Assembly: GCA_003599815.1 (NCBI GenBank) | Contig: QZJZ01000005.1 | Coordinates: 33,410 to 97,409 of the forward strand | DNA from: Candidatus Auribacter fodinae | GTDB lineage: Bacteria; Auribacterota; Auribacteria; Auribacterales; Auribacteraceae | Length of the DNA: 64,000 bases | Direction: 5' to 3' | In this document: positions 1 to 64,000 of the stretch, one piece after another | How the letters are laid out: every line of letters starts with the position of its first letter | How positions within the stretch are numbered: position 1 is the stretch's first letter | The notes under the pieces: generated by a model | Database searches by the model: none | The model's input: only the letters and a program-made list of their open reading frames with translations | Told to the model about the DNA's origin: nothing | Translations under genes and position numbers: made by a program

Positions 1-1254
1 TGCTCCCGCCTGTGTGTCGTAGGCGTCAACATTGATAAGCAGGATATCCAGCTTCGAGTCGATGAGTTGCTTCATCAGAAACTCACTGAGTTGGGTTCCG
101 TTGGTTTCAAGGCATACCCGTGCCGCACGGTTATCTTTGGCGTATCGTATAAAGTCGATCAGTTCAGAATGCAATGTCGGTTCGCCGTACCCTGACAACA
201 CGAACAGCGGCGTGTACGCGCCGAAATCGTCGATAATGCCCTGAAACACTGCTTTATCCATATCTTTCGCAGGGCGTTGTAAGACAGTTTGCGGGCATGA
301 ATCGCATTTCAGACTGCATCTGCTGGTCAGTTCGATTTCCACCATAGACGGGAAAAGATAATTTGATTTCAGATCTATTTCCCTCGCTCTATCGTCATAA
401 TTCTCCGCAGTGAGCGATTGCAGTTTCCGGCACAACTCTTTTATTACGGCGATATCTTTCTGATAATGAACAGGGTAGAAATTGTGCATATCGGAAGAGT
501 TGACATTGATACCGAAATTTTCCGCGGTTTCCCTGAGAATATCGTCCAGATGGGTTTTCCTGCTGTAATAATCGGTGATAAAACGGATTTTATCCTTTGC
601 GACAGATTCTGTATCGCTTTGCGGATTAATCGCCTTTAACTGCGCGACAGCGTCTTTTATACGGGCAGTCTCGCTTTTGATGTCATCATTGTTCTTGTAA
701 GTGCAGACCGTCAACTTGCTCTGGATGTCAGGGACAGGAACAAGGTATATGTCGGAGCCGTTGTGCATGTGGCTGGTATACATCACGCCTTTGGCATTGG
801 AATTTTTTATTATTTTATCAATAAAATCAGGTTCAAGAAGGGGCACATCATCAGCGGTAAGTACAACTGCCAATTCAAGTTTTGTTTGTATCGCGTATCT
901 CAGCAGGCATGCGGGCGAATAAAACCCGTACCGCGGTTTTATATAGATAAAATCATCGTTTATCATACGGTTCGAGTCGTTGAACGCATAGGGCTCGTCA
1001 TTACTTATCCTGATGAGGCTTATGGTAACCGGCGAATTGTTTTTCTGAACAGAACAGACACACTCCGCAATGGGGTTATCGGCAGGTTTGTCGGAGGTCA
1101 CCACGTTGATAATGCTCAGTGCAGTGGACTGCTGGAGCCTGAGCAGAATATTTTCCAGAATCGATTTTCCGTTCAGTTTTTCCAGAACCAGCGACGGCAA
1201 ATCCAGCTTATTTTTGACATAAACAGACGCATGGATAAACATATGGCTTATCAT
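1..1254 (-). CDS. Radical SAM protein with N-terminal nucleotidyltransferase-like domain. 3' end truncated by the window edge; the gene is absent from the ORF track because it has no in-window stop.
   Basis: Reverse-strand translation from ATG at 1254..1252 (RBS AGGAGA about 10 nt upstream) is open through position 1. It reads MISHMFIHASVYVKNKLDLPSLVLEKLNGKSIL...VEIELTSRCSLKCDSCPQTVLQRP...LSGYGEPTLH. CxxxCxxC (CSLKCDSC) is the canonical radical SAM 4Fe-4S motif. The N-terminal ~300 aa is loosely nucleotidyl/cytidylyltransferase-like (KNKL..L..L.GKS.L..I; ADDVPLLEPDFIDKII). Confidence 0.6.
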   Translation of the reverse strand, partial: MISHMFIHASVYVKNKLDLPSLVLEKLNGKSILENILLRLQQSTALSIINVVTSDKPADNPIAECVCSVQKNNSPVTISLIRISNDEPYAFNDSNRMINDDFIYIKPRYGFYSPACLLRYAIQTKLELAVVLTADDVPLLEPDFIDKIIKNSNAKGVMYTSHMHNGSDIYLVPVPDIQSKLTVCTYKNNDDIKSETARIKDAVAQLKAINPQSDTESVAKDKIRFITDYYSRKTHLDDILRETAENFGINVNSSDMHNFYPVHYQKDIAVIKELCRKLQSLTAENYDDRAREIDLKSNYLFPSMVEIELTSRCSLKCDSCPQTVLQRPAKDMDKAVFQGIIDDFGAYTPLFVLSGYGEPTLHSELIDFIRYAKDNRAARVCLETNGTQLSEFLMKQLIDSKLDILLINVDAYDTQAGA

Positions 1255-1527
1255 TCTACAACTATCTCCTATGCGTAAATGTAAATCCGTGAGAACCTAT
1301 TATACCTGTTTCAGCGGGTAATCGTAAACCTCATTTAATCACAAACCGGCATAAATTTATATGATATTATGCGACTTTTTTTGTTGCAGGGAATAGTACT
1401 TGCTTTTATCAGTATCAACCGGATGTGCGTAATGAAGTGTTTTTTTATTAGACATAGTGGTTTCCAGTTATTTCAGTTTGAAATTAAAATGTACCTGTTC
1501 TGAACTTGCAGTTAGGAGAAGTACCTG

Positions 1528-3387
1528 ATGTGTGGAATCGGCGTTTACATATCCAAAGATACGATCAGCGAGCAGAAACTTGCTGATAAGTTAAACACAA
1601 TGAACGCCAGTCAGGAGCATCGAGGCCCTGACTTTTCAGCAAGTTACTGTCACGGACACGTAGGATTATGCCATACGCGGTTATCCATTATCGACCTGTC
1701 CGCGCAGGCAAACCAGCCGTTTTATTCGCCGGAAAGAAAGTATGTGCTTTCCTACAACGGAGAACTGTACAATTTCAGAGAACTTCGTGAAAAACTCATA
1801 AGCCTCGGTCATGTTTTCACTACTCATTCCGATACGGAAGTTGTTCTCCACTCGTATATGGAATGGGGAACCGGTGCGTTCGTCAAATTCAACGGAATGT
1901 TCGGGCTTGCCATTTATGATTCCGTGGAGAACAAAGTGATTCTCGCCCGTGACCGGATGGGCATGAAGTTTATCCATTATTACGCTGATGAAAAACAGAT
2001 CGTGTTTGCGTCGGAAATAAAAGCCATACTGAATGTTGTGGGCATACCCGAGTACCGTACAGAAGCAGTAAACGATTTTCTCGTGCTTGGGCAGATAGAC
2101 AAAACCCGGAGCTTCTTTCAGGGTGTGCAAACGTTACTGCCGGGTAAGTTCTGTGTCGTGAACCTGTCGGATTACTCCGTTACGCCTGTCGGGTATTATA
2201 ACCTTCAGGCAAACATCGACCCTGACAGGTATATCTGCAACAAGAGCATATCCATGGAAGAACACGTAGATACGCTCGACAAACTGCTCCGCAAATCGAT
2301 AGAAAAGCATCTTATTGCCGATATCCCCGTAGGCACATTATGCAGCGGCGGGCTGGACTCTAGCCTCGTTACCGCAATAGCGAAACAGATCAACCCTGAC
2401 GTCAGAATATATCACGGCGGAGTGGAAGAAGGCGGAGGCGAAGAGGAATATGCTGTCCTTGCGGCAAAACATCTGAATGTGGATATCAACTTTATTTATA
2501 TGTCACGAGACAAGTACCTCAATGATCTCGTTGATACGGTGTACCAGATGGAAACGCCATGTTTTCATCAGAATGACATCTCGCTCTATCATATATGCAA
2601 ACTAGCACGCACACACGGGGTAAAAGTGCTGTTGTCCGGTGAAAGCAGTGACGAACTGTTCGCCGGGTATCCGTGGTATCCCAGATTGATGAAAAAAACC
2701 GCTTTTGCCGATCCGAACGGCACAGGCTGGACAAACGATTACCTGCCCACAGCAGGGTTGTTTTATCGTTTTCCCGATTATTACGAAACGCCGCGTCTCG
2801 CCAACGCGTATTCGCTGTTTGCGCATCAGGGCGAAAAACTGCTCAGGTGGAACTGGATACTCGATACGTTCGGGTTTCTGCAGGATATCAGCGAAAAGAC
2901 AGGCAACGCCATCCTGATCGACAACTTGCTCACCTTTTTGAATACATTGTTGTACACCGCTGACAGGATGGGCATGCTGTCGTCCATAGAAAACAGGTTC
3001 CCGTTCATAGAGAACGACATAGTCGATTTCACGCTCAACCTTCCGTTGGAATTTAAAGTCGATTTCCGCGCTGGGAAAAAGGTGTTAAAACTGGTTGCAG
3101 AACGGTATCTTCCGAAGGAAATAATCTATCGCAGGAAACAGGGGTTCCCGACACCGGTGGAATCGTACATATCGTTTAATGAAGCGTTTTTCAAAGACGG
3201 TTTTTTAGAACAGCATTTATCTCTGCCCGCGTCAATATTCGGTAAGACCGGAGTGGATAAACGATTGATGTACCGCCTTACCACAGCAGAAGTCTGGGGG
3301 CGCATATTTGTGCTGAAACAAAATCTCGACGAGATTAAAAATCATATTTCAGCGACGCTCAACAGGAAATATCAGTATATATCGTAA
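1528..3387 (+). CDS. asnB: Asparagine synthase (glutamine-hydrolysing), AsnB/WbpS-like amidotransferase
   Basis: N-terminal MCGI (Cys2 class-II glutamine amidotransferase) and the SGGLDSS PP-loop motif. 619 aa. RBS AGGAGA. Confidence 0.88.
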   Translation: MCGIGVYISKDTISEQKLADKLNTMNASQEHRGPDFSASYCHGHVGLCHTRLSIIDLSAQANQPFYSPERKYVLSYNGELYNFRELREKLISLGHVFTTHSDTEVVLHSYMEWGTGAFVKFNGMFGLAIYDSVENKVILARDRMGMKFIHYYADEKQIVFASEIKAILNVVGIPEYRTEAVNDFLVLGQIDKTRSFFQGVQTLLPGKFCVVNLSDYSVTPVGYYNLQANIDPDRYICNKSISMEEHVDTLDKLLRKSIEKHLIADIPVGTLCSGGLDSSLVTAIAKQINPDVRIYHGGVEEGGGEEEYAVLAAKHLNVDINFIYMSRDKYLNDLVDTVYQMETPCFHQNDISLYHICKLARTHGVKVLLSGESSDELFAGYPWYPRLMKKTAFADPNGTGWTNDYLPTAGLFYRFPDYYETPRLANAYSLFAHQGEKLLRWNWILDTFGFLQDISEKTGNAILIDNLLTFLNTLLYTADRMGMLSSIENRFPFIENDIVDFTLNLPLEFKVDFRAGKKVLKLVAERYLPKEIIYRRKQGFPTPVESYISFNEAFFKDGFLEQHLSLPASIFGKTGVDKRLMYRLTTAEVWGRIFVLKQNLDEIKNHISATLNRKYQYIS

Positions 3388-4259
3388 ACGATGGGGCTGT
3401 TGCTTTCTCTGACGCACACAAGCAGATGGTTTTTGTTTACTGAGAGAAAAACCGGCGTGTAATGCGTTTCGCTGAAATCGAAATCCTTGGTAAAGATAAG
3501 GTTCCCCTCAGCGTCATATTTTTTGATCGTATTTTCCAGCATTCCGGAACCGACAAAAAAGCAGTCCAGTTCTTTGCTGTATGCTATGGATTCCCCGGTC
3601 AATTCCGTTTGTTGAAACGCGCCGTTTCTGAAGGTAAAGATGTTGCATGTTTTTCTCAGATTTGCGGTTTGGAAAAAGTCGATGATGTACAGCGTATCAT
3701 TGAAATACGCCAGTTGAATCGGGTATATGAAATTTCCCTGATAAGACGATATGTTGCCGTTCGGGTTAAGGTAATGCAGGATGCCCGACATTGCTTCACA
3801 GAAGTATATTCCGCCTTTATCGTCGGTGATGACAGACATAATCGCTTTATCTTTGAAAAACGGAATTTCGTCTTCCATGGCGCCGATAAGCTTGAAATCC
3901 TGTGAGAAGAGTTTAGCGGAGAATAATACTATATTGACAGTAGTCAATCCACTTACAATGTACATTTCCCTGTATGAGGTAATGGTGGACAGTTCCCATG
4001 GGTAGTGAGAACTCATCGCATATTTGTTGAGTATATTAAAATTAGTATCGGCTGAAATGATCTCTTTTGCTTTTCGATCGGACGAACTATTGTTAAATAA
4101 TATCTTTTCATTCACGCACGAGATTGTTCTGAAGTTCAGCACTGAGACGTCTGAGAGTAATGCCGTAGCTTTTTTATTATATCTGAGATAATAATCTTTT
4201 TGGAATTTTTCAGCGGTCAAAGTAATTTTCTTACTATCATTATTATCCATTTTATCCAC
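3372..4259 (-). CDS. Hypothetical protein, no recognisable motif
   Basis: 295-aa ORF convergent with and overlapping the asnB 3' end by 16 nt. No signal peptide. Confidence 0.4.
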   Translation of the reverse strand: MDKMDNNDSKKITLTAEKFQKDYYLRYNKKATALLSDVSVLNFRTISCVNEKILFNNSSSDRKAKEIISADTNFNILNKYAMSSHYPWELSTITSYREMYIVSGLTTVNIVLFSAKLFSQDFKLIGAMEDEIPFFKDKAIMSVITDDKGGIYFCEAMSGILHYLNPNGNISSYQGNFIYPIQLAYFNDTLYIIDFFQTANLRKTCNIFTFRNGAFQQTELTGESIAYSKELDCFFVGSGMLENTIKKYDAEGNLIFTKDFDFSETHYTPVFLSVNKNHLLVCVRESNSPIVYDIY

Positions 4260-4521
4260 GATATCTGGCTGTTTGGTTTGGCAATATTATAAATATTATT
4301 CCTTTGATATCAAATTACAGCGGAAGAAGCGAGCAAATTTTAATAAAAGATGACGAGGTTAGTATAAAACATCATCATATCAGAGAATATTTCAACAGTT
4401 AAATTTCGTTTCAGAAGAACATGATCCTGATTAACATTGTGGCATAATAAATGCTTTAAATTCTTTGAGTACCTCTGTCTTGCATTTTTATCATATTTAA
4501 TCATAAATAAAGGAGCATGGA

Positions 4522-6366
4522 ATGAATCCGGTATTGCAGGAAATAAAACAAGACAAAGCAGTAAAATTAAAGGCATACAAGGACAAGTTCGAAATGAGTT
4601 TGAATGACTGGATGCAATATCATCATTCCGAAATAGTTATGGATCAATGTTTCTATATGGGAGTTAAAACGCTAAAGAATCCAATGGATCTTTGGGTTTA
4701 TCAGGAGATCATATACTCTGTAAAGCCCGACGTGATTCTTGAAATTGGTAGTATGCACGGAGGTAGTACTCTTTATTTTGCAAACCTTCTTGATTCAATA
4801 GGGCGTGGACAAGTAATTTCTGTGGATATACAGCGCGATTATTACCAGATTGAACATGAAAGGGTGATAGAAATTACTGGTGACAGCGCATCACCGGAAG
4901 TAGTGAATAAAGTATATGACCTATGCAAGGATAAAACTGTCTTTATCATTCACGATGGAGAACATTCAAAAGTACAGGTGCTTAAAGATCTGAGAGCCTA
5001 TGCAGATTTAGTTAGCCTGAACAGTTACTTTATTGTTGAGGATACCACAAGCGAATTTTTAACCAAAAATGAACTATACGAGGGTCCGTTTGAAGCGGTT
5101 GAGGAGTTTTTAAGGGAATCATCGGATTTTATTGTAGACAATACTCGTGAACGATATCTGCTTACATATGCTATGAACGGTTTTTTAAAACGGATTCAGG
5201 TTAATAATAAAACTGCTGAAACACCAGCGTGCGTTATGAATAAATCAGTTGTATCCGGTAACGATCTTGCGCCATATCTTGCGGTGAGATACAGAATGAT
5301 TGTCTTATCAAACTATGTTAAATCCAATATGAATAGGCTTGATTACGAGAGTCAGGAAATACTCTGCGATCTCGGTCTCAATATGTATACGTTATTCAAG
5401 GATGTGCTGGATTTATCCTTTGGATCCATATCCTTACAAGGAAATACAGCTATATATGGATCTGGCGCATTTTGTGAAGTACTGGTTTCTACTTTGAACA
5501 GGTATCAAGATATCTTCCTCACTGCGATTGTGGAAAAAAACGAGGCTAAGCACGGTTCAACAATGCTTGGGTTGCCTGTTATATCGATAAATGATTTGGA
5601 AAGATATGAAATACGAAATATTCTTATTGCCTCATTGGCACACGGTCGCGAAATAGCGAAGCGTCTTGAGTATCTACGAAAGGAAAAGAATATTAGGGTT
5701 ATCCAACTTCCTCTTCAGCTATTATCTATTATGAATCCTAACATTGAATATGCGGATGAATTATTGAATACTTATCCCATCATAGCATCGGAGATGATGA
5801 GCCAAGAGCAGTTGTGTGTCATTATAAGAATGTTGGGAAAGGTTCTGATCGACAATGTGGATGGAGATATTGTTGAATTAGGTTGTAATTCCGGTTCCAC
5901 ATCGTTATTTATTCGTCGGATGCTGGATCATTACCAGAGTGATAAGAAGTATCATGTGTATGATTCGTTTGAAGGTTTGCCGGATCATACAGATTATGAT
6001 GTTCCCCAAAGCGGAATTCAGCGTTTTAAAGGGGAATGTTATACTACCAGAGATATATTTATCCAGAAATTCAACGAGGCTGGTCTTGTTTTGCCCGAAA
6101 TTAATGAAGGCTGGTTTAAAGATATCCCTGATGAGAAGTATCCCGATAAAATATCTTTTGCATTTTTTGATGGTGATTTCTATTCATCAATTATAGATAG
6201 TTTTGAGAAAGTGTATCATAAGTTATCGAGTAATGCGATTGTATGCATCCACGATTATCGAAACAGGAATTTACCGGGAGCCCGTAAAGCATGTGATGAT
6301 TTTCTGCATGATAAACCAGAAACTGTCTTTGAAATTGATGGTATAGGGTACATGGTAAAGATCTGA
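4522..6366 (+). CDS. Two-domain SAM-dependent O-methyltransferase fusion: N-terminal CmcI / rhamnosyl-O-methyltransferase-like, C-terminal TylF / macrocin-O-MT-like
   Basis: N-terminal KNPMDLWVYQEIIYSVKPDVILEIGSMHGGSTLYFA resembles the CmcI (cephalosporin-hydroxylase) family. C-terminal FAFFDGDFYSSIIDSF and IHDY resemble the TylF family DxDxYES core. RBS AAAGGAG. Confidence 0.55.
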   Translation: MNPVLQEIKQDKAVKLKAYKDKFEMSLNDWMQYHHSEIVMDQCFYMGVKTLKNPMDLWVYQEIIYSVKPDVILEIGSMHGGSTLYFANLLDSIGRGQVISVDIQRDYYQIEHERVIEITGDSASPEVVNKVYDLCKDKTVFIIHDGEHSKVQVLKDLRAYADLVSLNSYFIVEDTTSEFLTKNELYEGPFEAVEEFLRESSDFIVDNTRERYLLTYAMNGFLKRIQVNNKTAETPACVMNKSVVSGNDLAPYLAVRYRMIVLSNYVKSNMNRLDYESQEILCDLGLNMYTLFKDVLDLSFGSISLQGNTAIYGSGAFCEVLVSTLNRYQDIFLTAIVEKNEAKHGSTMLGLPVISINDLERYEIRNILIASLAHGREIAKRLEYLRKEKNIRVIQLPLQLLSIMNPNIEYADELLNTYPIIASEMMSQEQLCVIIRMLGKVLIDNVDGDIVELGCNSGSTSLFIRRMLDHYQSDKKYHVYDSFEGLPDHTDYDVPQSGIQRFKGECYTTRDIFIQKFNEAGLVLPEINEGWFKDIPDEKYPDKISFAFFDGDFYSSIIDSFEKVYHKLSSNAIVCIHDYRNRNLPGARKACDDFLHDKPETVFEIDGIGYMVKI

Positions 6367-6502
6367 TCGACAAGTCATCAGGAATACTCAAATATTCTTA
6401 ACTCTTTGGTATCGTCTCATCACTTTTGTAAAGTTAGAAATCTCTTAGTATACTAGTTGGTCTGTAATGCTGAACATATAATGTACATAAAAGTGGCAAA
6501 TA

Positions 6503-8719
6503 ATGGATATAGCTGTTATTTTTTCATTGTATGAGGATTCGTATCTTTTCAAGAGGTTTTTCGCGTGGGCAGAAGAAGTCAGCAAAGATAACTGTTCTTT
6601 TCATTTTATCCACCATTCTCAAAAAACTTTAAACAATACTATAGATTTTCCTGGAAAATATATTCATCTTGTTGACTACAAGGATGTTGTGCTTTATCTT
6701 GAGGAGAATGAAATTGATATTGTGCATTCGTATATCGGAGATAAAGTAACCTTCTTGGCGCGGGCGGCTGGAGTAAAACGGATAATTCAGCATCCTATAT
6801 CCAGTTATACTGAACTGGGAGTGGATTCTTACCCGGCAGACTGTATTTGTTGTTCCGATGAAAGTATGATTGGCCAGCTGAAAAAACAGTGTCCGCAAAA
6901 ACATATAGTTTCCATCAAAGACAGCATTAATATCGAGCCGGATCATAAGCCTCAGGATCTGCGGGATAAACTAGGTTTTAAATCCGGTGAAATCGTAATC
7001 GGTTTTGTCGGGAAATTATGGCGTCAGAAATATTTCGATAAGTTCATTTCAATGTTTTTGGAGTTATGCAAAAAAAATAAGAAATTGAAACTAGTACTCG
7101 ACGGGAGGACTTATAATAAACAATTTGAAGACTACCTTAATAGTAGGGTTGAATCAATATATTTTCATGATGATCCTGATGAACTGATCGCTAACTCGGA
7201 TATTTTGGTAATCAAGTCGGAAACATATTTTAATCCATATGGCGAAATTATTACTGAAAATGATCAAGAATATAACTGGTGGTTAATGCATGCAATGGCA
7301 TATGCTATCCCATTTATAACGATTTATAATAAGACTCAGAAACAAAGAAAGGAACTTATTAACGACAAAGAAAACTGTTTTGTCGTTGGCTTGGATGATA
7401 TGGCAGCTTATCAGGCAGCGCTCGCAGAACTAATCGATAATAAAAGAATCCGTGATACGTTTGGGCAAAACGGTAGAAAGATTCTGACAGAGGGTTACGG
7501 TGTAAATCTTGTAGCACAGCAATATAAAAAGCTTTATAACTATCTCTTGTCCGAACAGTTTGTGTCTGATTATCCATCAGCATCAAAAGATGCGGAGACC
7601 CATTTTCTGGGTAATATGATCGAACTGAAATCTCTTAAACTTGATCACAGAAAAGTGCTTGTTGTCCGTTCGGGAAGTCAAGTAAAAACAGAGGAATTGA
7701 TTACAAATATGACGAGAGCGTTTCCATCCGTGGAGTTGTCTCTTTGTTGTCATAAACGGAATTTGTCTGAAATGCGAAAATACGCAAATATCCATGAAAT
7801 TATTACCTATCAAAAATCCGATAGTTTTGATCAGGCAAGAATGAAAGCAGCCATTAAAAAGATTAATCGAAAAAAATATGATTATGTCTTTTTTGTCTTT
7901 AATAGTATTTTCCAGGAAATGACCCATCAGAATCTGTTGGATATTATCGTACAGTTACGTCCTGAATCAGGTATTGTAATATCGACGGGGAAACTCAACT
8001 TCCTTTATCCTTTTGTGCGGAAAGATGATATTGAGAGAAACCATCTTATAAATAAATATAAAAAAGCGCTGGACCCTGAGCAAGAATATGTGATTACTTC
8101 TCCATGGGAAAAGAATATTGCACATCTGCCGAAATGGGATCGATTTAAAATCGAGAAATACAGGGAAGTTATTAACTCCAGCAAAAAAATTCTTTGTTGC
8201 GGAGACCCCACTAATCCTATGTTCGGATTGTTTGAGGATGAACTAAAGGGTAAAGAACTCATTTCTGTTGATATCGTTGAAAAATGCAATCGTGATATAA
8301 TTGCAGATATTTGTGATTTACACATGATTGAGGATAACTCTATAGACGGTATTATATGTTATGCTATTTTAGAACATGTATATAATCCTTTCAAAGCAGT
8401 TGATGAATTGCATAGAATTTTAAAATCTGGTGGAAAAATAATGATGTTTGTTCCATGGATGTGGCGCCATCACTCGAATAAAAAAACATGCTTTGATTTT
8501 TATCGCTTCTCATGCGAGGGTGCCCGGTATTTGTTAAAAGATTTTTCCTATGTGGAATTGTCTCCTATACAGGGTAAACTGGAAGCGGTTTTTGTCTACG
8601 TCCTTCAGTTTATAAAATACCGGTCATTACTACACAAGCCGCTAGTCAAACTTATAAGAAGATTTGACAAGTGTACAGAAGAGGATCCTTCCGGATTTAA
8701 TATTTTTGCTGTTAAATAG
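6503..8719 (+). CDS. Glycosyltransferase (GT1/GT4-like) fused to a C-terminal class-I SAM methyltransferase domain
   Basis: Middle region GFVGKLWRQKYFDKFISMF...LVLDG is GT4-like. C-terminal ILCCGDP...DGIICYAILEHVYNP...LKSGGKIMM is Methyltransf_11-like. 738 aa. Confidence 0.5.
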   Translation: MDIAVIFSLYEDSYLFKRFFAWAEEVSKDNCSFHFIHHSQKTLNNTIDFPGKYIHLVDYKDVVLYLEENEIDIVHSYIGDKVTFLARAAGVKRIIQHPISSYTELGVDSYPADCICCSDESMIGQLKKQCPQKHIVSIKDSINIEPDHKPQDLRDKLGFKSGEIVIGFVGKLWRQKYFDKFISMFLELCKKNKKLKLVLDGRTYNKQFEDYLNSRVESIYFHDDPDELIANSDILVIKSETYFNPYGEIITENDQEYNWWLMHAMAYAIPFITIYNKTQKQRKELINDKENCFVVGLDDMAAYQAALAELIDNKRIRDTFGQNGRKILTEGYGVNLVAQQYKKLYNYLLSEQFVSDYPSASKDAETHFLGNMIELKSLKLDHRKVLVVRSGSQVKTEELITNMTRAFPSVELSLCCHKRNLSEMRKYANIHEIITYQKSDSFDQARMKAAIKKINRKKYDYVFFVFNSIFQEMTHQNLLDIIVQLRPESGIVISTGKLNFLYPFVRKDDIERNHLINKYKKALDPEQEYVITSPWEKNIAHLPKWDRFKIEKYREVINSSKKILCCGDPTNPMFGLFEDELKGKELISVDIVEKCNRDIIADICDLHMIEDNSIDGIICYAILEHVYNPFKAVDELHRILKSGGKIMMFVPWMWRHHSNKKTCFDFYRFSCEGARYLLKDFSYVELSPIQGKLEAVFVYVLQFIKYRSLLHKPLVKLIRRFDKCTEEDPSGFNIFAVK

Positions 8720-8797
8720 GCACCATATCGCTGATGAAGTGTGGTATCAGCCTTCCTCCGCAATCCACTGCGAATAAAAATCTTTTCAGCCCGCGAT

Positions 8798-8826
8798 TTG
8801 CAAAGATGGTTTTTATCGGCTATAAT
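8798..8826 (+). promoter_or_regulatory. Sigma-70-type promoter: -35 TTGCAA, 17-bp spacer, -10 TATAAT
   Basis: TTGCAA 8798-8803 and TATAAT 8821-8826 sit about 42 nt upstream of the PEP-CTERM gene ATG. An RBS AAAGGAAA follows. The same TTGCAA-17-TATA[TA]A architecture recurs at 49422-49450. Confidence 0.5.
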
Positions 8827-8867
8827 TTATATAGAAAAAATAATCAACCCGATAAAGGAAAACCTCG

Positions 8868-9569
8868 ATGCGCAACGTCTTCTCGCTGTCGTGTATATGC
8901 GTACTGCTTATATATGCGGCAGGCGTCTCTGCCTATGAACTGACATGGGATTACCTTGCTCGCACCACATGGGGCGACGGCTTCCGCCCTGACGGCGACA
9001 GTTACGGCAACACCGCTGTCTGGGACTACAAGTATACGCCGTTAAATTCCACAAGTTACGCGCTGTATCAGGCGCTTTCCAACTGGTATGAACCCTATGG
9101 GATGTGGTCGTACCTTCCTGTTCCCGGTGTTGCGGCTGATAACAACTGGCTGGTCGTCGCGGTTAATACTGCTCATCCCGGCAACCTGAATGACCTCGCG
9201 ATACAGTTCATCGCTCCGATGGACGGTGTGTATGACGTCTCTGTCCAGCTGTACAATTGGAACGGAGAAAATCTCAACGGCGCTGACGGGCAGGATTTCT
9301 ACCTGCAGAAAATGTCGTCCATTCTTGACACCGAAACCAATCCGGTGCATGGCACATCGGTTTTATCCGCGCAGGACGTATCACTGCTGGCGGGGGAGTC
9401 GCTCTTTCTGCGTATCAATATGAAAGCGAATTCACATTATGACAGCATATCGGTTCAGCAGTTTGTCGTCACCGGAACGTTTCCTGACCCGGTAGTCGTG
9501 CCTGAACCTGCGTCTGTCCTCCTGATGTTAGCCGGGTTAAGCGTCCTTATCCGCCGCCTGCGGCGATAA
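8868..9569 (+). CDS. PEP-CTERM sorting-domain secreted protein
   Basis: N-terminal signal peptide. C-terminal VPEPASVLLMLAGLSVLIRRLRR (PEP motif, TM helix, basic tail). Paralog of the partial gene at 63307-63981 (YELTWDYLARTTWG vs YDITWDYLERTGWG). Confidence 0.75.
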   Translation: MRNVFSLSCICVLLIYAAGVSAYELTWDYLARTTWGDGFRPDGDSYGNTAVWDYKYTPLNSTSYALYQALSNWYEPYGMWSYLPVPGVAADNNWLVVAVNTAHPGNLNDLAIQFIAPMDGVYDVSVQLYNWNGENLNGADGQDFYLQKMSSILDTETNPVHGTSVLSAQDVSLLAGESLFLRINMKANSHYDSISVQQFVVTGTFPDPVVVPEPASVLLMLAGLSVLIRRLRR

Positions 9570-9770
9570 TCCGGAAACGATGAATAAGTCACAAAATAAT
9601 GTTATTGTTAAGCTTCGCAAAGTCTACGTCAATATCTTCAGCAGGAAAACGTTACACGTATAAGATCACTCCACGTCGACATTCCTCGTGATTGTAAAAG
9701 AGGGCGCAGAACCTTTTTTCAGAATTCCCAACATCCTGATGAGAAAAAAATGTGATGAACAATGTAATAT

Positions 9771-12700
9771 TTACAGCGATGTGTCGATAGCGGGCGATGC
9801 GGACCGCAGGCGAAGAATCTTTCTGCCTATCGTTGTGCCGGATAGCGTGAACGCCCCAAGCTGGTGCGAATCGGTATATTCGTTGAACGGCTGAGAGTTG
9901 ACAGTTAGCTCCTCAATCTGTTCAGCGGCAAGGTCGCTGAACAGGAAAAGAGCAAATGCCAGTGTTTTGATGCCTGATACGCTGACTACGCCAGCGAGCC
10001 CTGCTTCCTGAAGAAGTTCGGTATTGTTGGACGCGAGTTTCAGCTGGGGCGACGAAATGTCATAGGTGCGAATAATGTCCGCCATGATGTCTCTGTTCGG
10101 TGTCTGTGAGCTCATTGCAAACCAGTCGAAAGCCTCTTTGTCGACTACACGCCCCCCGTGGGATATGAGCGTATCGTACAGCGATTTGCCGAGCATGCCT
10201 GTTATTTGGCGCTGGGTGTAGTTTCTGGAAAAGAGGACAAACCGCAGTGTTTTATTCTTTTCTGTGTACGTATCCATGAGTGCAAACAGTGATATGAACA
10301 GGTATTTCCTCATGTTCATGTTTTCTTCAGGTGTATTGGGAAGCATGCCGGTGCTGTCGAGGTCGAGCATAAGCACATCCATATCTAATGAATCGGGAAC
10401 GGGAATTTCAGCGCCGTCGCCCGATGGTATTGATTTATGTATAATATACTGTAAAACAGCGAATTGCGATGGAGCCATGTTCAGCTTGTCCGCAACAGTA
10501 AATGACTGAATGAACCTTTCTGACGGAGTCAGGCTTGGAGAAACCAGAACGGCGAAAATCGCGTTTTTGTTTAACATCGCAGGGTCAGGCAGTACTGATA
10601 AGCCGCCTGACAGGTATTTGTTGAGCAGTGCGGCTGATGACGGTACATTAAAGCTGAAACTGAGGAACAGTGAGTTTACTTCCTGCTGGGTAAACTCCGG
10701 TTTGGTGTTTGCCATTGAGCTGAGCAGTCTGCCGGTCAGCTCAGCGGAAAGCCGTTCGATGCGTTTATGAGCAACAGACCTGCTGATCCCCAGCAGGTTG
10801 CCGATGTCTTCATGGATAACGCCGCGCTTATATTTTAAATAGAGCATAACCTGTTCGTCTTCAGGCAGTGACCGGAAAAAGCCGTCGAGCGTTTTATTTG
10901 CAGATACCGATAGCGGAGCGGTGAACACTCCCGGCTCGATTATATTTAACAAAAAGGTGAAATCTCTGACCGTCGCCAGCTCTGAAACCGTTTCTTTTTT
11001 AGAACTATACGCCGCTCCGGTATCTTCACGGAAAATCAGGGGGAACCGTTTCGATTTCCGGTACGCCATTTCGTTCATGGCCCGCGCGATAGAGGCGCTG
11101 TCGTGTGATTCGTCTTCCCATGCGATGTTTAACGCCATAAGGGCATTTGCCGATGCGGACTCCACATATTTTTTCGCGTTCGTGTCGTTGGTTGTGAGGA
11201 TGTTAGATATCCCTTTCCCACCAAAAGGCATATTCTCATGAAACTTTAGGAACAGGAAGAACTGGTCTTCAAGGGAAAGAGCGTAAAAAGCACGTTTGTA
11301 CACGCTGTTGTCAAACGGTAGTTCATGGAGTTCAGGGATCCGGGTCATGAATTCGAACGAGTCTAACCCCGCAATTTTATCAGAATATTCTGACATCAGC
11401 GACTGAGCTGTATACTGGGGGTAGAGGCGTTTACGGAGTTGATCGGTGAACAGCGACATGTATGGCGCAAGTTCAGCGCTCGTATGGAATAATGCCTCTA
11501 TCTCTTTTGCCGGCATCTGTTTTTTCAGGCGCAGGTAGAGTATTTTCCTGTCCTGAATGTTCAGGTTTTTTGTGAATATGTCGCGGAGAATTGACTGCGT
11601 CTGATCGTTGAGCGGGAACGTGTACATTCCTCCTTCAATAAGGTTGAGGAGGAATGTATAGTCGTCCAGCTCGCGCGTTTCTTCGTATATCCGTTTTTGT
11701 GAAACAGGTGTGCCGGATTCCATGGCGTCATCCTTGAAGAGCAGGATAAAGGGATCGGCGCCTCTGTATATCCGCCTGTTGACTGCGAGCATCATATCGT
11801 CTGTGGAGTCGAACTTTTCTGAGAGAATGACGTTGATCGTTTCCATCAAGCGTGATTCCGCGTTTTGTGTTTCTTTTTGCCATCCTGATGAGGCGATCCT
11901 GATAAGATTGAAGACCCCGTCTCCGCCGGATACGGGCCGTTTCTCATAATGTTTCATAAAGAGTATGACCTGATCCTGATAACTCAATAGTTTAAACGCC
12001 AATTCCAGCATGGTGTCGGTGAATTCTTTTTCCGCTACTGCCGGGACGGCGCGTAGAAAGCTGAAATCCGTGATGCCGGATATCTGTTCAGTGAAGTATT
12101 CAGACGTACTCTGCCGTTGTGATGTCCCATTTTCTATCCATTGCCGTACGAGCCGTGTTACTTTGCTTTGTAAGTAAGGTGTAGTGAGTATTTTGCCTGT
12201 TAAACTCCGAACTGATTTCAGTGTAGCGCCTTGTTTGTTCCTGAGATACATTTGTAACTGTTCTTCCGGCGTGAATTCATTGAAAAACAGGTCTTTGAGC
12301 ATCGATTGAAACTCGTCTGATAACGGAAATGTATACAGCCCGCCTTCAAGCGAATTGAGCATAAAAGTGAAGTCATCAAGGTCATTGATTTCCTGCTGGA
12401 TTGTATCCTTGCCGACAGGTTCCATATCTGTCCGCATATCGTCACGGAAAACGATGGGGAATACCGGTACGCCGGTATAAAAATGTTCATTGAGCCGGGC
12501 GGGTAATCGTGCCGGGTCAGGGTATTGCGCAAACAGGAAGAGCGCATCGACAAACCGTTGGCGTGCCGCTTCATTGAACGGCAGTTCCGCGTTGTCCGAC
12601 GTGAAAAGGGTGTCCCACACTCCTTTTCCGCCGCCGTTCGGCATATTGAGGTATACGCGCATATACAATATAATCTGATCGGCGAAACTCATCGATCTGA

Positions 12701-15700
12701 AAACGGGTTCCAGCATTTCAGGGTCCACTTCGTCCGGTTTTGGAGCGAGCGCCGCCAGCCAGTTGAAATCCGATAACTGCGTTATGCTGTCCCTGTACTG
12801 CTCGAAAACTGATACGGATTGTTCCCTGCCTGCCTGCCGTTGCTGTACAAGGCGGTTAATCTTTTGGGTGACAAACAGGATGGTTTTTTTCCATCCGGTG
12901 ACAGCGGATATCCGCGCGATCGGCATCTGGTAATGGTAATGCAGGTAGAGTATGACTTGCTCGTTATAGGTCAGTTCTTTAGTGAACACGTCGCCCAGCA
13001 TTGCCTGCTGTACAGCGTCGAGAGGGAACCTGTACAATCCTCCTTCTATCGCGTTCAGCAGGAATGAGAAATCGGTTATGCCCGCTATTTCATCCCTGAG
13101 AGCCTGCGGGTCAAGTGAATGTTCCTCAGCTGGGATATCCACCTTAAATACCATAGGCGGTTGGTCTATACCTGCGTATATCTTGCTGTGCAGGAGTGCG
13201 GAAAAGGCGCTGGGATTATCATCATACTCCTGTGTGTACAGGCTGATCGCCTGTTGCAGGTGTTCTTTTGCGGCATCGATGCGTGCGGTTAAAGTCTGGA
13301 AACGTCCGGCGATCTGCCGTTCTATGCCGTTGAGCCATCCTCGAAGTGGCAGTTTCTGGTAATAGCGCATGTACAGTATGATTTGATCGCTGAAACTGAG
13401 CGCCCTGAACGCCGCTTCGTTTTCTTCCGGGCTGTGTGCCCCTTCAGCGAGCAGGTTGTCAATAAACGAGAAGTCGGATAGGACTGCGATCTTTTCGGAG
13501 TACTCGTTCAGTCCGGGAAAATAGCCTGATGACGTTTCGCCCATCATGAAATCCAGCATTTGTTCCCTGAGGTCGCTGAACGCTTTGTTAATTTTACTCA
13601 GGTGTAAGGGGTGGATATCCTGTATCTCTTTGTATGTCATGCGTTTTGCGAAAAAGATATATGCCAGTTTCTGCATTTCGGCCGGCAGTTGATTGAAGAA
13701 AGACTTCAGTTGATCGTTATCAGGTAAGTACGGCGCTCCTGCGGGGAGCAGGTTCAGCAAAAATGTGTAATCATTTATTCCTTCAAGGCTGATTGACTCA
13801 AAATTTGTGACGGGAGCGCTGATTACGGAAACAGGTGCGGTCATTTTGAATGTGAACGGGTAAGTGCCGTTATATGCCTGTCTTTTGACCGTATCGGCGT
13901 ACTCGAACGGGTCATATTCCTTATCGGGCTGAAACAATACCATCGCTTTGTTGAACGTGCTGATCGCGATGCGCATTCGTTGCCGTATGCTAACCTCCGC
14001 AAAGGGAAGTATATTCGACAATGCGATCGGTTTTAGTCCCTGATCGTAGGCGCTGAACAGGAGAAATTTATCTTCAAACATGAGAGAATCGAACACCTGT
14101 TTAAGCTGTTCGTCTGTCAGGCCTTGCGGTATTTTTTCGGTGTAGTCCGGCAAAATGAATGCGCGCAGGAACCCGAAATCCTCATTCGCGCGCAGGCGTT
14201 CGAGCAGATCGAAATAATGAAATTTAAACACAATATTTTTGAGATACAGCGCGGCGTCCTCTTCAGTTACGCTCATTGCGCCAGCAAGTTGAGCGGCGGT
14301 GATTTTGCCGTTTTTAAAGAGCCCGAACACGTCCTGTTCCTGTTTGTCGAGAAACGGCAGATAGCGCTGAAAACGATCATAGTTCAGGAACACCTCATTT
14401 GCTTTGGCGAGTGTGTTTATGAGATGTGTTATTTCACCAGTTTCAATATGGAACGCTTCTTTTACAGCATTGATTCCATCGCGGTGCGTATCTGCGTTGC
14501 GGTACACCCGGAGCATATCGCGCTGTTCCGTCGAAAGGAGATTGGAGAGAATCCCGTCGAAAAAGGCTTGCTGGTGAGTGAGGTTTATGTCTTCTGTATC
14601 CTCGCGTTCCATACGCAGTTCCATATCTTCCAGCTCATCATTGGCGAGCGGGTCGAGATCGCGCATGACGATGTTTTCTTTTGACTTGCCCGAATCGTCG
14701 TATGTTCCGTCAAGATCGGTAAGGCGTGAACCGGTATAATGCAGGTTTGATTTCAGAGTATCATCAGCGTAAAAGCGCGCTATGCCGATTCGAACTTCTT
14801 CTTCCACAAACGCAGGGAACGAGCCGAACTCAGAGAGTATGCGGTCGAGCTCCTCTTCAGTACGCTGTGTGTGAATGCTGGTGAGCAGGGCAAGATAGCC
14901 TTCCTGATCAATGTCTCCGGTAGTTATATAGCGTGCGCGCCATGCCCGTGAAAGGCTGTGGCGTGACCGTGCAGTTTCCAAAGCCAGAGCGTGGTACTGG
15001 TTGACCAGTTGTTCTATGGCTTCGGTATCGCCGTTGCCCGCGGCGATCCATGTTTGTTTTTCTTTTTGTGCCTGTGTTTGTTCCGGTGTAACTCTCTGCT
15101 GAGGAACACGCACCGGAGCGGTTGATACTGCCGGTGAAATGCGCACGGCAAGCTCCTTATCGTCAGCGCTTCGCAGGACATGAACGTTACGCACTTTTGA
15201 CAGTTCCATTTGCAGTACAGCTATGGAGCCGCGGTCATCTCCTATGTTTTCATACAGTATGCGAATTACTGATGATAAAGCGTGATGTATATCTTTCAGG
15301 TCAAGTGAGAAGTCGATTGATATATGGTTGAGCCGGGGGTTGAAATGGTCTGTCAGCAATCGTAAATCTGTTGGTAATCCTTTCGGACGCAAAGCAATCG
15401 GCGCATTGTTCTTGTGCGCATTGACCAGCAGATAGGTGGTATAGCGGGGTACAAGGCTGTTCGCGAGGCTGTACGTCCCGTGTATGTCACGGCTAGCAAG
15501 CCCGGTTTCAGCAAGGCTGTCAAGCAGGGCTGATATGTCCTGCGATGTCAGGTCGAGCTGGTACATATCGTATTCGAGTTCAGGGAGTAATCCTTCCACT
15601 GAATACGGATGGGTTGACAGCAGTCCAAGTATCGACATTTGTATCTGGTTGATTTTTCGGATGTACTGCGAGTAGCCTCGGTAATTGATAAATTCCTGAA

Positions 15701-17630
15701 CTGAGCCGTCAATTAGGCGCACGACTTCCAGAACCGTGCCTGTAGACGCGCTGTCCGAGTCGAAATTATCGGCTGATGTAGTGTAATCGACGAAAACGGT
15801 TTCTTTGATTTTCGAGTGCGGGTCGGTGATTACCAGCTCTGCTATGATCCTGTTTCCCACAAAGCTCACGGAATCAACGGATATCAATGTATCATACTCA
15901 GCTGTTCTCAGCGCGGTGTTTATGGCGGAACGTATGGTTTCCTGAATATGGTCGCGCAAAGCGAGCCTGAGCGACAGGGGGTACTTCTGCAATTCGTTCT
16001 GTATGTAACTGTTTAAGAGCGTAGAGGTGAACAGGAGTTTCATCTTTTGCGACAGGGCTGTCTTGACCGCCGGATCAGCCAGCGATTCCGTTGCCAGCCA
16101 TGATGCGATTTTCAGACTGCTGACCTGAGGAGCCATAACCTGTTCCAGAGGGGTCATGTAGTTGGACAACAGAGAAAAATACGGGATCGGTTTTTCGTTA
16201 TGCGCGGCATTCGGGGTAATCACCACATACGATATATTTTTCTCTGCCAGCATTTTTGTTATTCCGTCGGAATGATACCCTCCCGCTATCAGAACAGCGG
16301 CGTCCTGTTTGTTTTGTTCCATCACTCTGAAGGTGTTGCGCACCAGATCGTTTTCCCGCGCGCTTGCGGATGAGTAAAAGAGCTCGTAGTTTTCGAGTTC
16401 CGCAATAATAATTGGTAGATCTATATTCAGATCGGGCATCAGCGCTGATATTGATTTCAGGATTGACTCATGGTTCACTGTTTTGAGGGCTGCTATTTCT
16501 TCCTGCGATATGGTAATAGCCGCAAGATGTTGTATAAGAGTGATATATCGTGCTATATCGTAAATTTGCCGTTCTTTCTCGTTAGATATCAGGGCGGCAT
16601 ACACTTTTGAGCGAAGCTCTTCTTCTTCACGCAGAATTGCGGTGTTGTCGAATGAATCGTATGCCTGAAGGTACGCGCAGAACTTGTTGAAATGCGCGTA
16701 TACGGAGGTATCCATGCTGTTTTCGTTCATCAAACCAGAAAGGATCGTGTGGTATTCGAGAGGCGCGATGGTGTTTGTTTTGAAGCGTAGTTCTTGTTTG
16801 AAAAGATGTTCGCTCTGTTCGGGATCAAGGCGCTCAATAAGTTTGTTAAGTATTTCTGCACGTTCTGTATCTGCCTTTTGAAAATCGAGTTCCGATTCCA
16901 TTTGTGACAATGACATCAGTATAGAGAAGTTCGTCAGGTTCGCATATTCCACGAGGTTTTCATCAGCGGCGCGTGCGAGTTTGCGGCAGTAATCGAGAAA
17001 AATGTCCTGATTCGCAAGAAACTGGCTGACCAGTGAGTCGAACTGCTTTAGTTTCTTTGAATAGATGTTGTCTTTCAGCTCCTCGAGACGGATACTGACC
17101 GCACTGAGCAGGTTTTCCAGCTGGCTGTGCCCCTGTTCAGCACGTTGGTATGAAATGATGTTGGCGTTATACAATGCAGGGGTCTCGATGCCATGTAAAG
17201 AAAATAACTGCTCATTTTCGTTGCCGGAGTTGCGGATAATTGAAATGTATTCAGATCCGTCGATTTTGCCGTTCCTGAGAAAATAATCAGACACGGTTTC
17301 CTTCGTTTTCGTGTTTGGAAAACGGGAAAATTCACTGGTGTCTATTAGTCCGGCGGCGCCTTCCACGCAGACCAGATTGATGTTGTATTGCGTGTTGAGG
17401 TGTTCCAGTATGCGGGCGAGATTTTTTTGCGCGCCGTAGTTGGTATGGTTATCCTGAATATGAATAATGAGTTTGTTATCCGCCTGATGCTGTCCGTTTA
17501 CCGACCCGTACTGGTGCGGTATTTTTATATCGCCGGCAGATACCCGTGCGTTATTTTGATCCGCCAGAACCGGGGCACAAAAAATAAATTCCGCCACGAT
17601 CAGGCAGAGAATAAAAGGCCGTCTGAGCAT
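9771..17630 (-). CDS. Giant (2619 aa) secreted protein: TraB/GumN-like N-terminal domain plus at least five tandem ~234-aa A/B repeat pairs with sigma-70 region-4-like HTH segments
   Basis: Signal peptide MLRRPFILCLIVAEFIFCAPVLADQ. AAVLIAGGYHSDGITKMLAEKNISYVVI matches the TraB/GumN C-terminal GxxH motif. Type-A repeats (D[FY]TFLLN.IEGG.Y.FPL ... LPEDEQVMLYLKYKRGVIHEDIGNLLGISRSVAHKRIERL) start at aa ~1285, 1517, 1750, 1987 and 2221. Type-B repeats (DFSFL...DQIILYMR.Y...P.GGGKG) alternate at aa ~1384, 1619, 1852 and 2089. Confidence 0.8.
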   Translation of the reverse strand: MLRRPFILCLIVAEFIFCAPVLADQNNARVSAGDIKIPHQYGSVNGQHQADNKLIIHIQDNHTNYGAQKNLARILEHLNTQYNINLVCVEGAAGLIDTSEFSRFPNTKTKETVSDYFLRNGKIDGSEYISIIRNSGNENEQLFSLHGIETPALYNANIISYQRAEQGHSQLENLLSAVSIRLEELKDNIYSKKLKQFDSLVSQFLANQDIFLDYCRKLARAADENLVEYANLTNFSILMSLSQMESELDFQKADTERAEILNKLIERLDPEQSEHLFKQELRFKTNTIAPLEYHTILSGLMNENSMDTSVYAHFNKFCAYLQAYDSFDNTAILREEEELRSKVYAALISNEKERQIYDIARYITLIQHLAAITISQEEIAALKTVNHESILKSISALMPDLNIDLPIIIAELENYELFYSSASARENDLVRNTFRVMEQNKQDAAVLIAGGYHSDGITKMLAEKNISYVVITPNAAHNEKPIPYFSLLSNYMTPLEQVMAPQVSSLKIASWLATESLADPAVKTALSQKMKLLFTSTLLNSYIQNELQKYPLSLRLALRDHIQETIRSAINTALRTAEYDTLISVDSVSFVGNRIIAELVITDPHSKIKETVFVDYTTSADNFDSDSASTGTVLEVVRLIDGSVQEFINYRGYSQYIRKINQIQMSILGLLSTHPYSVEGLLPELEYDMYQLDLTSQDISALLDSLAETGLASRDIHGTYSLANSLVPRYTTYLLVNAHKNNAPIALRPKGLPTDLRLLTDHFNPRLNHISIDFSLDLKDIHHALSSVIRILYENIGDDRGSIAVLQMELSKVRNVHVLRSADDKELAVRISPAVSTAPVRVPQQRVTPEQTQAQKEKQTWIAAGNGDTEAIEQLVNQYHALALETARSRHSLSRAWRARYITTGDIDQEGYLALLTSIHTQRTEEELDRILSEFGSFPAFVEEEVRIGIARFYADDTLKSNLHYTGSRLTDLDGTYDDSGKSKENIVMRDLDPLANDELEDMELRMEREDTEDINLTHQQAFFDGILSNLLSTEQRDMLRVYRNADTHRDGINAVKEAFHIETGEITHLINTLAKANEVFLNYDRFQRYLPFLDKQEQDVFGLFKNGKITAAQLAGAMSVTEEDAALYLKNIVFKFHYFDLLERLRANEDFGFLRAFILPDYTEKIPQGLTDEQLKQVFDSLMFEDKFLLFSAYDQGLKPIALSNILPFAEVSIRQRMRIAISTFNKAMVLFQPDKEYDPFEYADTVKRQAYNGTYPFTFKMTAPVSVISAPVTNFESISLEGINDYTFLLNLLPAGAPYLPDNDQLKSFFNQLPAEMQKLAYIFFAKRMTYKEIQDIHPLHLSKINKAFSDLREQMLDFMMGETSSGYFPGLNEYSEKIAVLSDFSFIDNLLAEGAHSPEENEAAFRALSFSDQIILYMRYYQKLPLRGWLNGIERQIAGRFQTLTARIDAAKEHLQQAISLYTQEYDDNPSAFSALLHSKIYAGIDQPPMVFKVDIPAEEHSLDPQALRDEIAGITDFSFLLNAIEGGLYRFPLDAVQQAMLGDVFTKELTYNEQVILYLHYHYQMPIARISAVTGWKKTILFVTQKINRLVQQRQAGREQSVSVFEQYRDSITQLSDFNWLAALAPKPDEVDPEMLEPVFRSMSFADQIILYMRVYLNMPNGGGKGVWDTLFTSDNAELPFNEAARQRFVDALFLFAQYPDPARLPARLNEHFYTGVPVFPIVFRDDMRTDMEPVGKDTIQQEINDLDDFTFMLNSLEGGLYTFPLSDEFQSMLKDLFFNEFTPEEQLQMYLRNKQGATLKSVRSLTGKILTTPYLQSKVTRLVRQWIENGTSQRQSTSEYFTEQISGITDFSFLRAVPAVAEKEFTDTMLELAFKLLSYQDQVILFMKHYEKRPVSGGDGVFNLIRIASSGWQKETQNAESRLMETINVILSEKFDSTDDMMLAVNRRIYRGADPFILLFKDDAMESGTPVSQKRIYEETRELDDYTFLLNLIEGGMYTFPLNDQTQSILRDIFTKNLNIQDRKILYLRLKKQMPAKEIEALFHTSAELAPYMSLFTDQLRKRLYPQYTAQSLMSEYSDKIAGLDSFEFMTRIPELHELPFDNSVYKRAFYALSLEDQFFLFLKFHENMPFGGKGISNILTTNDTNAKKYVESASANALMALNIAWEDESHDSASIARAMNEMAYRKSKRFPLIFREDTGAAYSSKKETVSELATVRDFTFLLNIIEPGVFTAPLSVSANKTLDGFFRSLPEDEQVMLYLKYKRGVIHEDIGNLLGISRSVAHKRIERLSAELTGRLLSSMANTKPEFTQQEVNSLFLSFSFNVPSSAALLNKYLSGGLSVLPDPAMLNKNAIFAVLVSPSLTPSERFIQSFTVADKLNMAPSQFAVLQYIIHKSIPSGDGAEIPVPDSLDMDVLMLDLDSTGMLPNTPEENMNMRKYLFISLFALMDTYTEKNKTLRFVLFSRNYTQRQITGMLGKSLYDTLISHGGRVVDKEAFDWFAMSSQTPNRDIMADIIRTYDISSPQLKLASNNTELLQEAGLAGVVSVSGIKTLAFALFLFSDLAAEQIEELTVNSQPFNEYTDSHQLGAFTLSGTTIGRKILRLRSASPAIDTSL
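10730..14480 (-). repeat. Tandem protein-coding repeat array inside the giant gene, about 700-bp period (A+B units) with at least five copies
   Basis: Amino-acid periodicity 1517->1750->1987->2221 (233-237 aa). Copies have diverged and are not identical at the DNA level. Confidence 0.6.
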
Positions 17631-17849
17631 GTATCACCTTGCTTAAAGTTAATATTCCGAAAATGTTACCTCTATTATACCACACTAAACTCAAAAAAGA
17701 CAGGTTACAAAGAAAATCGGGTGCATTGTTGCTTATTTCAGCTAACCAATACAGCTTGATTGCCGAAAAAATGTGTTGAATAAAATACCCGAATACTGTT
17801 TATTGTATGATAGTATGATAATTATAAAACAAACCGGGAGGCATCAGGC

Positions 17850-18482
17850 ATGACCACTTTTGCATATAAAATATCCGGCATGAACCGTAAACGCAAATTC
17901 GACGAGTTTCTTTCCATTTGCGCTCCAGCGGCGTCAACCACTATTCTGGACGTCGGTTTCTCCGATGAGGAATACTCCGCAACGGACAATTATCTGGAAA
18001 AGAACTACGCGCATCCTGAGAACATCACCGCTCTGGGCATAAACAAGCCGGTGAAGTTTCCCCAACGCTACCCGATGGTTAAAGTTGTGCAGTACGACGG
18101 AAAAACGTTTCCGTTCAAGGATAATGCCTTCGATATTGTCTGGTCGAACGCGGTGATCGAACATGTCGGCCCGGAACCGAGGCAGGTTCAGTTCCTGAAA
18201 GAGATCAACCGGGTGGCAAAGCAGAAGGTGTTCATCACTACACCCAACAAACTGTTTCCTGTGGAAGTGCATACCCGCACGCCGTTTTTACACTGGCTCC
18301 CGAAAAAGGCGTTTGACCGCTACCTGCATCTCATTGGAAAACAATGGGCCGCCGGTGATTATATGTACCTGATAACCATCAGCCGCATGAAACGGATGCT
18401 CGCTGAGGCGGGGATCACGGATTACACGATCATCAAAAATCGGCTCTGCGGTTTGGTGCTTGATTATGTGGTTACGTGGTAA
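17850..18482 (+). CDS. Class-I SAM-dependent methyltransferase
   Basis: ILDVGFSD (motif I) and FDIVWSNAVIEHV. RBS GGGAGG. Divergent from the giant gene. Confidence 0.7.
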   Translation: MTTFAYKISGMNRKRKFDEFLSICAPAASTTILDVGFSDEEYSATDNYLEKNYAHPENITALGINKPVKFPQRYPMVKVVQYDGKTFPFKDNAFDIVWSNAVIEHVGPEPRQVQFLKEINRVAKQKVFITTPNKLFPVEVHTRTPFLHWLPKKAFDRYLHLIGKQWAAGDYMYLITISRMKRMLAEAGITDYTIIKNRLCGLVLDYVVTW

Positions 18483-18484
18483 GG

Positions 18485-21160
18485 TCAGACGCCGATAACT
18501 CTGGCTACTTCTTCCGATAACTGGTTTATCATGTAAGGTTTCTGAACGTATCCGCTGGCGCCGTTGTTGAGTATTTCCTGCGCTTTGCCGTCTTTGCCGT
18601 ATCCGGTGGATAGGATAGCCTTTACGCCCGGATTGATTTTTTTCATCGCGTCGAAACAGTCCTTGCCGTTTATTTCCGGCATAACCATGTCAAGGAGTAC
18701 GAGGTCGATTTCATCAGCGTGCTCTTGGTAATACTCCAGCGCTTCTTTTGCGTTGGAAAAGCTGACGACTGTATAGCCGATATACTGGAGCATCTCGCAG
18801 GCAACTTCACGCACGAACTTTTCGTCGTCGACGATAAGTATTGTGCCTGATCCCGATACGATACCTTCAGACGTGTTAGCCCGAGCTGTTTCCTTCGCCG
18901 CCGGGGCGACAGGGAAATAGAGTTTGAATACGGATCCTTCGCCGGGTTCGCTGTACACAGATATCGAACCGCCGTGGTTTCGTACGATACCGTATACCAT
19001 AGCCAGTCCCATGCCCGTGCCTTCACCTTGTTTTTTTGTGGTGAAGAACGGCTCGAAAATGCGTTGCTGGATTTCTTTGCTCATGCCGCATCCGGTATCT
19101 GATACGGATAGTACGAGAAAGTCGCCTTTTATCGCGCCGGGATGGCGTTTGCAGTATTCGCTGGTCAGGGTAACGTTTTCGGTTGAAAACACCAGTTCTC
19201 CGCCGTCCGGCATGGCGTGCTGTGCGTTGAGCGACAGATTGATGAGGATTTGCTGAATCTGGCCCGGGTCACCAAGTATTGCCGGCCGGGTTGCTCGAAG
19301 GTCGCTGGACATGACGACTTTTTTATCGACGGTGCGCGCCATAAGTGTCACCGCTTCCTTGATACTCTCGTTCATATCCACGGTTACGATCTGGAATTTG
19401 CCTTTGCGGGCGAATCCGAGAAGCTGTTGAGTCAGGTCGCGGGCCCGTTTCGCGGCATTCTCGATGGTCTGAGCGGAGCGGTAAACGGTTTCTTCCGGTT
19501 TTGTGGTCATGGTGATAAGGTTGGCGTATCCGAGTATTCCGGTCAGAATATTGTTGAAGTCGTGAGCGACGCCGCCGGCAAGCTGTCCGATGGCTTCCAG
19601 CTTTTGCGCCTGTGTGAGCTGTTCTTCAAGCGCTTTGAGCCGCGCAATGTCGGTAATTACATTTGCGAGGTATAGAGGTTCGTTCTGGTTGTTATAGATA
19701 ATGAAGCTGTTCTGAATGGTGGGTATGACTCTGCCGCTGATCGATTTGATATTCACTTCGCCAGTCCATTGCCCCTGTTCCAGTGTAACGGGTATGATTT
19801 CGTTTTCAAGAAGAGCGAGTTCGTTTTCATCGTAGAAACAGCGGATATTTTTGCCCATGAGTTCAGCGGTAACCACCGCGTCAAGCATTTCAACCATCGC
19901 GGGATTGCAGTAGGTGATAGTGCCGTTCAGTTCAGCCATCCTGAATCCGACAGTGGACAGTTCAGCGAACTTTTTGAATATGGCGAGCTGTTCTTCGGTT
20001 TTTGCCCGTTCGGTGATTTCCTGTTGCAGGTGTATATTGCTTGCATTCAGCTCCTGTGTCCGCTCGGCGACCAGTTCTTCAAGGTTATCCCTGTGCTGTT
20101 TCAGGCTGTTCTGTGATTCAGTGAGGTCTTCCAGCAGAGTGTTGAACGATCGTGCGAGTGTCTTGAACTCCTGATATTTTATGCGCGATTCATTGATTGA
20201 CGAGCATGAAGGATCCTGAGCGATAGCAGACGCCTGATCCGCCATAGCCCGCAGTGGTTCGCTCATTCGTGTAGCTATCAATGAGGCGACCAGCAGGCTC
20301 AGGATAATTACCACTGTGCCCAGCCCGGCGAATACCAACGTAAGGTGCCTTCGTTTCGCGTAGAGCGGTTCATTTGACGCGGCGTATACTACCCCGGGAA
20401 AATTACGTACCGGAATGAATACGGAATTGCGATTTGCCAGATGTGAATCTAACTCGTTGTCGTCAATACTGTTGAAATTTTTAAGCATTCGCCGGCTGAA
20501 AACGCTCTTGAGATGCGTATTTGTTTTGAGGTCGCGAATGGTATCGTTGTTTTTGTGAAGCAGTGACGCGTCATGTTTTTCTTCAAATTTTTGCCAGAAC
20601 TCCTGATCCTCCGCGATAACATATACGGCGAATGCCATGCCGAGGATGGAATCTTTCTGCATGATGGGTATGGAGTACAGGCTGATATACTTACCGTGGC
20701 ACTGGTGAAACTCTTTTTTAGACAAATTGTTATTGGATAGATTTTTTAAACACTTTGAAACGTTGCTTAAATGTTCCGGTATTTCCGGGATAAAGCGGTT
20801 GAAAGACGGTTCGTGGACAAAAAAGTAGATTCCATTGTGAGGATGGTACTGTTTTTCCAGTTGCTCTTCAACTTGCTGTTTCATGCCGAGCAGGAGGCTT
20901 ACCTTGATGGAGTTGTCAAACGCGAGGTTGCGAAGCTGGGTGTCGATCAGGTTGGTCTTTGTTTGGAGAACAATACTGATGTCGGATTCGTCAAGATGCA
21001 GTTTTTTATGGAAATCGCTGGATATGCTCTGGCTCAGTATTCCGTACAGAATGCCGAATATGAGGGCGAGAGTGATAGCGACGAACGTCACCATTACGCC
21101 TATCAGGTATGATGAGAATTTCTGGTTATGAGTGTTGTTAGGCATATCCGTATTCCGCAA
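18485..21160 (-). CDS. Hybrid sensor histidine kinase / response regulator with periplasmic sensor domain, HAMP, PAS, HisKA, HATPase and REC
   Basis: Two TM segments flank a ~230-aa periplasmic region. H-box GVAHDFNNILTGILGY, then N/G boxes. C-terminal ILIVDDEKFV...DLVLLDMVMP is a receiver domain. Confidence 0.9.
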   Translation of the reverse strand: MRNTDMPNNTHNQKFSSYLIGVMVTFVAITLALIFGILYGILSQSISSDFHKKLHLDESDISIVLQTKTNLIDTQLRNLAFDNSIKVSLLLGMKQQVEEQLEKQYHPHNGIYFFVHEPSFNRFIPEIPEHLSNVSKCLKNLSNNNLSKKEFHQCHGKYISLYSIPIMQKDSILGMAFAVYVIAEDQEFWQKFEEKHDASLLHKNNDTIRDLKTNTHLKSVFSRRMLKNFNSIDDNELDSHLANRNSVFIPVRNFPGVVYAASNEPLYAKRRHLTLVFAGLGTVVIILSLLVASLIATRMSEPLRAMADQASAIAQDPSCSSINESRIKYQEFKTLARSFNTLLEDLTESQNSLKQHRDNLEELVAERTQELNASNIHLQQEITERAKTEEQLAIFKKFAELSTVGFRMAELNGTITYCNPAMVEMLDAVVTAELMGKNIRCFYDENELALLENEIIPVTLEQGQWTGEVNIKSISGRVIPTIQNSFIIYNNQNEPLYLANVITDIARLKALEEQLTQAQKLEAIGQLAGGVAHDFNNILTGILGYANLITMTTKPEETVYRSAQTIENAAKRARDLTQQLLGFARKGKFQIVTVDMNESIKEAVTLMARTVDKKVVMSSDLRATRPAILGDPGQIQQILINLSLNAQHAMPDGGELVFSTENVTLTSEYCKRHPGAIKGDFLVLSVSDTGCGMSKEIQQRIFEPFFTTKKQGEGTGMGLAMVYGIVRNHGGSISVYSEPGEGSVFKLYFPVAPAAKETARANTSEGIVSGSGTILIVDDEKFVREVACEMLQYIGYTVVSFSNAKEALEYYQEHADEIDLVLLDMVMPEINGKDCFDAMKKINPGVKAILSTGYGKDGKAQEILNNGASGYVQKPYMINQLSEEVARVIGV

Positions 21161-22213
21161 TTATTGCGCTATTTCATCCGCGGCAAGAAGAATTGCCTGC
21201 GGGATGGTTATGTTGAGCGTTTTCGCGCGTGTTATGTTAAATGCCAGAGCGTACCGTTCAGCGTCTTCGATGGGGATGGATCCTGCCGAAGTGCCGCTCA
21301 GTATTTTTGCCGCCATGTTTCCTGCCTGTTCACCCATGGCGAAAAAGTCCACAGCCGCGCCTCCGAACAGGCCGAGCCGGGTAAACGCATAATTCAGAGC
21401 CATTTCCGGTTTTGTGGAATGTTTTGTGGTCCATTCAAATATCTGGGGTGCGGTATAGGTGTTCCCATCATTGTCTTTAAGCAACAGAGCAACAGGGTAT
21501 ATCACGCCTACGCTCGGGTCACTGTTGGCGCGGAATATTTCTTCCTGATACTCTTCGAATGATCTGACGATGACCATATCGTAATCGGATGTTACGGCTT
21601 CAGATGTCAGTTCAATCTCAATCTGTTTGGTTATTGCTTTGCCGGTAGGAGATTCGTCTACCAGAATCTTAACTGTTTTCAGTCCCGGAAGTATGCGGGA
21701 ATGGACTCGAATAGCGTCAGCGACGTGCAGTTTTTCATAGATACCTGTAATATTATGCCCGGGAACGGTGCGTGATTCAATACATGGTTTTTGCGCATGA
21801 TAATCCTCAGGCTGGGCGTTCATCCCGCAGAAAACCACGGCAATATCCGTGTCTGCAAGTTCCATGCCTACCGTCCTGAACGCGTTATCGTCGAGGGTTA
21901 CCAGCACATCCGGTTTGAAGGCGGCAATCAGTTCTATTGCCCTGTCCGCCTGCTGTTGTATCAGATCAGGTGTGTTGTTGGTAGTTTTCGTGTCCATGTA
22001 ATACGTTTGCAGTTCGAGGTTTTGCCCTTCGACAAAGCCTGCGCTCGCCAGCGCCTTGACAATGCCGTCGTGCTGGGGTTGACCGCATACGTGATTCTCT
22101 TCATAACTGTGGAGTATAAATATCTTATGCGATTCATCAGAAAAAGCCGCAACTGGAATAAGCAGTACAGATACAAGCGCGATGAGCGGTATGGTACGGA
22201 AACAGTTCTGCAT
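21161..22213 (-). CDS. Periplasmic substrate-binding protein, ABC-type 'uncharacterised transport system' SBP (PF04392-like)
   Basis: Signal peptide. The gene abuts the hybrid kinase start with no gap: stop at 21161, kinase start at 21160. Confidence 0.55.
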   Translation of the reverse strand: MQNCFRTIPLIALVSVLLIPVAAFSDESHKIFILHSYEENHVCGQPQHDGIVKALASAGFVEGQNLELQTYYMDTKTTNNTPDLIQQQADRAIELIAAFKPDVLVTLDDNAFRTVGMELADTDIAVVFCGMNAQPEDYHAQKPCIESRTVPGHNITGIYEKLHVADAIRVHSRILPGLKTVKILVDESPTGKAITKQIEIELTSEAVTSDYDMVIVRSFEEYQEEIFRANSDPSVGVIYPVALLLKDNDGNTYTAPQIFEWTTKHSTKPEMALNYAFTRLGLFGGAAVDFFAMGEQAGNMAAKILSGTSAGSIPIEDAERYALAFNITRAKTLNITIPQAILLAADEIAQ

Positions 22214-22660
22214 ACTTTACCTTTACATTGATTGGTATGAGGTTTAATACAAATGGTTACTATGATAAATATCGGCTTGAAATGGGGAATTTTTACTGAA
22301 AAAATCAAGCGGTTCTTTCAAAAGAGTGCCTGTTGTAACGATATTTAATGAGACCGTAAAAGTATATGGCGCGCCGTGTTTGCTTCAGGACTGGAGATCT
22401 ATTCATCAGCCGGAATAGATATTGCTCTGCAAGTGAGAGGAAAACAGGCTTGAATTTGATGAAAAATACTTTATTAAGTAGAGTTTCGATAAAAAATGGT
22501 TGTGTATGCAATATCTGGAATATGTCAAATTGATTTTTTACGGTTTTATGCTTGTTTCTGACCTGACTAAGGAGTACAAACCATTATTTTATTGACGATC
22601 CATCCCGGCATCAATAGAATAAACATTATTTTTTTCTTATTTATTCATTGGAGACACATT

Positions 22661-23530
22661 ATGCAAAGAACTGGAATGCCCAGAAGAAAAACATCTAACG
22701 TATCAATGCTGACAGTGGAACGTTACGAGAAAACACGCCAGATGCCGCAGTATGAGGAACTGGAAAAATATTCGCAGTCGTTTGTTGAGAACACCCGTGA
22801 GATAATGGCTGATTATGAGTGGAGCAAAGACCCATTTCATGCGTGGAGCAGGGGATTTGAATACACCTATGTATGGAACGAGATCAGCCGCCGGGCGCGG
22901 CAGAGATCCGCATACATAGCCGACCTTGGCGGCGGGGTTACGTTTTTCCCTTTTTTCCTCAATTCCAAAGGGCATAATGTTGACGTATACGACCTGAACA
23001 CTCATTACCTGAAAAAATATCACCAGATATCAGGCTTGCTGAAAGAAACCGTCCGGTTTTATCCGCGTTCGCTCGATTTTATGGATAAAACACGCCTATA
23101 TGATTACCTCGCATGCATCTCCGTGATCGAACACATCCCGATCAGCCAGTACCCTGACATAGTCCGCGGCATTTTTAATATGCTGAGGCCGGGAGGCGCG
23201 TTTTTCTTCACTCTTGACCTCTACCAGCACAAAGGTACGAATGGGGTAGAAGCCTTTCTTGACGAGCTGAACCATGTGTTCGGGTCACATATGTCGATCG
23301 AGTTTGTCCATTACGACGCGAATGAGCACGTCACGCCCCGGTATGTCAGTGACAAATACGGTTGCGCAGACCGGTTTTCGCTGAGCCTGAGAAAAATGCT
23401 CTTTTTCCTGAAAAACGGCCGTATGCCTGAGAAATACCCGAAAATCAACATCGTATACGGGTTCGTGGAGAAAAAGCCGAACCGAAGGCGTCAGCGACGG
23501 CGTCCGCCCCGGTCCCAGCAGGCTGAATGA
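22661..23530 (+). CDS. Class-I SAM-dependent methyltransferase with basic C-terminal tail
   Basis: DLGGGVTFFPFFL (motif I) and ISVIEHIP...LRPGGAFFF. RBS GGAGA 7 nt before ATG 22661. C-terminus NRRRQRRRPPRSQQAE. Confidence 0.6.
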   Translation: MQRTGMPRRKTSNVSMLTVERYEKTRQMPQYEELEKYSQSFVENTREIMADYEWSKDPFHAWSRGFEYTYVWNEISRRARQRSAYIADLGGGVTFFPFFLNSKGHNVDVYDLNTHYLKKYHQISGLLKETVRFYPRSLDFMDKTRLYDYLACISVIEHIPISQYPDIVRGIFNMLRPGGAFFFTLDLYQHKGTNGVEAFLDELNHVFGSHMSIEFVHYDANEHVTPRYVSDKYGCADRFSLSLRKMLFFLKNGRMPEKYPKINIVYGFVEKKPNRRRQRRRPPRSQQAE

Positions 23531-23645
23531 AACGGGTTTACAGTACTCGCAATCTGTTTTTTCAAAGCCGTGAATGTTGCGCCGCACCCGAATTCTGGGG
23601 CGCTGTAGCGGCTGATAACCATAACTGTTCAGCGCTAAGCTTCTT

Positions 23646-24950
23646 ATGGGATTGACTACCGGAGAGAAACATTTATTAAAAAAACGGCTGATAAACGATT
23701 CACTGTTTATGTATATAAGCAATGTTATCAGCCTCGGCAGTAAGTTCATACTGACTGTCCTGCTTGCCCGTTACATTGGGCCTGAAGAGTTTGGTGTCTT
23801 ACAGCTTGCCATTACCGCCGTATCGTTCATATCACTATTTCTCGACCTGAAAACCGATGACGCGGTCATCAAATTCGTATCGGAATACATCACGTCCGGC
23901 GACCGTCCCCGCGTCAAGGCTATTGCTGTGATCAGTTATGTGTCTAATGCCGTATTAGGTGTTGTCTGCATGGTTGTTATATATTTCCTCGCGCCAGTTG
24001 CGGCTGAACGGGTACTGCACCGGGGCGATTCAACCGATCTGATACTGATTTATACATTTGGTACAGTAGTTTCGTATATAGGCCGTACATCAGCCGCTAT
24101 TATCCAGGGAACCAAACGGTTCAAGCTGATTACCGCGCTGTCCATACCGTCTTCTGTCCTGAAATGTGCTATGCCGTGTGTTCTTATCCCGTTCGGAATG
24201 AAAGCGATAATGTGGGGCTACGCCATTCCTATGGCGGTGTATGCCGCCGCAAGTACCGCGATTGTATTCTGGATATTGCGGGGGACGTTTGCCAAGCGCG
24301 CAGGTTGGAACCTGATTAAAGAGGAAACGCGCAAAGGTGCGTATTATGTGTTTCACAGTTCGTTGTCCTCTACTTTTAAATCGTTTATCGTGTATATAGA
24401 CGTGCTGATACTCGGTTTTTTTCGCGGGCCTGAGGAAGTTGCCTACTATAAATTCGCGCTGGCGTTCACCTCGGTATTCGGGTTTATCAGCAGTCCCATA
24501 AACGCGGTGATTTACCCGAACCTCAACTCGCTATGGCTGAAAAATGACATCGATATGTTCCGAAAAATTATTGTGAAAGTCATGCGTTACAAGATGCTTA
24601 TCATTGTTCCCGCCGCGATAGCCGCTTCTGTGTTGTCTCCGGTTATCATCAGGCTGACCGTTAAGGAAGAATTCATGCCGTCTGCGTTCGCGATACTGGT
24701 TGTTATCTGGGCTGTGCTTCTGACCAACGTTTTTTCATGGATAAAACCGGTGCTGATTATCTGGCAGAAACCGCATATATCCACGGTCGGCAATTTCGTG
24801 ATTATGGCGGCAATGTCCGCGTTATCGTTTATTCTTGTGCCTGCCTATGGCTTTAAGGGGTCGGCGGTCACGTATCTTCTTTCCTATTCATTCGGCATCG
24901 GGCTGATGCTTTTTTATGTGTACAGGTACTACCGCCGATTCTATTCCTGA
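23646..24950 (+). CDS. wzx: Wzx-type polysaccharide flippase (MOP/PST family)
   Basis: 434 aa, about 12 TM segments. N-terminal LKKRLINDSLFMYISNVISLGSKFI is typical of Polysacc_synt. Confidence 0.75.
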   Translation: MGLTTGEKHLLKKRLINDSLFMYISNVISLGSKFILTVLLARYIGPEEFGVLQLAITAVSFISLFLDLKTDDAVIKFVSEYITSGDRPRVKAIAVISYVSNAVLGVVCMVVIYFLAPVAAERVLHRGDSTDLILIYTFGTVVSYIGRTSAAIIQGTKRFKLITALSIPSSVLKCAMPCVLIPFGMKAIMWGYAIPMAVYAAASTAIVFWILRGTFAKRAGWNLIKEETRKGAYYVFHSSLSSTFKSFIVYIDVLILGFFRGPEEVAYYKFALAFTSVFGFISSPINAVIYPNLNSLWLKNDIDMFRKIIVKVMRYKMLIIVPAAIAASVLSPVIIRLTVKEEFMPSAFAILVVIWAVLLTNVFSWIKPVLIIWQKPHISTVGNFVIMAAMSALSFILVPAYGFKGSAVTYLLSYSFGIGLMLFYVYRYYRRFYS

Positions 24951-25017
24951 GCAGATGCAAAAAAGGCTCAATCATCACTGAATGAGCCTCATTTGCGGTT
25001 ATATACAAGGTAGAATA

Positions 25018-25884
25018 TCAACCGAATCGCCCGGTAACGTAATCCGATGTTTCCTGGCAGTGAGGCGCCTGAAAGATGGTACCTGTCGGTCCGTATTCGA
25101 TGAGCCGTCCAAGATACATGAACGCCGTGTAATCGCTGGTGCGTGCCGCCTGCTGCATATTATGAGTTACCATGAGGATGGTGTACTCGCCTCGCATGGC
25201 GTCTATCAAATCTTCTATTTTGTTGGTAGCGATCGGGTCAAGAGCGGAACAGGGCTCGTCCATGAGGAGCACTTCCGGTTCCGCGGCTATGGCGCGGGCG
25301 ATGCATAATCGCTGCTGTTGTCCGCCGGAGATGGCAAGCGCGCTGTCGTTCAGGCGGTCTTTGACCTCTTCCCAGAGAGCCGCGCCTCTAAGGCTTTTTT
25401 CGCATACTTCAGCCAGCACATTTTTATTGCGTTCTCCGTCAATACGGAGCGGATACACGACATTTTCAAATATGGTCATGGGAAACGGGTTAGGTTTCTG
25501 AAACACCATGCCCATCCGTTTGCGCAGTTCGATGACGTCGACTGCGGGGTCGTAGATAGGGTCGTCGTTCAGGTACATATTTCCTTCAATCCGCACGATG
25601 CTGAGCAGGTCGTTAATACGGTTGACGGAGCGGAGCAGAGTGGATTTCCCACACCCTGAAGGGCCGATGAGCGACGTTACCTTTCCTTTTGGTATTTTAA
25701 TGTTTATATCGAAAAGAGCTTGTTTCGCGCCGTAGAAAAGATTGAACTCCTTCACATCGAGGGTGATATCCTCGTTGTTTATCTCGGCGTGGGTCTCTGT
25801 AACGATCCGTTCGCCTTTAGCTATCGACTCAAAAAAGTTGCCTTTTCTGAGCCCTGGTTTGTTCTTCATGATTGCCTCTGTCAT
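25018..25884 (-). CDS. pstB: Phosphate ABC transporter ATP-binding protein PstB
   Basis: Walker [10 protein letters not shown], signature SGGQQQRL, Walker B LLMDEP, and PstB-type C-terminus. Confidence 0.9.
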
Positions 25885-25903
25885 TATGGTATACTCTCTC
25901 CAC

Positions 25904-27670
25904 TTAAAACTTTGCTGATACAAACTTTTTGCGCAGTTTTCTACGTAACTTGACCGCGAGCATATTCAGTATAAAAACGATGGTTATAAGCAGTAATGTA
26001 GTGGTAAACACCATTGGTTTTGCCGCCTCGCTGTTCTGGCTCTGGAATCCCAGGTCATATATATGAAACCCCAGATGCATAAAGCTTCGTTCAAGATGAA
26101 CAAACGGGAACATTCCGTCTACTGGAAGTTCCGGCGCGAGTTTTACCGCTCCGACAAGCATCAGCGGCGCCACTTCGCCCGCTCCGCGCGCCATGGCAAG
26201 GATCATGCCGGTCATGATGCCGGGCATAGCTCTTGGCAGAACAATCCGCCAGATGGTCTGCCATTTGCCTGCGCCGCATGCGTATGACCCTTCGCGCATA
26301 GAGTTCGGTACTGCGGATAACGCTTCTTCGGTCGCCACAATTACCACAGGCAGTGTCATCAGCGCCAGTGTCATCGATGCCCACAGGATGCCTCCTTTAC
26401 CAAAAGTAGGGTTAGGCAGGCGTGCGGCAAAAAAGATATCATCAATCGATGCGCCGACCATATAACAGAAAAAACCGAGCCCGAACACACCGAACACAAT
26501 GCTCGGCACTCCGGCAAGGTTGTTGATAGAAATACGAATCGTGCTGACTACAAGCCCACCTTTGGCGTATTCGCGTAAATATAACGCCGCCATAACACCG
26601 AACGGCACGACAGCCAACGACATGATAACAGTCATGACCACCGTTCCGAATATGGCGGGAAAGACACCGCCTTCGCTGTTTGCCTCGCGGGGCTCATCAA
26701 AAAGGAACTCGTGCCATCGCGAAAGATATATGTTCATGCGGTCGAAAAAAGTCAGTGAGTTGGCCGGGTACATGCGGACAATATCTGCCAGTGGAATGAT
26801 TTTTTCTTTATTGTCAGCGGTTGTGAACCTGATCTTATATTTATCATTTTCTTCTTTCAGTGAGTTTATTTCTGTGCGTATATCCTCGTACGCGCTTTGT
26901 GATCTGGCATGAAAGGATTTAAAGTGATCGTTCTGTGTGTTCCACTGCTCGGATTCGATACCGAATTTCAGTTCCTTTTCGCGCAGTTTCAGGCGCTCTT
27001 TTTCCTCATAAAAATTTATTTTGCCGATTTCATGGGTTTCCAGTTTGCGCTGTGTACGCCATCTCTTGCGGACTTCTTTGTGGTGTTTGTTGAATGTTTC
27101 CCAGATCTGGTTGTCGTCCTGAGCGATAACTTCGCCGTTATAAAGAAATGCTGAGGGGAATCCGTAAAACCGTCCCCATGATGTACGTTCAACAACACAT
27201 GCCTGCTCTGGCGTGGTATGCTCTCGGACATCATACTCATTTACCCAATTATAATGTTCGCCGGAAAGGTCGAAATTGCCGGTACGCACCAGCATTCGTT
27301 TGGCGATGCCGTTGTGCTTCTCAAAGTAGGCGACTGCGTCGGAATTGACTTTTTCCTGGTGCTGGTGCAGTTCTGATTTTGCCGGGTTGAAATGTTCTAC
27401 GCGGGTAATTTCGCCCATATATGGTTTGTTGTCGTATGTGACAAACAAATCTACCGGTTTTGGCCAAAGTGTATTGATACCGTTGATAACAATCAGCGTC
27501 ATCAGCCCGGCGATCATCATTAAAGATACCACAAGCCCGCCGCCGGTAAGCCATATCATCGGTTCTCCCTGCGCGAAGAGCGATGCTTTTGCTCGTTGAC
27601 GGCTTGACCGTTTAAAGGAATTTTTCTTTTTTGATTCTGTTGATTTCTGGACAGCGGCATCTGTTTTCAT
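25904..27670 (-). CDS. pstA: Phosphate ABC transporter permease PstA, long form (588 aa)
   Basis: C-terminal permease core with the EAA-like loop ([16 protein letters not shown]). N-terminal ~300-aa extension. Confidence 0.85.
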
Positions 27671-30315
27671 AATTCGACTGCTTTTTTCCTGAATCGTATT
27701 CGTACCAGTTCTGCTATTGTATTTAAAATAAACGTGATTATAAACAGTGTCAGCGCGGCGAGAAACAAGGTGCGGTAATGGGTACTGTTACGCACCGCTT
27801 CAGGAAGTTCCACTGCGATATTCGCTGACAGCGTGCGGAATCCGTTAAATATGTTCCATTCCATGACAGGGGTATTTCCTGCCGCCATGAGCACGATCAT
27901 CGTTTCCCCGACAGCCCTTCCCAAGCCGATCATGATGGCTGAAAAAAGCCCGCTCATCGCAGTGGGGATTATAATGCGGACTGCTGTCTGCCATTTGGTC
28001 GCTCCCGCGGCAAGCGATGCTGAACGGAGATGATCGGGCACTGCATTCAGCGCGTCTTCGGCGATAGTGTATATGATCGGGATGATGGCGAACCCCATAA
28101 TAAACCCTACTACCAGTGCGTTGCGCTGTTCGTACGTATCAAAAATATGGCCGCGCGGGTCGAATCCGGTCGCGGTGAGGATATGGGCTCCGAGATAAGA
28201 TCCGAGCAGTGTAACCAGTATGGCGGTTAAAAATTTGGCGATATCGAGAACGGCGCATTGCTGATGCGTGTAGCCCGCGGATACACGGCGGAGCGCCGGG
28301 TTCAGTATAACCGTAAATATCCATGCGCAACATACTGCGGCAAGAGGGATCAGCAGAAAAAACCAGCCGCCGCTTCCGTTTCCAACCTGTCCGTCAAGCC
28401 AGAGAATGATATTGTCCGCAAAACAGATTCGTTCGATAACGGGCGCGAGGAGATACGCGAACATAAATCCCGCAGGGACAGAGAGAAACATTACCGAAAA
28501 CTTATATTTTTGAACACGCAGTCCGAAGCGGTACGGCATCAACTGCCATAAATACGCGCCGAGCAGAAAACTTATCGGAATAGTAATAAAGATGGTCAGG
28601 AACAAAGCCAGATTATCCGCTACTACCGGAGCGAACACCAGAGCCGCGAGGAAACCGAGCACCACGCTCGGTAAACTCGCCATGAGCTCAACCATTGGTT
28701 TTATATGGCTTTTTAGTTTCGGGTTCAGGAACTCGCTGGTGAATATCGCCGCGAGCAGAGCGATCGGCACACCGAAAATCAGTGAGAAAATGGTTGCTTT
28801 TAACGTGCCGAACACGAGGGGGATTAACCCGTATTTCGGTTCGAAATCGTCTGTTGATGAAGAAGACTGCCACACGTGCATCGGTTCGGGGGATCCTTCG
28901 TACCAGACCGGCGTGAACAGTGACGACAGGGTTATCTCAGGATAGCGGGGGTCAAATTTCCATAAACTGAGCCCGTTGGCAGTCATGACCAGCAGAGCGT
29001 CATCTTTTGGTGCGAAAACCACATCATACACTTCTCCGCTGTCCGATGACGGCTTTATAGAACCTAATTTTTTTTCACTGGTTACATGAAAAAGTTCAAC
29101 GGTACCGTCATTATGCCCAACCCCGATAATGCGTGAGCGCTGTGACGTGCTTATAGCGGAAACTTCTTTGTTCTCAGATTTGAATCTATGCGCCGCAACA
29201 AGATTTGTTACGGTTTTATCAATGCTTTTCTCCTCATCTATAATAGGAAACAAGATTTGTACGGTTCCTGATGAGTCGCCTGCCAGCAGTGATGTACCGC
29301 CGAGCAGGTACCTGCATGCGGTTATTTTTGACGAGCCGTCAGGTACAAGATTTTTTTCCTCTGCGACGACGATATTTTTGAAATCGCGAGTGTCGTACCT
29401 GAGGAGCAGTCCGTCAGTCCATACAAGCTGAAGCGAATCGCCGAGTCCTGACAGCAGGAGGAATTTCGGCGCGGGCTGGTTATCTCTCTGTGTATAGTCT
29501 ATATTAGATCCTGATCTTTTATATGATACTTTACCTGTCAGGATATTTTTTCGTTTGGAAATATTGTTTATTCGTAAAGTATTGTCTTCATAAAGAGCAG
29601 TATAGAACAACCCGCGCGATGAATTTACATGGTGCAGTAACAGGACGGGAGAGGATGATTCTGTAGTAAACGGGTCATCGAAGTCCGTCTTCATTGTCCT
29701 CATCCTGTACTGGTCTTTGGATATGCGCTGTATCATGCCTGATTCGTATGGTACAGCGTCGCCTTCTTTGATGGACTGAACCGATTCGGGAAGGTCATGG
29801 ATATCGATAAAAGTTGTCTTGAACCCGAGTTCACCGATGGAGATGGAACCGTCTGAAAAACCTAAAAAAAGGGAATTGTCTTCAAATGAATATGATGAAG
29901 CGGAAATGGATTTATCGGGAAACAGTGTTTTTGTGTCTATTATGGAACCGTTATCGAGCCGGTAACAGAGGACGGAGCCGTTTTTGTATATATTGAGTGC
30001 GAGCAATTGATATTCGTCCAGAACTATATGAAGGGGTTTAGCCTGTAATTCCTGCACCTGAGGAATAGTTTGTGTGCCGGATATATCCGCCTGTTTCAGT
30101 AAAGGGAACACTACCCACAACAGGAACACGCATACGGTCGACACGGCAATGATGGTGCCGATTCCGCCGATAGTAATAACGTGTTTGGAAATAACATCAG
30201 CCGCCTTGACAGATAGGCTGGTTTTCTTTTTTCGTGTCCTGCCGGTGAATTGTTTTTGCATAATCGGTTTTAATGTTCCATATTTCCGGTTGAGTTCTGG
30301 TCTTATCCTGCGCAA
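27667..30315 (-). CDS. pstC: Phosphate ABC transporter permease PstC, long form (882 aa) with ~480-aa N-terminal periplasmic domain
   Basis: C-terminal PstC core (GLIPLVFGTLKATIFSLIFGVPIALLAAIF). N-terminal domain follows a signal-anchor and is rich in WD/beta-propeller-like strands. Confidence 0.85.
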   Translation of the reverse strand: MRRIRPELNRKYGTLKPIMQKQFTGRTRKKKTSLSVKAADVISKHVITIGGIGTIIAVSTVCVFLLWVVFPLLKQADISGTQTIPQVQELQAKPLHIVLDEYQLLALNIYKNGSVLCYRLDNGSIIDTKTLFPDKSISASSYSFEDNSLFLGFSDGSISIGELGFKTTFIDIHDLPESVQSIKEGDAVPYESGMIQRISKDQYRMRTMKTDFDDPFTTESSSPVLLLHHVNSSRGLFYTALYEDNTLRINNISKRKNILTGKVSYKRSGSNIDYTQRDNQPAPKFLLLSGLGDSLQLVWTDGLLLRYDTRDFKNIVVAEEKNLVPDGSSKITACRYLLGGTSLLAGDSSGTVQILFPIIDEEKSIDKTVTNLVAAHRFKSENKEVSAISTSQRSRIIGVGHNDGTVELFHVTSEKKLGSIKPSSDSGEVYDVVFAPKDDALLVMTANGLSLWKFDPRYPEITLSSLFTPVWYEGSPEPMHVWQSSSSTDDFEPKYGLIPLVFGTLKATIFSLIFGVPIALLAAIFTSEFLNPKLKSHIKPMVELMASLPSVVLGFLAALVFAPVVADNLALFLTIFITIPISFLLGAYLWQLMPYRFGLRVQKYKFSVMFLSVPAGFMFAYLLAPVIERICFADNIILWLDGQVGNGSGGWFFLLIPLAAVCCAWIFTVILNPALRRVSAGYTHQQCAVLDIAKFLTAILVTLLGSYLGAHILTATGFDPRGHIFDTYEQRNALVVGFIMGFAIIPIIYTIAEDALNAVPDHLRSASLAAGATKWQTAVRIIIPTAMSGLFSAIMIGLGRAVGETMIVLMAAGNTPVMEWNIFNGFRTLSANIAVELPEAVRNSTHYRTLFLAALTLFIITFILNTIAELVRIRFRKKAVEL

Positions 30316-30415
30316 TATTTTGCGCTAAAAACTGAAAATTCTCTGTGGTTTCACAGGGGCAGAACCGTATCACAATCCTGCCCCTGCGAGAAACCATTAT
30401 CAGAGCTAAATTATA

Positions 30416-31402
30416 TTAGAATTCAGGAGTGATGCCAACTGATTCCAAAGCCTGCCTCGCCATATCGGCCGGTACCGGAAAGTAACCGTCTTTTACTACG
30501 TCAGACTGGCCCTGCTGGCTGAATATATATTTGATGAATTCCCTGCGCAAAGGATCAATTTCCGAACCCGGTTTGTAGTTCACATAAATGTAGAGGAACC
30601 GGGAAAGCGGATAGTCGCCGCTGTATGCGTATTCTGGAGTAGCCGGAATCATTTCGGAATTTTCATCAAGAGCAAGGGCGATCGCTTTAACGTCAGCGGT
30701 TTTGTAACCGATACCGCTGTAACCGATACCGCCAAGGTCGGAAGCAACACCCTGAACCACGGCTGAACTGCCCGGCTGTTCCTTAACTGAATCCTTGTAG
30801 TCGCCTTTGCCGAGGGTGTGTTCTTTAAAATAACCGTATGTACCTGAAGCGGCGTTACGTCCGTACATGCTGATCGGCAGGTTGGCGAACTGCTCAGCAA
30901 GTCCGAGCTGTCCCCAGTTGGTGATATCCTGAGCATATCCGAGTTTGCGTGACTTGGAGAAAATCGCGTCAACCTGCGGCATGGTCATTCCGTCGATCGG
31001 GTTATCTTTGTTGACATACACAGCAAGCATGTCGATGCTTGTCGGCAGTGATGTCGGTTTGTACCCGAACTTCTGTTCGAATTCGTCGATTTCCTTGTCT
31101 TTCATTTTGCGGCTCATAGGCCCGAGGTTTGATGTTCCCTCGATCAACGCCGGAGGCGCGGTGGATGAACCTTTGCCTTCAATTTCGATCTGGACATTCG
31201 GATAGATTTTCTTGAAACCTTCCGACCACAATGTCATAAGATTGTTCAGCGTGTCGGATCCGACACTCTTCAACGTACCTGACACACCGCTTACCGGTTT
31301 GTATTCAGGTAATTCTGGGTCAACCTTAACTTGCGCGGTTGCCATGGTGGCGGCAACAGTCATTGCCATTCCGAAACTCAGTACTGCATACAATTTTTTC
31401 AT
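30416..31402 (-). CDS. pstS: Phosphate-binding protein PstS
   Basis: Signal peptide and TLKSVGSDTLNNLMTLWSEGF...GSSTAP PBP family motifs. First gene of the pstSCAB operon. Confidence 0.9.
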   Translation of the reverse strand: MKKLYAVLSFGMAMTVAATMATAQVKVDPELPEYKPVSGVSGTLKSVGSDTLNNLMTLWSEGFKKIYPNVQIEIEGKGSSTAPPALIEGTSNLGPMSRKMKDKEIDEFEQKFGYKPTSLPTSIDMLAVYVNKDNPIDGMTMPQVDAIFSKSRKLGYAQDITNWGQLGLAEQFANLPISMYGRNAASGTYGYFKEHTLGKGDYKDSVKEQPGSSAVVQGVASDLGGIGYSGIGYKTADVKAIALALDENSEMIPATPEYAYSGDYPLSRFLYIYVNYKPGSEIDPLRREFIKYIFSQQGQSDVVKDGYFPVPADMARQALESVGITPEF

Positions 31403-31929
31403 GTTTCCTCCTTATTCACCATTTTCGGCTTGTTTGACACAACTGCGTTTTGTAAGTGTCTGGGCGTAGAATACGTCTTAATTACGGGAGATTTATTACG
31501 GAATTGTTAGGAAACTGTTAAATCGACAGGCGCTTTTTTTGAAAGATCAGGTTTGTTCTGAATCTGATTTATTTAAAAATATACTAGAACCGCTTATTTT
31601 TTAAAGCTATTTCTCCCGCGCAGTGCCGATTGTTCGGACATCAGGAATAGTCCTTTTATTCGATCGTTATCGTTTGCCCTGATAACAGGTGTCGGATGTA
31701 TCCGGCGGTGCGCGAAGCTGTTTGGTTATTGTACAACGCGGGGAATTAGACAACTTTAACCTTTAAAGGCGAAGGAATTGTGTTTACGGAGACGTATGGG
31801 CATTAGCTGTTATTATCAGGCAGGTAATGGATGAAGAATCGCTTTTTTTGAAAGTATCCTTGCCTTAAGAATTTCATTATGGCATTTTATTTGCTTTGTT
31901 CTTCCATGAACCGTTAATCACAATATGTT

Positions 31930-32721
31930 ATGGAGAACGCAATGCATTCAACATTGGTTGTCCGTGGCGACGATCGCAGTTTGTATCGAACCGCGGACGG
32001 GTACCTGTTCTGGTTAGATGAAAATAAGCCTCTTGACCGGAGCATAATACAGACAGGAATATATGACCTGTCTGGTACCCGTGTAATTGCCAGCCTTGTT
32101 AAGCAGGGAGACATTGTGATCGATATAGGCGCGAACATCGGGTATTACACGGTTCTGATGCAAAGTTTGGCGGGAGAGACGGGCAGAGTGCTTGCTTTCG
32201 AGCCGGCCGCCTGCATCAGCGATGTGCTTCGCCGGAACGTATCGACGAATAAGATGGGGAACTGTGATGTGTTTCAGGTGGGGTTGTCGGATCATAGCGG
32301 GTCAGGGACACTGTATATCAGCGCAGAGTGCGTTTCACTGCACCGGGTAATGGATACGGTACCGGCAAGCAGTGAAACGGTCAGCTTGATCAGCCTTGAC
32401 GAGTTTGTGCATACCTTTGGCGCGCCTGAAAAGATAGATTTTATCAAAATGGATGTAGATGGGCACGAGCCTTATGTCCTCAACGGCGCATGGCAGACAC
32501 TGGAACGGTTTGACCCGGTTTTAATGATAAATATCAGCCATGAGTATTATCTTGCGGCTGGAATGACGGCGTGGGATTTTTATTATCTGCTAAAAGATAA
32601 AGGTTATTTCATTTATTACGATGATAATCTTGATGAAATAATGACAAAACACCAGTTTCTGGTGAAATGCGCTAATTTCGACAGAAACGTCAACATTATT
32701 ATATCGCGCCATAAACTTTAA
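31930..32721 (+). CDS. FkbM-family methyltransferase
   Basis: IDIGANIGYYT...FEP...IDFIKMDVDGHE matches the FkbM signature. The more likely start is ATG 31942 (RBS GGAGA). Confidence 0.75.
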   Translation: MENAMHSTLVVRGDDRSLYRTADGYLFWLDENKPLDRSIIQTGIYDLSGTRVIASLVKQGDIVIDIGANIGYYTVLMQSLAGETGRVLAFEPAACISDVLRRNVSTNKMGNCDVFQVGLSDHSGSGTLYISAECVSLHRVMDTVPASSETVSLISLDEFVHTFGAPEKIDFIKMDVDGHEPYVLNGAWQTLERFDPVLMINISHEYYLAAGMTAWDFYYLLKDKGYFIYYDDNLDEIMTKHQFLVKCANFDRNVNIIISRHKL

Positions 32722-32823
32722 TCGGATTAATGAGTCTAAATTAATGGCTCAATGTCTATAAATGAAAGAGATATGCAGAAATAGCCATACAGTTTGAGGT
32801 TTAACAGAGCAAAGGGAGTTATT

Positions 32824-32994
32824 ATGGAGTACCATTCGTACTTTGACAAGCCGAACAAAAAAGTGAAGGAAAAGAAGGCACAGGCGTTTAAACGCGGTGA
32901 GTCTGATCAGGATCATGACAATGATTTAGAACGGATCGACAATTTCACCATGCGGCATTTTCGCGGTTCATCGGAAGATGCTGAACATGAATAA
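32824..32994 (+). CDS. Small acidic hypothetical protein (~56 aa)
   Basis: ORF with GGGAG RBS before ATG 32824. No similarity recognised. Confidence 0.2.
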   Translation: MEYHSYFDKPNKKVKEKKAQAFKRGESDQDHDNDLERIDNFTMRHFRGSSEDAEHE

Positions 32995-33243
32995 AAAACG
33001 CTTTGTTTTCTCATTGTTGGAATCGTACCGCAAAAATTCTTCTTCGGGCCAGCCTTAGAGGCTTGCGTCTATCAGGCGGCTGCCGCCCTGCAGGGGAGAG
33101 CGCCGTTTCGGATATAATTTACTGATCTGATAACATTGTATCAAGCATAACATAAAATTTCGCATAGAAGCAGGCATGCTTGCTGGATCCATGAGGGAGA
33201 GATGCCTCATCTTTTCGGGTGTGTTTTTGCCCTGTCTTGGCGG

Positions 33244-35979
33244 TTATTTTGTTTTTGCCGGTAACGTAAAATAAAAGGTGCACCCCAGATTAGGCCCGTC
33301 GGATTCTACCCATACAGTCCTTCCGTGCAGTTCGATAATGCGTTTGACTATGGACAGCCCTATTCCTGATCCTTCTGAGGCTGGGTCGAGTTTATCGAAC
33401 AGCCCGAATATTTTTTCGTGGTATTCCGGGTTGAGCCCGATACCGTTATCGCGAACGTAAAACACATTTTCTCCGTTGAGCTCGGTTACCCCGATGCGGA
33501 TTTCAGGCTGTTTGAGGTGAGCAGTAAACTTAGCGGCGTTTTCAATCAGGTTGGTCATGACTTCAACGATGCGTTTGCGGTCGACATAAACAATGGGGAA
33601 CGGTGTTTCCATAATAACCGTTGCGCCAGTGTTGTGAAGCCTGCCTGAAACTAATTCCAAAGCCTCATGGAGAATATCTTTAAAATCGACATTTTCCGGC
33701 TCATTAACCACCCTGCCGATGCGAGAAAGTTCGAGCAGTTCGTCAAGGAGCTGGCGCATTTTTGTTGTGGCGTTCAGTATGCGGGATGTGTGGTGGGTTA
33801 GTTCCTTACTGTTTTTAACCAGGTCGGTTCGAACTGCGAGCTGTGTGAACCCTTCGATAGTGATGAGCGGGCTTTTCAGGTCGTGTGAGACAGTGTAGGC
33901 GTACTGTTCCAGTTCGGCGTTTTGCATTTCAAGGCGGGCGATCAGTTTTTCCCTTTCATGTTTTGCTTTCTTCTGCTCAGTTATATTCACCACAGAAAAG
34001 ATAATGCCAGCGGATTTATCCTCATTATCGACGCAAGCAAGGCAGAGGAGAGTGTCTATTAAACTTCCGTCTTTATGGCGCAGTTGCGCTTCGGTTGATC
34101 CTACGCCCTGCACAAAAACCTGTTGCGTAATGCAATCGCCGACTTTGTTATATGTTGCGTCATCTTTATAGAGCATGCGTGTTGATTTACCAAGCATTTC
34201 TTCAGGCGTGTAACCGATCATGTTGCTGAACCCTGTATTAATCCATTGAATAATACGGTTAATTGCCTTGCCCAGCCCGATGGGCGTGGCGTGGAGCACT
34301 GAACTGAGGATGCGCTCGCTTTTTTGCAGGGCGAGTTGTTCCTTTTTGCGTTCGCTTATATCCCTGACCAGCCCCTGAAGAATAATGGTGTTGTCCACGC
34401 TGAGCATGCCGAGCGACACTTCCGCGTCAAAGATGGTTCCATCGCCGCGTGTGTGCTGCCATTCAAATATCTGGGGTTCGCCATTGAGCACTTTTGAGAC
34501 GATGGCAAATCCCTTTTCAAAAGTATTTTGTCCGTCGGGCTGTGTTTCCGGCGATAATTTGAGCGGTGAGGAGCCGATAATCTGGTCGCGGGTACGCCCA
34601 AATATTTCCAGAGTTTTGTTGTTGCAGTCAATTATTGTAAGATCTTCGTTATGCAGAAATATGCAGTCACTGGCAGATTCAAAAAGCAAGCGGTATTTCG
34701 CCTCGCTCTGGCGAAGCGCTGATTCCGTTTTCTTCCGATCAGTGACGTCCCTTATCACTGCCTGAAGCATAGTTTCATTCCCTATTTTAATCGTACTGAG
34801 AGATACCTCCGTATTAATTAAACTGCCGTCTCCTCTGACATGCTGCCATTCAAAAAATTGAGGAACGCCATCACTAATATGCTGATGAATGATAGATACT
34901 TTTTCGTCCGATCGCTGCCCGTCGGGCTGGTATTCGGGTGAAAGCTGGATGGGGTTTGAACCAATAATCTGTTCGCGTGTCCGCCCGTAAATATCCAGTG
35001 TTTTTGTGTTGCAATCGATTATGCTAATATCTTCATTGAGCAGTAATATCCCGTCGTTAGCAGATTCAAAAAGTAATCGATATTTCGCCTCGCTCTGGCG
35101 AAGCGCGGATTCAGTTTGTTTGCGTCCTGTGATGTCACGGTCGACACCGCGGTACCCGATAAAATCGCCGTTTTGTGCGATGATAGGTACTCCGCTGGTC
35201 TCAATGACAACAAGCGACCCGTCTTTACAGCGGTTAATGTTTTCCATTTCAGAAAAAGCCCGGTGGTTCCGTGCTAGTTCGCTGAACTCGCCCGCAATGC
35301 GTTCTGCTTCATACTCAGGCATAAAATCAAACGGCTTTTTGCCGATCATTTCTTCCGGTTCGTACCCGAGCACCATTTTGCTGACAGGAGAAACATAGGT
35401 ATAATACCCGTTTGCATCAACTTCCCAGATCATTTCGTTCAGCGTTTCGACCAGTGCCCTGAATTTCTCCTCACTTTCCCTCAGTTTATATTCAAGCTGT
35501 ATATGCTGGCTGATATCGCGGGCGATAAAAATAGCGGTTTCCCTGTTTTCCAGTTTGCGGAACCCGATATGAATCTCTGCGTGGATGCAGTCGGAATCAG
35601 GAGAGCAAAGCGTTGTGATAAACTCCGCAAAACTCTGGTCTTCCGACCGGGATTCGGAGTAATGTTTAAATATGATGCTCCAGCATTCCTGTCCCGCAAC
35701 ATCTTTGAGAAACAGAGAGTTTGGAGCATAATCCGTGATGTTCCAGAAGTCTCTGGATGCCTGATTCATATCTATGATATCGCCTGCCGGCATGTCGATG
35801 AGAATATAGAGATCCTGACTGTTGTCCAGCATGGTGCGGAACAGTTCTATTTCTGTAAGATGAAACTTCAGTTTTGGATAATAACTTTTCCTGAATGACC
35901 GTTCTCCCAGCCCGAGGAGCTTTTTGAGGTCTTCAGGGTTCGGGTTATATGGCGAATGCTTTTCCATACAGTGCTTCAA
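33244..35979 (-). CDS. Cytoplasmic multi-PAS sensor histidine kinase, no receiver domain
   Basis: At least four PAS units, including two near-identical tandem units. H-box VSHDLKSPLITIEGF and a C-terminal HATPase. Confidence 0.85.
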   Translation of the reverse strand: MKHCMEKHSPYNPNPEDLKKLLGLGERSFRKSYYPKLKFHLTEIELFRTMLDNSQDLYILIDMPAGDIIDMNQASRDFWNITDYAPNSLFLKDVAGQECWSIIFKHYSESRSEDQSFAEFITTLCSPDSDCIHAEIHIGFRKLENRETAIFIARDISQHIQLEYKLRESEEKFRALVETLNEMIWEVDANGYYTYVSPVSKMVLGYEPEEMIGKKPFDFMPEYEAERIAGEFSELARNHRAFSEMENINRCKDGSLVVIETSGVPIIAQNGDFIGYRGVDRDITGRKQTESALRQSEAKYRLLFESANDGILLLNEDISIIDCNTKTLDIYGRTREQIIGSNPIQLSPEYQPDGQRSDEKVSIIHQHISDGVPQFFEWQHVRGDGSLINTEVSLSTIKIGNETMLQAVIRDVTDRKKTESALRQSEAKYRLLFESASDCIFLHNEDLTIIDCNNKTLEIFGRTRDQIIGSSPLKLSPETQPDGQNTFEKGFAIVSKVLNGEPQIFEWQHTRGDGTIFDAEVSLGMLSVDNTIILQGLVRDISERKKEQLALQKSERILSSVLHATPIGLGKAINRIIQWINTGFSNMIGYTPEEMLGKSTRMLYKDDATYNKVGDCITQQVFVQGVGSTEAQLRHKDGSLIDTLLCLACVDNEDKSAGIIFSVVNITEQKKAKHEREKLIARLEMQNAELEQYAYTVSHDLKSPLITIEGFTQLAVRTDLVKNSKELTHHTSRILNATTKMRQLLDELLELSRIGRVVNEPENVDFKDILHEALELVSGRLHNTGATVIMETPFPIVYVDRKRIVEVMTNLIENAAKFTAHLKQPEIRIGVTELNGENVFYVRDNGIGLNPEYHEKIFGLFDKLDPASEGSGIGLSIVKRIIELHGRTVWVESDGPNLGCTFYFTLPAKTK

Positions 35980-37108
35980 TGTCCTCTTTTGAAGGCATGA
36001 CAGGGTTTGTCAGTATGCAGGGATCCTTCAGCGTTTTCTCCGCGAGGGCAGGTATCTCTTCAGGCGTGATAATACCCGCATCGAAATTCGGTTTGATACC
36101 AAGATTCTGCATAAAACAAAGTATCATTTCACACACATCTTTCCGTGAAGGATGCGAACTTTCGCATCCCAGCGCCTTGCCAATTGTTTCATAACGTAAC
36201 GGCGCGCTATCATAATTATACTCTATCACATACCGCAGGAGAATTGCATTACATTCTCCATGAGGCAGATCTTTTGTTCCGCCGAGTACGTGTGCCATAG
36301 CGTGGACAAGCCCGAGGCTGGCATTGGAGAACGCGAGCCCCGCATGGAGGCTGGCGAGCATCATTTGTTCGCGAAGAAGCGGGTCTGAGAGGTTGTGAAC
36401 GACACGCGGCAGGGTTTTGACTATGATTTCTATTGCTCTGATCGCGTGCAGGTCTGTTATCGGCGAACTGAATTTTGAGGCGTACGCCTCGATGGCGTGA
36501 ACCAGCGCGTCGCTACCGGTATGCGAGGTCAACGCTTTGTCCATGGTGTATGTCACTTCCGGGTCGATTAATGATATATCGGGCACAACCGCTTTACTTA
36601 TGATAGCGAACTTCCGTTTTTCCTGAACATCCGTAATTATGGCGAATTGCGAGACGTCGGCAGATGTTCCCGCTGTGGACGGTATACAGATAATGGGCGG
36701 AATCGGAGTGTAAATCTGATCAATCCCTTCATAATCTTTGATATTTCCCCCGTTGGCGGCAACAATCCCAATACCTTTGGCGCAATCAATAACACTGCCT
36801 CCGCCGACTGCTATTATGATATCGCATTTTTCAGAAACGTATATTTCCGCTCCGTGCATAACCTCTTCGCACTTTGGATTCGGTGTCAGATCCTTGAAAA
36901 GAACGCCTGCGGCGCCTGCCTGCTCTGTGATACGAATTATGGACGGGGACCATCCGGCATTTATAAGCCCGTCATCCGTAACGATAAAAACTTTTCTGCC
37001 GCAGAAGTTGCGGACATACTGGTCGATGAACAGGCGGGCCTTGTTGCCGAAAATGAACTCAGGGGCGATGAATTTACGGAGTCTTGAAACATACGATGTG
37101 TTGTTCAT
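35945..37108 (-). CDS. Iron-containing (group III) alcohol dehydrogenase
   Basis: GGGSVIDCAKGIG and HAMAHVLGG Fe-ADH motifs. RBS AGGAGG before ATG 37108. Confidence 0.85.
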   Translation of the reverse strand: MNNTSYVSRLRKFIAPEFIFGNKARLFIDQYVRNFCGRKVFIVTDDGLINAGWSPSIIRITEQAGAAGVLFKDLTPNPKCEEVMHGAEIYVSEKCDIIIAVGGGSVIDCAKGIGIVAANGGNIKDYEGIDQIYTPIPPIICIPSTAGTSADVSQFAIITDVQEKRKFAIISKAVVPDISLIDPEVTYTMDKALTSHTGSDALVHAIEAYASKFSSPITDLHAIRAIEIIVKTLPRVVHNLSDPLLREQMMLASLHAGLAFSNASLGLVHAMAHVLGGTKDLPHGECNAILLRYVIEYNYDSAPLRYETIGKALGCESSHPSRKDVCEMILCFMQNLGIKPNFDAGIITPEEIPALAEKTLKDPCILTNPVMPSKEDIEALYGKAFAI

Positions 37109-37471
37109 GATGTACCTCCTGAGCGTCAATGCTGATGTTGTTTATATAACAATAGTACTGTTTTGTCTCCCTAATAGAAAGATTAAAGTTTGCGAGAATA
37201 GTTAAATATAATGCACGTATATTGTATGTTTAATATAATCTCTTGTATTGTAGTATGATGTGATTTTGATCCCATGTTACCCTTTTGCGAATGTTATGAA
37301 ATAATTGCTATTTCGCCTGAAGGTAATTGCCGTATATATAAGAGATATGCTTTCCGGCAAAGTATGATAAAAAACAGCGCGCCGCCGGTGCGCAATAGTC
37401 TGGACAGTATTGCGCCGTGTATGTAGAATATAAATCATTCGGACAGGTGTCATTTTTTCAGAAGGGGAAAT

Positions 37472-38350
37472 ATGAGCGTTGTTAATTCATCGAACCGTGA
37501 ACCTGAGGTTATTTATTCTATCAGGGGCGCGCAATTCAGGGGAATACGGGGAAGGCTTTTGACCACACGTCTTATGGCTCGCGAACTGATCTCCTCTCGA
37601 GAACTTATTTTCAGGCTCTACGCACGGGATTTCAGTACGAAGTACCGCCAGTCGGCGCTGGGTGTTTTATGGGCGCTGTTAGTGCCTCTGGCGACTGTTG
37701 CCATATTCGCAGGAATGAATTCCGCCGGAGTGTTTACAATAGAGGAGATGTCTGTGCCGTATGTGGTGTATGCTCTGCTCGGCATAAGCATATTTAATCT
37801 TTTTAACGGGGTGTTGATAGCGAGTACGCCGTCAGTGGTGTTCGCTCAGAATATGGTCAGCAAGATTAATTTTCCAAAAACCGCGTTGGTCTTTTCCGCA
37901 TCGATACACGGGCTGGTTGACTTTGCCGTGCGCGGTGTGCTTTTGTGCGGCGTTTTCCTGCTTTTAAAACAGTCTCCGCATCCGGCAGGATCTGTGCTGG
38001 GTGTAGTTGCGTTACTTCCGCTGTATCTTTTTTCTGTCGGGGTGGCTTTTTTTTCAACTATGCTTAATGCGATACTCCGCGACATAACCAATGTGGTCAA
38101 TTTCGGGTGCATGGGGATCATGATGCTTTCACCGGTTCTGTATCCTATTTCAGGCGATAGCCTTGTCGCTCGCTTTAATGTATGGAATCCTTTCAATTAT
38201 TTTATCAATGTGCCGCGCGACCTGATATTGTTCGGATCCAGTAAACAGATGGTTGGGTATGGCATATGGTCGATGATATCACTGGCGGTTTTTTATGTGG
38301 GCTGGCGGTTTTTCTTTATAGCACAAAACAGGATTGTCGAACGGATATAA
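37472..38350 (+). CDS. wzm: ABC-2 type polysaccharide/O-antigen export permease (Wzm/KpsM/TagG)
   Basis: ELIFRLYARDFSTKYRQSALGVLWALLVPL is the ABC-2 signature. Six TM segments. Confidence 0.85.
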   Translation: MSVVNSSNREPEVIYSIRGAQFRGIRGRLLTTRLMARELISSRELIFRLYARDFSTKYRQSALGVLWALLVPLATVAIFAGMNSAGVFTIEEMSVPYVVYALLGISIFNLFNGVLIASTPSVVFAQNMVSKINFPKTALVFSASIHGLVDFAVRGVLLCGVFLLLKQSPHPAGSVLGVVALLPLYLFSVGVAFFSTMLNAILRDITNVVNFGCMGIMMLSPVLYPISGDSLVARFNVWNPFNYFINVPRDLILFGSSKQMVGYGIWSMISLAVFYVGWRFFFIAQNRIVERI

Positions 38351-39650
38351 TATGGATATCGCTATTCGGGTAGACTCAGTATCGAAGAAGTTCTGCATGC
38401 GTACACATCATATTATGTTGTACGGAACCATAGATTTATGGCGCAGTTTCTGTGGATACCAGAAAGACAATTCCAGTTTGCGTTCCGGCGAATTCTGGGC
38501 TTTGGACGATATCAGCTTTGAGGTGAAGCAAGGCGAAGCGGTAGGGCTGATCGGCCCGAACGGCGCCGGCAAGTCAACCATGCTCAAATTGCTGAACGGC
38601 ATTTATTTGCCTGATTCGGGGCGAATAGAGATGTATGGCAGGGTCGGCGCTCTTATTGAGGTCGGAGCAGGGTTTCATCCGATGCTGACAGGCAGGGAAA
38701 ACATATACCTGAACGGCGGCATACTGGGTATGAGCAAAGCTGAAATACGTCGTCATTTCGATGAAATTGTCGATTTCTCCGGTATCGAACCGTTTCTTGA
38801 CACGCCTGTCCGGCATTATTCGAGCGGTATGTATGTGCGGCTCGGTTTTTCCATCGCTGTCCATTCAAATCCTGAAATACTGCTGGTGGATGAAGTGCTT
38901 GCCGTGGGCGATGCCGTGTTCAGGCGCAAATGCCTGCAATACATGAAGAACCTGCATAAAAAAGGTGTTACGTTCATTATTGTCAGCCACAATATGATGA
39001 CCATAGAAGGCATAACCGCCCAATGCCTGTATTTTGATAAAGGCAAACTCGCGGGCGACGGCGCGCCGGGCGATGTGATCAGTTTATACGAGATGTCGCT
39101 GGCTCAGAAGGAAGCAGACTCCGGCAACAGGATAAAACCGGATCATGAGCAGTATCCCGATTCGCTTGATTTGGTTGAATACTGGGATTACGGCACAGCG
39201 GAAGTGCATGTACGCGCAGTGCGGTTATATGATATGAACGGTGAGAAAAAGGGACGGTTTGACTCCGATGAGGGAATATGTGTTGAGGCTGTGCTGGACA
39301 GTGCAATAGAAGGTAACGTTTTGTTCTGGCTAACGTTAGCCAATTCTGACAATGTTGCCTGCATGGGAAGCCTGAATATACCGTATACCATGAAAAAAGG
39401 TGTTCAGAACGTGCGGTTTACCTTCAATCCGCTTCGGTTGTCGACAGGGGCATATAAAATCGTGTTTGTCATCAATGATGAGACCGGAACGAATCCATAC
39501 AGTAACGGGCATTACGGTTTTTTTGAAGTGCTGAAAAAGTCTGCCGTAGTGAATCCCGGTTTTGTTGCGCCGATATGCTGGGTTGAACCCGAAGTGGAAT
39601 CATCCGTTATTATACGGGATAATTCCAGCGGCGGAACAAAAGGCGTATAG
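38334..39650 (+). CDS. wzt: ABC polysaccharide exporter ATPase (Wzt/KpsT/TagH) with C-terminal substrate-binding extension
   Basis: Walker A GPNGAGKST, signature SSGMYVRL, Walker B LLVDEV. An extra ~180-aa C-terminal domain is present. The start overlaps the wzm stop. Confidence 0.85.
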   Translation: MSNGYNMDIAIRVDSVSKKFCMRTHHIMLYGTIDLWRSFCGYQKDNSSLRSGEFWALDDISFEVKQGEAVGLIGPNGAGKSTMLKLLNGIYLPDSGRIEMYGRVGALIEVGAGFHPMLTGRENIYLNGGILGMSKAEIRRHFDEIVDFSGIEPFLDTPVRHYSSGMYVRLGFSIAVHSNPEILLVDEVLAVGDAVFRRKCLQYMKNLHKKGVTFIIVSHNMMTIEGITAQCLYFDKGKLAGDGAPGDVISLYEMSLAQKEADSGNRIKPDHEQYPDSLDLVEYWDYGTAEVHVRAVRLYDMNGEKKGRFDSDEGICVEAVLDSAIEGNVLFWLTLANSDNVACMGSLNIPYTMKKGVQNVRFTFNPLRLSTGAYKIVFVINDETGTNPYSNGHYGFFEVLKKSAVVNPGFVAPICWVEPEVESSVIIRDNSSGGTKGV

Positions 39651-39768
39651 ATTTTATGTCATGCCGTAAGAACGGGTTAATATAGTTTGGGATTTGTAGG
39701 AAAGTTTTAACGTTTTATAAAGGTGTCTAATTAAGGTGCTTCAGCGGCGTGGTGAGCTCAAAATGAAT

Positions 39769-39828
39769 AGAGCGAGATTGCCGTAGCCTCTGAGGGCTTT
39801 GCTCTGACATTCTTTTGTGTTTTTTTTG
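39769..39828 (+). terminator. Putative intrinsic terminator after wzt
   Basis: AGAGC...GCTCT stem with inner CCTC-t-GAGG, followed by TTCTTTTGTGTTTTTTTT. Confidence 0.3.
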
Positions 39829-39931
39829 TTGCCCCCAGTGTTAAGAAGACAGGGGAAATTGAGAAATGCTATTTGATTTTGCACCTTGGTAATTTGCTAT
39901 GCTGTAAGTAATCTATCCATATGGAGTTGCT

Positions 39932-41026
39932 ATGCAGGGCAAATCGCATCGGCTGGACGTTTTGTTTGTTCCTGACTGGACACTGTATAACGCGTATCAG
40001 AACCTGCTTGCTGAATCGCTGATCTCGGCGGGAAATGATGTGCGGTTTGGTGCGTTCGCACGCCGGTGGTCTGTCCTGCGTAAAGTGCATGCTACCCGCC
40101 TGCCGGACGTCCTGCATGTTCATTGGCCTGATCCGTACATATTCGGGCAGGAAGTGCTGAGCGGCCGTAAGGAACTGATTATGAACGGTATCAGTTTCCT
40201 GATCGAAATACTGTGGCTGAAAATGCGCGGGGTAAAAGTGGTGTGGACGGTTCATGACCTGTGCAGTCATGATTCCCGGTATTGTGATTACGAACGGTTC
40301 TTTTTGAAGATGCTTGTGCGGGTAAGTGACCGTATCGTAGTGCATAGTAATCACGCTAAAAAGCTGGTGATTGAACGGTATTCCATATCTTCATCACAGG
40401 CGAAAAAGATGAGCGTTATTCCGCTCGGGCACTATATGCACCGGTATAAGAATACTGTCAGCAGGGAACAGGCGCGTGCGCGGCTGGACATTCCCCCGGA
40501 TGAGACGGTATTTTTATATTTCGGCTTGGTGCGGTGTTATAAAGGTGTGGAAGACCTGCTTGACGCGTTTCAGGAACTGAACCCTGCAAAAAGCATTTTG
40601 CTGATTGTAGGGCTGGCATTGGAAGAATCATACAGGGATTTTCTGAAGCAGAAGTACGGTGCTGACCCGCGAATCAGATTTGTACTGGAATTCGTGCCTG
40701 ATGACGACATCCAGCTTTATTTTAATGCGTCTGATTGTGTTGTTCTGCCGTACAGGCGAATTCTGACGTCCAGCACGCTGATGCTGGTTTTGTCTTTTGC
40801 CCGTCCGGTGGTTGTTCCTGCGTTTGAATGTATTGCGGAGGTATTGAATGGGGAGGGGAACATTATGTATAACCCTGATTCGCAGAATGCGCTTCGCACT
40901 GCTCTGCGGGAAGCTTTGAAAATGGACTACAAAGAGGTTGGGAACATGAATCTTGCTTTGGCGCAGTCTGAGCCGTACCAGTGGTCAACTATAGCCGATC
41001 AATATACGTCCGTATACCGAACATAA
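39932..41026 (+). CDS. Glycosyltransferase family 1 (GT4-type)
   Basis: FLYFGLVRCYKGVEDLL...LLIVG...DCVVLPYR is a GT1 C-terminal domain. Confidence 0.8.
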   Translation: MQGKSHRLDVLFVPDWTLYNAYQNLLAESLISAGNDVRFGAFARRWSVLRKVHATRLPDVLHVHWPDPYIFGQEVLSGRKELIMNGISFLIEILWLKMRGVKVVWTVHDLCSHDSRYCDYERFFLKMLVRVSDRIVVHSNHAKKLVIERYSISSSQAKKMSVIPLGHYMHRYKNTVSREQARARLDIPPDETVFLYFGLVRCYKGVEDLLDAFQELNPAKSILLIVGLALEESYRDFLKQKYGADPRIRFVLEFVPDDDIQLYFNASDCVVLPYRRILTSSTLMLVLSFARPVVVPAFECIAEVLNGEGNIMYNPDSQNALRTALREALKMDYKEVGNMNLALAQSEPYQWSTIADQYTSVYRT

Positions 41027-41035
41027 GGATAGAAT

Positions 41036-42016
41036 ATGTCGAAACCGAATATCAGTGTTGTCGTCCCTGCATATAATGCTGAGAAAACCATAGGGTTGTG
41101 TCTGGACAGCATTCTGCGGCAGAATTATCCGCAGGATAAAATGGAAGTCCTCGTTGTGGATAACAACTCCATGGATTCCACAGCTGAGATTATCAAATCA
41201 TATCCGGTTACGTATCTTTTTGAAGACAAAATACAGTCACCGTCAGGGGCTCGGAATAAAGGTATTGTCAACGCGCGGCATGGACTTATCGCGTTTATCG
41301 ACAGTGACTGCATCGCAGATGAACATTGGCTTGCGAATGGAATTACCTCGCTGGATGATGAATCTGTAGGTGCGGTAGGCGGTAAAATACTGGCATATAA
41401 ACCTGAAACATACATTGAAGAGTATCAGGACCGATCCGGTGTTCTGTGGCATGTGGTAAGCGATGAAGCGCACGCGAGGCGCGAGGCACGACTTGTTACT
41501 GCCAACGCTTTTTTCAGAAAAGATGTATTTGATACCCTCGGCTTATTCGACCTGCGGTACAAAGGGGCTGGCGAGGATACGGATATCTGTTACGCAATGT
41601 TGCGGCATACAAACTATAAATTGACGTATAACGAACATGCGCTCGTATGGCATAAGCACCGCACGAACCTCAGACAGTTTTGTAAGCAATACGTACGATA
41701 TGGCTATAACAATATGTTTTTGGATCAGAAATTCTATCCCGAAATAGTCAATGAGATGCACGAAAGCGCTGACAATCATGGAGTACTGCGCACCTTTTAC
41801 TGGCGTTTTTTGTACAGGGAAACATGCAGGGAGTGTTGTGCTGTATTCCCTGCGCTGGGTAGGTACCTTACATCGTTTAAACGGGCGGATAAAACTGCGT
41901 TGTTCGATTCTGTTTTATTCGCGTTAAGTAAAATTGCGTTTGTGCGCGGCGAAATAAGAGCTTTCAAAGAGATCCGCGCGGTACGGGAAAAGCTGACAGA
42001 GGACATCCGCCCATGA
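41036..42016 (+). CDS. Glycosyltransferase family 2
   Basis: ISVVVPAYNAEKTI...VLVVDNNSMDST...FIDSDC shows the GT2 DxD and associated motifs. Confidence 0.85.
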   Translation: MSKPNISVVVPAYNAEKTIGLCLDSILRQNYPQDKMEVLVVDNNSMDSTAEIIKSYPVTYLFEDKIQSPSGARNKGIVNARHGLIAFIDSDCIADEHWLANGITSLDDESVGAVGGKILAYKPETYIEEYQDRSGVLWHVVSDEAHARREARLVTANAFFRKDVFDTLGLFDLRYKGAGEDTDICYAMLRHTNYKLTYNEHALVWHKHRTNLRQFCKQYVRYGYNNMFLDQKFYPEIVNEMHESADNHGVLRTFYWRFLYRETCRECCAVFPALGRYLTSFKRADKTALFDSVLFALSKIAFVRGEIRAFKEIRAVREKLTEDIRP

Positions 42017-42975
42017 CAATGCCGTTTGTCAGTGTCGTCGTCCCCGCCTACAACGCCGCCGCCACCATAGGGCAGTGCATAGAAAGCCTTATCAGCCAGA
42101 CATATCCAAAAGAAAAACTGGAAATACTCATTATTGACAATAATTCGTCCGATGAAACTGCTGATATTATCCGTTCGTACCCGGTAACGTATTTAAGCGA
42201 ATCGAACCAGTCGCGGTCAGCCGCGCGGAACAAGGGAATCAGGCATGCCCGGGGCGATATAATCGCGTTTACGGACAGTGACTGCGCGGCACAGCACGAC
42301 TGGCTGGAAAAAGGCGTTCAGCCGTTCGAGGATGAATGGATCGGCGGTGTCGGCGGGCCGATTCTCGCTTATAACCCGTCAACATGGATCGAACGCGCAC
42401 AGGATATCCTGCGCATATTTAATCAGGAAGAAACCATTTCTCCTGAGCGGGTGGAGGCAGGAACTGCTGTCATAGCCACTCCGAACGCGCTGTACCGCAA
42501 AGACGCCCTTCTTGCCGCGGGGTTGTTTGACGAGCGCCTGAAGGGAGCTGAAGATTATGACCTGAGCTACAAAATCCAGCGCATAACAGATTACAGTTTC
42601 GCCTATCAGCCTGACGCGATCACCTATCACCGGCACGCTCAGACCTTTGAAAAAGTGGTAACTCAATATTTTCGTTACGGTTATGCCTACATGGAATGCG
42701 AAGAGCAGAAAGAGTGCCTTGTGAAGCTTGATGAGAGTATCCGCGCCCACGGCTTGGCGCGGGTGGTTTACTGGAAAATCCTGCAGTACCGTATTCCGGC
42801 AAACCTGAAGAGATGTGTGTCGTACGGTTTGAAATATCTGTTCTCCCTCAGGCAGGATACGAAACAGTATCTTGAGTTATCATTTTTGGATTGCGTTCAG
42901 CAGGCGGCGTTTCTGGCTGGAGAAATGCAGTCGTATATGGTTAATCGGGTTCGGCTCAGGGAAAACAAGAATTAA
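42013..42975 (+). CDS. Glycosyltransferase family 2, tandem paralog
   Basis: VSVVVPAYNAAATI...ILIIDNNSSDET...FTDSDC. The start overlaps the previous stop (ATGA). Confidence 0.85.
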   Translation: MTMPFVSVVVPAYNAAATIGQCIESLISQTYPKEKLEILIIDNNSSDETADIIRSYPVTYLSESNQSRSAARNKGIRHARGDIIAFTDSDCAAQHDWLEKGVQPFEDEWIGGVGGPILAYNPSTWIERAQDILRIFNQEETISPERVEAGTAVIATPNALYRKDALLAAGLFDERLKGAEDYDLSYKIQRITDYSFAYQPDAITYHRHAQTFEKVVTQYFRYGYAYMECEEQKECLVKLDESIRAHGLARVVYWKILQYRIPANLKRCVSYGLKYLFSLRQDTKQYLELSFLDCVQQAAFLAGEMQSYMVNRVRLRENKN

Positions 42976-45018
42976 TCAGTTATTTATGACGTTGTGGATC
43001 GTGGCGCTCAGGTCGTGTATGTCGAACGGTTTTACCACCATACCGCTGAATCCGTACGCTGTGTGGTCTGCCATGACCGGGTCGTTTGAGTAACCGCTGG
43101 ATACGATTGCCCGTGCCTGCGGGTATTCCCGTTTCAGGCGGGTTATGGTTTCCTTGCCTCCCATGCCGCCGGGTATAGTGAGATCCATGATAACCAGATC
43201 GAACGGTTGGGAATTGTCCCATGCGTTTTTGAATACCTCAAGAGCTTCCTTGCCGTCGCGCGTGGCGGTAACTTTATAACCTAAAGTTGTTAAAGCTGAT
43301 TCGAGCAGTTCGCGAACCATATCCTCATCATCCATTACCAGTATTTTTCCGGTGCCGTAATAGGTTTTTTTCTCCGCAGGCAGCGATTCGGGCTGATGTG
43401 CACAGGGTCTGGCGGCGCAGGGCAGATGGATAGTGAATATGGTGCCCGTACCAAGTTCGGATTTGACTGACATCGCCCCGCCGTGTTTTTTTACGATGGA
43501 GTATGTCGTGGACAATCCAAGTCCTGACCCGAACTCTTTTGTGGTAAAATACGGGTCGAATATTTTCGACAGGTTCTCGGGGTTGATGCCGATACCCGTG
43601 TCCTGAATGGAAATGTGCACATAGCTTCCCGGCTGGAGTCCGGAAGGATCATTATTGCTGATAGTTTCGTTCTTCAGGGTAACATAGATTATGCCGCCGT
43701 CCGGCATAGCCTGCATGGCGTTGAGGATGAGGTTATGTATCACCTGATTTATCTGTCCTTTATCTGCATTGACGGGCGATATGTTTTGTTCAATATCAAA
43801 CTCGCATTTTATGGCGGATCCTTTGAGCACGAACGTTGCGGAATCCCTGACTATTTCCTCCAGAGACACGGATTCCTTGATGGGGTTTCCTCCTTTGGCA
43901 AATGTCAGGAACTGGGAACTGAGTTTTTTTGCGTTGAGCGACGCTTTTTTAGCTCCCTGCAATATTTCGCGCATTTCTTCACTGGAGAGGTTCGCGTTGA
44001 GCGCAAGGTCTATGTTGCCCAGAATGGCGGTCAGCAGGTTGTTGAAGTCGTGCGCAATGCCTCCGGCGAGTACTCCTATTGATTCCAGCTGGCGGGCGCG
44101 CATCAGTTCTTCTTTCATCTTTTTATGTTCACGGATATCCATGAACGATTCAACGAGGTATCGCTCATGATTGATTTCTATCGGGATAACATTTTTCAAT
44201 ATTGGAATACTGTATCCGTCCGCGTGCTTTATCTCACGTTCCGCCGTATTTACTCGTTTCCCTTCGTCAAAAATGGGGCATCGGTGTGTAACATCCTCGC
44301 ACATAAGGACACTGCATTTCTGCCCGATAATATCGTCCCGTTTTTTGCTGACGAGTTCCAGTGCGGCGGAATTAATTTCCACTATTTCTTTGTTTCCGTT
44401 GACCAGAATAATGCCGACAGGCGATGAGTGGAGCAGTGTCTGAAACCATTTATTGCTCAGGTTTAGAGCGTCGATAGCGTTTTTGCGCTGTATAATAACC
44501 CCTGCCAGTCCGAGAAATGTATCTACCATATCTTTCATCTTGAGCGGTTTTCCTGAAGGACGGCGTATTATGGCGAACCCGGTTATATCTGTTTCTTTTT
44601 TCAGTGTCAGAGTATAGTACAGGCACTCGTTATTACTCTGAAAAGAGCAGTACCAGCATGAATTTGGCAATACGCTGATAAGGCTGTCTTTCACATCCAT
44701 TATTTTAGTTATAGTTTGTTCGGAGTAAAGTGCAAGCACTTTTTCGGGCAAGGGTATGCCGCGCAATTGCTGGTTTTTTGACGGAGGTGCGCCTGTGCTT
44801 CCTTCCACTGACACCGCTTCAAGGGAAATAGCGCGGGCGGCTTTATCGAACGAGAAAAGGAGGGCCGCATCAGCGTCACATATCAGGCGCAGGTTGCCGC
44901 ACAGGATGGAGTATACCTGCTCATCAGGCGAGCTGTTCACCTGAATGACGGTATCGTATAGAACGCGGAACGCCCGGTTCCTGCGCTCAAGTATTTCCTG
45001 TGATAATATTTTATTCAT
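42976..45018 (-). CDS. Hybrid sensor histidine kinase / response regulator (GAF/PAS, HisKA, HATPase, REC), cytoplasmic
   Basis: H-box GGIAHDFNNLLTAILGN and a C-terminal KILVMDDEDMVREL...DLVIMDLTIPGGMGG receiver. Confidence 0.85.
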   Translation of the reverse strand: MNKILSQEILERRNRAFRVLYDTVIQVNSSPDEQVYSILCGNLRLICDADAALLFSFDKAARAISLEAVSVEGSTGAPPSKNQQLRGIPLPEKVLALYSEQTITKIMDVKDSLISVLPNSCWYCSFQSNNECLYYTLTLKKETDITGFAIIRRPSGKPLKMKDMVDTFLGLAGVIIQRKNAIDALNLSNKWFQTLLHSSPVGIILVNGNKEIVEINSAALELVSKKRDDIIGQKCSVLMCEDVTHRCPIFDEGKRVNTAEREIKHADGYSIPILKNVIPIEINHERYLVESFMDIREHKKMKEELMRARQLESIGVLAGGIAHDFNNLLTAILGNIDLALNANLSSEEMREILQGAKKASLNAKKLSSQFLTFAKGGNPIKESVSLEEIVRDSATFVLKGSAIKCEFDIEQNISPVNADKGQINQVIHNLILNAMQAMPDGGIIYVTLKNETISNNDPSGLQPGSYVHISIQDTGIGINPENLSKIFDPYFTTKEFGSGLGLSTTYSIVKKHGGAMSVKSELGTGTIFTIHLPCAARPCAHQPESLPAEKKTYYGTGKILVMDDEDMVRELLESALTTLGYKVTATRDGKEALEVFKNAWDNSQPFDLVIMDLTIPGGMGGKETITRLKREYPQARAIVSSGYSNDPVMADHTAYGFSGMVVKPFDIHDLSATIHNVINN

Positions 45019-45033
45019 TGCCTCTGGTTCTCT

Positions 45034-45576
45034 TTATTTCTTTTTCGGCCTGCTGAGCATAACCAGCCAGAACAGAGCCAGTATTACCACACTGCCTACC
45101 ACGTAGGGCTGGGGCACAGCCAGCAGTTCGGGCAACAGTATGTTCTGAACCTGATATCCCTGTTTCAGTATCGGGTCGATGACATACACTATAAGAGCCA
45201 TGCCCGGGATAAACGAGAGAAAGACCACAAAAAACAGCAGGTTCCCTTCTCCCATCTGGCGCAGTGTGCCGAGAATGCACCCGCCGTTCAGAAGAATTCC
45301 CGCTCCGAAGATCATACCTGAAATAATGTTATAAAAACCGTACCCGCGCAGTTGCCCGATCGGTTTAAGGCCAAGTTCCGGCGCGATGAATTTCGAAAGA
45401 TAAAATCCGAGCGTTGATATGATAAATATCACCAGAAAAATGCGCAGAATGCGTTTTCCTTTGCCCATATAAATTTCACCAAGCCCGTGCGCGAAACAGA
45501 TACCGGCTTTCTGGACAAAGAAACCGAATCCGATGCCGAACAGGAACCCGTATAGTAAAAGCAATTTAAAGTCCAT
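45034..45576 (-). CDS. YeeE/YedE-family sulfur-compound transporter half, second
   Basis: Four TM segments and a GGCILG motif. Pairs with the upstream half. Confidence 0.6.
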   Translation of the reverse strand: MDFKLLLLYGFLFGIGFGFFVQKAGICFAHGLGEIYMGKGKRILRIFLVIFIISTLGFYLSKFIAPELGLKPIGQLRGYGFYNIISGMIFGAGILLNGGCILGTLRQMGEGNLLFFVVFLSFIPGMALIVYVIDPILKQGYQVQNILLPELLAVPQPYVVGSVVILALFWLVMLSRPKKK

Positions 45577-45589
45577 GATAGTGATCTCC

Positions 45590-46027
45590 TTATGACTGAG
45601 ACTTTATTGTCAGGCGGTACACGATAAACCCGCCAGCGAACATGCCGGCTATTGACAGCATGGACGATATTGATAACATCGGCAATCCTATAACGAATGA
45701 TGTTGTACAGGTACCCGGGGCAAGGGTAACGCCGATTCCGATAAGGAACCCGCCAAGTATAGCGCGCGGCAGTACTTTTGCTGCCGGCATGCGCAGGGTG
45801 AATTCACGATTTGTGGCGGAACTTACCAACGCGCCGACAATAACGCCCATATTCACTATAAACGAGAAGAGAAATGTTTTGTTCGGCCCAAGTTTCCCCA
45901 CCATCGGGAGAAAACTGCTTCCGCCTATCCAGAATTTATGTATGACGAAGTACATGATGACATTCAGAACCGCGAATGCCCCCGCATACATCAGTGTCGG
46001 GTTAAAGAATCCTTTTTTTTCTGCCAT
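45590..46027 (-). CDS. YeeE/YedE-family sulfur-compound transporter half, first
   Basis: TM protein with PGTCTTSF. Sits directly downstream of tusA. Confidence 0.6.
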   Translation of the reverse strand: MAEKKGFFNPTLMYAGAFAVLNVIMYFVIHKFWIGGSSFLPMVGKLGPNKTFLFSFIVNMGVIVGALVSSATNREFTLRMPAAKVLPRAILGGFLIGIGVTLAPGTCTTSFVIGLPMLSISSMLSIAGMFAGGFIVYRLTIKSQS

Positions 46028-46032
46028 GTTGA

Positions 46033-46257
46033 TTATCCTTCTGTGTTTGTTATTATTACTTCCCAGTAATCATTGTTCTTTTTTATGTTGATATCCAGAT
46101 ACTCGAATTCTTCAAGTTCTTCAGGAATTGACCTGATAGCGAGAGGGTCGTCAACAAGGAACACCTTGCATTCTCCGGATTCCATGACCTCTACACGCTG
46201 GACAACCTCAATAATGGGGAACGGGCAGAATTTGCCCCGAAGGTCTGTGCTTTCCAT
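46033..46257 (-). CDS. tusA: TusA-like sulfurtransferase
   Basis: 74 aa with the CPFP (CPxP) active-site motif near the N-terminus. Confidence 0.7.
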   Translation of the reverse strand: MESTDLRGKFCPFPIIEVVQRVEVMESGECKVFLVDDPLAIRSIPEELEEFEYLDINIKKNNDYWEVIITNTEG

Positions 46258-46723
46258 TTTGTACCTCTTTACGCAAATTAGGTTGTTTAAAATCAGATAT
46301 TTAATATATCGAACATTGTCGTTTAAAATTTACATAAAAATGGCATTTGCCTTGATGAGGTGTATATAAATCGCACTGCTGAGGCCGTTATCTCTGATGT
46401 TGGGTAACCTTCAGAAATGCAAAGAGATATTTATAGCGGACTCAATTCAGCGAATGCGATAAAATTACCGGACAGATTGACACATAATAAAACACCAACG
46501 CATGAGCGTACTGCACATAGCATAACAGTGGTTGCCGCCGAGCATGACACTGTCCATGCATCTACTTGTACTTTTTATGCCTAATTTATGCGAAAGCCAG
46601 CCATTAAATTGATTTTTATACAACGTTCTGTTGTTAAATTCTAACTATGACAATAATATACTAAAGTGTTTATGGTTTTGTGTCGCTCAATGGTGTAACG
46701 CATCATCGAAAGGAGATATACGT

Positions 46724-47266
46724 ATGGATTGCCCTAAATGTGTCGGAACACTGGAAAAACAGGAACTTGTCGGTATAGCTATTGATGAATGTTGCATGTG
46801 CGAAGGCATCTGATTTGACGCAGGCGAACTTGAAGATGTGATAAAGCGCGATTCCGAAAATTTCGAGTACATAGATGTTGGACGTGAACAGTTTGACGGC
46901 AAGGAGTTCTCTGACCTTGCCGGGCAATTGAACGAAAAACTGGGAAAATGCCCCCGGTGCGGTGACTGTACAGTATTGCTTAAAAGTGAGTATAAGAATG
47001 ATAAATGCCCTGTTATTATTGATATATGCCCTCATGGGCACGGAGTATGGCTTGACGGCGGAGAAATCCTTCAGCTTCGTAAGCGGGGGTTGGTTAATGC
47101 GTGTGACAAAGCGGAATTTTATATGGATTTCATTGGTTATATATTTTCCAAAGACGGGTTTAACGATGCTGTAAGAGGCACAGCCCGCATAATACGCAAT
47201 CTCATCGAGAAGCTCAAATACAACGACGGCCTCACCAAAGAAACCGCCATGGAAAAAGAAGAGTAA
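46724..47266 (+). pseudogene. Double zf-TFIIB-type zinc-ribbon protein interrupted by an in-frame TGA (46811-46813) at the conserved Trp of the first zinc ribbon
   Basis: RBS AAAGGAG before ATG 46724. MDCPKCVGTLEKQELVGIAIDECCMCEGI-TGA-FDAGELEDV continues in frame to 47266. It then contains an intact second ribbon CPRCGDC...CPHGHGVWLDGGEIL, in which W occupies the position of the TGA. Confidence 0.5.
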
Positions 47267-47376
47267 AAAAAGTCTTTAGAGTACGAATGAATGTTTTTTA
47301 CTGAGGATAAAAGAAAAGCAGGGCCAACGAATTCGGCCCTGCTTTTTGTATATATAAAACCCAGAGGAGGAGAGGA

Positions 47377-47931
47377 CTATTCCATATCGCCCGGTTCCGG
47401 CGCTTCAGGCGCGTCCGGTTCTTCGTCAGGAGGTGCCATGTGGCGTCGCCGTTCGTGTCTCATCTTGCGTAATTCCTTGCGCGCTTCATGTTTTACATCC
47501 ATCTTATATTTCAGGGCGGCGTACTGTTCCGGAGTGAGGACTTTTTTCATCTCAAGCACGCTGTTAATGCGGTCTGTGATCAATTGTTTCTGCACGGATG
47601 CGAGTTCGTCAGCCAGCGTATTAAGCGCAGTCTGATCTGATTCCGGTTTATCAAGTTCGTTTTTGATTTGTTTATGGAGTTCGCGTTTTTTCTCGTAAAG
47701 CGCCTGTTTCTGTTCCTGTCCCTGTTTGCGCATTTCGGCGAGCCGTGCTGTTTGTTCGTCGCTCAGATCGAGTTCACGCATAATTTCTTCGATGTCGTCT
47801 TTCATTTTACCGTGCCGTTTTCCGTATCCGCCCGGCCCTTTCTCGTCGCAGAAATCCTGTGCCGGGGCAAATTCTGCCGCTGATAATAACAGGGCTGATA
47901 TCATCCATATTGATAAGGTTCGCAGTTTCAT
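47377..47931 (-). CDS. Periplasmic Spy/CpxP-family (LTXXQ) protein
   Basis: Signal peptide. LSDEQTARLAEM and LTPEQYAAL are LTXXQ motifs. Coiled-coil, with a P/E-rich C-terminus. Confidence 0.7.
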   Translation of the reverse strand: MKLRTLSIWMISALLLSAAEFAPAQDFCDEKGPGGYGKRHGKMKDDIEEIMRELDLSDEQTARLAEMRKQGQEQKQALYEKKRELHKQIKNELDKPESDQTALNTLADELASVQKQLITDRINSVLEMKKVLTPEQYAALKYKMDVKHEARKELRKMRHERRRHMAPPDEEPDAPEAPEPGDME

Positions 47932-48016
47932 GTTTGTGTCTCCTTAATACTATAATTAATCTTTCAGTGTGGCGCCATTCACTAGTAATAACAAATCCCG
48001 CATCGCAAAAGTTCCG

Positions 48017-48517
48017 TTACATGAAAAAAACTTCAATGACAGAATCAAACTCGTCATCCGCTTCTGTTTCTGATTCGGACTGCTGTACGCCATTATCGGA
48101 AAATAGATAACTGGTTTGCTCGCTGATGTAATCGCCTGCTTCTTTGCTGTATTCAGGTGACGATGTCATCATAAAAAATACAAGAGATGCCGCTATGGCT
48201 GAAGCTATCGCTGTGTATGCCGGACGAGGTATATGCGTAATGAATGCCAGCCTGCCCAGCAAGCCGGTTGGTGTCTGCTGTTTATTTTCCTGCTCGATAC
48301 GATCCCTGATCGAGTTCCAGAGGCTTTCCGGCGGTTCGGCTTGCGGCAGTTTGTGTTCTGCTAAAGGCTCTACGGCGTATCGTTGAAAATCAGCGGCAAA
48401 TTCGCGGCATACTGCGCATTGTTTGAGGTGTGACTTAACCTGTTTCCTGATGTCCTCGGATGCGTGCCCGTCATGGTAATCTGTTAATATAAGATCTTGT
48501 ATGTCATTACATTTCAT
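48017..48517 (-). CDS. Anti-sigma factor (zf-HC2 type) with one TM segment
   Basis: HLKQCAVCREF is a zinc-finger anti-sigma motif. One central TM helix. Overlaps the sigma gene stop. Confidence 0.6.
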   Translation of the reverse strand: MKCNDIQDLILTDYHDGHASEDIRKQVKSHLKQCAVCREFAADFQRYAVEPLAEHKLPQAEPPESLWNSIRDRIEQENKQQTPTGLLGRLAFITHIPRPAYTAIASAIAASLVFFMMTSSPEYSKEAGDYISEQTSYLFSDNGVQQSESETEADDEFDSVIEVFFM

Positions 48518-49076
48518 GGCTCAAACCCTCATGTAATTGTTTTCCGGCAGTCATCATCTGCTCGCGCGCCCGTTTGAGGCGTGAGCGAACGGTGTTGATG
48601 TTTATGTCAAGAATCGAGGCGATTTCGTCGTACTGGAACCCGTGTATTTCTCTGAGCACGATACATTCTTTCTGGTGCGGGGAGAGTGAGTCCAGTATTT
48701 TTCCGAGTACCGTCTGGTGATGCTCCAGCTCGATTACGTTGTCGAGTTCAGGAGCGATGCGCATTGTGTCGAGTGGTACTGAATTATCCTCGCGCTGTTG
48801 TATCCGTGCTCTTTTTTTGACGAAATTGATCGATTCGTTGTTAATTATCCGGTACAGCCATGCTTTAAACGATGTGCCCGGCTGGTAGGCGCTGAGGTTC
48901 CTGTAAACTTTAAGGAACACGTTTTGCGATGCCTCTTCTGCATCGTGAGCGGATCGGGTAATACCGAGCGCAACGTTATACACAAATCCTGCGGTTGCCC
49001 TGTAAATAGCCTCAAACGAGGCGATGTCGCCCTGCGCGGCTTGTGTTATGGTCGATTCGTCGATCATTAGTTCCAT
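48507..49076 (-). CDS. ECF (sigma-24/RpoE-like) RNA polymerase sigma factor
   Basis: Region 2 (FLKVYRNLSAYQ...WLYRIINNESINF) and region 4 (LSPHQKECIVLREIHGFQYDEIASILDININTVRSRLKRAREQM). Confidence 0.85.
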   Translation of the reverse strand: MELMIDESTITQAAQGDIASFEAIYRATAGFVYNVALGITRSAHDAEEASQNVFLKVYRNLSAYQPGTSFKAWLYRIINNESINFVKKRARIQQREDNSVPLDTMRIAPELDNVIELEHHQTVLGKILDSLSPHQKECIVLREIHGFQYDEIASILDININTVRSRLKRAREQMMTAGKQLHEGLSHEM

Positions 49077-49140
49077 AGTGTTTTTCCTGTGCGGCTTTTC
49101 CGTGTTGTTTCATACAATAAAACAAGAATATACAGCAAAA

Positions 49141-49148
49141 AGTTCCCT
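49141..49148 (-). promoter_or_regulatory. GGAACTT-like -35 element of a possible autoregulated ECF promoter
   Basis: The reverse strand reads GGGAACTT about 70 nt upstream of the sigma gene ATG. The -10 element is unclear. Confidence 0.3.
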
Positions 49149-49280
49149 GAAGTGTATTTTTTTGTTATAATATATGGCGATGAACAATTTTGAAGACAGT
49201 GAATAAGTTAATTTGTTTATAAAATAATTTATTAACTTAATAACTTATATATAAAAATATAGATTAAATAGTTTATTGAT

Positions 49281-49333
49281 TTAATTAGGGACACATCCCA
49301 ATTTTTTAATAATTGGGATGTGTCCCTAATTAA
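49281..49333. repeat. Perfect 23-bp inverted repeat with a 7-nt loop (53-bp palindrome)
   Basis: TTAATTAGGGACACATCCCAATT-ttttaat-AATTGGGATGTGTCCCTAATTAA. Located in the AT-rich divergent region between the ECF sigma gene and the PEP-CTERM gene. Confidence 0.9.
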
Positions 49334-49421
49334 AATACACTCTCCGTCGCTTGCATTAAAAAATGCTGTTCCGATTTCCTGCTAAAACGATAATGCATCT
49401 AAAGCAATCCTTAATAAATAA

Positions 49422-49450
49422 TTTGCAAAAATCAGCTGTACATGGTATAT
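49422..49450 (+). promoter_or_regulatory. Sigma-70-type promoter: TTGCAA, 17-bp spacer, TATATA
   Basis: TTGCAA 49422-49427 and TATATA 49445-49450, about 50 nt upstream of ATG 49502. Same architecture as the promoter at 8798-8826. Confidence 0.45.
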
Positions 49451-49501
49451 AACTTTATATATCGCAAATAATTAAACGTTAAGTATATAAAGGATAAAAT
49501 C

Positions 49502-50188
49502 ATGAAACAGCGCGGATTTATGTTAATCGCTATGTGCCTGCTGGGTATCTACTGTTCGACTGCCGATGCAGAGTCAGTCATTTTACAGCCTGAAGCGGCG
49601 GATGGTAAAAACAGTTATGTGCATTCCAATGTCGCCTCATACCCCATGGGACCCGGGCCAACGATCTATTCTTCAAGAGGTTATGCCGGTTATACCTCAT
49701 ATTCTTTGATCGAATTTGATTTATCCTCAATAGTAATCCCGACAACCGCCACTATAGAATCCGCGGTCATGGGAGTGTATGTCAGCGAAAAGTACGGAAG
49801 TGTATCCAGCGGAGTCAATGCGTACAGAATCACGTCAGCATGGACAGAATCAGGTGTTACATGGAACAATCAGCCTTCAGTGGATACCTCAGTCGCGATT
49901 CTGAATTCCGGCGGATTAGTATCGTCTGTCGGCTGGGTAGAATGGGATATAAAAAGTTTTGTGGAAGGATGGCTTGATACCCCGTCAACCAACTTCGGTG
50001 TTGAGTTAAGAAATATTGTGTCTGGATCGCAATTCGCGTATCATTCGTCAAATCAATCCAACTATCCGGCATACCGCCCGACACTGACAATAACGTATAC
50101 TGAGCAAGTCGTTGTACCTGAACCGCTGTCCATGATACTGCTGGGGTGCGGGCTGACTGCTTTGTATTGTAGAAGAAGCAAAAAATAA
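49502..50188 (+). CDS. PEP-CTERM sorting-domain protein with DNRLRE-like beta-sandwich domain
   Basis: Signal peptide. YSLIEFDLSS...YRITSAWTESGVTWNNQP matches the DNRLRE/CBM96-like pattern. C-terminal VPEPLSMILLGCGLTALYCRRSKK. Confidence 0.75.
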   Translation: MKQRGFMLIAMCLLGIYCSTADAESVILQPEAADGKNSYVHSNVASYPMGPGPTIYSSRGYAGYTSYSLIEFDLSSIVIPTTATIESAVMGVYVSEKYGSVSSGVNAYRITSAWTESGVTWNNQPSVDTSVAILNSGGLVSSVGWVEWDIKSFVEGWLDTPSTNFGVELRNIVSGSQFAYHSSNQSNYPAYRPTLTITYTEQVVVPEPLSMILLGCGLTALYCRRSKK

Positions 50189-50422
50189 CCCGATAATTCT
50201 TCAATCGTATTCCTTGATGGGCCGCTTTTTTAAAGGTGGTTCCAGCCGAAGCTGTCAATTGCGAACGAACGCAGGTTGTTCAGCGCTTTCATACGATGTC
50301 CGCGCATTGATCTTTTCGGCGCTTCGTTCTATGCTGAACTTGCGATAATCATTGACACGTCTTACACACTGGTTGATAATTTATCTTTTTCATGAGCGTA
50401 AAATTATCATAAAGGGAAAGCT

Positions 50423-51748
50423 ATGAAATTGCATCATACCTATGACTGCTTAAAACGTATGAATCCGGTACGCTTAGTAGCGTTGGGTTATATGTCATAT
50501 ATTTTTGTAGGGTTTGCTCTGTTATGCCTGCCGTTTATGCACCGGAACGCTGTCTGTGCTCTTGATAACCTTTTCATTGCCGCCTCCGCAGTATCAACGA
50601 CCGGGTTAACAACGGTTGCTGTAAATGAGGCTTATAATTTCTGGGGACAGTTGGTTATCCTTATTTTAATTCAATTAGGAGGTATAGGATATATGACCTT
50701 CAGTTCTTTTGTGATTTTATCCAGCAAAAAATATCTGGACGACAGGAAAAAAGATGTTGCCCATGTCGTGTTTAGTATACCAAGAAATTTTAAGATCGAA
50801 AAATTCATTTTAAGTGTTATTCTGTTTTCTATTGTAGTTGAGGCTGTTGGGGCGATAGGCTTATTTTTTGTATTCCTGCGTGAAGGTATACAACATCCTC
50901 TCTGGAATGCGATATTTCACAGTATCTCAGCGTTTTGTACGGCAGGTTTCAGTCTTTTTCCAAACAGTTTCGAGGGAATGTCCGCTAACTTCGGGCTTAA
51001 TGCAATTATTTCCGTATTGAGTATACTGGGCGCCATGGGGTTTATTGTATGTGTGGACGTGTGGCGCCTTATACGCGGGAAAGAGAAACATGTGACATTA
51101 ACTACGAAAGTCATTATTTCCATGACGCTCTGGTTGTTATGTATAGGCGGGGTTTTGATGTTTCTGACAGAATCCTATGGCGAGGGCGTTACTCCGGCGA
51201 ATAAACTGTTGTTCTCATTTTTTCAATCGATGACAGCGCTCACCACAGTGGGGTTCAACACGGTTACTGTCAGCACGTTGTCAAAATCGGCAATAATGCT
51301 GATCTGCATATTGATGATTATCGGCGCATCGCCTTCAGGTACGGGCGGCGGGTTGAAAACGACTACATTTTCAGCTATCTGGGGGTTGATGAAAAGTACT
51401 ATTAAAGGTGATAATGATGTCCGTATTTTCGGCGGGAAAGTGCCTGACGACCGGGTAAAGACCGCTGTGGCGACGCTCAGTTTATATATCTCGATGCTTC
51501 TTTTTGGAACGTATCTGCTTACACTGACAGAAAACGGGCAATTTCTGGATATTTTTTTCGAGTCGGCATCCGCTTTGGGAACTGTCGGGCTCAGCATGGG
51601 GCTTACTGCAGCGTTGACCTCGTTAGGAAAGATTGTAATAATCCTGATGATGTACATTGGGCGTGTCGGCCCGTTGACCTTCGGTATGGCTTTATATGTG
51701 AAACCGGAACTAATTTTTGACGACGCCAAAACCGATCTTGCCGTTTGA
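50423..51748 (+). CDS. TrkH/KtrB-family K+ transporter
   Basis: Repeated GxG selectivity-like loops (GTGGGLKTTTF) and 441 aa typical of the TrkH fold. Confidence 0.85.
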   Translation: MKLHHTYDCLKRMNPVRLVALGYMSYIFVGFALLCLPFMHRNAVCALDNLFIAASAVSTTGLTTVAVNEAYNFWGQLVILILIQLGGIGYMTFSSFVILSSKKYLDDRKKDVAHVVFSIPRNFKIEKFILSVILFSIVVEAVGAIGLFFVFLREGIQHPLWNAIFHSISAFCTAGFSLFPNSFEGMSANFGLNAIISVLSILGAMGFIVCVDVWRLIRGKEKHVTLTTKVIISMTLWLLCIGGVLMFLTESYGEGVTPANKLLFSFFQSMTALTTVGFNTVTVSTLSKSAIMLICILMIIGASPSGTGGGLKTTTFSAIWGLMKSTIKGDNDVRIFGGKVPDDRVKTAVATLSLYISMLLFGTYLLTLTENGQFLDIFFESASALGTVGLSMGLTAALTSLGKIVIILMMYIGRVGPLTFGMALYVKPELIFDDAKTDLAV

Positions 51749-51786
51749 TTTCATAAGGAGAGCGCTGGTATCTTTCCTGTCCCTGC

Positions 51787-53124
51787 TCAGATAATTTCTT
51801 CTTCCGGTTCGGTTGCAAAATCCTGAAGAACCTGATCCTCCACCTGATCAAAACGGATGTTCCATTTAGAAATTATATATTTTACCAAAGTCGGCACAGG
51901 TATGGTGGTGAGTATTGAAAGGCATACGATAGAGTTGAAAAATTCAGGTCTTATCATTTTGAGATGCAGAGCCACATTAGCCGCCGCGAGAGTCGCGGAC
52001 AGTTGCGGTACGGTCATCAATCCTGCACAAATACCTTTTGCGTTATTGAATCCTGATAGCCGCATGGCAACCCAACCCGATACTATTTTACTTGCGGTGA
52101 GCCCTACAAATGTCAGGACGACCATGGCGATATTTTCCCACGCGTTGAATAAAATTTTTAAATCCGTATTCATACCTATGGTCAGGAAAAGGAATGGAAC
52201 CAGAAAACCGTATCCCATTCCTTCGATTTTCCGGTGGAGGATCCGGTCGTTGTCATGAAATCCGGGCGCACGGACAATTGCCATACCAGCGACAAAAGCG
52301 CCAACAATGACACTAACGCCAATGAATTCGCCCACCAGAACAACTGCGAGTACGCCCACCAGAAAGAATGTCAGCCTCGAATCGTCGCTGTGATGTATCC
52401 GGGAAAAAACTTTCTGGGCAATAACGGGAATCAGCCACATGGATAACACGATGTAACCAACAATCGCTATAATAAATAACACAAAAAACCATGAACCCAG
52501 TGCAGACGGGTCAATATGGTCAAAAATGGAAACGCTTCCGGGAATGCTTAGCGATGTTGAATGACGGCTCATTTGAATACAAACTGCCAGTAACACAAGG
52601 CTGGCGAGATCCGTTATGACAGTCGATGCCAGCACGGCAATGCCGAAACGCGTCCGGGTTACTTTCAATTCCCTGATTACGGGAAAAACAATGCCGACAG
52701 AATGAGACGCGAACAAAGAAGCGTACACCAGTTTGCCGATCGTATGCCCGGGCTCAAAGAAAGCATAAACAAAATAACCTGCAAGTGCAGGTATCGCAAA
52801 GGTTAAAACACTCAGCCATGCAACGGCCTTCCGTTCAAGGCGCAGGACAGAGAGATGAACTTCCATGCCTGCCAGCACCATAAGAAATATAAGCCCCAGA
52901 AGGCCAAGTACGTTTAAAACAAGATAAATATCGGCGGTCGGGTATCCTCGTCCCAGAAAATAATTGAGCTTTCGGATAACATCAAGCATATTCGGGCCAA
53001 TAACTATCCCAACCATCATCATTGAAACAACGGAAGGGATGTGAAACCGCCGCAACAGCGCCGGTACTATGGCGGTCAGCGCCATGAGAAACATAAACAT
53101 AATCAAAAAGGTCAAACCGCTCAT
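51787..53124 (-). CDS. CPA2-family cation:proton antiporter (Na+/H+ exchanger-type) lacking a C-terminal RCK domain
   Basis: 445 aa, about 12 TM segments. N-terminal FHIPSVVSMMMVGIVIGPNML is typical of the Na_H_Exchanger fold. Confidence 0.75.
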   Translation of the reverse strand: MSGLTFLIMFMFLMALTAIVPALLRRFHIPSVVSMMMVGIVIGPNMLDVIRKLNYFLGRGYPTADIYLVLNVLGLLGLIFLMVLAGMEVHLSVLRLERKAVAWLSVLTFAIPALAGYFVYAFFEPGHTIGKLVYASLFASHSVGIVFPVIRELKVTRTRFGIAVLASTVITDLASLVLLAVCIQMSRHSTSLSIPGSVSIFDHIDPSALGSWFFVLFIIAIVGYIVLSMWLIPVIAQKVFSRIHHSDDSRLTFFLVGVLAVVLVGEFIGVSVIVGAFVAGMAIVRAPGFHDNDRILHRKIEGMGYGFLVPFLFLTIGMNTDLKILFNAWENIAMVVLTFVGLTASKIVSGWVAMRLSGFNNAKGICAGLMTVPQLSATLAAANVALHLKMIRPEFFNSIVCLSILTTIPVPTLVKYIISKWNIRFDQVEDQVLQDFATEPEEEII

Positions 53125-53339
53125 CGAAAACTCCAGCTTAAAGTGGTAAAAAGACTTGTAAATAGTTGTTTATTAAAATATTCCGCTGTTAAAAGGTAAT
53201 TGTCGGAATTATAACGAATGACTGAGTATCGCCCAGCTTGTTTCGCCGGAATAATCAAAAACCGTGAGTGTCATTATATGACAACCTCCGTAAACCGCAT
53301 ATTAAAAAAATATTAAAAGACTCATAATATTGTGTGATA

Positions 53340-53867
53340 CTAAAAAACAATAGCGCCTATAACGCCGCATGCAAGAATGACTATCACAGGATGCAATTTG
53401 CCCTCGAAAACAGCAAGAACCAGAAACGCGGCGGCCGCGATTGCCAGATCCAACCAGCCCTTAATCGCCGCCTTACCGTACGACCACACTGCGAAGAGGA
53501 TTAAGCCCAGGACGCCTATCTTGATGCCTTGCATGAAATCGCGCAAATTCCACTTGTTCTTGAATCGTTCTATGCATGGAACCAACAACGCGAGAATTAC
53601 GATGGACGGCACTATTACCGCTACTGTTGCGAGAATCGCACCGGGTATGCCGCTCAGGCGAAATCCGGTAAACGTAGCCGCGTTCACCGCGATAGGCCCG
53701 GGAGTCATCTGCGAAACGACTAATATCCGCGCCATTTCGCTGAATTCCAGCCAGTGCCTGCTGTCAACGAGCTCGTGCTGAATAAGGGGAATGGTCACCA
53801 TGCCGCCTCCATAAGCGCCAAGCCCGATCAGCATAAAACTGATAACCAGTTTAAGCAGTAGGGGCAT
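53340..53867 (-). CDS. chrA: Chromate transporter, short ChrA half
   Basis: IGLGAYGGGMVTIPLIQHELV...SQMTPGPIAVNAATF matches the CHR family motifs. Probable start at MPLLLK. Confidence 0.7.
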   Translation of the reverse strand: MPLLLKLVISFMLIGLGAYGGGMVTIPLIQHELVDSRHWLEFSEMARILVVSQMTPGPIAVNAATFTGFRLSGIPGAILATVAVIVPSIVILALLVPCIERFKNKWNLRDFMQGIKIGVLGLILFAVWSYGKAAIKGWLDLAIAAAAFLVLAVFEGKLHPVIVILACGVIGAIVF

Positions 53868-54459
53868 TGCCGCCAGCTCCTTCCGGTTTCTTTTTCGGTA
53901 ACAACCAGTAACCGAGCACACCTGCCGTGATTATCCCAAAGATAGGGTGTATTCCAAATACGCAGGCAGGTATCATTCCTGCCGCGCATACGGCACACTG
54001 TTTCCAGTTCCGCAACAGTGTCCTGCCGAAAATAAAGCCCGTAAAAGCCAGCTGGCTGACGATGGCGATTGCACAGCCCCGGAAAAAAGCGGTCACTTTC
54101 GGATTGCTGATAAACGGCAGAAACACCCCGGCTACAATCAGGATAACGAAAAAAGAGGGGAGAATTGTACCGAGCACCGCCATGACTGCCCCTATGTGAC
54201 TGCGCATGCGCCTGCCCAGAAGATATGCGATGTTTACGGCAATAGCCCCGGGCACGACGGTAGCCAGCGACATCAGAGACATAAAATCGGCATCCTTTAC
54301 CCATCGGCGTTTGATGGCCAGCTCATGCCGCATAACCAGTGACATAGCCATCCCTCCGCCCAGAGTGAACAGTCCGATTCGAAAAAACGTCCAGAAGATG
54401 CTGATGAGCGAAACTGGCATCGAGTCGTTTTCTTCATTCTGGCGGATTGAATGGCTCAT
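53851..54459 (-). CDS. chrA: Chromate transporter, short ChrA half
   Basis: FRIGLFTLGGGMAMSLVMRHEL...LATVVPGAIAVNIAY. Start uncertain among Met1, Met38 and Met51; Met38 was chosen. Confidence 0.65.
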   Translation of the reverse strand: MSHSIRQNEENDSMPVSLISIFWTFFRIGLFTLGGGMAMSLVMRHELAIKRRWVKDADFMSLMSLATVVPGAIAVNIAYLLGRRMRSHIGAVMAVLGTILPSFFVILIVAGVFLPFISNPKVTAFFRGCAIAIVSQLAFTGFIFGRTLLRNWKQCAVCAAGMIPACVFGIHPIFGIITAGVLGYWLLPKKKPEGAGGNAPTA

Positions 54460-54839
54460 GTTGTGTATGTATCTCCATCGAATTGGTGTCGGATTGTTTC
54501 GGATACTATAGTATGAAGCACTCTGCCCGTCAAGGCATAACCGTTTTCGCAAGGGCGATGGAATCGTCATGCATGGGGCGGCGTGAAATAGTAATATCGC
54601 ACAATATCGAAATACTTTTTTTAATATGCAGGTATAGTCAGGCTGAAGACAGTAATGTTAATGTCATTGGAATAAATTGTTGTATTTATATTAATTCTGT
54701 ATTAAAATCTTTGAATGTGTAATAAATATTTAATTATCGGCATTATAAATATAATTGTACCGTTTTTTATAACTTCTAAATTATTATAAATGTAACTATT
54801 GATGTAAAGCCAAAACTTTATGCCGGAAGGAGATACAGC

Positions 54840-55569
54840 AATGCAAAAGAGGTTGTTACGTATGGTTCCCGTGATGTGTATGATTTTGTTCGTGTCCGGA
54901 GTGAGTATTGCTAACGCGGGTGTACTCCCTGACCGGGCGACACTGGAAAGTATTCTTGGAGCTAACGCCGTAACCGAAGATTTCGAGACATTGGCGGTAC
55001 CTTCCAACACTGCTTATGGCATCGCTAATGTCGATACCCTTGATTCGTCAACGATTCTCACAATCAATACCATGCTTTTCGGACCGGGCCTGGTTATCCC
55101 CGGTGTGTCGTTTACCGAGCTGGACAACCTGAATTGGAACGGTGAAAATATCTGGGGCCAGACATCAAGAGCAATTTTAGGGTTTAATTATGACGGGATA
55201 CCCGGACACAGCATAGTAATCGATTTTCATAACCCGACGCCTGCCTGCGGGCTTGACCTGTCTATTCTTTCTGTTACCCCCTTTCATCCTGATGTTTTCA
55301 ATGTGGCAGTCTATGGCGCGGATGATTCGTCGCTATTGTACACGTCAGGGGATATAAACATTGACTTTTTCACGCGGATTTTCTGGGGATACACCGATGA
55401 TGCAGGTATCGGGAAAATAGCGGTATCGTCGACCACGCAGGATTGGTCTGCGATTGTGGATAATGTCACGTTCGACGGAAGCGCTGTTCCTGAGCCGGTC
55501 AGCAGTGCACTCTTCGTGTTTGGCGCAGGCTTTTTAGTGTCGTATTATCGTAAGAAGAGAAGCAAATAG
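54840..55569 (+). CDS. PEP-CTERM sorting-domain protein
   Basis: RBS GGAAGGAGA before ATG 54840 (MQKRLL...). Signal peptide. C-terminal VPEPVSSALFVFGAGFLVSYYRKKRSK. Confidence 0.7.
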
Positions 55570-55760
55570 TAAAAGAGTTTTGTCCTGCTATTTCAACACC
55601 ACTTCGATCAGAACCAGCAGTCCCAGAACTATGAGCGATAATATCCCGATCACAACATACCCTGTGCGGATATTATCTTTCACCGGACAAATGCATTGCT
55701 TGTTTTCGCATTTTTTTGATTTTTGCACCACATAAACGTAGATGCCTGAAAAAAAGAAGG

Positions 55761-56475
55761 TTATTTCAACCCAACGCTTTTTTTAACCAATACGGCAACC
55801 GCACTGCCAAGCAGGAACACCGATAGGGGTTCGGGCACAGCATTCATTTCGTCATCAGTATACATTTCGATTTCATTTATTACGTAGTAATCAGGTATAT
55901 CATGCGATGGGTTGTAGGACGGTTGGTAATCAATTGCGAAGACATAATCATTGATATAAATATCAACATAGTCTGTAAAATGCGGATTAGCGTCAATTTC
56001 AATAGCGGCTTTTTCCACAAAGGTTGAACCATCATCGGAAATAAAAAGTTTGCTTTCAGACCACCGATCTTTATAAATTCCACTATTTATATCGACAACA
56101 TTGTATGTCCGAATTTTAGTGATATAAACCGAATGAGGAAATATAACCCGCAAGGGAGCGATATTTGTTCCGGGCTGAGAACCGTCATTGTTTCCTGCAG
56201 GAAGCCAATAATTGTCATAGGTACCGGAAGCAAGCTGATTATCAATTATATGCTGCATGAAATAACGCGTATCTCCGCTATAAGGAGGTTTTGTAGATAT
56301 CCAATATACATCGCCTGCGATGCCTGATGCTGTAGTGATCATTGAACTGTCATTGTAACTGCCGCCAGAAACAAGCAGAAAATTTATTTTTGTCTCATCT
56401 GCAATTGAGGATGCACCGCATAACAAAAATCCGCATAGTGATATGAAAAATAATGTAAGCCTCAGTTCACGCATC
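55761..56475 (-). CDS. PEP-CTERM-like sorting-domain protein with lysine-rich tail
   Basis: RBS AAGGAGA before ATG 56475 (MRELRL...). Signal peptide. C-terminal VPEPLSVFLLGSAVAVLVKKSVGLK. Confidence 0.65.
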
Positions 56476-56658
56476 GCTATCTCCTTGTCTAAATTTAGAT
56501 TTTTTCGCATCATATATAGAGATATACCACATAAATTGAGGTTTTACCAACCGAGCCAAGATTTTATTCTAAAAAAAGTAATTCGAGCAATATTTTGATT
56601 TTGAGGTAGTAAACTATATCCAATAGCAGGATACACGCAGACTTAGCGTTTTACACTT

Positions 56659-57354
56659 TTATTGCCCTTGCTGGATGATCCATTCGAGTATGATGTGCGT
56701 CCATATGAAATAGCCGCCTATTACGATGAACAGTATGCCCGTAATCTTTCGGGTATACGCTTCTACCATCCTGACTTTATTGAACCAGTGCGAAATTGAT
56801 GTCATTCCCAGGGCGATGCCCAGAGCGAATAGCATAACAGGCAATCCCGTTCCGATACCATACAAGAAGGGAAAAACCATACCGAATTTATTATTCAGTG
56901 CAAGAGGTATCAGACTGCCAAAAAACAATGCGGCTGAAACCGGGCAGAATGAAAGAGCGAATAGTATCCCTAAAAGCCCTGATCCGAACAAACCCGATTC
57001 AGCTATTGAATGTTGTTTGTGATGCGAAAGCGTGAAACCGGACAGATTGATTTTAATGACGTTGCTCAGAACCAGCCCGGCAATCACAAGCACTGGTCCA
57101 AGAAGTTTGTTCATATAGGTTTGAAGAAACATCGCCACTACCGGAATTTTAATCAACGATGTGACAATCAAAGTGCCTATGAGCGCATACGTGATCATTC
57201 TTCCGACGGTATATGCAATACCGGACAACAGGACAGCCCTCGGATGAATTATTTTTTTTGACAGAAAAGTTATCGCCGCTATATTTGTCGCTAAAGGGCA
57301 CGGGCTTATGGATGTGAGGATACCGAGCCATATTGCGGATAAAAGAGCTAACAT
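56659..57354 (-). CDS. DsbD/CcdA-family transmembrane thiol-disulfide electron transporter-like protein
   Basis: Six TM segments with TM-embedded cysteines (ISPCPL; LSFCPVSAALFFG). Confidence 0.45.
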   Translation of the reverse strand: MLALLSAIWLGILTSISPCPLATNIAAITFLSKKIIHPRAVLLSGIAYTVGRMITYALIGTLIVTSLIKIPVVAMFLQTYMNKLLGPVLVIAGLVLSNVIKINLSGFTLSHHKQHSIAESGLFGSGLLGILFALSFCPVSAALFFGSLIPLALNNKFGMVFPFLYGIGTGLPVMLFALGIALGMTSISHWFNKVRMVEAYTRKITGILFIVIGGYFIWTHIILEWIIQQGQ

Positions 57355-57370
57355 TATGTATCTCCCACGG

Positions 57371-57790
57371 TTATTGGAGTTCTTTTAAAAACGACTCAGT
57401 TTCCGTTTTCACATAATCCGTAAATTTACCTTTGTTGCCCAAGTACTGCCATACTTTCTCCAGATTTTTGCTTTTTATTTCCTTGCCGTCTTTTACAAGG
57501 GATAACACGACTGCTTTTGTATATAGCTGGTAGTCTTTGATATAATGTTCATTGCCGTTCTCTTCAACGTTTATAACCTTATATTGCAGGTTTCCAGAGT
57601 TAATTGCGTCAGCAAACGTACCATTCATTGTTTCTCCGGTATACTCTTCGATTTTATGGCAGGACGCGCATCGAAAAGTAGTATGGAAATAATACGCATC
57701 AACACGGTTGCCCTGATCGGCAAATGTGTTACAGTTCATAAAAAATAAAAGTAAAGGGACAAAAACAATTTGTCTAATCATATTAAACAC
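57371..57790 (-). CDS. Secreted thioredoxin-like CxxC protein, possibly ArsF-family (ars-operon associated)
   Basis: Signal peptide and a single CASC motif. The small-protein family call is from memory only. Confidence 0.4.
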   Translation of the reverse strand: MFNMIRQIVFVPLLLFFMNCNTFADQGNRVDAYYFHTTFRCASCHKIEEYTGETMNGTFADAINSGNLQYKVINVEENGNEHYIKDYQLYTKAVVLSLVKDGKEIKSKNLEKVWQYLGNKGKFTDYVKTETESFLKELQ

Positions 57791-58145
57791 CTATTTCCTT
57801 AATCAATTGTTCAATGTCGATATCATTCAAAATTACTTCGCCTTTTTGAAATCCATAATCTTTGAGATTAATATACTCAACATGCAATTCAATCGACAGA
57901 TGGTCCATTGTTTTTTTTGCGCATGCTACAGGACATCCGTCTATAGCAATAATTCTGTCAGCGCATTTTGCTGATTCAATCATGCCGGATATATGACCGC
58001 CAAATCCTGCAAGGCAAAAAGGTTTTGCTTTGCCTGTACGTGCAATTTGCCGCGCAAGTTTATCTGCAAGTTCACCAACGTCTGCTCCTCCAGAGCACGC
58101 CACAACAAGTGACCCAATTCCACCACATGAGCATTTTTCACTCAT
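57783..58145 (-). CDS. DGC-domain putative zinc-binding protein
   Basis: AIDGCPVACA (DGC motif) together with N-terminal CSCGG and VACSGG cysteines. Confidence 0.6.
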   Translation of the reverse strand: MSEKCSCGGIGSLVVACSGGADVGELADKLARQIARTGKAKPFCLAGFGGHISGMIESAKCADRIIAIDGCPVACAKKTMDHLSIELHVEYINLKDYGFQKGEVILNDIDIEQLIKEIGV

Positions 58146-58156
58146 ATAAAAACTCC

Positions 58157-58387
58157 TTAATTTAAGAAAGCCTGTATCTGTTCAGGTGACAATACTTTCC
58201 CCGCTGATTTCACAACCCCGTCTATGACAAGCGCGGGTGTCATCATTACCCCGTATTCAGTTATTTTCATAATATCCTCAACCTTAACGACTTCAGCTTG
58301 TATGCCTGATGTTGCCACCGCTTCCTTGGCGCTCTCATACAATTTTTTGCACTTCGGACAGCCTGTCCCCAGTATTTCTATTTTCAT
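58157..58387 (-). CDS. Small thioredoxin-family protein (redox-active disulfide protein 2 / MTH895-ArsE-like)
   Basis: MKIEILGTGCPKCKKL. RBS AGGAGG before ATG 58387. 76 aa. Confidence 0.7.
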   Translation of the reverse strand: MKIEILGTGCPKCKKLYESAKEAVATSGIQAEVVKVEDIMKITEYGVMMTPALVIDGVVKSAGKVLSPEQIQAFLN

Positions 58388-58412
58388 AACACATTCCTCC
58401 TGTTTTTCTAAA

Positions 58413-59888
58413 TTACTGAACGAACGTTCCAAAAATTATTCCACTGATCGTTGCCATAGCGATTACCAGCGATACAAACACAACCGTTTTCTGAGTGCCC
58501 ATAACACTGCGGATTACCAGCATATTCGGAAGGCTGAGCGCAGGCCCTGCAAGAAGCAATGCCAGCGCAGGCCCCTTGCCCATTCCCGCGCCGAGAAGGC
58601 CCTGCAAAATAGGTACTTCTGTAAGAGTCGCAAAGTACATGAACGCTCCGGCAACCGACGCGAACAGGTTAGCCCACAGGGAATTGCCGCCAACAGCTTT
58701 CGCTACCCATTCGGACGGAATGAGCCCTTCATGACCCGGCCTGCCCAGCAATGCTCCGGCAATGACAACACCGAAAAACAAAAGCGGTAAAATTTGTTTG
58801 GCGAACGTCCATGTTGAGCTGAACCACTCTTCAGATTCACCTTTTGTTGTGCTTGTTGCCCACGAAAGTGCAATTACTCCGGCAGTGAACGGTATCATTA
58901 TCATCATGCCTTCCATCGGTAAAGCAATAGCAAGAATACCTGCCGGAACCGCTCCCGCCAGAATTTTCCAGATCGGTATGGCGAACCATATTATCAATAT
59001 CATCGCCAGCGCAACGCTAAACACAGCTGTTATTATCCATTTATTACTCCAGATGGTTGTCCAGAGCCCCGGAACGGGCTGTTTGCTCGCAATATCACCG
59101 GATGGTATCTCTAGTTGAGTTCCCGCCTGATCGCCATCTGTCAGCTTGACAGTATAGAATCCTGTATCTCCGGTTCCGTGTTCCGGCGACGTCACCACAG
59201 CCGCCCTAAGAGTATTCCCCTCGGTTGTTTCAAAATAAAAATCGTTTGGAGCTCCCCAGTTAGCGAATACCAGCACTCCGATCATCACAGCGAAGAACAC
59301 GGCGTTCTGCCAGAGCGGGCGGGCAACTTCAGGTTCAGGCATATGCATCTGTCCGTTCGCTTTTTCCAGTTCTTCCTTTCGATATATAAGATGCATAATC
59401 AGTCCGATGATGACGCTGAATCCAACAGCTCCAACGGCACGGGCAATACCCAGCTCAATACCGAGTATTCTGGCGGTCAGAATGATCGCGAGGATGTTGA
59501 TTGCCGGGCCGGAATATAAAAACGCAGTGGCAGGGCCAAGCCCGGCTCCTCTGCGGTATATACCTGAGAACAAAGGCAGTATCGTACAGGAACAGACGGC
59601 AAGAACGGTACCCGAAACCGCCGCTACTCCATAAGCCAGTATTTTATTTGCCTTTGCACCGAGGTATTTCATTACCGCCGCATGACTTACAAATACCGAT
59701 ATTGCCCCTGCGATAAAAAACGCGGGTACAAGGCATAACAGGACATGTTCCTGTGCGTACCACTTAACAAGGTACAAAGATTCCATTACCGCGTTGTCAA
59801 AACGAGCCCATCCTAATGGAAGATAAAAACATGCCAGAAAAACGATCCCTATTGTCGCCAGTTTTTTCCATTCTTCTTTCCACTCCAC
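58413..59888 (-). CDS. ArsP-family (DUF318) permease, long form with ~100-aa inserted soluble loop
   Basis: VLAVCSCTILPLF matches the conserved ArsP TM CxC motif. 491 aa versus ~350 typical. A hydrophilic insert sits around ETTEGNTLRAAVVTSPEHGTGDTGFYTVKLTDGDQAGTQL. Confidence 0.6.
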   Translation of the reverse strand: MEWKEEWKKLATIGIVFLACFYLPLGWARFDNAVMESLYLVKWYAQEHVLLCLVPAFFIAGAISVFVSHAAVMKYLGAKANKILAYGVAAVSGTVLAVCSCTILPLFSGIYRRGAGLGPATAFLYSGPAINILAIILTARILGIELGIARAVGAVGFSVIIGLIMHLIYRKEELEKANGQMHMPEPEVARPLWQNAVFFAVMIGVLVFANWGAPNDFYFETTEGNTLRAAVVTSPEHGTGDTGFYTVKLTDGDQAGTQLEIPSGDIASKQPVPGLWTTIWSNKWIITAVFSVALAMILIIWFAIPIWKILAGAVPAGILAIALPMEGMMIMIPFTAGVIALSWATSTTKGESEEWFSSTWTFAKQILPLLFFGVVIAGALLGRPGHEGLIPSEWVAKAVGGNSLWANLFASVAGAFMYFATLTEVPILQGLLGAGMGKGPALALLLAGPALSLPNMLVIRSVMGTQKTVVFVSLVIAMATISGIIFGTFVQ

Positions 59889-59993
59889 GTCTTTGCTCCT
59901 TGTTGGTGTTTCGATGTTTCCGGTACGACAGTGATTAATCGAACTGTTCGTATTTAATTAGCTGTTTTGCTATTTGGATTTTGCAAAAAAATT

Positions 59994-60332
59994 TTAGCCG
60001 CAGATCCTTGTCCTGTCTGCTTTGCCTGCCTCGGTTTTATCTTTCATGATAATAGCGTCATCATTAAGCCATTCCCGAATATTGCTCAATAGGATTCTTC
60101 CATATGCGGTATCTGCGGTTATTACATAATAATTAGTCCAGAAACCATCCTGTTCAGAGTTGATTAATCCCGCGGATTTGAGTTTGTTCAGGTGTCGAGA
60201 CACGCTTGGCTGAGTAATCCCGATCACCTGCGCAAGTTCACAAACACACATTTTTCTATCTTGCAGGAGTTTAACGATTCTCAACCTGTTTTTGTCCGCC
60301 AGCGCTTTCAGGCATTTTTCCAGTTCTTTCAT
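59994..60332 (-). CDS. arsR: ArsR/SmtB-family metalloregulator
   Basis: Winged HTH with CVCELAQVIGITQPSVSRHL, the ArsR-type C-V-C metalloid site. Confidence 0.85.
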   Translation of the reverse strand: MKELEKCLKALADKNRLRIVKLLQDRKMCVCELAQVIGITQPSVSRHLNKLKSAGLINSEQDGFWTNYYVITADTAYGRILLSNIREWLNDDAIIMKDKTEAGKADRTRICG

Positions 60333-60350
60333 TCATCCCTCTTTTTTAAA

Positions 60351-60364
60351 TAGCATTTTTGCTA
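60351..60364. promoter_or_regulatory. Candidate ArsR operator: TAGCA-tttt-TGCTA inverted repeat
   Basis: Perfect 5-bp arms about 19 nt upstream of the arsR ATG. Confidence 0.3.
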
Positions 60365-60522
60365 TATAGTCTCTTATATAAGACGTCAAAGTCAACAAAA
60401 AGTTTAAGAAATTGATGTTATGATGGATCAGTTGAGATTAGGGAAAATAGGTTTTATTTGTTAGATATGAGGCTGTTATCAAGTCGCGCTGAAAATTTTA
60501 TTCTGGAAACGAGGGAGAAGTT

Positions 60523-61023
60523 TCAGGTGGCAGTATTCTTATCTGTAAACCGATCGTCGGCGCAGTGATGAGTCACGCCCTGTGTTTTGTCGGCAAGCCA
60601 TCCGTCTTTTGTTGTTGCGTACCAGTCAAATGTACGGGCATAGGGTTTGATATCAAGTAACGGGGTTCCGTCGACAATATCTATGTTTTTTATATGGAGC
60701 ACATTTTTCTCAATTCGCATCAATTCTACCACAGAAATTCCGATGCCGTTCGGACGCTTCGGCGCTCTGGTCGCGAATACGCCATGCGAGGCGGCATCCA
60801 GAAACGGTTTGACAGTTAATGAATAGCCCTTTGATAAATGGAAATAATAAATCAGATATATATGCGAAAACCTGTCGAGTGAAGCGAGCCCTTCCATATA
60901 TTCAGGATATACTTCTACTGTTCCCAACGCACCTTGAGATAACGACGGCTGAATCGGTACGCCAACGGTTCCTCTGAACAGCGAATGAATGATTCCAATA
61001 GGTGAGAAAGCTATCGTATCCAT
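60523..61023 (-). CDS. TsaA/TrmO-family SAM-dependent methyltransferase (YaeB-like)
   Basis: PIGIIHSLF...GVPIQP...VEVYPEYMEGL...FSHIYLIYYFH matches TrmO N-terminal domain motifs. Confidence 0.7.
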   Translation of the reverse strand: MDTIAFSPIGIIHSLFRGTVGVPIQPSLSQGALGTVEVYPEYMEGLASLDRFSHIYLIYYFHLSKGYSLTVKPFLDAASHGVFATRAPKRPNGIGISVVELMRIEKNVLHIKNIDIVDGTPLLDIKPYARTFDWYATTKDGWLADKTQGVTHHCADDRFTDKNTAT

Positions 61024-61032
61024 AAAAATGCC

Positions 61033-61353
61033 TCAAAAGGTGACAACCCTGTCGCTTTCCTTTACGATATCATACATGTCTTTCATAGTAGAGATCGGGC
61101 ACATTTCGGAGTTTTCCTGTTCCCTGCTTTTGATGCATGTTCCGCAGGCATAAACTTTACCGCCGGCGTTCATAAACTTTTCAGCTTGCTCAACAGTATT
61201 GAATTTAGTGGTGCTGATTTTCTGGTATTCAACGCCTTTGCCCATAAAAAATACTTTAACCGCATCGCCTTGTCCAAGCGCGAAATTCCCGTAACGCAAC
61301 GCATTCCAGCATGTCTCCGCATCGTTGTTGGCAATGATAATCCCTAGTTTCAT
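61033..61353 (-). CDS. DsrE/DsrF-like family protein
   Basis: 106 aa: MKLGIIIANND...VKVFFMGKGV...VYACGTCIK. Confidence 0.55.
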   Translation of the reverse strand: MKLGIIIANNDAETCWNALRYGNFALGQGDAVKVFFMGKGVEYQKISTTKFNTVEQAEKFMNAGGKVYACGTCIKSREQENSEMCPISTMKDMYDIVKESDRVVTF

Positions 61354-61925
61354 TTGCTATCTCCTTTTTTTAAAACAATTCCGTAGTGATACGGTTTTAA
61401 ATCATGCAGTTCCTGTTTAACAAACCCTGCTTTTTTCGCCCATTGAATGCACATTTCCGGTGTCGGCCTTATATTCATGGAAGGGCCTCGCGGCGTCGCA
61501 GGGTCGTGATTCCAGTGAATTATGCCAAGCTTTCCGTTGTGCCTGAGTATCCGAAACGATTCATTGAGCATAATTTCAGGGCGTTCAATATGAAGAATAT
61601 TAAAGAGCATGACATAATCAACACTGTCATTCGATAACCCTGTGCCTTCCAACATGAAATCGCGGAGCAGTGTTTTTATATTATGCAGTCCGCGCACTGC
61701 GGCTTCATTGGCGGCCTGCTCAATCATTTCTTTTTCAATGTCTATGGCGTATACCGTTCCTCGAATTAGTTGTGCCGCAGGTATTGTAAACGTACCGTAC
61801 CCGCATCCGAATTCTACAACGTCCTGTACACGGTTGTCTATACCCATTGTTTTCAGTAACGCTTTCGGATCGAAGAAGGTTTCCCACATTTCTTTCTGCG
61901 GCATACCGCTTTCTCTGCCTTTCAC
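61350..61925 (-). CDS. Class-I SAM-dependent methyltransferase
   Basis: VVEFGCGYGTFT (motif I) and VMLFNILH. Overlaps the upstream gene by 4 nt. Confidence 0.7.
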   Translation of the reverse strand: MKGRESGMPQKEMWETFFDPKALLKTMGIDNRVQDVVEFGCGYGTFTIPAAQLIRGTVYAIDIEKEMIEQAANEAAVRGLHNIKTLLRDFMLEGTGLSNDSVDYVMLFNILHIERPEIMLNESFRILRHNGKLGIIHWNHDPATPRGPSMNIRPTPEMCIQWAKKAGFVKQELHDLKPYHYGIVLKKGDSK

Positions 61926-61973
61926 GCCTGATCTCCCTCTTAAGAAGTTCTTTGCGAGAATGTTCTCATTATG

Positions 61974-63197
61974 CTAAAACAGCTGAAGGACGTATCCAAG
62001 CAGAGATCCTCCGACGACGAGCCAGATGGCGCTGATCTTGCTGTATCGTATCGCGATAGCGGCGCTCAAACCCGCTATAAGAGCTGTTTTCCAATTTGTT
62101 ACCGCCGCAATCGACAGTTGCATCACGACTGCCGCCATAATGCCGACTGCGCTGATATTTACGGCATCCAGAAATTTTGAAGCCCATTGCGACTGCCGTA
62201 ATTTCGGGATAAGCGGATTAAGAAGGACAACGAACAAAAATGACGGCAAGAAAATGCCGACCGTAGCGGCAACAGCTCCCTGAATTCCGTTAATCTGATA
62301 CCCGATGAAGGTCGATGTGGATAAAACAGGCCCCGGCGTGAACTGCCCAACCGCGACGGCATCGAGCAATTGAGCCTGCGTCAGCCAGCCCAGCCGCTCA
62401 ACAAGCTCTCCTTCGAGATAGGCTATCAGCACATAACCGCTTCCAAAAAGGATGCATCCTATTTTCAGAAATGACAAAAATAACTGTGACACGGAAAAAG
62501 CCGCGCCAGCCGCAGAAGCTGTAATAACTGCCAGCGGTGAAAGCTGTGTTAAAGGAAGAGGGAAAAGGCTGAAGTTTCCTTTTTTGGAAGGTGATACTCT
62601 CAGATTCAGCCACACCATACCGATCAGCCCGCCACCGAGAATAGCGGTAAACTCATTTATTCCGAACAGGACGCAAGCCATTACAGCAGAGCCGATAATC
62701 CCCAGTTCCCATCCCTTCAGCGCTTTTTGGCCGAGTTTTAGGACTGCGCCGATGATAACCGCTATAACTGCGGGTCGGATACCGTAGAAAAACGGTTCAA
62801 CCGCAGGTAAATGTCCATATTTAACGTACGCGTACGCCAGAATGCCTGTTAATGTTACCGCCGGAAAAATAAAACAGGCTCCCGCAATAATCAGCCCCAA
62901 AAAACCTGCACGGTGAAACCCGCAATGGATTGCCATTTCCGTTGAATTGGGACCGGGGATCAGGTTTGTCGCGCCGACAAGGTCAAGGAAATGTTCCCGT
63001 GTCATCCATTGCCGTTTCGCGACAACTTCATCTTCCATCATGGCAATATGAGCGGCAGGACCGCCGAACGCGATAAATCCGAGCTTTAGAAAAAGAAGCG
63101 CGACCTCTTTTAATGTATCCAGTTTAAAATTTGACATATGCTGAACTCCTTTAGGATACGGCGAATTGGTGAATGCGTATATAGTACGACCAAACAA
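61974..63197 (-). CDS. chrA: Full-length chromate transporter ChrA (two CHR repeats)
   Basis: 407 aa. IAFGGPAAHIAMMEDEVV...LIPGPNSTEMA in the first half and a repeated motif in the second half. Confidence 0.8.
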   Translation of the reverse strand: MFGRTIYAFTNSPYPKGVQHMSNFKLDTLKEVALLFLKLGFIAFGGPAAHIAMMEDEVVAKRQWMTREHFLDLVGATNLIPGPNSTEMAIHCGFHRAGFLGLIIAGACFIFPAVTLTGILAYAYVKYGHLPAVEPFFYGIRPAVIAVIIGAVLKLGQKALKGWELGIIGSAVMACVLFGINEFTAILGGGLIGMVWLNLRVSPSKKGNFSLFPLPLTQLSPLAVITASAAGAAFSVSQLFLSFLKIGCILFGSGYVLIAYLEGELVERLGWLTQAQLLDAVAVGQFTPGPVLSTSTFIGYQINGIQGAVAATVGIFLPSFLFVVLLNPLIPKLRQSQWASKFLDAVNISAVGIMAAVVMQLSIAAVTNWKTALIAGLSAAIAIRYSKISAIWLVVGGSLLGYVLQLF

Positions 63198-63306
63198 ATA
63201 TGATGCGAGTTCTATTATCGTGATATATGGAGATACAGCAAGCAGATAATCCCGTCTCTAATGAGACAGAACAAGAGGAGCATACGCATTTCATTAAGAG
63301 CGGGGA

Positions 63307-63981
63307 TTATATCCTGCTTCGTTTTCTGAACAATAGCCCCGTTATGGCGGCAATAATCAGCCCGGCGGACGCGGGTTCAGGTACCGCAGGCGGCTCAACC
63401 GGCGGTTCAGGATCAGTAAAATGACCGGTAATGATAAAATTCTGTATTGTAACTATATCGTATCCTTCGTAATCATTAGCATTAACGCGCAGGTATACCA
63501 CATCGCCTTCATTGAGCGACACGTTTGTTTTGGTCAATGTTGATGTTGCCTGTTTCGCGTTGTATTTGCTGACAAGAACCGTAGAAAATTTCTGCAGATA
63601 AAAATACTGCCCGTTGCCGTACTGCGCGGCTTCAGGTGTTGTGTTTGAGTTCCATAAGGTAACTGAAAAGTCGTATACGCCGGTTTCCGGGGCGTAGAAC
63701 GCGATTGTGGGATCGCTTGCCAGCCCGGGGTGCAGGTAGCTGTAATCGATCATGAACCAACCGTCGTTTCCTGAGCCCGGATAGGTGGTTCCGGTAATCC
63801 ATCGGGTTGAGGATGCATACCAGTTCAGACTGCCGGAATATGTTGTATGGGTCGTGGATCCTTCCGGCGCTTTGAAATAGTCCCATACGCCTATATTACC
63901 ATGCTCGTCATTATCCGATTTCGCGCCGACACCCCATCCGGTGCGTTCAAGGTAGTCCCATGTGATATCATAGGCATGCAC
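63307..63981 (-). CDS. PEP-CTERM sorting-domain protein, N-terminus cut by the window edge; paralog of 8868-9569
   Basis: The reverse frame is open to the window end. C-terminal PEPPVEPPAVPEPASAGLIIAAITGLLFRKRSRI. Shares the WDY...TWG, FYLQK and Q.F..TG.F.DP blocks with the gene at 8868. Confidence 0.7.
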   Translation of the reverse strand: MHAYDITWDYLERTGWGVGAKSDNDEHGNIGVWDYFKAPEGSTTHTTYSGSLNWYASSTRWITGTTYPGSGNDGWFMIDYSYLHPGLASDPTIAFYAPETGVYDFSVTLWNSNTTPEAAQYGNGQYFYLQKFSTVLVSKYNAKQATSTLTKTNVSLNEGDVVYLRVNANDYEGYDIVTIQNFIITGHFTDPEPPVEPPAVPEPASAGLIIAAITGLLFRKRSRI

Positions 63982-64000
63982 AGTACCACAAAAAACGAGT

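What the first reader, a model, noticed from the sequence alone, without database searches (positions are those of the whole stretch)
1..1254. Edge-truncated gene missed by the ORF track: nucleotidyltransferase-like domain fused to a radical SAM domain
The reverse strand from 1254 to 1 is a single open frame of more than 417 codons. It has no stop inside the window, so it was not listed in the ORF track. It ends in a CxxxCxxC (CSLKCDSC) radical SAM cluster motif. Before that motif lie ~300 aa that look loosely like a sugar-nucleotidyltransferase. A fusion of an NDP-sugar-forming domain with a radical SAM enzyme, next to asnB and several methyltransferases, suggests an unusual sugar-modifying step in the glycan made by this locus, such as a C-methylation or epimerisation.
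Basis: seen in the sequence. Interest (0 to 1): 0.5.

Follow-up and report, generated by a model that had tools for sequence, protein, structure and literature searches.

The report
Cytidylyltransferase-like domain fused to radical SAM
The open frame at the window's left edge is a real 632-residue gene: a degenerate cytidylyltransferase-type domain joined to a radical SAM enzyme with one extra iron-sulfur cluster and a TPR tail. It sits in a sugar-polymer gene cluster and belongs to a rare, uncharacterised family distantly related to the 'spiro-SPASM' proteins of spirochetes.

Summary
Window 1254..1 (minus strand) is an unbroken 418-codon frame (chance about 1e-10). It has an AGGAGA ribosome-binding site and a promoter-like site. 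An identical public contig (L072) continues it to a stop at 632 aa, the same protein as NCBI RJP62047.1, 'radical SAM protein', Candidatus Auribacter fodinae.

The radical SAM core is intact (CSLKCDSC, SGYGEP, ETNG). Four invariant C-terminal cysteines indicate one BtrN-type 'twitch' auxiliary cluster. A TPR tail follows. No B12-binding domain was found, so the B12-dependent route to C-methylation is excluded.

The family is small (about 16-30 clusters; Auribacterota, Verrucomicrobiota). It is a distant sister of TIGR04321 spiro-SPASM (hhalign E 9e-52) but scores 100 bits against a 250-bit cutoff. Neighbours across 17 loci are glycosyltransferases, asnB, DegT aminotransferases and methyltransferases.

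Best reading, low confidence: the N-terminal domain docks a nucleotide-linked sugar for radical oxidation, epimerisation or decarboxylation. Moderate interest; a new variant of a known kind.

The parts
1..1254 (-). First 418 codons of a 632-codon gene. The remaining 214 codons and the stop lie off the left edge, recovered from the identical contig L072 3798-5696.
730..1254 (-). Residues 1-175: nucleotidyltransferase (cytidylyltransferase/MobA-like) fold domain.
1189..1239 (-). Residues 6-22 (FIHASVYVKNKLDLPSL): degenerate version of the nucleotidyltransferase signature loop. S10, D19 and L22 stand where three KdsB-like cytidylyltransferases have R, R and K.
   Evidence: hhalign of A3 against A7 (probability 56%, E 1e-4). 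Invariant columns of A7. Family conservation of H8, A9, S10 and N15.
841..855 (-). Residues 134-138 (ADDVP): retained acidic motif at the position matched by the MobA-like NTP_transf_3 profile. It is also kept as D-x-P-L in spiro-SPASM proteins.
   Evidence: Pfam stretch 129-159 to profile positions 88-120; alignments
355..729 (-). Residues 176-300: all-helical linker with an invariant Lys222.
   Evidence: AF2 secondary structure; no family hit; invariant K222
1..354 (-). Residues 301-418: first part of the radical SAM core. The rest of the core, the twitch domain and the TPR are off-window.
295..318 (-). Residues 313-320 (CSLKCDSC): CxxxCxxC ligands of the SAM-binding [4Fe-4S] cluster.
178..195 (-). 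Residues 354-359 (SGYGEP): the GGE-type SAM-binding motif, with invariant G355 and P359.
97..108 (-). Residues 383-386 (ETNG): conserved motif of SPASM/twitch radical SAM cores, with invariant E383 and T384.
1265..1270 (-). AGGAGA ribosome-binding site, followed by a 10-nt spacer before the ATG.
1299..1328 (-). Sigma-70-like promoter candidate (TTTACG, 18 nt, TATAAT; 10 of 12) in the divergent intergenic region shared with asnB.
   Evidence: a consensus match only
1528..3387 (+). Divergently transcribed asnB-type glutamine amidotransferase. Its homologues lie within about 7 kb of the family gene in 5 of 17 loci (adjacent only in this window/L072).
3372..4259 (-). 295-aa ORF with no family hit. 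Its homologues lie within about 7 kb of the family gene in 4 loci. A possible partner of unknown role.
4522..6366 (+). Context: double sugar O-methyltransferase (CmcI-type plus TylF-type).
6503..8719 (+). Context: group-1 glycosyltransferase fused to a methyltransferase. Its GT1 part clusters with GT1 genes beside the family gene in 6 loci.

Best explanation
The gene encodes a four-module enzyme of a surface-glycan pathway.

Shown:
(1) An N-terminal cytidylyltransferase-fold domain.
(2) A helical linker.
(3) An intact radical SAM core followed by a twitch-type domain. Its four invariant cysteines (C503-x12-G-x4-C521 ... C553-x2-C556) would bind one fully ligated auxiliary [4Fe-4S] cluster.
(4) A C-terminal TPR.

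Inferred:
- The N-terminal domain has lost the three basic residues that are invariant in three neighbouring KdsB-like cytidylyltransferases. In characterised cytidylyltransferases such residues hold the NTP phosphates (own knowledge). It still keeps strongly conserved polar residues (H8, S10, N15, S54, D59, N95, the ADD motif). It therefore most likely docks the nucleotide handle of a CMP- or NDP-activated sugar rather than making it.
- The radical SAM site then abstracts a hydrogen atom from the sugar, and the auxiliary cluster takes up the electron.
- The net reaction would be an O2-independent oxidation to a keto-sugar (as BtrN does before a DegT-type aminotransferase), or a closely related epimerisation or decarboxylation.
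- The product would then be amidated (asnB), aminated (DegT in some loci), methylated and transferred by the neighbouring glycosyltransferases.
- The TPR would dock a protein partner.
For: - Gene reality and full length.
- Fold of the N-terminal domain.
- Loss of the signature basic residues. Sub-threshold Pfam scores.
- Conserved polar residues, which argue for a working ligand site.
- Intact radical SAM motifs and fold.
- Only four invariant C-terminal cysteines, and no Pfam SPASM hit for this protein. The same four are invariant in spiro-SPASM proteins.
- A twitch domain binds one auxiliary cluster. BtrN's cluster has four Cys ligands and is proposed to accept the electron in a two-electron alcohol oxidation: PMC9012708.
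- Glycan context over 17 loci: GT1 in 6, asnB in 5, DegT directly downstream in 4, methyltransferases, sulfation genes, and UDP-glucose dehydrogenase in the Verrucomicrobiota loci.
- In Spirochaetota, two of four spiro-SPASM genes examined (L068, L071) are followed directly by a stand-alone KdsB-like cytidylyltransferase; a third (Treponema L039) has one as the N-terminus of a protein two genes downstream, and L070 has none. These neighbours themselves match the N-terminal half of the TIGR04321 profile. That fits a cytidylylated substrate made by a neighbour and read by the degenerate domain.
Against: - No substrate or activity is known for this family or for spiro-SPASM. No paper mentions either.
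- The hhalign alignment of the signature loop has only 56% probability. K14-N15 and the ADD motif are conserved, so a rewired but active transferase cannot be excluded.
- No separate nucleotidyltransferase gene was seen within 10 kb in the Auribacterota loci.
- The DegT link is weakened by P0013. It has DegT downstream but has lost the CxxxCxxC motif.
- Domain geometry in the AF2 model could not be inspected.
Confidence: 0.4

Rival explanations
1. A true bifunctional enzyme. The N-terminal domain is an active though divergent nucleotidyltransferase that makes a CMP- or NDP-sugar, and the radical SAM domain then modifies it.
For: - Retained ADDxP acidic motif and conserved K14-N15.
- Homologue P0010 passes the Pfam NTP_transf_3 threshold.
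- No stand-alone nucleotidyltransferase gene lies in the Auribacterota loci.
Against: - The three basic residues invariant in the neighbouring KdsB-like enzymes are replaced by S10, D19 and L22, and the loop carries a 3-residue insertion.
- The position equivalent to the LPGK lysine is Leu, Phe or Glu in most members.
- The profile search of PDB sequences finds only one weak cytidylyltransferase hit, outside the signature loop.
Confidence: 0.2
2. A protein- or peptide-modifying SPASM/twitch maturase. The TPR (and perhaps the N-terminal domain) recruits a protein substrate, for example one of the giant neighbouring proteins, and the radical SAM domain crosslinks or oxidises a residue.
For: - After spiro-SPASM, the best HMM relatives are maturases: tungsten-enzyme maturase TIGR04317 at 89 bits, TIGR04311, PqqE.
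- A C-terminal TPR.
- Giant ORFs nearby in the window and in L001-L003.
- A SurA-like peptidyl-prolyl isomerase lies directly upstream of spiro-SPASM genes.
Against: - No small precursor-peptide gene or RiPP recognition element was seen.
- The only recurrent neighbours are sugar-pathway genes.
- The fused domain has a nucleotide-binding fold.
- There is one auxiliary cluster, whereas most peptide SPASM maturases have two (PMC9012708).
Confidence: 0.15
3. A radical SAM C-methyltransferase acting on a sugar.
For: The cluster is rich in methyltransferases, which suggests a heavily methylated glycan.
Against: - No B12-binding domain (PF02310) was hit in any of the nine proteins scanned against Pfam.
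- The nearest folds and profiles are twitch/SPASM enzymes, not class A, B or C methylases.
- The neighbouring methyltransferases are ordinary SAM-dependent O/N-methyltransferase types.
Confidence: 0.04
4. A mainly non-catalytic scaffold or regulator of the glycan machinery. Both enzyme-like domains serve as ligand sensors and the TPR as an adaptor.
For: - Several family members have lost the radical SAM cysteines: P0010 has CxxxCxxY; P0013 has lost the whole motif; P0057 and P0060 have no Radical_SAM hit and P0132 only a sub-threshold one (17.7 bits vs 29.5).
- A Treponema spiro-SPASM protein also lacks the motif.
- The N-terminal domain is itself degenerate.
Against: The window's protein and most members keep CxxxCxxC, SGYGEP, ETNG and all four auxiliary cysteines under strong conservation.
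Confidence: 0.08

Closest known systems
TIGR04321 'spiro-SPASM protein' (NCBIfam subfamily; function unknown; Spirochaetota)
   Same: - Best-scoring curated family: 100 bits, E 1e-28.
- The profile-profile match is certain: 100% probability, E 9e-52, covering residues 108-562. That span includes the second half of the nucleotidyltransferase-like domain, the linker, the radical SAM core and the four-cysteine C-terminal domain.
- Same order of modules and same four invariant auxiliary cysteines.
   Different: - It scores far below the family cutoff (100 vs 250), whereas true members score 380-495.
- It is about 120 aa longer, with an expanded helical linker and an added C-terminal TPR.
- It is found in Auribacterota and Verrucomicrobiota, not Spirochaetota.
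- Its neighbours are GT1, asnB and DegT genes. In the four spirochete loci examined, a SurA-like isomerase precedes the gene in three and a cytidylyltransferase follows it directly in two.
BtrN, 2-deoxy-scyllo-inosamine dehydrogenase (twitch radical SAM; PDB 4M7T/4M7S)
   Same: - Radical SAM core plus a truncated SPASM ('twitch') domain with one auxiliary cluster held by four cysteines.
- It acts on a carbohydrate-like substrate, and a DegT-family aminotransferase follows it in the pathway (PMC9012708). DegT genes lie directly downstream of this family's gene in 4 loci.
   Different: BtrN is a 250-residue single-module enzyme with no nucleotidyltransferase-like domain, linker or TPR. Its substrate is not nucleotide-linked. 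No activity has been tested here.
BlsE, cytosylglucuronate decarboxylase (PDB 7VOB)
   Same: - It acts on a nucleoside-linked uronic acid.
- UDP-glucose dehydrogenase (in the Verrucomicrobiota loci) and asnB-type amidotransferases in this family's loci also point to uronic acids.
CMP-sugar synthetases and KdsB/SpsF-like cytidylyltransferases (Pfam CTP_transf_3 and NTP_transf_3; PDB 6IFD, 6OEW, 1EYR)
   Same: - The VVTSD and ADDxP motifs are at equivalent places.
- The one sequence-level PDB hit is the Leptospira cytidylyltransferase 6OEW, E 0.0017.
   Different: - Below the Pfam thresholds.
- The basic residues of the signature Q-x-R...S-x-R-L-P-G-K loop are replaced.
- The domain is fused to a radical SAM enzyme.
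Fom1 / Fom3 of fosfomycin biosynthesis (own knowledge, not tested here)
   Same: A precedent for the logic proposed here. A cytidylyltransferase attaches a CMP handle to a small substrate, and a radical SAM enzyme then works on the cytidylylated form.
   Different: Fom3 is a B12-dependent methyltransferase. The transferase domain is active and sits on a separate protein. There is no sequence relationship to this family.

Membership tests
Radical SAM superfamily (PF04055) | CxxxCxxC motif for the SAM-binding [4Fe-4S] cluster | tested here: met
   C313, C317 and C320 in CSLKCDSC. C313 and C317 are conserved in at least 90% of homologues; the third Cys is lost in P0010 and the whole motif in P0013.
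Radical SAM superfamily (PF04055) | Profile score above the Pfam gathering threshold, and a partial TIM-barrel fold | tested here: met
   [not shown]
Twitch subclass of SPASM/twitch radical SAM enzymes | A truncated SPASM domain that binds a single auxiliary cluster (definition from PMC9012708) | tested here: met
   Exactly four invariant C-terminal cysteines, C503-x12-G-x4-C521 and C553-x2-C556. Cluster binding itself is inferred, not measured.
Full SPASM domain (PF13186 / TIGR04085) | Seven-cysteine motif for two auxiliary clusters, and a Pfam SPASM hit | tested here: not met
   No PF13186 hit for P0001 at E up to 1. There are no conserved cysteines after C556. Some distant relatives (P0029, P0041) do hit SPASM.
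TIGR04321 spiro-SPASM | Whole-protein score of at least 250 bits (NCBIfam cutoff) | tested here: not met
   100 bits for P0001 and 100-120 bits for other family members. True members score 380-495.
TIGR04321 spiro-SPASM | Homology over the whole architecture | tested here: met
   hhalign 100% probability, E 9e-52, residues 108-562 against 78-503. The first ~100 residues were not aligned.
TIGR04321 spiro-SPASM | Spirochaete distribution, with a SurA-like isomerase and a cytidylyltransferase as neighbours (seen here in part of the four loci examined) | tested here: not met
   Auribacterota and Verrucomicrobiota hosts. The neighbours are different.
Sugar/CMP nucleotidyltransferases (PF12804 NTP_transf_3, PF02348 CTP_transf_3) | Nucleotidyltransferase fold | tested here: met
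   [not shown]
Sugar/CMP nucleotidyltransferases (PF12804 NTP_transf_3, PF02348 CTP_transf_3) | Profile score above the gathering threshold | tested here: not met
   14.4 against 27 and 13.4 against 22.6 for P0001. Only P0010 passes, at 30.3.
Sugar/CMP nucleotidyltransferases (PF12804 NTP_transf_3, PF02348 CTP_transf_3) | N-terminal signature loop with conserved Arg and Lys that bind the NTP phosphates | tested here: not met
   S10, D19 and L22 align with the invariant R, R and K of three KdsB-like enzymes. The alignment probability is only 56%, so this is moderately secure.
Sugar/CMP nucleotidyltransferases (PF12804 NTP_transf_3, PF02348 CTP_transf_3) | Nucleotidyl-transfer activity | not testable with these tools
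   Needs an enzyme assay.
Class B (cobalamin-dependent) radical SAM methyltransferases | N-terminal B12-binding domain (PF02310) | tested here: not met
   No hit in the nine proteins scanned at E up to 1.
TPR repeat proteins | TPR helical hairpins at the C-terminus | tested here: inconclusive
   Pfam TPR hits are below threshold (16.8 against 26.8). The family profile does match designed consensus TPR proteins at residues 592-630, E 7e-12 to 1e-8. AF2 predicts helices 571-631. This part lies outside the window.

The most novel reading that the evidence does not exclude
The degenerate cytidylyltransferase domain is a built-in reader of a nucleotide handle. It delivers CMP- or NDP-linked sugars to a twitch-type radical SAM active site. 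This would define a new class of oxygen-independent nucleotide-sugar oxidoreductases, epimerases or decarboxylases, shared by this Auribacterota/Verrucomicrobiota family and the long-unassigned spiro-SPASM proteins of spirochetes. In spirochetes the neighbouring KdsB-like enzyme would make the substrate.
Probability: 0.3. Interest if true: 0.6.

Novelty: new variant of a known kind. Interest (0 to 1): 0.38.

Why it matters
If the reading is right, two protein families with no assigned function gain a testable hypothesis. The families are this one and TIGR04321 spiro-SPASM, which occurs widely among Spirochaetota (Treponema and many spirochete MAGs here). It would also add a design principle to radical SAM enzymology: a decayed nucleotidyltransferase reused as a docking module for nucleotide-activated substrates. 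Finally, it would mark an oxygen-independent tailoring step in the surface glycans of anaerobic candidate phyla. If it is wrong, the gene is still a correctly delimited multi-domain radical SAM protein that public annotation labels only generically.

Tried and rejected
- The look-up of encoding contigs with P0001 found nothing. The window's contig is not in genome contigs. A 43-mer from the window's edge is not in metagenome contigs. The extension came instead from cluster member P0213.
- The afdb50 fold library was unavailable, so full-length architectural twins in AlphaFold DB were not searched.
- A profile search of PDB sequences with the whole family gave no nucleotidyltransferase hit. The N-terminal profile alone gave only 6OEW, at E 0.0017. 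Fold comparison was needed.
- Literature searches for 'spiro-SPASM', 'TIGR04321', Treponema flagellin glycosylation plus radical SAM, and cytidylyltransferase plus radical SAM plus nonulosonic all returned nothing.
- I tested whether the conserved 295-aa unknown next to asnB is homologous to the ~300-aa unknown downstream of spiro-SPASM genes. It is not (hhalign probability 0.25%).
- No Rfam family matches the divergent intergenic region 1100-1700.
- The B12-dependent C-methylation route was rejected for lack of a B12-binding domain.
- A full two-cluster SPASM domain was rejected on cysteine count.
Full report
**Observation**

Translating window 1-1254 on the minus strand gives 418 codons without a stop. 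The other five frames of the same stretch carry 5-27 stops. With the window's base composition (45.7% G+C), the chance of 418 stop-free codons is 1.2e-10. Codon-position G+C (0.49/0.33/0.54) matches that of the neighbouring asnB gene. The mechanical ORF list omits the frame because it runs off the edge.

The ATG at 1254-1252 follows AGGAGA (1270-1265) after a 10-nt spacer. A sigma-70-like site lies upstream on the same strand: TTTACG from 1328, 18 nt, TATAAT ending at 1299. Met1 and the N-terminal MIxHLFIHAS are conserved in all full-length homologues.

**Full length**

A homology search found a 632-aa protein 100% identical over all 418 residues. It is P0001 = RJP62047.1, 'MAG: radical SAM protein [Candidatus Auribacter fodinae]', from phylum Candidatus Auribacterota in the PVC group.

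A JGI contig, L072, was reached through a member of the same 90% cluster. It is 100% identical to window 1..5051 and extends 4673 bp beyond the left edge. The frame continues for 214 more codons to a TAA.

Downstream lie a convergent group-1 glycosyltransferase (513 aa), a methyltransferase (280 aa) and another GT1. The gene is thus monocistronic, divergent from asnB, and embedded in a glycan cluster.

**Architecture**

Pfam finds Radical_SAM (49.5 bits, cutoff 29.5, residues 307-434). It gives only sub-threshold hits to NTP_transf_3 (14.4 vs 27), CTP_transf_3 (13.4 vs 22.6) and TPR. One homologue, P0010, passes NTP_transf_3 at 30.3 bits.

AlphaFold2 with a 16-sequence alignment gave a confident model (pLDDT 87.2, pTM 0.87). 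The N-terminal 300 residues alone gave pLDDT 90.7.

The alignments cover about 180-200 residues. Residues 176-300 are long helices with no match. The second refutation condition, no NTP-transferase fold, is therefore also not met.

**Is the transferase domain active?**

Three KdsB-like cytidylyltransferases, found next to spiro-SPASM genes, share an invariant Q-x-R-x-x-S-x-R-L-P-G-K loop. In a profile-profile alignment this loop pairs with H-A-S-(3-residue insertion)-N-x-x-D-L-P-S-L of the family. The invariant Arg, Arg and Lys fall on S10, D19 and L22 (probability 56%, E 1e-4).

The position of the LPGK lysine is Leu, Phe, Glu or Lys across the family. From general knowledge of these enzymes, those basic residues hold the NTP phosphates.

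Other polar positions are strongly conserved: H8, S10, N15, S54, D59, N95, and ADDxP at 134-138, which is partly lost in P0012 and P0013. I read this as a ligand-binding module that has probably lost canonical nucleotidyl transfer. This is an inference, not a measurement.

**Radical SAM part**

C313-x3-C317-x2-C320, SGYGEP (354-359) and ETNG (383-386) are present and conserved.

In the off-window part, only four cysteines are invariant: C503-x12-G516-x4-C521 and C553-x2-C556. The same four are invariant in genuine spiro-SPASM proteins. P0001 has no Pfam SPASM hit.

This is the twitch arrangement: a truncated SPASM domain binding one auxiliary cluster. In BtrN that cluster is held by four cysteines and is proposed to accept the electron in a two-electron alcohol oxidation (PMC9012708).

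The family profile hits these PDB sequences:
- GDGT-MAS, E 6e-12.
- BtrN, E 7e-11.
- Viperin-like enzyme, PqqE, MoaA and BlsE, more weakly.

No B12-binding domain was hit in the nine proteins scanned. Residues 592-630 match designed consensus TPR proteins (E 7e-12 to 1e-8) and are helical in the model.

**Family and nearest curated family**

Only 15-16 clusters at 90% identity were found among 5.8 billion proteins. An exhaustive profile search of 1.84 billion representatives listed about 25, full-length or partial, with E below 1e-80. Hosts are Auribacterota, unclassified MAGs and Verrucomicrobiota.

The best NCBIfam model is TIGR04321 'spiro-SPASM protein'. It scores 100 bits against a 250-bit cutoff and matches profile positions 195-502 only. 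Genuine members (505-543 aa) score 380-495 bits.

A profile-profile comparison of the two families is unambiguous: 100% probability, E 9e-52, residues 108-562 against 78-503. The homology thus includes the second half of the transferase-like domain (ADDxPL against D-x-PL), the linker, the radical SAM core and the four-cysteine domain.

The window's family is a distant sister of spiro-SPASM with a longer linker and an added TPR. The Verrucomicrobiota relatives are 930-1030 aa; the one scanned for C-terminal domains (P0029, 928 aa) ends in a weak NHL-repeat hit instead of a TPR. No paper in the library mentions spiro-SPASM or TIGR04321.

**Genomic context**

In the window, the order is:
- asnB-type amidotransferase, 1528-3387 (405 bits to TIGR01536).
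- A conserved 295-aa unknown, 3372-4259.
- A CmcI+TylF double methyltransferase, 4522-6366.
- A GT1-methyltransferase fusion, 6503-8719.
- A possible PEP-CTERM protein, 8868-9569.
- A 2619-aa ORF.
- More methyltransferases, and a Wzx-type flippase at 23646-24950.

I clustered the ORFs that flank the family gene in 17 loci. Recurrent neighbours are:
- GT1: 6 loci.
- GT2: 6 loci.
- asnB: 5 loci.
- DegT/DnrJ/EryC1 aminotransferase directly downstream: 4 loci.
- The 293-295-aa unknown: 4 loci.
- Methyltransferases.

Sulfate-activation and sulfotransferase genes occur in two loci. UDP-glucose/GDP-mannose dehydrogenase occurs in the Verrucomicrobiota loci. No stand-alone nucleotidyltransferase gene was seen in the Auribacterota loci.

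Four Spirochaetota spiro-SPASM loci were examined. In three (L068, L070, L071) a SurA-like isomerase lies directly upstream. In two (L068, L071) a stand-alone KdsB-like cytidylyltransferase follows directly. In L068 and L070 a ~300-aa protein follows, with a faint PseG-like hit in L070 only. In the fourth locus, from Treponema, the cytidylyltransferase is the N-terminus of an 834-aa protein with weak PseG-like and methyltransferase matches, followed by an ATP-grasp enzyme. Those neighbouring cytidylyltransferases themselves match the N-terminal half of the TIGR04321 profile (E 7e-7 and 3.5e-5). The fused domain therefore looks like a decayed paralogue of the adjacent active enzyme.

**Mechanism proposed**

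Shown: the module order, the intact radical SAM motifs, the four-cysteine auxiliary site, the degenerate transferase loop and the glycan context.

Inferred:
- The N-terminal module binds the nucleotide part of an activated sugar.
- The 5'-deoxyadenosyl radical abstracts a sugar hydrogen.
- The auxiliary cluster removes the second electron.
- The product is a keto-sugar, or an epimer or decarboxylated product.
- That product is processed by DegT or asnB and the methyltransferases, then transferred by the GT1 enzymes.

The BtrN-then-aminotransferase precedent and the Fom1/Fom3 logic of radical SAM chemistry on a cytidylylated substrate (my own knowledge) are analogies, not evidence of membership. 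I put about 0.4 on this overall reading. The module assignments themselves deserve about 0.9.

**Rivals**

- A still-active bifunctional transferase plus radical SAM enzyme (0.2). It is favoured by the absence of another transferase gene nearby and by the conserved K14-N15 and ADD motif. It is disfavoured by the lost basic residues.
- A protein- or peptide-modifying maturase recruited by the TPR (0.15). It is favoured by maturase-type HMM and fold neighbours, by the giant neighbouring ORFs, and by the SurA-like neighbour in spirochetes. It is disfavoured by the sugar context, the nucleotide-binding fold and the single auxiliary cluster.
- A scaffold or pseudo-enzyme (0.08). It is suggested by members that lost the cluster cysteines: P0010 has CxxxCxxY, P0013 lacks the motif, P0057 and P0060 have no Radical_SAM hit, P0132 has only a sub-threshold one, and a Treponema spiro-SPASM also lacks the motif. 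The window's copy is intact.
- C-methylation (0.04). It is disfavoured because no B12-binding domain was found.

**Verdict**

The gene is already deposited, with a generic name only. It fails the cutoff of the nearest curated family but is clearly homologous to it. I class it as a new variant of a known, functionally unassigned kind. Interest is moderate, at 0.38.

Noticed in passing
window 3372-4259 (-): A 295-aa ORF with no Pfam, NCBIfam or PDB-sequence match. It overlaps the 3' end of asnB by 16 nt. Homologues (37-41% identity, 70 invariant columns) lie within about 7 kb of the radical SAM fusion gene in L001, L006 and L013. It is not homologous to the ~300-aa gene downstream of spirochete spiro-SPASM genes.
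   Followed up: partly
window 9771-17630 (-): A giant 2619-aa ORF whose only family hit is a short sigma-70 region-4-like helix-turn-helix at residues 2253-2294. Giant ORFs also flank the family gene elsewhere: 9788 aa in L001, about 1606 aa in L002/L003, and more than 2226 aa in L003.
   Followed up: no
window 8868-9569 (+): A 233-aa ORF with a weak C-terminal PEP-CTERM hit (19.2 bits against 20.7). The adjacent asnB has the XrtA/PEP-CTERM amidotransferase model as its second-best match. This hints at a PEP-CTERM/exosortase-type exopolysaccharide locus.
   Followed up: no
window 4522-6366 (+) and 6503-8719 (+): Two unusual fusions. One is a CmcI-type plus TylF-type double O-methyltransferase (614 aa). 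The other is a group-1 glycosyltransferase fused to a class I methyltransferase (738 aa).
   Followed up: no
window 27667-30315 (-): An 882-aa ORF that combines WD40/beta-propeller-like matches (residues ~100-460) with an ABC permease domain (BPD_transp_1, 700-874). It lies in an ABC transporter operon with a PBP_like_2 binding protein (30416-31402).
   Followed up: no
homologues P0010, P0013, P0057, P0060, P0132; L039 9263-10894: Several members of this family have lost the radical SAM cysteines: P0010 has CxxxCxxY; P0013 has no motif but keeps all four auxiliary cysteines; P0057 and P0060 have no Radical_SAM hit and P0132 only a sub-threshold one. A Treponema protein that scores 495 bits to spiro-SPASM also lacks CxxxCxxC. 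These look like recurrent pseudo-enzyme derivatives.
   Followed up: partly
L068 6937-11147; L070 6904-11160; L071 6922-10357; L039 9263-16505: A recurring spirochete gene order: SurA-like peptidyl-prolyl isomerase (3 of 4 loci), spiro-SPASM, KdsB-like cytidylyltransferase directly downstream (2 of 4), then a ~300-aa protein (faint PseG-like hit in L070 only). The stand-alone cytidylyltransferases match the N-terminal half of the TIGR04321 profile. In Treponema (L039) the cytidylyltransferase is the N-terminus of one 834-aa protein with weak PseG-like and methyltransferase matches, followed by an ATP-grasp enzyme.
   Followed up: partly
L017 9971-12811; L018 5177-8269; P0029: Verrucomicrobiota relatives are 930-1030 aa. 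P0029 carries a weak C-terminal NHL-repeat hit instead of the TPR. L018 sits beside a GT2-TPR fusion, three tandem methyltransferases, a GT2 and a UDP-glucose/GDP-mannose dehydrogenase.
   Followed up: partly
L072 1-9724 (JGI metagenome 3300007352): This independent metagenome contig is 100% identical to window 1..5051 (reverse complement). It supplies 4.7 kb beyond the window's left edge.
   Followed up: yes

What the first reader, a model, noticed from the sequence alone, without database searches (positions are those of the whole stretch)
1528..8719. Glycan-tailoring cluster with two fusion methyltransferases
Within 7 kb there is an AsnB-type amidotransferase, a CmcI-like + TylF-like double O-methyltransferase (4522-6366) and a GT4 + Methyltransf_11 fusion (6503-8719). 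The window also has four further stand-alone SAM methyltransferases at 17850, 22661, 31930 and 61350. This density of methyltransferase domains around Wzx and Wzm/Wzt exporters and glycosyltransferases predicts a heavily O-methylated, and possibly amidated, exopolysaccharide or glycolipid. Methylated sugars are often chain-terminating signals for ABC-type (Wzm/Wzt) export. The Wzt here carries the extra C-terminal domain that recognises such terminators.
Basis: partly seen in the sequence, partly recalled or inferred. Interest (0 to 1): 0.55.

Follow-up and report, generated by a model that had tools for sequence, protein, structure and literature searches.

The report
Strain-variable sugar-methylating gene island
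An uncultured Auribacterota bacterium carries a low-GC, strain-variable gene island whose two rare fusion enzymes probably add sugars and several methyl groups to a glycan; this is an ordinary kind of locus in an unusual arrangement, and its proposed link to the distant ABC exporter is not shown.

Summary

The cluster is real and extends upstream of the window, adding two more GTs of the same family, another methyltransferase and a radical-SAM gene. It is a low-GC island (36-39% against 46%). The GT-MT gene lies in a 2.4 kb cassette that a 94.6%-identical relative replaces with other genes.

The Wzm/Wzt operon, with a confirmed Wzt_C domain, lies 29 kb away behind unrelated genes. No orthologous locus has Wzm/Wzt within 10 kb. 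The methyltransferase at 61350 sits among ion transporters, and those at 17850 and 31930 have no adjacent glycan genes.

GT-MT fusions that cap glycans are already known (WsaE, A064R, Pseudomonas syringae). I rate this a new variant of a known kind, of modest interest. One unexplained extra is that such fusion genes repeatedly sit next to giant ORFs.

The parts
1..1254 (-). First 418 codons (including the N-terminus) of a radical-SAM protein of about 630 aa. The gene runs off the window start.
   Evidence: The translation carries a CxxxCxxC motif (SRCSLKCDSC). It is collinear with the 632-aa Radical_SAM gene of L001 and the 628-aa gene of L090.
1528..3387 (+). AsnB-type glutamine-dependent amidotransferase, 619 aa.
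   Evidence: Asn_synthase 1.1e-65 and GATase_7 2.2e-40. TIGR01536 scores 404.7 bits against 267. It is 75% identical to the syntenic genes in L005 and L006.
3372..4259 (-). Conserved protein of unknown function, 295 aa, always convergent with AsnB and overlapping its 3' end.
   Evidence: No Pfam, NCBIfam or PDB match. It is 56% identical to the syntenic L005 gene and is also present in L001 and L006. GC is 39.4%.
4260..4521 (.). AT-rich (29% GC) divergent intergenic region between the 295-aa gene and the double methyltransferase gene.
   Evidence: GC. The best promoter-like match in the region is at 4313-4286 on the minus strand (11/12), but the total count of such sites is no higher than in shuffled sequence.
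4522..6366 (+). Double O-methyltransferase, 614 aa. CmcI-like domain aa 40-225 (4639-5196). Middle Rossmann-like domain about aa 236-405 (5227-5736). TylF-like domain aa 417-609 (5770-6348).
   Evidence: Pfam, PDB sequence searches and full-length homologues at 92% and 61-62% identity. The middle domain is homologous (1e-18 to 1e-20) to the C-terminal domain of the 387/388-aa 'C2185-like_N' proteins encoded in the related loci L005 and L006.
6363..8761 (.). Strain-variable cassette. A relative that is 94.6% identical on its left and 93% on its right replaces it with unrelated DNA.
   Evidence: blastn of L001 against the window. No flanking repeats were found. GC is about 36% against 45.7% for the window.
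6503..8719 (+). Three-domain GT-MT fusion, 738 aa. GT-B/GT4-like glycosyltransferase about aa 1-350 (6503-7552). Unassigned alpha/beta middle domain about aa 380-500 (7640-8002). Class I SAM methyltransferase about aa 543-738 (8129-8716).
8868..9569 (+). Small secreted PEP-CTERM protein, 233 aa. It forms the conserved right flank of the cassette.
   Evidence: The PEP-CTERM motif matches at 1.3e-3 in Pfam, 19.2 bits, just below the 20.7 gathering cut-off. TIGR02595 scores 20.4 bits against 16. It is 93% identical in DNA to L001.
37472..42975 (+). Separate Wzm-Wzt(Wzt_C)-GT4-GT2-GT2 operon. I evaluated it as the proposed exporter; it is not shown to belong to the same pathway.
   Evidence: ABC2_membrane, ABC_tran plus Wzt_C (4.5e-8), Glycos_transf_1 and two Glycos_transf_2 matches. 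A 100%-identical Wzt, P0178, identifies the source contig Ga0394679_032520. No methyltransferase lies in this operon.

Best explanation
The region is the right-hand part of a cytoplasmic glycan-assembly and tailoring island in an uncultured Candidatus Auribacterota bacterium.

Gene content. Taken together with the 4.7 kb upstream of the window, the island encodes three paralogous glycosyltransferases of a roughly 515-aa 'GT4 plus extra domain' family. One of these is fused to a class I methyltransferase. It also encodes a stand-alone methyltransferase, a CmcI-like/TylF-like double O-methyltransferase, a radical-SAM enzyme, an AsnB-type amidotransferase and a conserved 295-aa protein of unknown function.

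Proposed mechanism (inferred).
- The GT4 modules add sugars from nucleotide donors to a growing, probably lipid-linked, glycan.
- The double methyltransferase uses SAM and a divalent metal to place two different O-methyl groups on one sugar or on neighbouring sugars. The nearest characterised relatives of each domain methylate rhamnose or other 6-deoxyhexoses that are already attached to an acceptor.
- The GT-MT fusion adds one sugar and methylates it, or its neighbour, in a coupled step.
- AsnB would convert a carboxylate, for example on a uronic acid, into an amide.

Evolution. The island behaves like a surface-antigen diversification locus. It is low in GC, and whole cassettes of GT and MT genes are exchanged between conserved flanks in related strains.

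Shown: the domain identities, the fusions, the conserved synteny, the cassette replacement and the GC anomaly.
Inferred: the substrates, the methylation positions, amidation, the surface location and the export route.
For: -
- The metal and SAM motifs are kept in both halves of the 614-aa protein.
- The syntenic module in L005 reads MT, C2185-like protein, AsnB, 294 aa, CmcI/TylF, MT, GT-MT, MT. Identities to the window are AsnB 75%, double MT 62%, GT-MT 50% and the 295-aa protein 55-56%.
- The upstream extension of the same genome is L090, which is 100% identical over 5051 bp. It shows a partial 457-aa ORF whose DNA is about 64% identical to the GT521 gene of L001, then MT280, GT513 and a radical-SAM gene.
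- GT521 and GT513 of L001 are 28% identical to aa 1-500 of the 738-aa protein.
- Cassette exchange is seen twice. The window differs from L001 at 6363-8761. L005 differs from L006 between identical flanks.
- A domain swap is seen in P0005, which has CmcI plus the middle domain plus a zinc-ribbon/Methyltransf_11 unit in place of TylF.
- GC is 36-39% for 3372-8719 against 45.7% for the window.
- Characterised precedents for coupled glycosyl transfer and methylation are WsaE (PMC2943079), A064R followed by A061L (PMC9614988), fused GT/O-MT genes in P. syringae (PMC7820976) and Klebsiella O7 ORF6 (PMC11231755).
Against: - No sugar-nucleotide synthesis gene (rml, gmd/rmd), initiating polyprenyl-phosphate transferase, Wzy, WaaL or oligosaccharyltransferase was found among the window ORFs of at least 150 aa that were scanned. 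Neither the acceptor nor the fate of the product is defined.
- No exporter is adjacent in any orthologous locus.
- The window's GT domain has His where the L005 and P0028 homologues keep the second Glu of the GT4 E-x7-E-like motif. Its transferase activity could therefore be altered.
- Motif I of the C-terminal methyltransferase is atypical (ILCCGDPT), and Pfam matches only the second half of the profile.
- CmcI and TylF relatives also work on antibiotics, so a non-glycan substrate is not excluded.
- The organism is uncultured and there are no chemical data.
Confidence: 0.55

Rival explanations
1. The methyltransferase fusions install a methyl cap on the non-reducing end of an ABC-transporter-dependent polysaccharide. 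The cap stops polymerisation and is read by the Wzt_C domain of the Wzm/Wzt exporter at 37472-39650.
For: - Wzt carries Wzt_C, and its own operon of three GTs has no modifying enzyme, so a terminator would have to be encoded elsewhere.
- In 12 of 80 CmcI-family loci from other phyla a Wzm homologue lies within 10 kb. Examples are the Methyloversatilis, Azoarcus and Rhodocyclaceae loci, arranged Wzm...CmcI...MT.
- A Wzt homologue at 53% identity has a small methyltransferase two genes downstream.
- Methyl or methyl-phosphate caps read by Wzt are established for E. coli O8/O9a, Klebsiella O3/O7 and Geobacillus.
Against: - Unrelated genes fill the 29 kb between the two loci.
- No Wzm/Wzt lies within 10 kb of any orthologous double-MT or GT-MT gene.
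- Another Wzt homologue at 52% identity is followed by a pyruvyl transferase, not a methyltransferase.
- Neither fusion has the coiled-coil ruler or kinase module of WbdD-type terminators.
- Four or more methyltransferase domains suggest extensive decoration rather than a single cap.
Confidence: 0.2
2. Protein glycosylation. The GT-MT and double-MT fusions decorate a neighbouring secreted protein, either the giant 2619-aa protein at 9771-17630 or the PEP-CTERM proteins, with methylated sugars.
For: - MT-fusion genes abut giant ORFs on the opposite strand in three lineages: the window; L088/L089, where a solitary GT-MT lies 150 bp from a giant gene called at 8741 aa; and L007/L008, where a CmcI-MT lies 74 bp from a 2291-aa gene.
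- No ORF of 2000 aa or more lies within 10 kb in the roughly 78 other CmcI-family loci.
- The window's giant protein has a signal-peptide-like N-terminus.
- A PEP-CTERM gene is the conserved right flank of the cassette.
Against: - The giant proteins share only weak similarity at their termini, with E values of 8e-6 and 3e-4 in pairwise searches.
- L005 has the full module and no giant gene.
- The three lineages may all be related, so the adjacencies are not independent.
- No oligosaccharyltransferase or protein O-GT signature was found.
- The giant protein's repeats resemble cytoplasmic sigma-70 region 4 helix-turn-helix units, which is odd for a glycoprotein.
Confidence: 0.1
3. A product that is not exported: either an intracellular polymethylated polysaccharide or oligosaccharide, analogous to mycobacterial methylmannose polysaccharide, or tailoring of a small-molecule natural product.
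For: - There is no adjacent exporter, initiating transferase or ligase.
- The GT domain's structural neighbours include cytoplasmic GT4 enzymes such as BshA, MshA, PimA/PimB' and the methylmannose-polysaccharide mannosyltransferase ManT.
- The mycobacterial cluster likewise pairs a GT4 with dedicated O-methyltransferases (PMC9883506).
- The solved relatives of the CmcI and TylF domains are antibiotic-tailoring enzymes.
- A radical-SAM enzyme and AsnB homologues also occur in peptide natural-product pathways (lasso-peptide cyclase model at 183 bits, below cut-off).
Against: - No PKS, NRPS, precursor peptide or MmpH-like hydrolase was seen.
- The mycobacterial 1-O-methyltransferase MeT1 was not among the PDB hits of the 614-aa protein. 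I did not confirm that a MeT1 structure is in that PDB copy, so this absence is weak evidence.
- Cassette swapping and low GC are hallmarks of surface-antigen loci under diversifying selection.
- The PEP-CTERM flank points to the cell envelope.
Confidence: 0.1

Closest known systems
WsaE of Geobacillus stearothermophilus NRS 2004/3a (S-layer glycan; methyltransferase plus two rhamnosyltransferase domains)
   Same: One polypeptide combines glycosyl transfer with O-methylation of the sugar just added. The gene sits in a low-GC glycan cluster. In WsaE the 2-O-methyl cap is proposed to be read by Wzt (PMC2943079).
   Different: WsaE has an N-terminal methyltransferase followed by two GT domains and is encoded directly beside wzm/wzt. 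Here the order is GT4, middle domain, methyltransferase, with a single GT, and no exporter is adjacent. No sequence relationship to WsaE was tested.
Chlorovirus PBCV-1 A064R (GT-GT-MT) followed by A061L
   Same: A GT-MT fusion adds L-rhamnose and 2-O-methylates it. A second methyltransferase then adds a 3-O-methyl group to the same sugar. This is the same logic as a GT-MT fusion beside a double O-methyltransferase (PMC9614988).
   Different: A064R is viral, uses GT-A-type or novel GT domains and acts on a capsid protein N-glycan. Its two methyltransferases are separate proteins, not a CmcI-TylF fusion.
WbdD-type chain terminators and fused WbdA-WbdD genes (E. coli O8/O9a, Klebsiella O3/O7, P. 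syringae TET operon)
   Same: Methyltransferase modules, sometimes fused to GT modules, terminate ABC-transporter-dependent O-polysaccharides. Some P. syringae isolates have fused GT and O-MT genes (PMC7820976; PMC11231755; PMC3482155).
   Different: Those systems sit in the wzm/wzt operon and usually have a coiled-coil ruler and often a kinase. Neither feature is present here, and the exporter is 29 kb away.
Rhamnosyl O-methyltransferase Rv2959c/CmcI family and TylF/MycF/NovP sugar O-methyltransferases
   Same: Each half of the 614-aa protein belongs to one of these Pfam families and keeps the metal-binding acidic residues. From general knowledge, these enzymes methylate rhamnose or other 6-deoxyhexoses after glycosyl transfer.
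   Different: The known enzymes are single-domain proteins that act on glycolipids or macrolide and aminocoumarin antibiotics. Here the two are fused through an extra domain of about 170 aa. The NCBIfam rhamnosyl-MT equivalog model scores 126 bits against a cut-off of 400. The TylF profile is matched only from position 62 onward.
Mycobacterial methylmannose polysaccharide cluster (ManT, MeT1, pMeT3, MmpH)
   Same: A compact cluster without an exporter that pairs a GT4 with dedicated sugar O-methyltransferases. ManT is among the structural neighbours of the GT domain.
   Different: No MmpH-like hydrolase is present. The methyltransferases are not detectably related at the sequence level in the PDB search. 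That system is intracellular and conserved, whereas this locus is hypervariable.

Membership tests
RMNT_CmcI (PF04989) methyltransferases | Profile match above the gathering score across the whole domain | tested here: met
   158.9 bits against 23.2, covering profile positions 4-206 of 206 at aa 40-225.
RMNT_CmcI (PF04989) methyltransferases | Acidic metal ligands equivalent to CmcI Asp160/Glu186/Asp187. The residue numbering is from my recollection of the CmcI structure paper. | tested here: met
   The alignment to 2br3 places D145, E173 and D174 at those positions. All three are invariant in six homologues.
Rhamnosyl O-methyltransferase equivalog (NCBIfam NF045824) | Score above the curated equivalog cut-off | tested here: not met
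   126.3 bits against a cut-off of 400. The protein is related but is not an equivalog, so rhamnose specificity is not established.
TylF (PF05711) macrocin-type sugar O-methyltransferases | Profile match above the gathering score, with the SAM and metal motifs | tested here: met
   84.4 bits against 23 at aa 417-609, covering profile positions 62-259 of 264. The motifs ELGCNSG, DSFEGLP and DGDFY are kept. IDDY reads IHDY. The N-terminal 60 or so profile positions are not matched.
GT4 retaining glycosyltransferases (GT-B fold, Glycos_transf_1) | Two-Rossmann GT-B fold with a Glycos_transf_1 C-terminal domain | tested here: met
GT4 retaining glycosyltransferases (GT-B fold, Glycos_transf_1) | E-x7-E motif with both glutamates | tested here: inconclusive
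   The window reads EYNWWLMHAMA, with His at the second position. The L005 and P0028 homologues read E...E with six residues between. The functional consequence is unknown.
Class I SAM-dependent methyltransferases (Methyltransf_11-like) | Rossmann-like methyltransferase fold with SAM-binding motifs | tested here: met
WbdD-type O-polysaccharide chain terminators | Methyltransferase, often with a kinase, on a coiled-coil ruler and encoded with wzm/wzt | tested here: not met
   There is no kinase domain, and no long coiled coil in the model's secondary structure. No wzm/wzt is adjacent here or in orthologous loci.
Wzm/Wzt ABC exporter with a terminus-binding domain | ABC2_membrane permease plus an ATPase carrying Wzt_C | tested here: met
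   Wzm matches ABC2_membrane at 2.9e-8. Wzt matches ABC_tran at 2.3e-21 and Wzt_C at 4.5e-8, with 33.6 bits against 30.4, which is marginal. Homologues at about 50% identity also carry PF14524.
Wzm/Wzt ABC exporter with a terminus-binding domain | Wzt_C binds the methylated terminus made by this cluster | not testable with these tools
   This needs binding assays or genetics. Synteny gives no support.
XrtA/PEP-CTERM system amidotransferase (TIGR03108) | Score above the curated cut-off | tested here: not met
   330.8 bits against a cut-off of 816.9. The generic AsnB model TIGR01536 is met at 404.7 against 267.

The most novel reading that the evidence does not exclude
The GT-MT and CmcI-MT fusion enzymes form a dedicated pair with the giant secreted proteins encoded next to them. 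Such pairs occur in three lineages: the window, L088/L089 and L007/L008. On this reading the enzymes would glycosylate and methylate these proteins, or build a methylated glycan that anchors them. That would be a giant-protein modification system not yet described in the PVC-related phylum Auribacterota.
Probability: 0.1. Interest if true: 0.6.

Novelty: new variant of a known kind. Interest (0 to 1): 0.3.

Why it matters
If the model is right, this locus shows how an uncultured phylum diversifies a surface glycan. It would do so by swapping cassettes of fused 'add a sugar and methylate it' enzymes between conserved flanks.

The tandem CmcI-TylF protein would be a compact two-step sugar methylase, which could be useful for glycoengineering of multiply O-methylated deoxysugars.

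In practical terms the locus mainly adds uncharacterised members and architectures to well-known enzyme families. It does not open a long-standing question, and no isolate exists for testing the chemistry.

Tried and rejected
- The word-indexed homologue search with the 738-aa protein returned nothing. This was a candidate-limit artefact for a low-complexity, AT-rich gene. The exhaustive search and the related loci did find homologues.
- Single-sequence AlphaFold of the 738-aa protein was useless, with pLDDT 36. It was repeated with an alignment.
- The afdb50 fold library was unavailable.
- The metagenome scan for more GT-MT loci returned one locus, identical to L088. It therefore gave no further independent test of the giant-gene adjacency.
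- Promoter and terminator scans gave counts no higher than in shuffled sequence.
- No repeats flank the variable cassette, so no mobile-element mechanism can be named.
- The two middle domains of the fusions are unrelated to each other.
- The 295-aa protein has no Pfam, NCBIfam or PDB relatives.
- I first assumed a cyanobacterial origin because of the PEP-CTERM motif and about 46% GC. I dropped this when the closest relative proved to be a Candidatus Auribacterota MAG.
- I considered that the Wzx near the CmcI fusion in L007 supports a Wzx route. It is only 26.6% identical to the window's Wzx, so the argument is weak.

Full report
**1. Observation**

ORF 1528-3387 is a complete class II glutamine amidotransferase/asparagine-synthase protein. 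Asn_synthase matches at 1.1e-65 and GATase_7 at 2.2e-40. TIGR01536 scores 404.7 bits against a cut-off of 267. The Cys2 nucleophile and the SGGLDSS pyrophosphatase loop are visible in the translation.

ORF 4522-6366 (614 aa) carries two independent methyltransferase domains from different families.
- RMNT_CmcI covers aa 40-225 (1.8e-46) and TylF covers aa 417-609 (9.8e-24).
- The two halves hit different solved structures. The C-terminal half hits MycF, NovP and 4cdz. The N-terminal half hits CmcI.
- The acidic residues aligned with the CmcI metal site (D145, E173, D174) are present and invariant among homologues. The TylF-family motifs DSFEGLP and DGDFY are also present, with IHDY in place of IDDY.
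- Between the two domains lies a domain of about 170 aa with only faint Rossmann-like matches: C2185-like_N, Methyltransf_14 C-terminal and NeuD N-terminal.

ORF 6503-8719 (738 aa) has three domains, not two.
- Pfam sees Glycos_transf_1 at aa 152-326 and the second half of Methyltransf_11 at aa 599-647.
- An exhaustive HMMER search of 1.84 billion cluster representatives gave independent support for a true fusion. About 13 representatives of roughly 515 aa cover aa 3-500. Many stand-alone methyltransferases of roughly 190-220 aa cover aa 522/543-738 (524 hits at E <= 1e-10 overall). One full-length relative, P0028, is 748 aa and 45% identical.
- An AlphaFold model built on these sequences has pLDDT 80.

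**2. Source and true extent**

The nearest relative of the double methyltransferase is 92% identical and comes from a Candidatus Auribacterota MAG, GCA_040756935.1. A 100%-identical Wzt places the window on JGI contig Ga0394679_032520, which is 110 kb long.

A second contig from the same population, L090, is 100% identical to window 1-5051. It extends the cluster 4.7 kb upstream. That stretch holds, in order:
- a partial 457-aa ORF on the minus strand, with no Pfam call, whose DNA is about 64% identical to the GT521 gene of L001;
- a 280-aa Methyltransf_11-type methyltransferase;
- a 513-aa glycosyltransferase;
- the radical-SAM gene whose first 418 codons occupy window 1-1254 on the minus strand.

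The two roughly 515-aa GTs of the relative L001 are paralogues of aa 1-500 of the 738-aa protein, at 28% identity. The whole cluster has three GT modules of one family, four methyltransferase domains, a radical-SAM enzyme, AsnB and a conserved 295-aa protein of unknown function.

**3. Conservation and variability**

An independent assembly, L005, carries the same module. Its order is MT, a 388-aa C2185-like protein, AsnB, a 294-aa gene on the minus strand, the CmcI/TylF fusion, MT, the GT-MT fusion (750 aa) and MT. Identities to the window are AsnB 75%, double MT 62%, GT-MT 50% and the 295-aa protein 55-56%. Both fusions are therefore real single genes and part of a conserved functional unit.

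The locus is also highly variable.
- The relative L001 is 94.6% identical to window 1-6362 and 93% identical to 8762-9606. It replaces 6363-8761, the GT-MT gene, with an unrelated 2.3 kb that encodes a 55-aa ORF, a 253-aa secreted-looking protein and a different 261-aa methyltransferase.
- The breakpoints lie at the stop codon of the double-MT gene and about 105 bp upstream of the PEP-CTERM gene. There are no flanking repeats.
- L006 shares both flanks with L005, but the interval holds a radical-SAM gene plus a GT1 gene instead of the four MT/GT genes.
- P0005 keeps the CmcI and middle domains but replaces TylF with a zinc-ribbon/Methyltransf_11 unit.
- The middle domain of the double MT is homologous (1e-18 to 1e-20) to the C-terminal domain of the separate 387/388-aa protein in the conserved core. 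It may be a shared docking or substrate-binding module; this is an inference.
- GC is 39.4%, 37.3% and 35.7% for the 295-aa, double-MT and GT-MT genes. The window as a whole is 45.7% and AsnB is 46.7%.

Low GC and cassette exchange between conserved flanks are typical of surface-polysaccharide diversification loci. This is general knowledge, and it is also noted for S-layer glycan clusters in PMC2943079.

**4. Rarity**

- The full CmcI-middle-TylF architecture was found in four 90%-identity clusters.
- Among 185,579 species-representative genomes, one more fused CmcI-TylF ORF turned up in a Thermomicrobiales MAG, and an adjacent but unfused pair in an Armatimonadota MAG.
- Other database proteins combine CmcI and TylF with GT2 or other GT-like domains.
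- The GT-middle-MT architecture has one other 50%-identity cluster representative.
- These counts are lower bounds, because the searches depend on shared words or short patterns.

**5. Exporter link**

Wzm (37472-38350) and Wzt (38334-39650, with Wzt_C at 4.5e-8, just above the cut-off) are real. A GT4 and two GT2 genes follow them.

They lie 29 kb from the cluster. In between are a 2619-aa gene, a 210-aa methyltransferase, hybrid histidine kinases, a substrate-binding protein, the MT312-Wzx pair, a pst-like phosphate ABC-transporter operon, an FkbM methyltransferase, another kinase and an iron alcohol dehydrogenase.

No Wzm homologue lies within 10 kb of the orthologous genes in L001-L007, L077 or L088.

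In more distant CmcI-family loci, 12 of 80 have a Wzm homologue within 10 kb. CmcI-type methyltransferases can therefore serve ABC-dependent pathways in general.

Two Wzt homologues at 52-53% identity have their own candidate terminal-modification genes immediately downstream. One has a pyruvyl transferase and the other a small methyltransferase. The window's Wzt operon has none.

Nothing measured here supports it directly.

Of the four 'further' methyltransferases:
- the one at 61350 lies among chromate and ArsP-type transporters and TrmO;
- those at 17850 and 31930 have no glycan neighbours;
- only the one at 22592 adjoins Wzx.

No initiating transferase, Wzy, ligase, oligosaccharyltransferase or sugar-nucleotide pathway was seen among the scanned ORFs.

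**6. Most likely function**

The island most likely builds and decorates a glycan on the cytoplasmic side. The GT4 modules add sugars. The double methyltransferase installs two different O-methyl groups. By analogy, its domain families contain the rhamnose 2-O-methyltransferase of mycobacterial phenolic glycolipids and the 6-deoxyhexose methyltransferases TylF, MycF and NovP; that statement is general knowledge. The equivalog test for the rhamnosyl enzyme fails at 126 bits against 400. The GT-MT fusion couples addition of one sugar to its methylation, and AsnB amidates a carboxylate.

Characterised precedents for this logic are:
- WsaE, a methyltransferase with two rhamnosyltransferase domains that makes a 2-O-methyl cap (PMC2943079);
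- PBCV-1 A064R, a GT-GT-MT protein that performs 2-O-methylation, followed by A061L, which adds the 3-O-methyl group to the same rhamnose (PMC9614988);
- fused GT and O-MT genes in some P. syringae TET operons (PMC7820976);
- Klebsiella O7 ORF6 (PMC11231755).

Two caveats apply. The window's GT domain has His at the second acidic position of the E-x7-E-like motif, where both homologues keep Glu. Motif I of the C-terminal methyltransferase is atypical.

**7. Rivals**

The alternatives are a methyl-cap terminator for the distant Wzm/Wzt, modification of neighbouring secreted proteins, and an intracellular methylated polysaccharide or small-molecule tailoring. Each is listed in the rival-explanations section with its evidence.

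The protein-modification idea rests on one unexpected pattern. MT-fusion genes abut giant ORFs on the opposite strand in three lineages. No ORF of 2000 aa or more occurs within 10 kb in about 78 control loci. However, the giant proteins share only weak similarity at their termini, and the lineages may not be independent.

**8. Verdict**

- The locus is a new variant of a known kind: multi-domain GT/MT glycan-tailoring enzymes in a hypervariable glycan island.
- Interest is modest. A specialist would find the tandem CmcI-TylF fusion and the cassette exchange neat but not surprising, and the organism is uncultured.

Noticed in passing
window 9771-17630 (-): A giant 2619-aa ORF with a signal-peptide-like N-terminus. 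It contains eight copies of an alternating repeat of about 100 and 134 aa with the motif D[FY]xF[LM]...LSxxDQxILYxxY. Its only Pfam similarity is weak Sigma70_r4/HTH_Tnp_4. Repeated sigma-factor-like helix-turn-helix units in an apparently secreted giant protein are odd.
   Followed up: partly
window 6503-17630; L088/L089 10001-22247; L007/L008 10001-19286: GT-MT or CmcI-MT fusion genes sit directly next to giant ORFs (2291 aa up to one called at 8741 aa) on the opposite strand in three lineages. No ORF of 2000 aa or more lies within 10 kb in about 78 other CmcI-family loci. The giant proteins share only weak N- or C-terminal similarity.
   Followed up: partly
window 27667-30315 (-) and 25904-27670 (-): The two permease genes of the pst-like phosphate ABC-transporter operon are unusually long, at 882 and 588 aa. 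The 882-aa protein combines a BPD_transp_1 permease domain at aa 700-874 with WD40/beta-propeller-like matches at aa 100-460.
   Followed up: no
window 7268-7300 (aa 256-266 of the 738-aa protein): The second acidic residue of the GT4 E-x7-E-like motif is His in the window protein (EYNWWLMHAMA). It is Glu in both full-length homologues, L005 and P0028. This could mean altered or lost transferase activity in this strain.
   Followed up: partly
L005 6254-12889 versus L006 6639-9029: Two metagenomic relatives share identical flanks: MT, C2185-like protein, AsnB and a 29x-aa gene upstream, and lipoyl and E1 dehydrogenase genes downstream. Between the flanks they carry entirely different cassettes. 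One has four MT/GT genes and the other a radical-SAM gene plus GT1.
   Followed up: partly
window 53340-54570, 58413-59888, 60523-63197: A cluster of oxyanion and metal-related transporters: three chromate-transporter-family ORFs and an ArsP-type permease.
   Followed up: no
window 49502-50188 (+): A second small PEP-CTERM protein, this one with a CBM96 carbohydrate-binding module at 1e-22. It lies downstream of an ECF sigma factor and an anti-sigma pair at 48017-49076.
   Followed up: no
L092 11302-12495: In another contig from the metagenome assembly (ERZ21869602) that also yielded the Auribacterota MAG contig L007/L008, the closest large-contig Wzt homologue (52% identical) is followed directly by a polysaccharide pyruvyl transferase and seven GT genes (six GT2 and one GT4). 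This suggests a pyruvate cap rather than a methyl cap for that transporter subfamily.
   Followed up: no

What the first reader, a model, noticed from the sequence alone, without database searches (positions are those of the whole stretch)
8868..9569. Five PEP-CTERM cargo genes, including a paralogous pair at opposite ends of the window, but no exosortase in 64 kb
PEP-CTERM tails (VPEP, TM helix, R/K-rich end) are present in the genes at 8868, 49502, 54840, 55761 and 63307. The genes at 8868 and 63307 are clear paralogs. The gene at 49502 carries a DNRLRE-like domain. PEP-CTERM proteins depend on an exosortase (XrtA/EpsH) that is normally linked to an EPS locus and a PrsK/PrsR system. This window has glycosyltransferases, Wzx, Wzm/Wzt and three histidine kinases, but no multi-TM exosortase-like ORF. 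The sorting enzyme is therefore elsewhere. The kinases here (two hybrid, one multi-PAS) are candidates for controlling matrix production.
Basis: partly seen in the sequence, partly recalled or inferred. Interest (0 to 1): 0.6.

Follow-up and report, generated by a model that had tools for sequence, protein, structure and literature searches.

The report
PEP-CTERM cargo genes without nearby exosortase
The window, from the uncultured deep-mine bacterium Candidatus Auribacter fodinae, holds five genes for small secreted sugar-binding-like proteins with a known C-terminal sorting tag (PEP-CTERM); the sorting enzyme is not nearby, which is the usual arrangement.

Summary
Five ORFs end in [V]PEP, a hydrophobic helix and a basic cluster (8868, 49502, 54820/54841, 55761, 63307), against 0.003 expected by chance. 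Four reach a curated PEP-CTERM cut-off. The fifth (55761) does not, but it is a full-length paralog of a tail-positive protein. The genes at 8868 and 63307 are 40% identical paralogs. The gene at 49502 carries a DNRLRE/CBM96 domain.

No exosortase is in the window. None is in 106.6 kb of the 109.9-kb source contig, which I rebuilt from public copies. That contig, from Candidatus Auribacter fodinae (PVC group), carries 17 PEP-CTERM tails.

The cargo proteins are single beta-sandwich, carbohydrate-binding-module-like domains, based on two confident AlphaFold models and HMM matches. Cargo genes are gained and lost between two genomes about 95% identical.

Whether the genome has an exosortase could not be tested. 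It is expected, because EpsH was found in every PEP-CTERM genome studied. The three kinases are not PrsK. A PVC genome with 65 such tails has no PrsK/PrsR/PrsT at all, so the proposed regulatory link has no support.

This is an ordinary, already annotated arrangement.

The parts
8868..9569 (+). Cargo gene 1 (233 aa). It has a signal peptide (aa 1-22, ...GVSA/YE), a beta-jelly-roll domain and a PEP-CTERM tail (aa 211-233, nt 9498-9566: VPEPASVLLMLAGLSVLIRRLRR). NCBI names it 'PEP-CTERM sorting domain-containing protein [Candidatus Auribacter fodinae]'.
49502..50188 (+). Cargo gene 2 (228 aa, RJP62077). It has a signal peptide, a DNRLRE/CBM96 domain (aa 36-198) and a PEP-CTERM tail (aa 205-228, nt 50114-50185). 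It is divergent from the ECF sigma/anti-sigma operon at 47377-49076. A paralog, RJP62024, lies 74 kb away on the contig.
   Evidence: NF033679 106 bits; TIGR02595 15.1; PF24517 81 bits; PF07589 20.9 vs 20.7; 33% id, E 2e-29.
54820..55569 (+). Cargo gene 3 (249 aa from 54820; 242 aa from ATG 54841, as in RJP82-type calls). It has a signal peptide, a beta-jelly-roll domain and a PEP-CTERM tail (nt 55486-55566).
55761..56513 (-). Cargo gene 4 (250 aa; 237 aa in RJP62083). It has a signal peptide, a discoidin-like domain and a VPEP tail with a weak basic end (nt 55764-55838: VPEPLSVFLLGSAVAVLVKKSVGLK). The tail is below both HMM cut-offs. The gene is absent from the 95%-identical relative MAG.
   Evidence: 10.9; 13.1; F5_F8_type_C 15.8; UniRef 'Discoidin domain-containing'; 41% id, E 3e-49 to RJP62027; 33% to RJP62034; their tails pass; deletion in relative.
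63307..64000 (-). Cargo gene 5, a paralog of gene 1. The 5' end is cut by the window edge; the full protein is 243 aa (RJP62094) and would end at about 64038. The PEP-CTERM tail is at nt 63310-63384.
   Evidence: TIGR02595 19.4; 40% id to 8868.

Best explanation
The five ORFs are genuine PEP-CTERM cargo genes of Candidatus Auribacter fodinae (phylum Auribacterota, PVC group). Each encodes about 230-250 aa: an N-terminal signal peptide, one beta-sandwich domain of the carbohydrate-binding-module/lectin type, and the PEP-CTERM tail.

Inferred mechanism, from the PEP-CTERM/exosortase literature and not shown here:
1. Sec exports the protein.
2. The C-terminal helix holds it in the inner membrane.
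3. A multi-span exosortase encoded elsewhere in the genome cleaves at the PEP motif and passes the protein to the cell surface or polysaccharide matrix.
4. There the lectin-like domains bind glycans, either the cell's own matrix or external polymers.

The window is part of a 110-kb contig that is a cargo hot spot, with 17 tails in at least three paralog families. Its content changes by gene-sized insertions and deletions between near-conspecific genomes. The missing neighbouring exosortase is the normal many-cargo-to-one-enzyme layout, not an anomaly.
For: - Tails: present far above chance, and four of five reach curated cut-offs. P-E-P is the only invariant stretch in 26/26 members of the 8868 family, and 24/26 hit TIGR02595. 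16/22 homologs of 54820 keep the tail. 55761 is a full-length paralog of tail-positive proteins.
- Annotation: PGAP already names 8868, 49502 and 63307 as PEP-CTERM proteins.
- Hot spot: 17 tails on 104.8 kb of stitched contig, and the left-flank tails pass TIGR02595.
- Turnover: the relative MAG is 93-96% identical, with indels exactly at cargo genes.
- No exosortase.
- Expectation of one elsewhere: TIGR02602 found EpsH in every PEP-CTERM genome studied. The median count is 8 tails per genome and V. spinosum has 65. Similarity is stronger within a species than between species (PMC1569441).
Against: - No exosortase of this organism was seen, and the rest of the MAG could not be searched. Both genome-contig scans missed it. 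The protein search lists only the best 120 of 5119 exosortase hits.
- 55761 fails both tail HMMs, and 49502 is 0.9 bit short of TIGR02595.
- Glycan binding rests on fold resemblance at 5-15% identity. No binding site was identified.
- Signal peptides were judged by eye, not with a predictor.
- Cleavage and surface display have not been shown for any of these proteins.
Confidence: 0.8

Rival explanations
1. This lineage has no canonical exosortase. The tails would then be plain C-terminal membrane anchors, or be handled by an unrecognised enzyme.
For: No exosortase was found in 106.6 kb around 17 cargo genes. None was found in five further loci (about 100 kb) around cargo genes of the relative MAG. 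The Auribacterota genome paper does not mention exosortase or PEP-CTERM.
Against: Strict conservation of P-E-P in front of the helix across two cargo families argues for a recognition site rather than a mere anchor. In published surveys every PEP-CTERM genome has EpsH. Only about 3% of a genome of a few Mb was examined, and cargo is usually unlinked to the enzyme.
Confidence: 0.07
2. One reading: the three histidine kinases in the window regulate the PEP-CTERM/matrix system, as PrsK/PrsR does.
For: The kinases lie in the same 64 kb as glycan-synthesis genes and cargo genes.
Against: - PrsK model: 88 bits against a cut-off of 300, matched over the catalytic core only.
- No PrsR-type sigma-54 activator or PrsT was seen.
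- The kinase at 33244 overlaps an ErcA-like regulator (544.6 bits). The kinase at 18485 follows an ABC solute-binding gene.
- V. spinosum, a PVC genome with 65 PEP-CTERM proteins, has no PrsK/PrsR/PrsT.
- The only regulator adjacent to a cargo gene is an ECF sigma/anti-sigma pair divergent from 49502.
Confidence: 0.05
3. The window's glycan gene clusters form an XrtA-type EPS locus whose exosortase lies just outside the window.
For: The best NCBIfam neighbours of the flanking GT4s and of the asparagine-synthase homolog are XrtA-system models (TIGR03088, TIGR03108).
Against: All are far below cut-off (97-125 vs 409; 331 vs 817), and the AsnB homolog passes the generic TIGR01536. The whole left arm of the contig (33 kb) and 9 kb to the right were read and contain no exosortase.
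Confidence: 0.02

Closest known systems
PEP-CTERM/exosortase (EpsH/Xrt) protein-sorting system (Haft et al. 2006, PMC1569441; TIGR02595, PF07589)
   Same: The tripartite tail sits at the extreme C-terminus. The proteins have N-terminal signal peptides. There are many cargo genes per genome in species-specific paralog expansions. The cargo has few recognisable domains, and glycan-synthesis genes occur in the same genome.
   Different: The enzyme was not observed. The host is a candidate phylum (Auribacterota) for which the system has not been discussed in the papers I could search. Cargo density is unusually high (17 tails in 105 kb).
Verrucomicrobium spinosum-type PVC systems (65 PEP-CTERM, two EpsH, no EpsI/PrsK/PrsR/PrsT)
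   Same: It belongs to the same superphylum. It has many cargo genes and no PrsK/PrsR/PrsT-like genes near them.
   Different: Nothing is known here about the number or type of exosortases.
Proteobacterial XrtA type-1 loci (XrtA with TIGR03087/03088 glycosyltransferases, TIGR03108 amidotransferase, FemAB-like protein, PrsK/PrsR/PrsT), e.g. Vibrio alfacsensis pVa1
   Same: GT4 glycosyltransferases and an asparagine-synthase homolog lie near cargo genes.
   Different: No marker reaches its cut-off, there is no XrtA, and there is no PrsK/PrsR/PrsT. This is not an XrtA locus.
NF038129 / FxDxF / THxN families of small PEP-CTERM proteins (NCBIfam)
   Same: Similar size (about 200-250 aa) and a single beta-rich domain followed by the tail. 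There are weak matches that include part of the domain (29.5 bits).
   Different: The matches are below cut-off (65). The 8868/63307 family has its own N-terminal signature (TWDY..RTGWGD..DGDEYGN..VW.Y.Y) and no dedicated model.
Carbohydrate-binding modules with beta-jelly-roll fold (CBM51, CBM6/35/36, CBM22, CBM4) and C1q/TNF domains
   Different: Sequence identity is 5-15% and TM-scores are 0.25-0.5. No ligand site was identified, so this is a resemblance of fold only.

Membership tests
PEP-CTERM sorting domain (TIGR02595 / PF07589) | Pro-Glu-Pro motif within the last ~25-30 residues | tested here: met
   VPEP lies 19-23 residues before the stop codon in all five.
PEP-CTERM sorting domain (TIGR02595 / PF07589) | Hydrophobic transmembrane stretch directly after the motif, then a basic cluster at the C-terminus | tested here: met
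   The best 12-residue Kyte-Doolittle mean is 1.97-2.87. The ends are RRLRR, RRSKK, RKKRSK, KKSVGLK (weak) and RKRSRI.
PEP-CTERM sorting domain (TIGR02595 / PF07589) | HMM score at or above the curated cut-off | tested here: inconclusive
   8868, 54820 and 63307 pass TIGR02595. 49502 passes PF07589 only. 55761 passes neither (10.9/16; 13.1/20.7), but it is a full-length paralog of proteins that pass.
PEP-CTERM sorting domain (TIGR02595 / PF07589) | N-terminal signal peptide | tested here: met
   All five have a hydrophobic N-terminus with an A-x-A-like site, judged by inspection only. The AF2 models show an N-terminal helix separate from the domain.
PEP-CTERM sorting domain (TIGR02595 / PF07589) | Multiple instances per genome | tested here: met
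   There are 17 tails on one contig. More lie on other contigs of this MAG (RJP57216) and of the relative.
PEP-CTERM sorting domain (TIGR02595 / PF07589) | Same genome encodes an exosortase (TIGR02602 / TIGR04178 / PF09721) | not testable with these tools
   None was found in 106.6 kb of the contig.
PEP-CTERM sorting domain (TIGR02595 / PF07589) | Host has exopolysaccharide genes and an outer membrane | tested here: inconclusive
   Wzx, Wzm/Wzt and the GT2/GT4 clusters are present. The outer membrane was not examined; PVC-group membership suggests a diderm.
XrtA type-1 EPS locus | PrsK histidine kinase (TIGR02916), with PrsR and PrsT | tested here: not met
   The best score is 88.6 bits against a cut-off of 300, over the kinase core only. 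No PrsR or PrsT was seen among the scanned ORFs.
XrtA type-1 EPS locus | XrtA-associated amidotransferase (TIGR03108) and glycosyltransferases (TIGR03087/03088/04063) | tested here: not met
   Scores are 331 vs 817, 125 vs 409 and 75 vs 442.
Exosortase (any ORF in the window) | Multi-span membrane protein matching PF09721 / TIGR02602 / TIGR04178 with conserved Cys, Arg and His | tested here: not met
   All 13 ORFs with 3 or more TM segments belong to other families. The custom exosortase HMM gives a best E of 0.87 in six frames.
DNRLRE domain / CBM96 (gene 49502) | HMM above cut-off | tested here: met
   NF033679 scores 106.1 vs 34, and PF24517 scores 81.1 vs 26.
NF038129 family PEP-CTERM protein (gene 8868) | HMM above cut-off | tested here: not met
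   The score is 29.5 vs 65, and only the C-terminal third matches.

The most novel reading that the evidence does not exclude
Auribacterota carry dozens of PEP-CTERM-tagged lectin-like proteins but no recognisable exosortase. The tag would then be read by an undescribed enzyme, or would act as a cleavage-independent anchor. This would break the one rule that defined the system.
Probability: 0.06. Interest if true: 0.7.

Novelty: new member of a known kind. Interest (0 to 1): 0.2.

Why it matters
It matters little for the sorting system itself. The layout of many scattered cargo genes and one distant enzyme is the textbook pattern, and GenBank already labels most of these genes.

Three modest points are worth keeping:
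- It documents the PEP-CTERM system in the candidate phylum Auribacterota, whose cell-surface biology is unknown.
- It defines two small cargo families that have no curated model. Their only invariant feature is the PEP motif.
- It suggests that this deep-subsurface bacterium displays a fast-changing set of single-domain, lectin-like modules on its surface. That would bear on attachment and biofilm life in rock-hosted fluids.

Tried and rejected
1. Genome-contig scans with the cargo alignment and with a flanking glycosyltransferase found nothing close.
2. The metagenome-contig scan with the cargo family gave only two loci from an unrelated 37% GC organism, with no exosortase.
3. To obtain real exosortase sequences I wrote an XrtA-like sequence from memory. 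It hit annotated xrtA genes on plasmids at 44-47% identity.
   - I then fetched five real exosortases and built a local HMM from them.
   - It found nothing in the window, the stitched contig or the relative's loci.
4. The search for homologous proteins with the exosortase alignment lists only the best 120 of 5119 hits, none from Auribacterota. The organism's own enzyme cannot be targeted this way. Planctomycete plasmid exosortases exist but would have the same ranking problem, so I ran no further search on them.
5. Contig walking:
   - Ids from the listing of cluster members were accepted, which let me read the contig to its left end and to 3.4 kb from its right end.
   - One look-up (P0208) found nothing on record.
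6. I considered the overlapping ORFs 53340-53921 and 53851-54570 as a frameshifted exosortase. They are two half-size chromate transporter genes.
7. I considered the 174-aa four-TM protein beside cargo genes on the left flank as a mini-exosortase. It is a 'transporter suffix domain' protein.
8. The promoter/terminator scan around 8868 gave no more than chance.

Full report
**Observation.** The window has 45.7% G+C. Five ORFs end in V-P-E-P, then 14-17 mostly hydrophobic residues, then a basic cluster:
- 8868-9569 (+)
- 49502-50188 (+)
- 54820-55569 (+), with an alternative ATG at 54841
- 55761-56513 (-)
- 63307 to beyond 64000 (-)

These are shown. A scan of all 756 stop-to-stop frames of at least 40 aa finds these five and no others. 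The strict pattern occurs 0.003 times on average in 300 residue shuffles. All five have a hydrophobic N-terminus with an Ala-X-Ala-like site. I judged this by eye, not with a predictor.

**HMM calls.** Scores are listed for 8868 / 49502 / 54820 / 55761 / 63307:
- TIGR02595 (cut-off 16): 20.4 / 15.1 / 16.6 / 10.9 / 19.4
- PF07589 (cut-off 20.7): 19.2 / 20.9 / 14.9 / 13.1 / 16.0

So four of five reach a curated cut-off. 55761 does not reach either. It is nevertheless 41% identical over its whole length, tail included (E 3e-49), to RJP62027, and 33% identical to RJP62034. Both lie on the same contig, and their tails score 19.2 and 20.8. The genes at 8868 and 63307 are 40% identical (E 3e-49). The gene at 49502 has a DNRLRE domain (106 bits, cut-off 34), which Pfam calls CBM96 (81 bits).

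**No exosortase in the window.** Thirteen ORFs have three or more predicted membrane segments. NCBIfam and Pfam assign all of them to other families:
- a Wzx-type flippase
- PstA and a WD40-PstC fusion
- a Wzm ABC-2 permease
- two sulphur-transport halves
- TrkH
- a CPA2 antiporter
- two half-size and one full-size chromate transporter
- an ArsG/DsbD_2 protein
- an ArsP permease

As a check that does not depend on ORF choice, I obtained five annotated exosortases from plasmids: XrtA from Vibrio and Sphingomonas, XrtD from Loktanella, and generic Xrt from N. vulgaris pDV and Paludibaculum. I built an HMM from them and searched all six frames. The best E-value was 0.87.

**Source and wider context.** The 8868 protein is identical to a GenBank protein named 'PEP-CTERM sorting domain-containing protein [Candidatus Auribacter fodinae]'. 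That organism is MAG SURF_26 from deep gold-mine fluid, in the candidate phylum Auribacterota of the PVC group.

I stitched 104,782 bp of the 109,948-bp contig from public copies, using L022, L021, L001, the window and L007. Window position 1 corresponds to contig position 33,430. A further look-up extended the read to 106.6 kb.

The stitched sequence carries 17 PEP-CTERM tails. Ten lie left of the window, five inside it and two to the right. Two of the 17 sit on 52-aa and 58-aa remnant ORFs. The left-flank tails pass TIGR02595. No part of the 106.6 kb matches an exosortase. The contig ends in ordinary housekeeping genes.

BLASTP sorts the cargo into families:
- 8868 with 63307
- 55761 with RJP62027 and RJP62034
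- 49502 with RJP62024
- RJP62028 with two others

So the 'pair at opposite ends' is one of several paralog groups.

**What the cargo proteins are.**
- *The others.* 49502 is CBM96/DNRLRE. 55761 and RJP62027 are discoidin-like. UniRef calls RJP62028 a C-type lectin.

I therefore infer that the contig encodes a battery of single-domain, lectin-like surface modules. This rests on fold and family resemblance only. No binding site was identified.

**Turnover.** A second MAG (GCA_040756935.1) is 93-96% identical in nucleotide sequence over the shared parts. The differences fall on cargo genes:
- the 55761 gene is missing from it
- a 386-aa PEP-CTERM gene is inserted between the TrmO and ArsR genes
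- a 219-aa PEP-CTERM gene replaces an 85-aa ORF

This fits the published picture of lineage-specific paralog expansion (PMC1569441).

**Mechanism.** The shown parts are the tag, the signal peptides, the folds, the paralogy and the absence of a linked enzyme. The rest is inferred from the literature: Sec export, retention by the C-terminal helix, cleavage at PEP by an exosortase, and transfer to the surface or matrix. Haft et al. found an EpsH homolog in every genome with PEP-CTERM proteins and a median of eight cargo genes per genome. Verrucomicrobium spinosum, also in the PVC group, has 65 cargo proteins and two EpsH but no EpsI, PrsK, PrsR or PrsT. An unlinked enzyme is therefore the expected state.

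The three kinases are as described: two PAS-HisKA-HATPase-REC hybrids and one four-PAS kinase. Their PrsK scores are 88 bits or less against a cut-off of 300, and the match covers only the catalytic core. The four-PAS kinase overlaps an ErcA-like regulatory alcohol dehydrogenase (544.6 bits). The kinase at 18485 follows a solute-binding protein gene.

The glycosyltransferases and the asparagine-synthase homolog at the left end have XrtA-system models as weak best or second-best neighbours. They are far below cut-off, and the sequence beyond them holds no exosortase. The only regulator next to a cargo gene is an ECF sigma/anti-sigma/LTXXQ operon divergent from 49502.

**What could not be done.** I could not search the rest of the MAG. 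The genome collection did not return it. The large protein search ranks by score and shows only 120 of 5119 exosortase hits. Look-ups allow only limited walking. I put 0.06 on the genome truly lacking an exosortase.

**Verdict.** This is a correct observation of an ordinary arrangement that is already largely annotated in GenBank. Its small added value is the cargo hot spot, the lectin-like nature of the cargo, two unmodelled cargo families, and the first explicit note of the system in Auribacterota.

Noticed in passing
window 9771-17630 (-): A 2619-aa ORF lies convergent with the 8868 cargo gene. Its only Pfam matches are weak Sigma70_r4/HTH hits at aa 2253-2294. A D[FY][ST]F[LM] motif recurs at aa 1287, 1520, 1753, 1990 and 2223, which implies tandem repeats of about 233 aa. 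Function unknown.
   Followed up: partly
window 25018-31402 (-): A pstSCAB operon has unusual fusions. PstC (882 aa) carries an N-terminal WD40 beta-propeller, and PstA (588 aa) has an N-terminal extension of about 300 aa.
   Followed up: no
window 33244-37129 (-): An ErcA-like iron alcohol dehydrogenase regulatory protein (544.6 bits, cut-off 550) overlaps the start of the four-PAS histidine kinase. This suggests an ErcA/ErcS-like sensing pair rather than a matrix regulator.
   Followed up: no
window 47377-49076 (-), next to 49502 (+): An ECF sigma factor, a zf-HC2 anti-sigma factor and an LTXXQ/Metal_resist periplasmic protein form an operon. It is divergent from the DNRLRE PEP-CTERM gene and is a possible envelope-stress regulator of that cargo gene.
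   Followed up: no
window 56659-63137 (-): A metal/metalloid-related gene block is interleaved with cargo genes. It holds ChrA, a methyltransferase, DsrE-like, TrmO-like, ArsR, an ArsP permease, a thioredoxin, a DGC-domain protein and an ArsG/DsbD_2 permease. Two half-size chromate transporter genes lie at 53340-54570.
   Followed up: partly
stitched contig, window coordinates -25316 to -9632 (L021/L022): Ten more PEP-CTERM tails lie left of the window, mostly with IPEP-A/L-S/T-(I/V)... tails. One sits on a 52-aa remnant next to a 213-aa ORF, probably a disrupted gene. They flank an SBP_bac_3-HisKA kinase, a radical SAM/SPASM gene and an HDOD/HD protein.
   Followed up: partly
L008 10950-12110 and 6173-6832; window 55761-56513: Between two MAGs 93-96% identical, whole PEP-CTERM genes are inserted, replaced or deleted, while the flanking genes stay collinear.
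   Followed up: partly
alignment A5 (homologs of window 54841-55569): Planctomycete homologs of about 300 aa keep the N-terminal jelly-roll domain. They replace the PEP-CTERM tail with a Cys-rich C-terminal domain of about 90 aa, so the C-terminal module has been swapped.
   Followed up: no
window 6503-8719 (+): A 738-aa fusion of a GT4-like glycosyltransferase and a C-terminal methyltransferase lies just upstream of the 8868 cargo gene. In the relative MAG it is replaced by two different genes (253 aa and a 261-aa methyltransferase).
   Followed up: no
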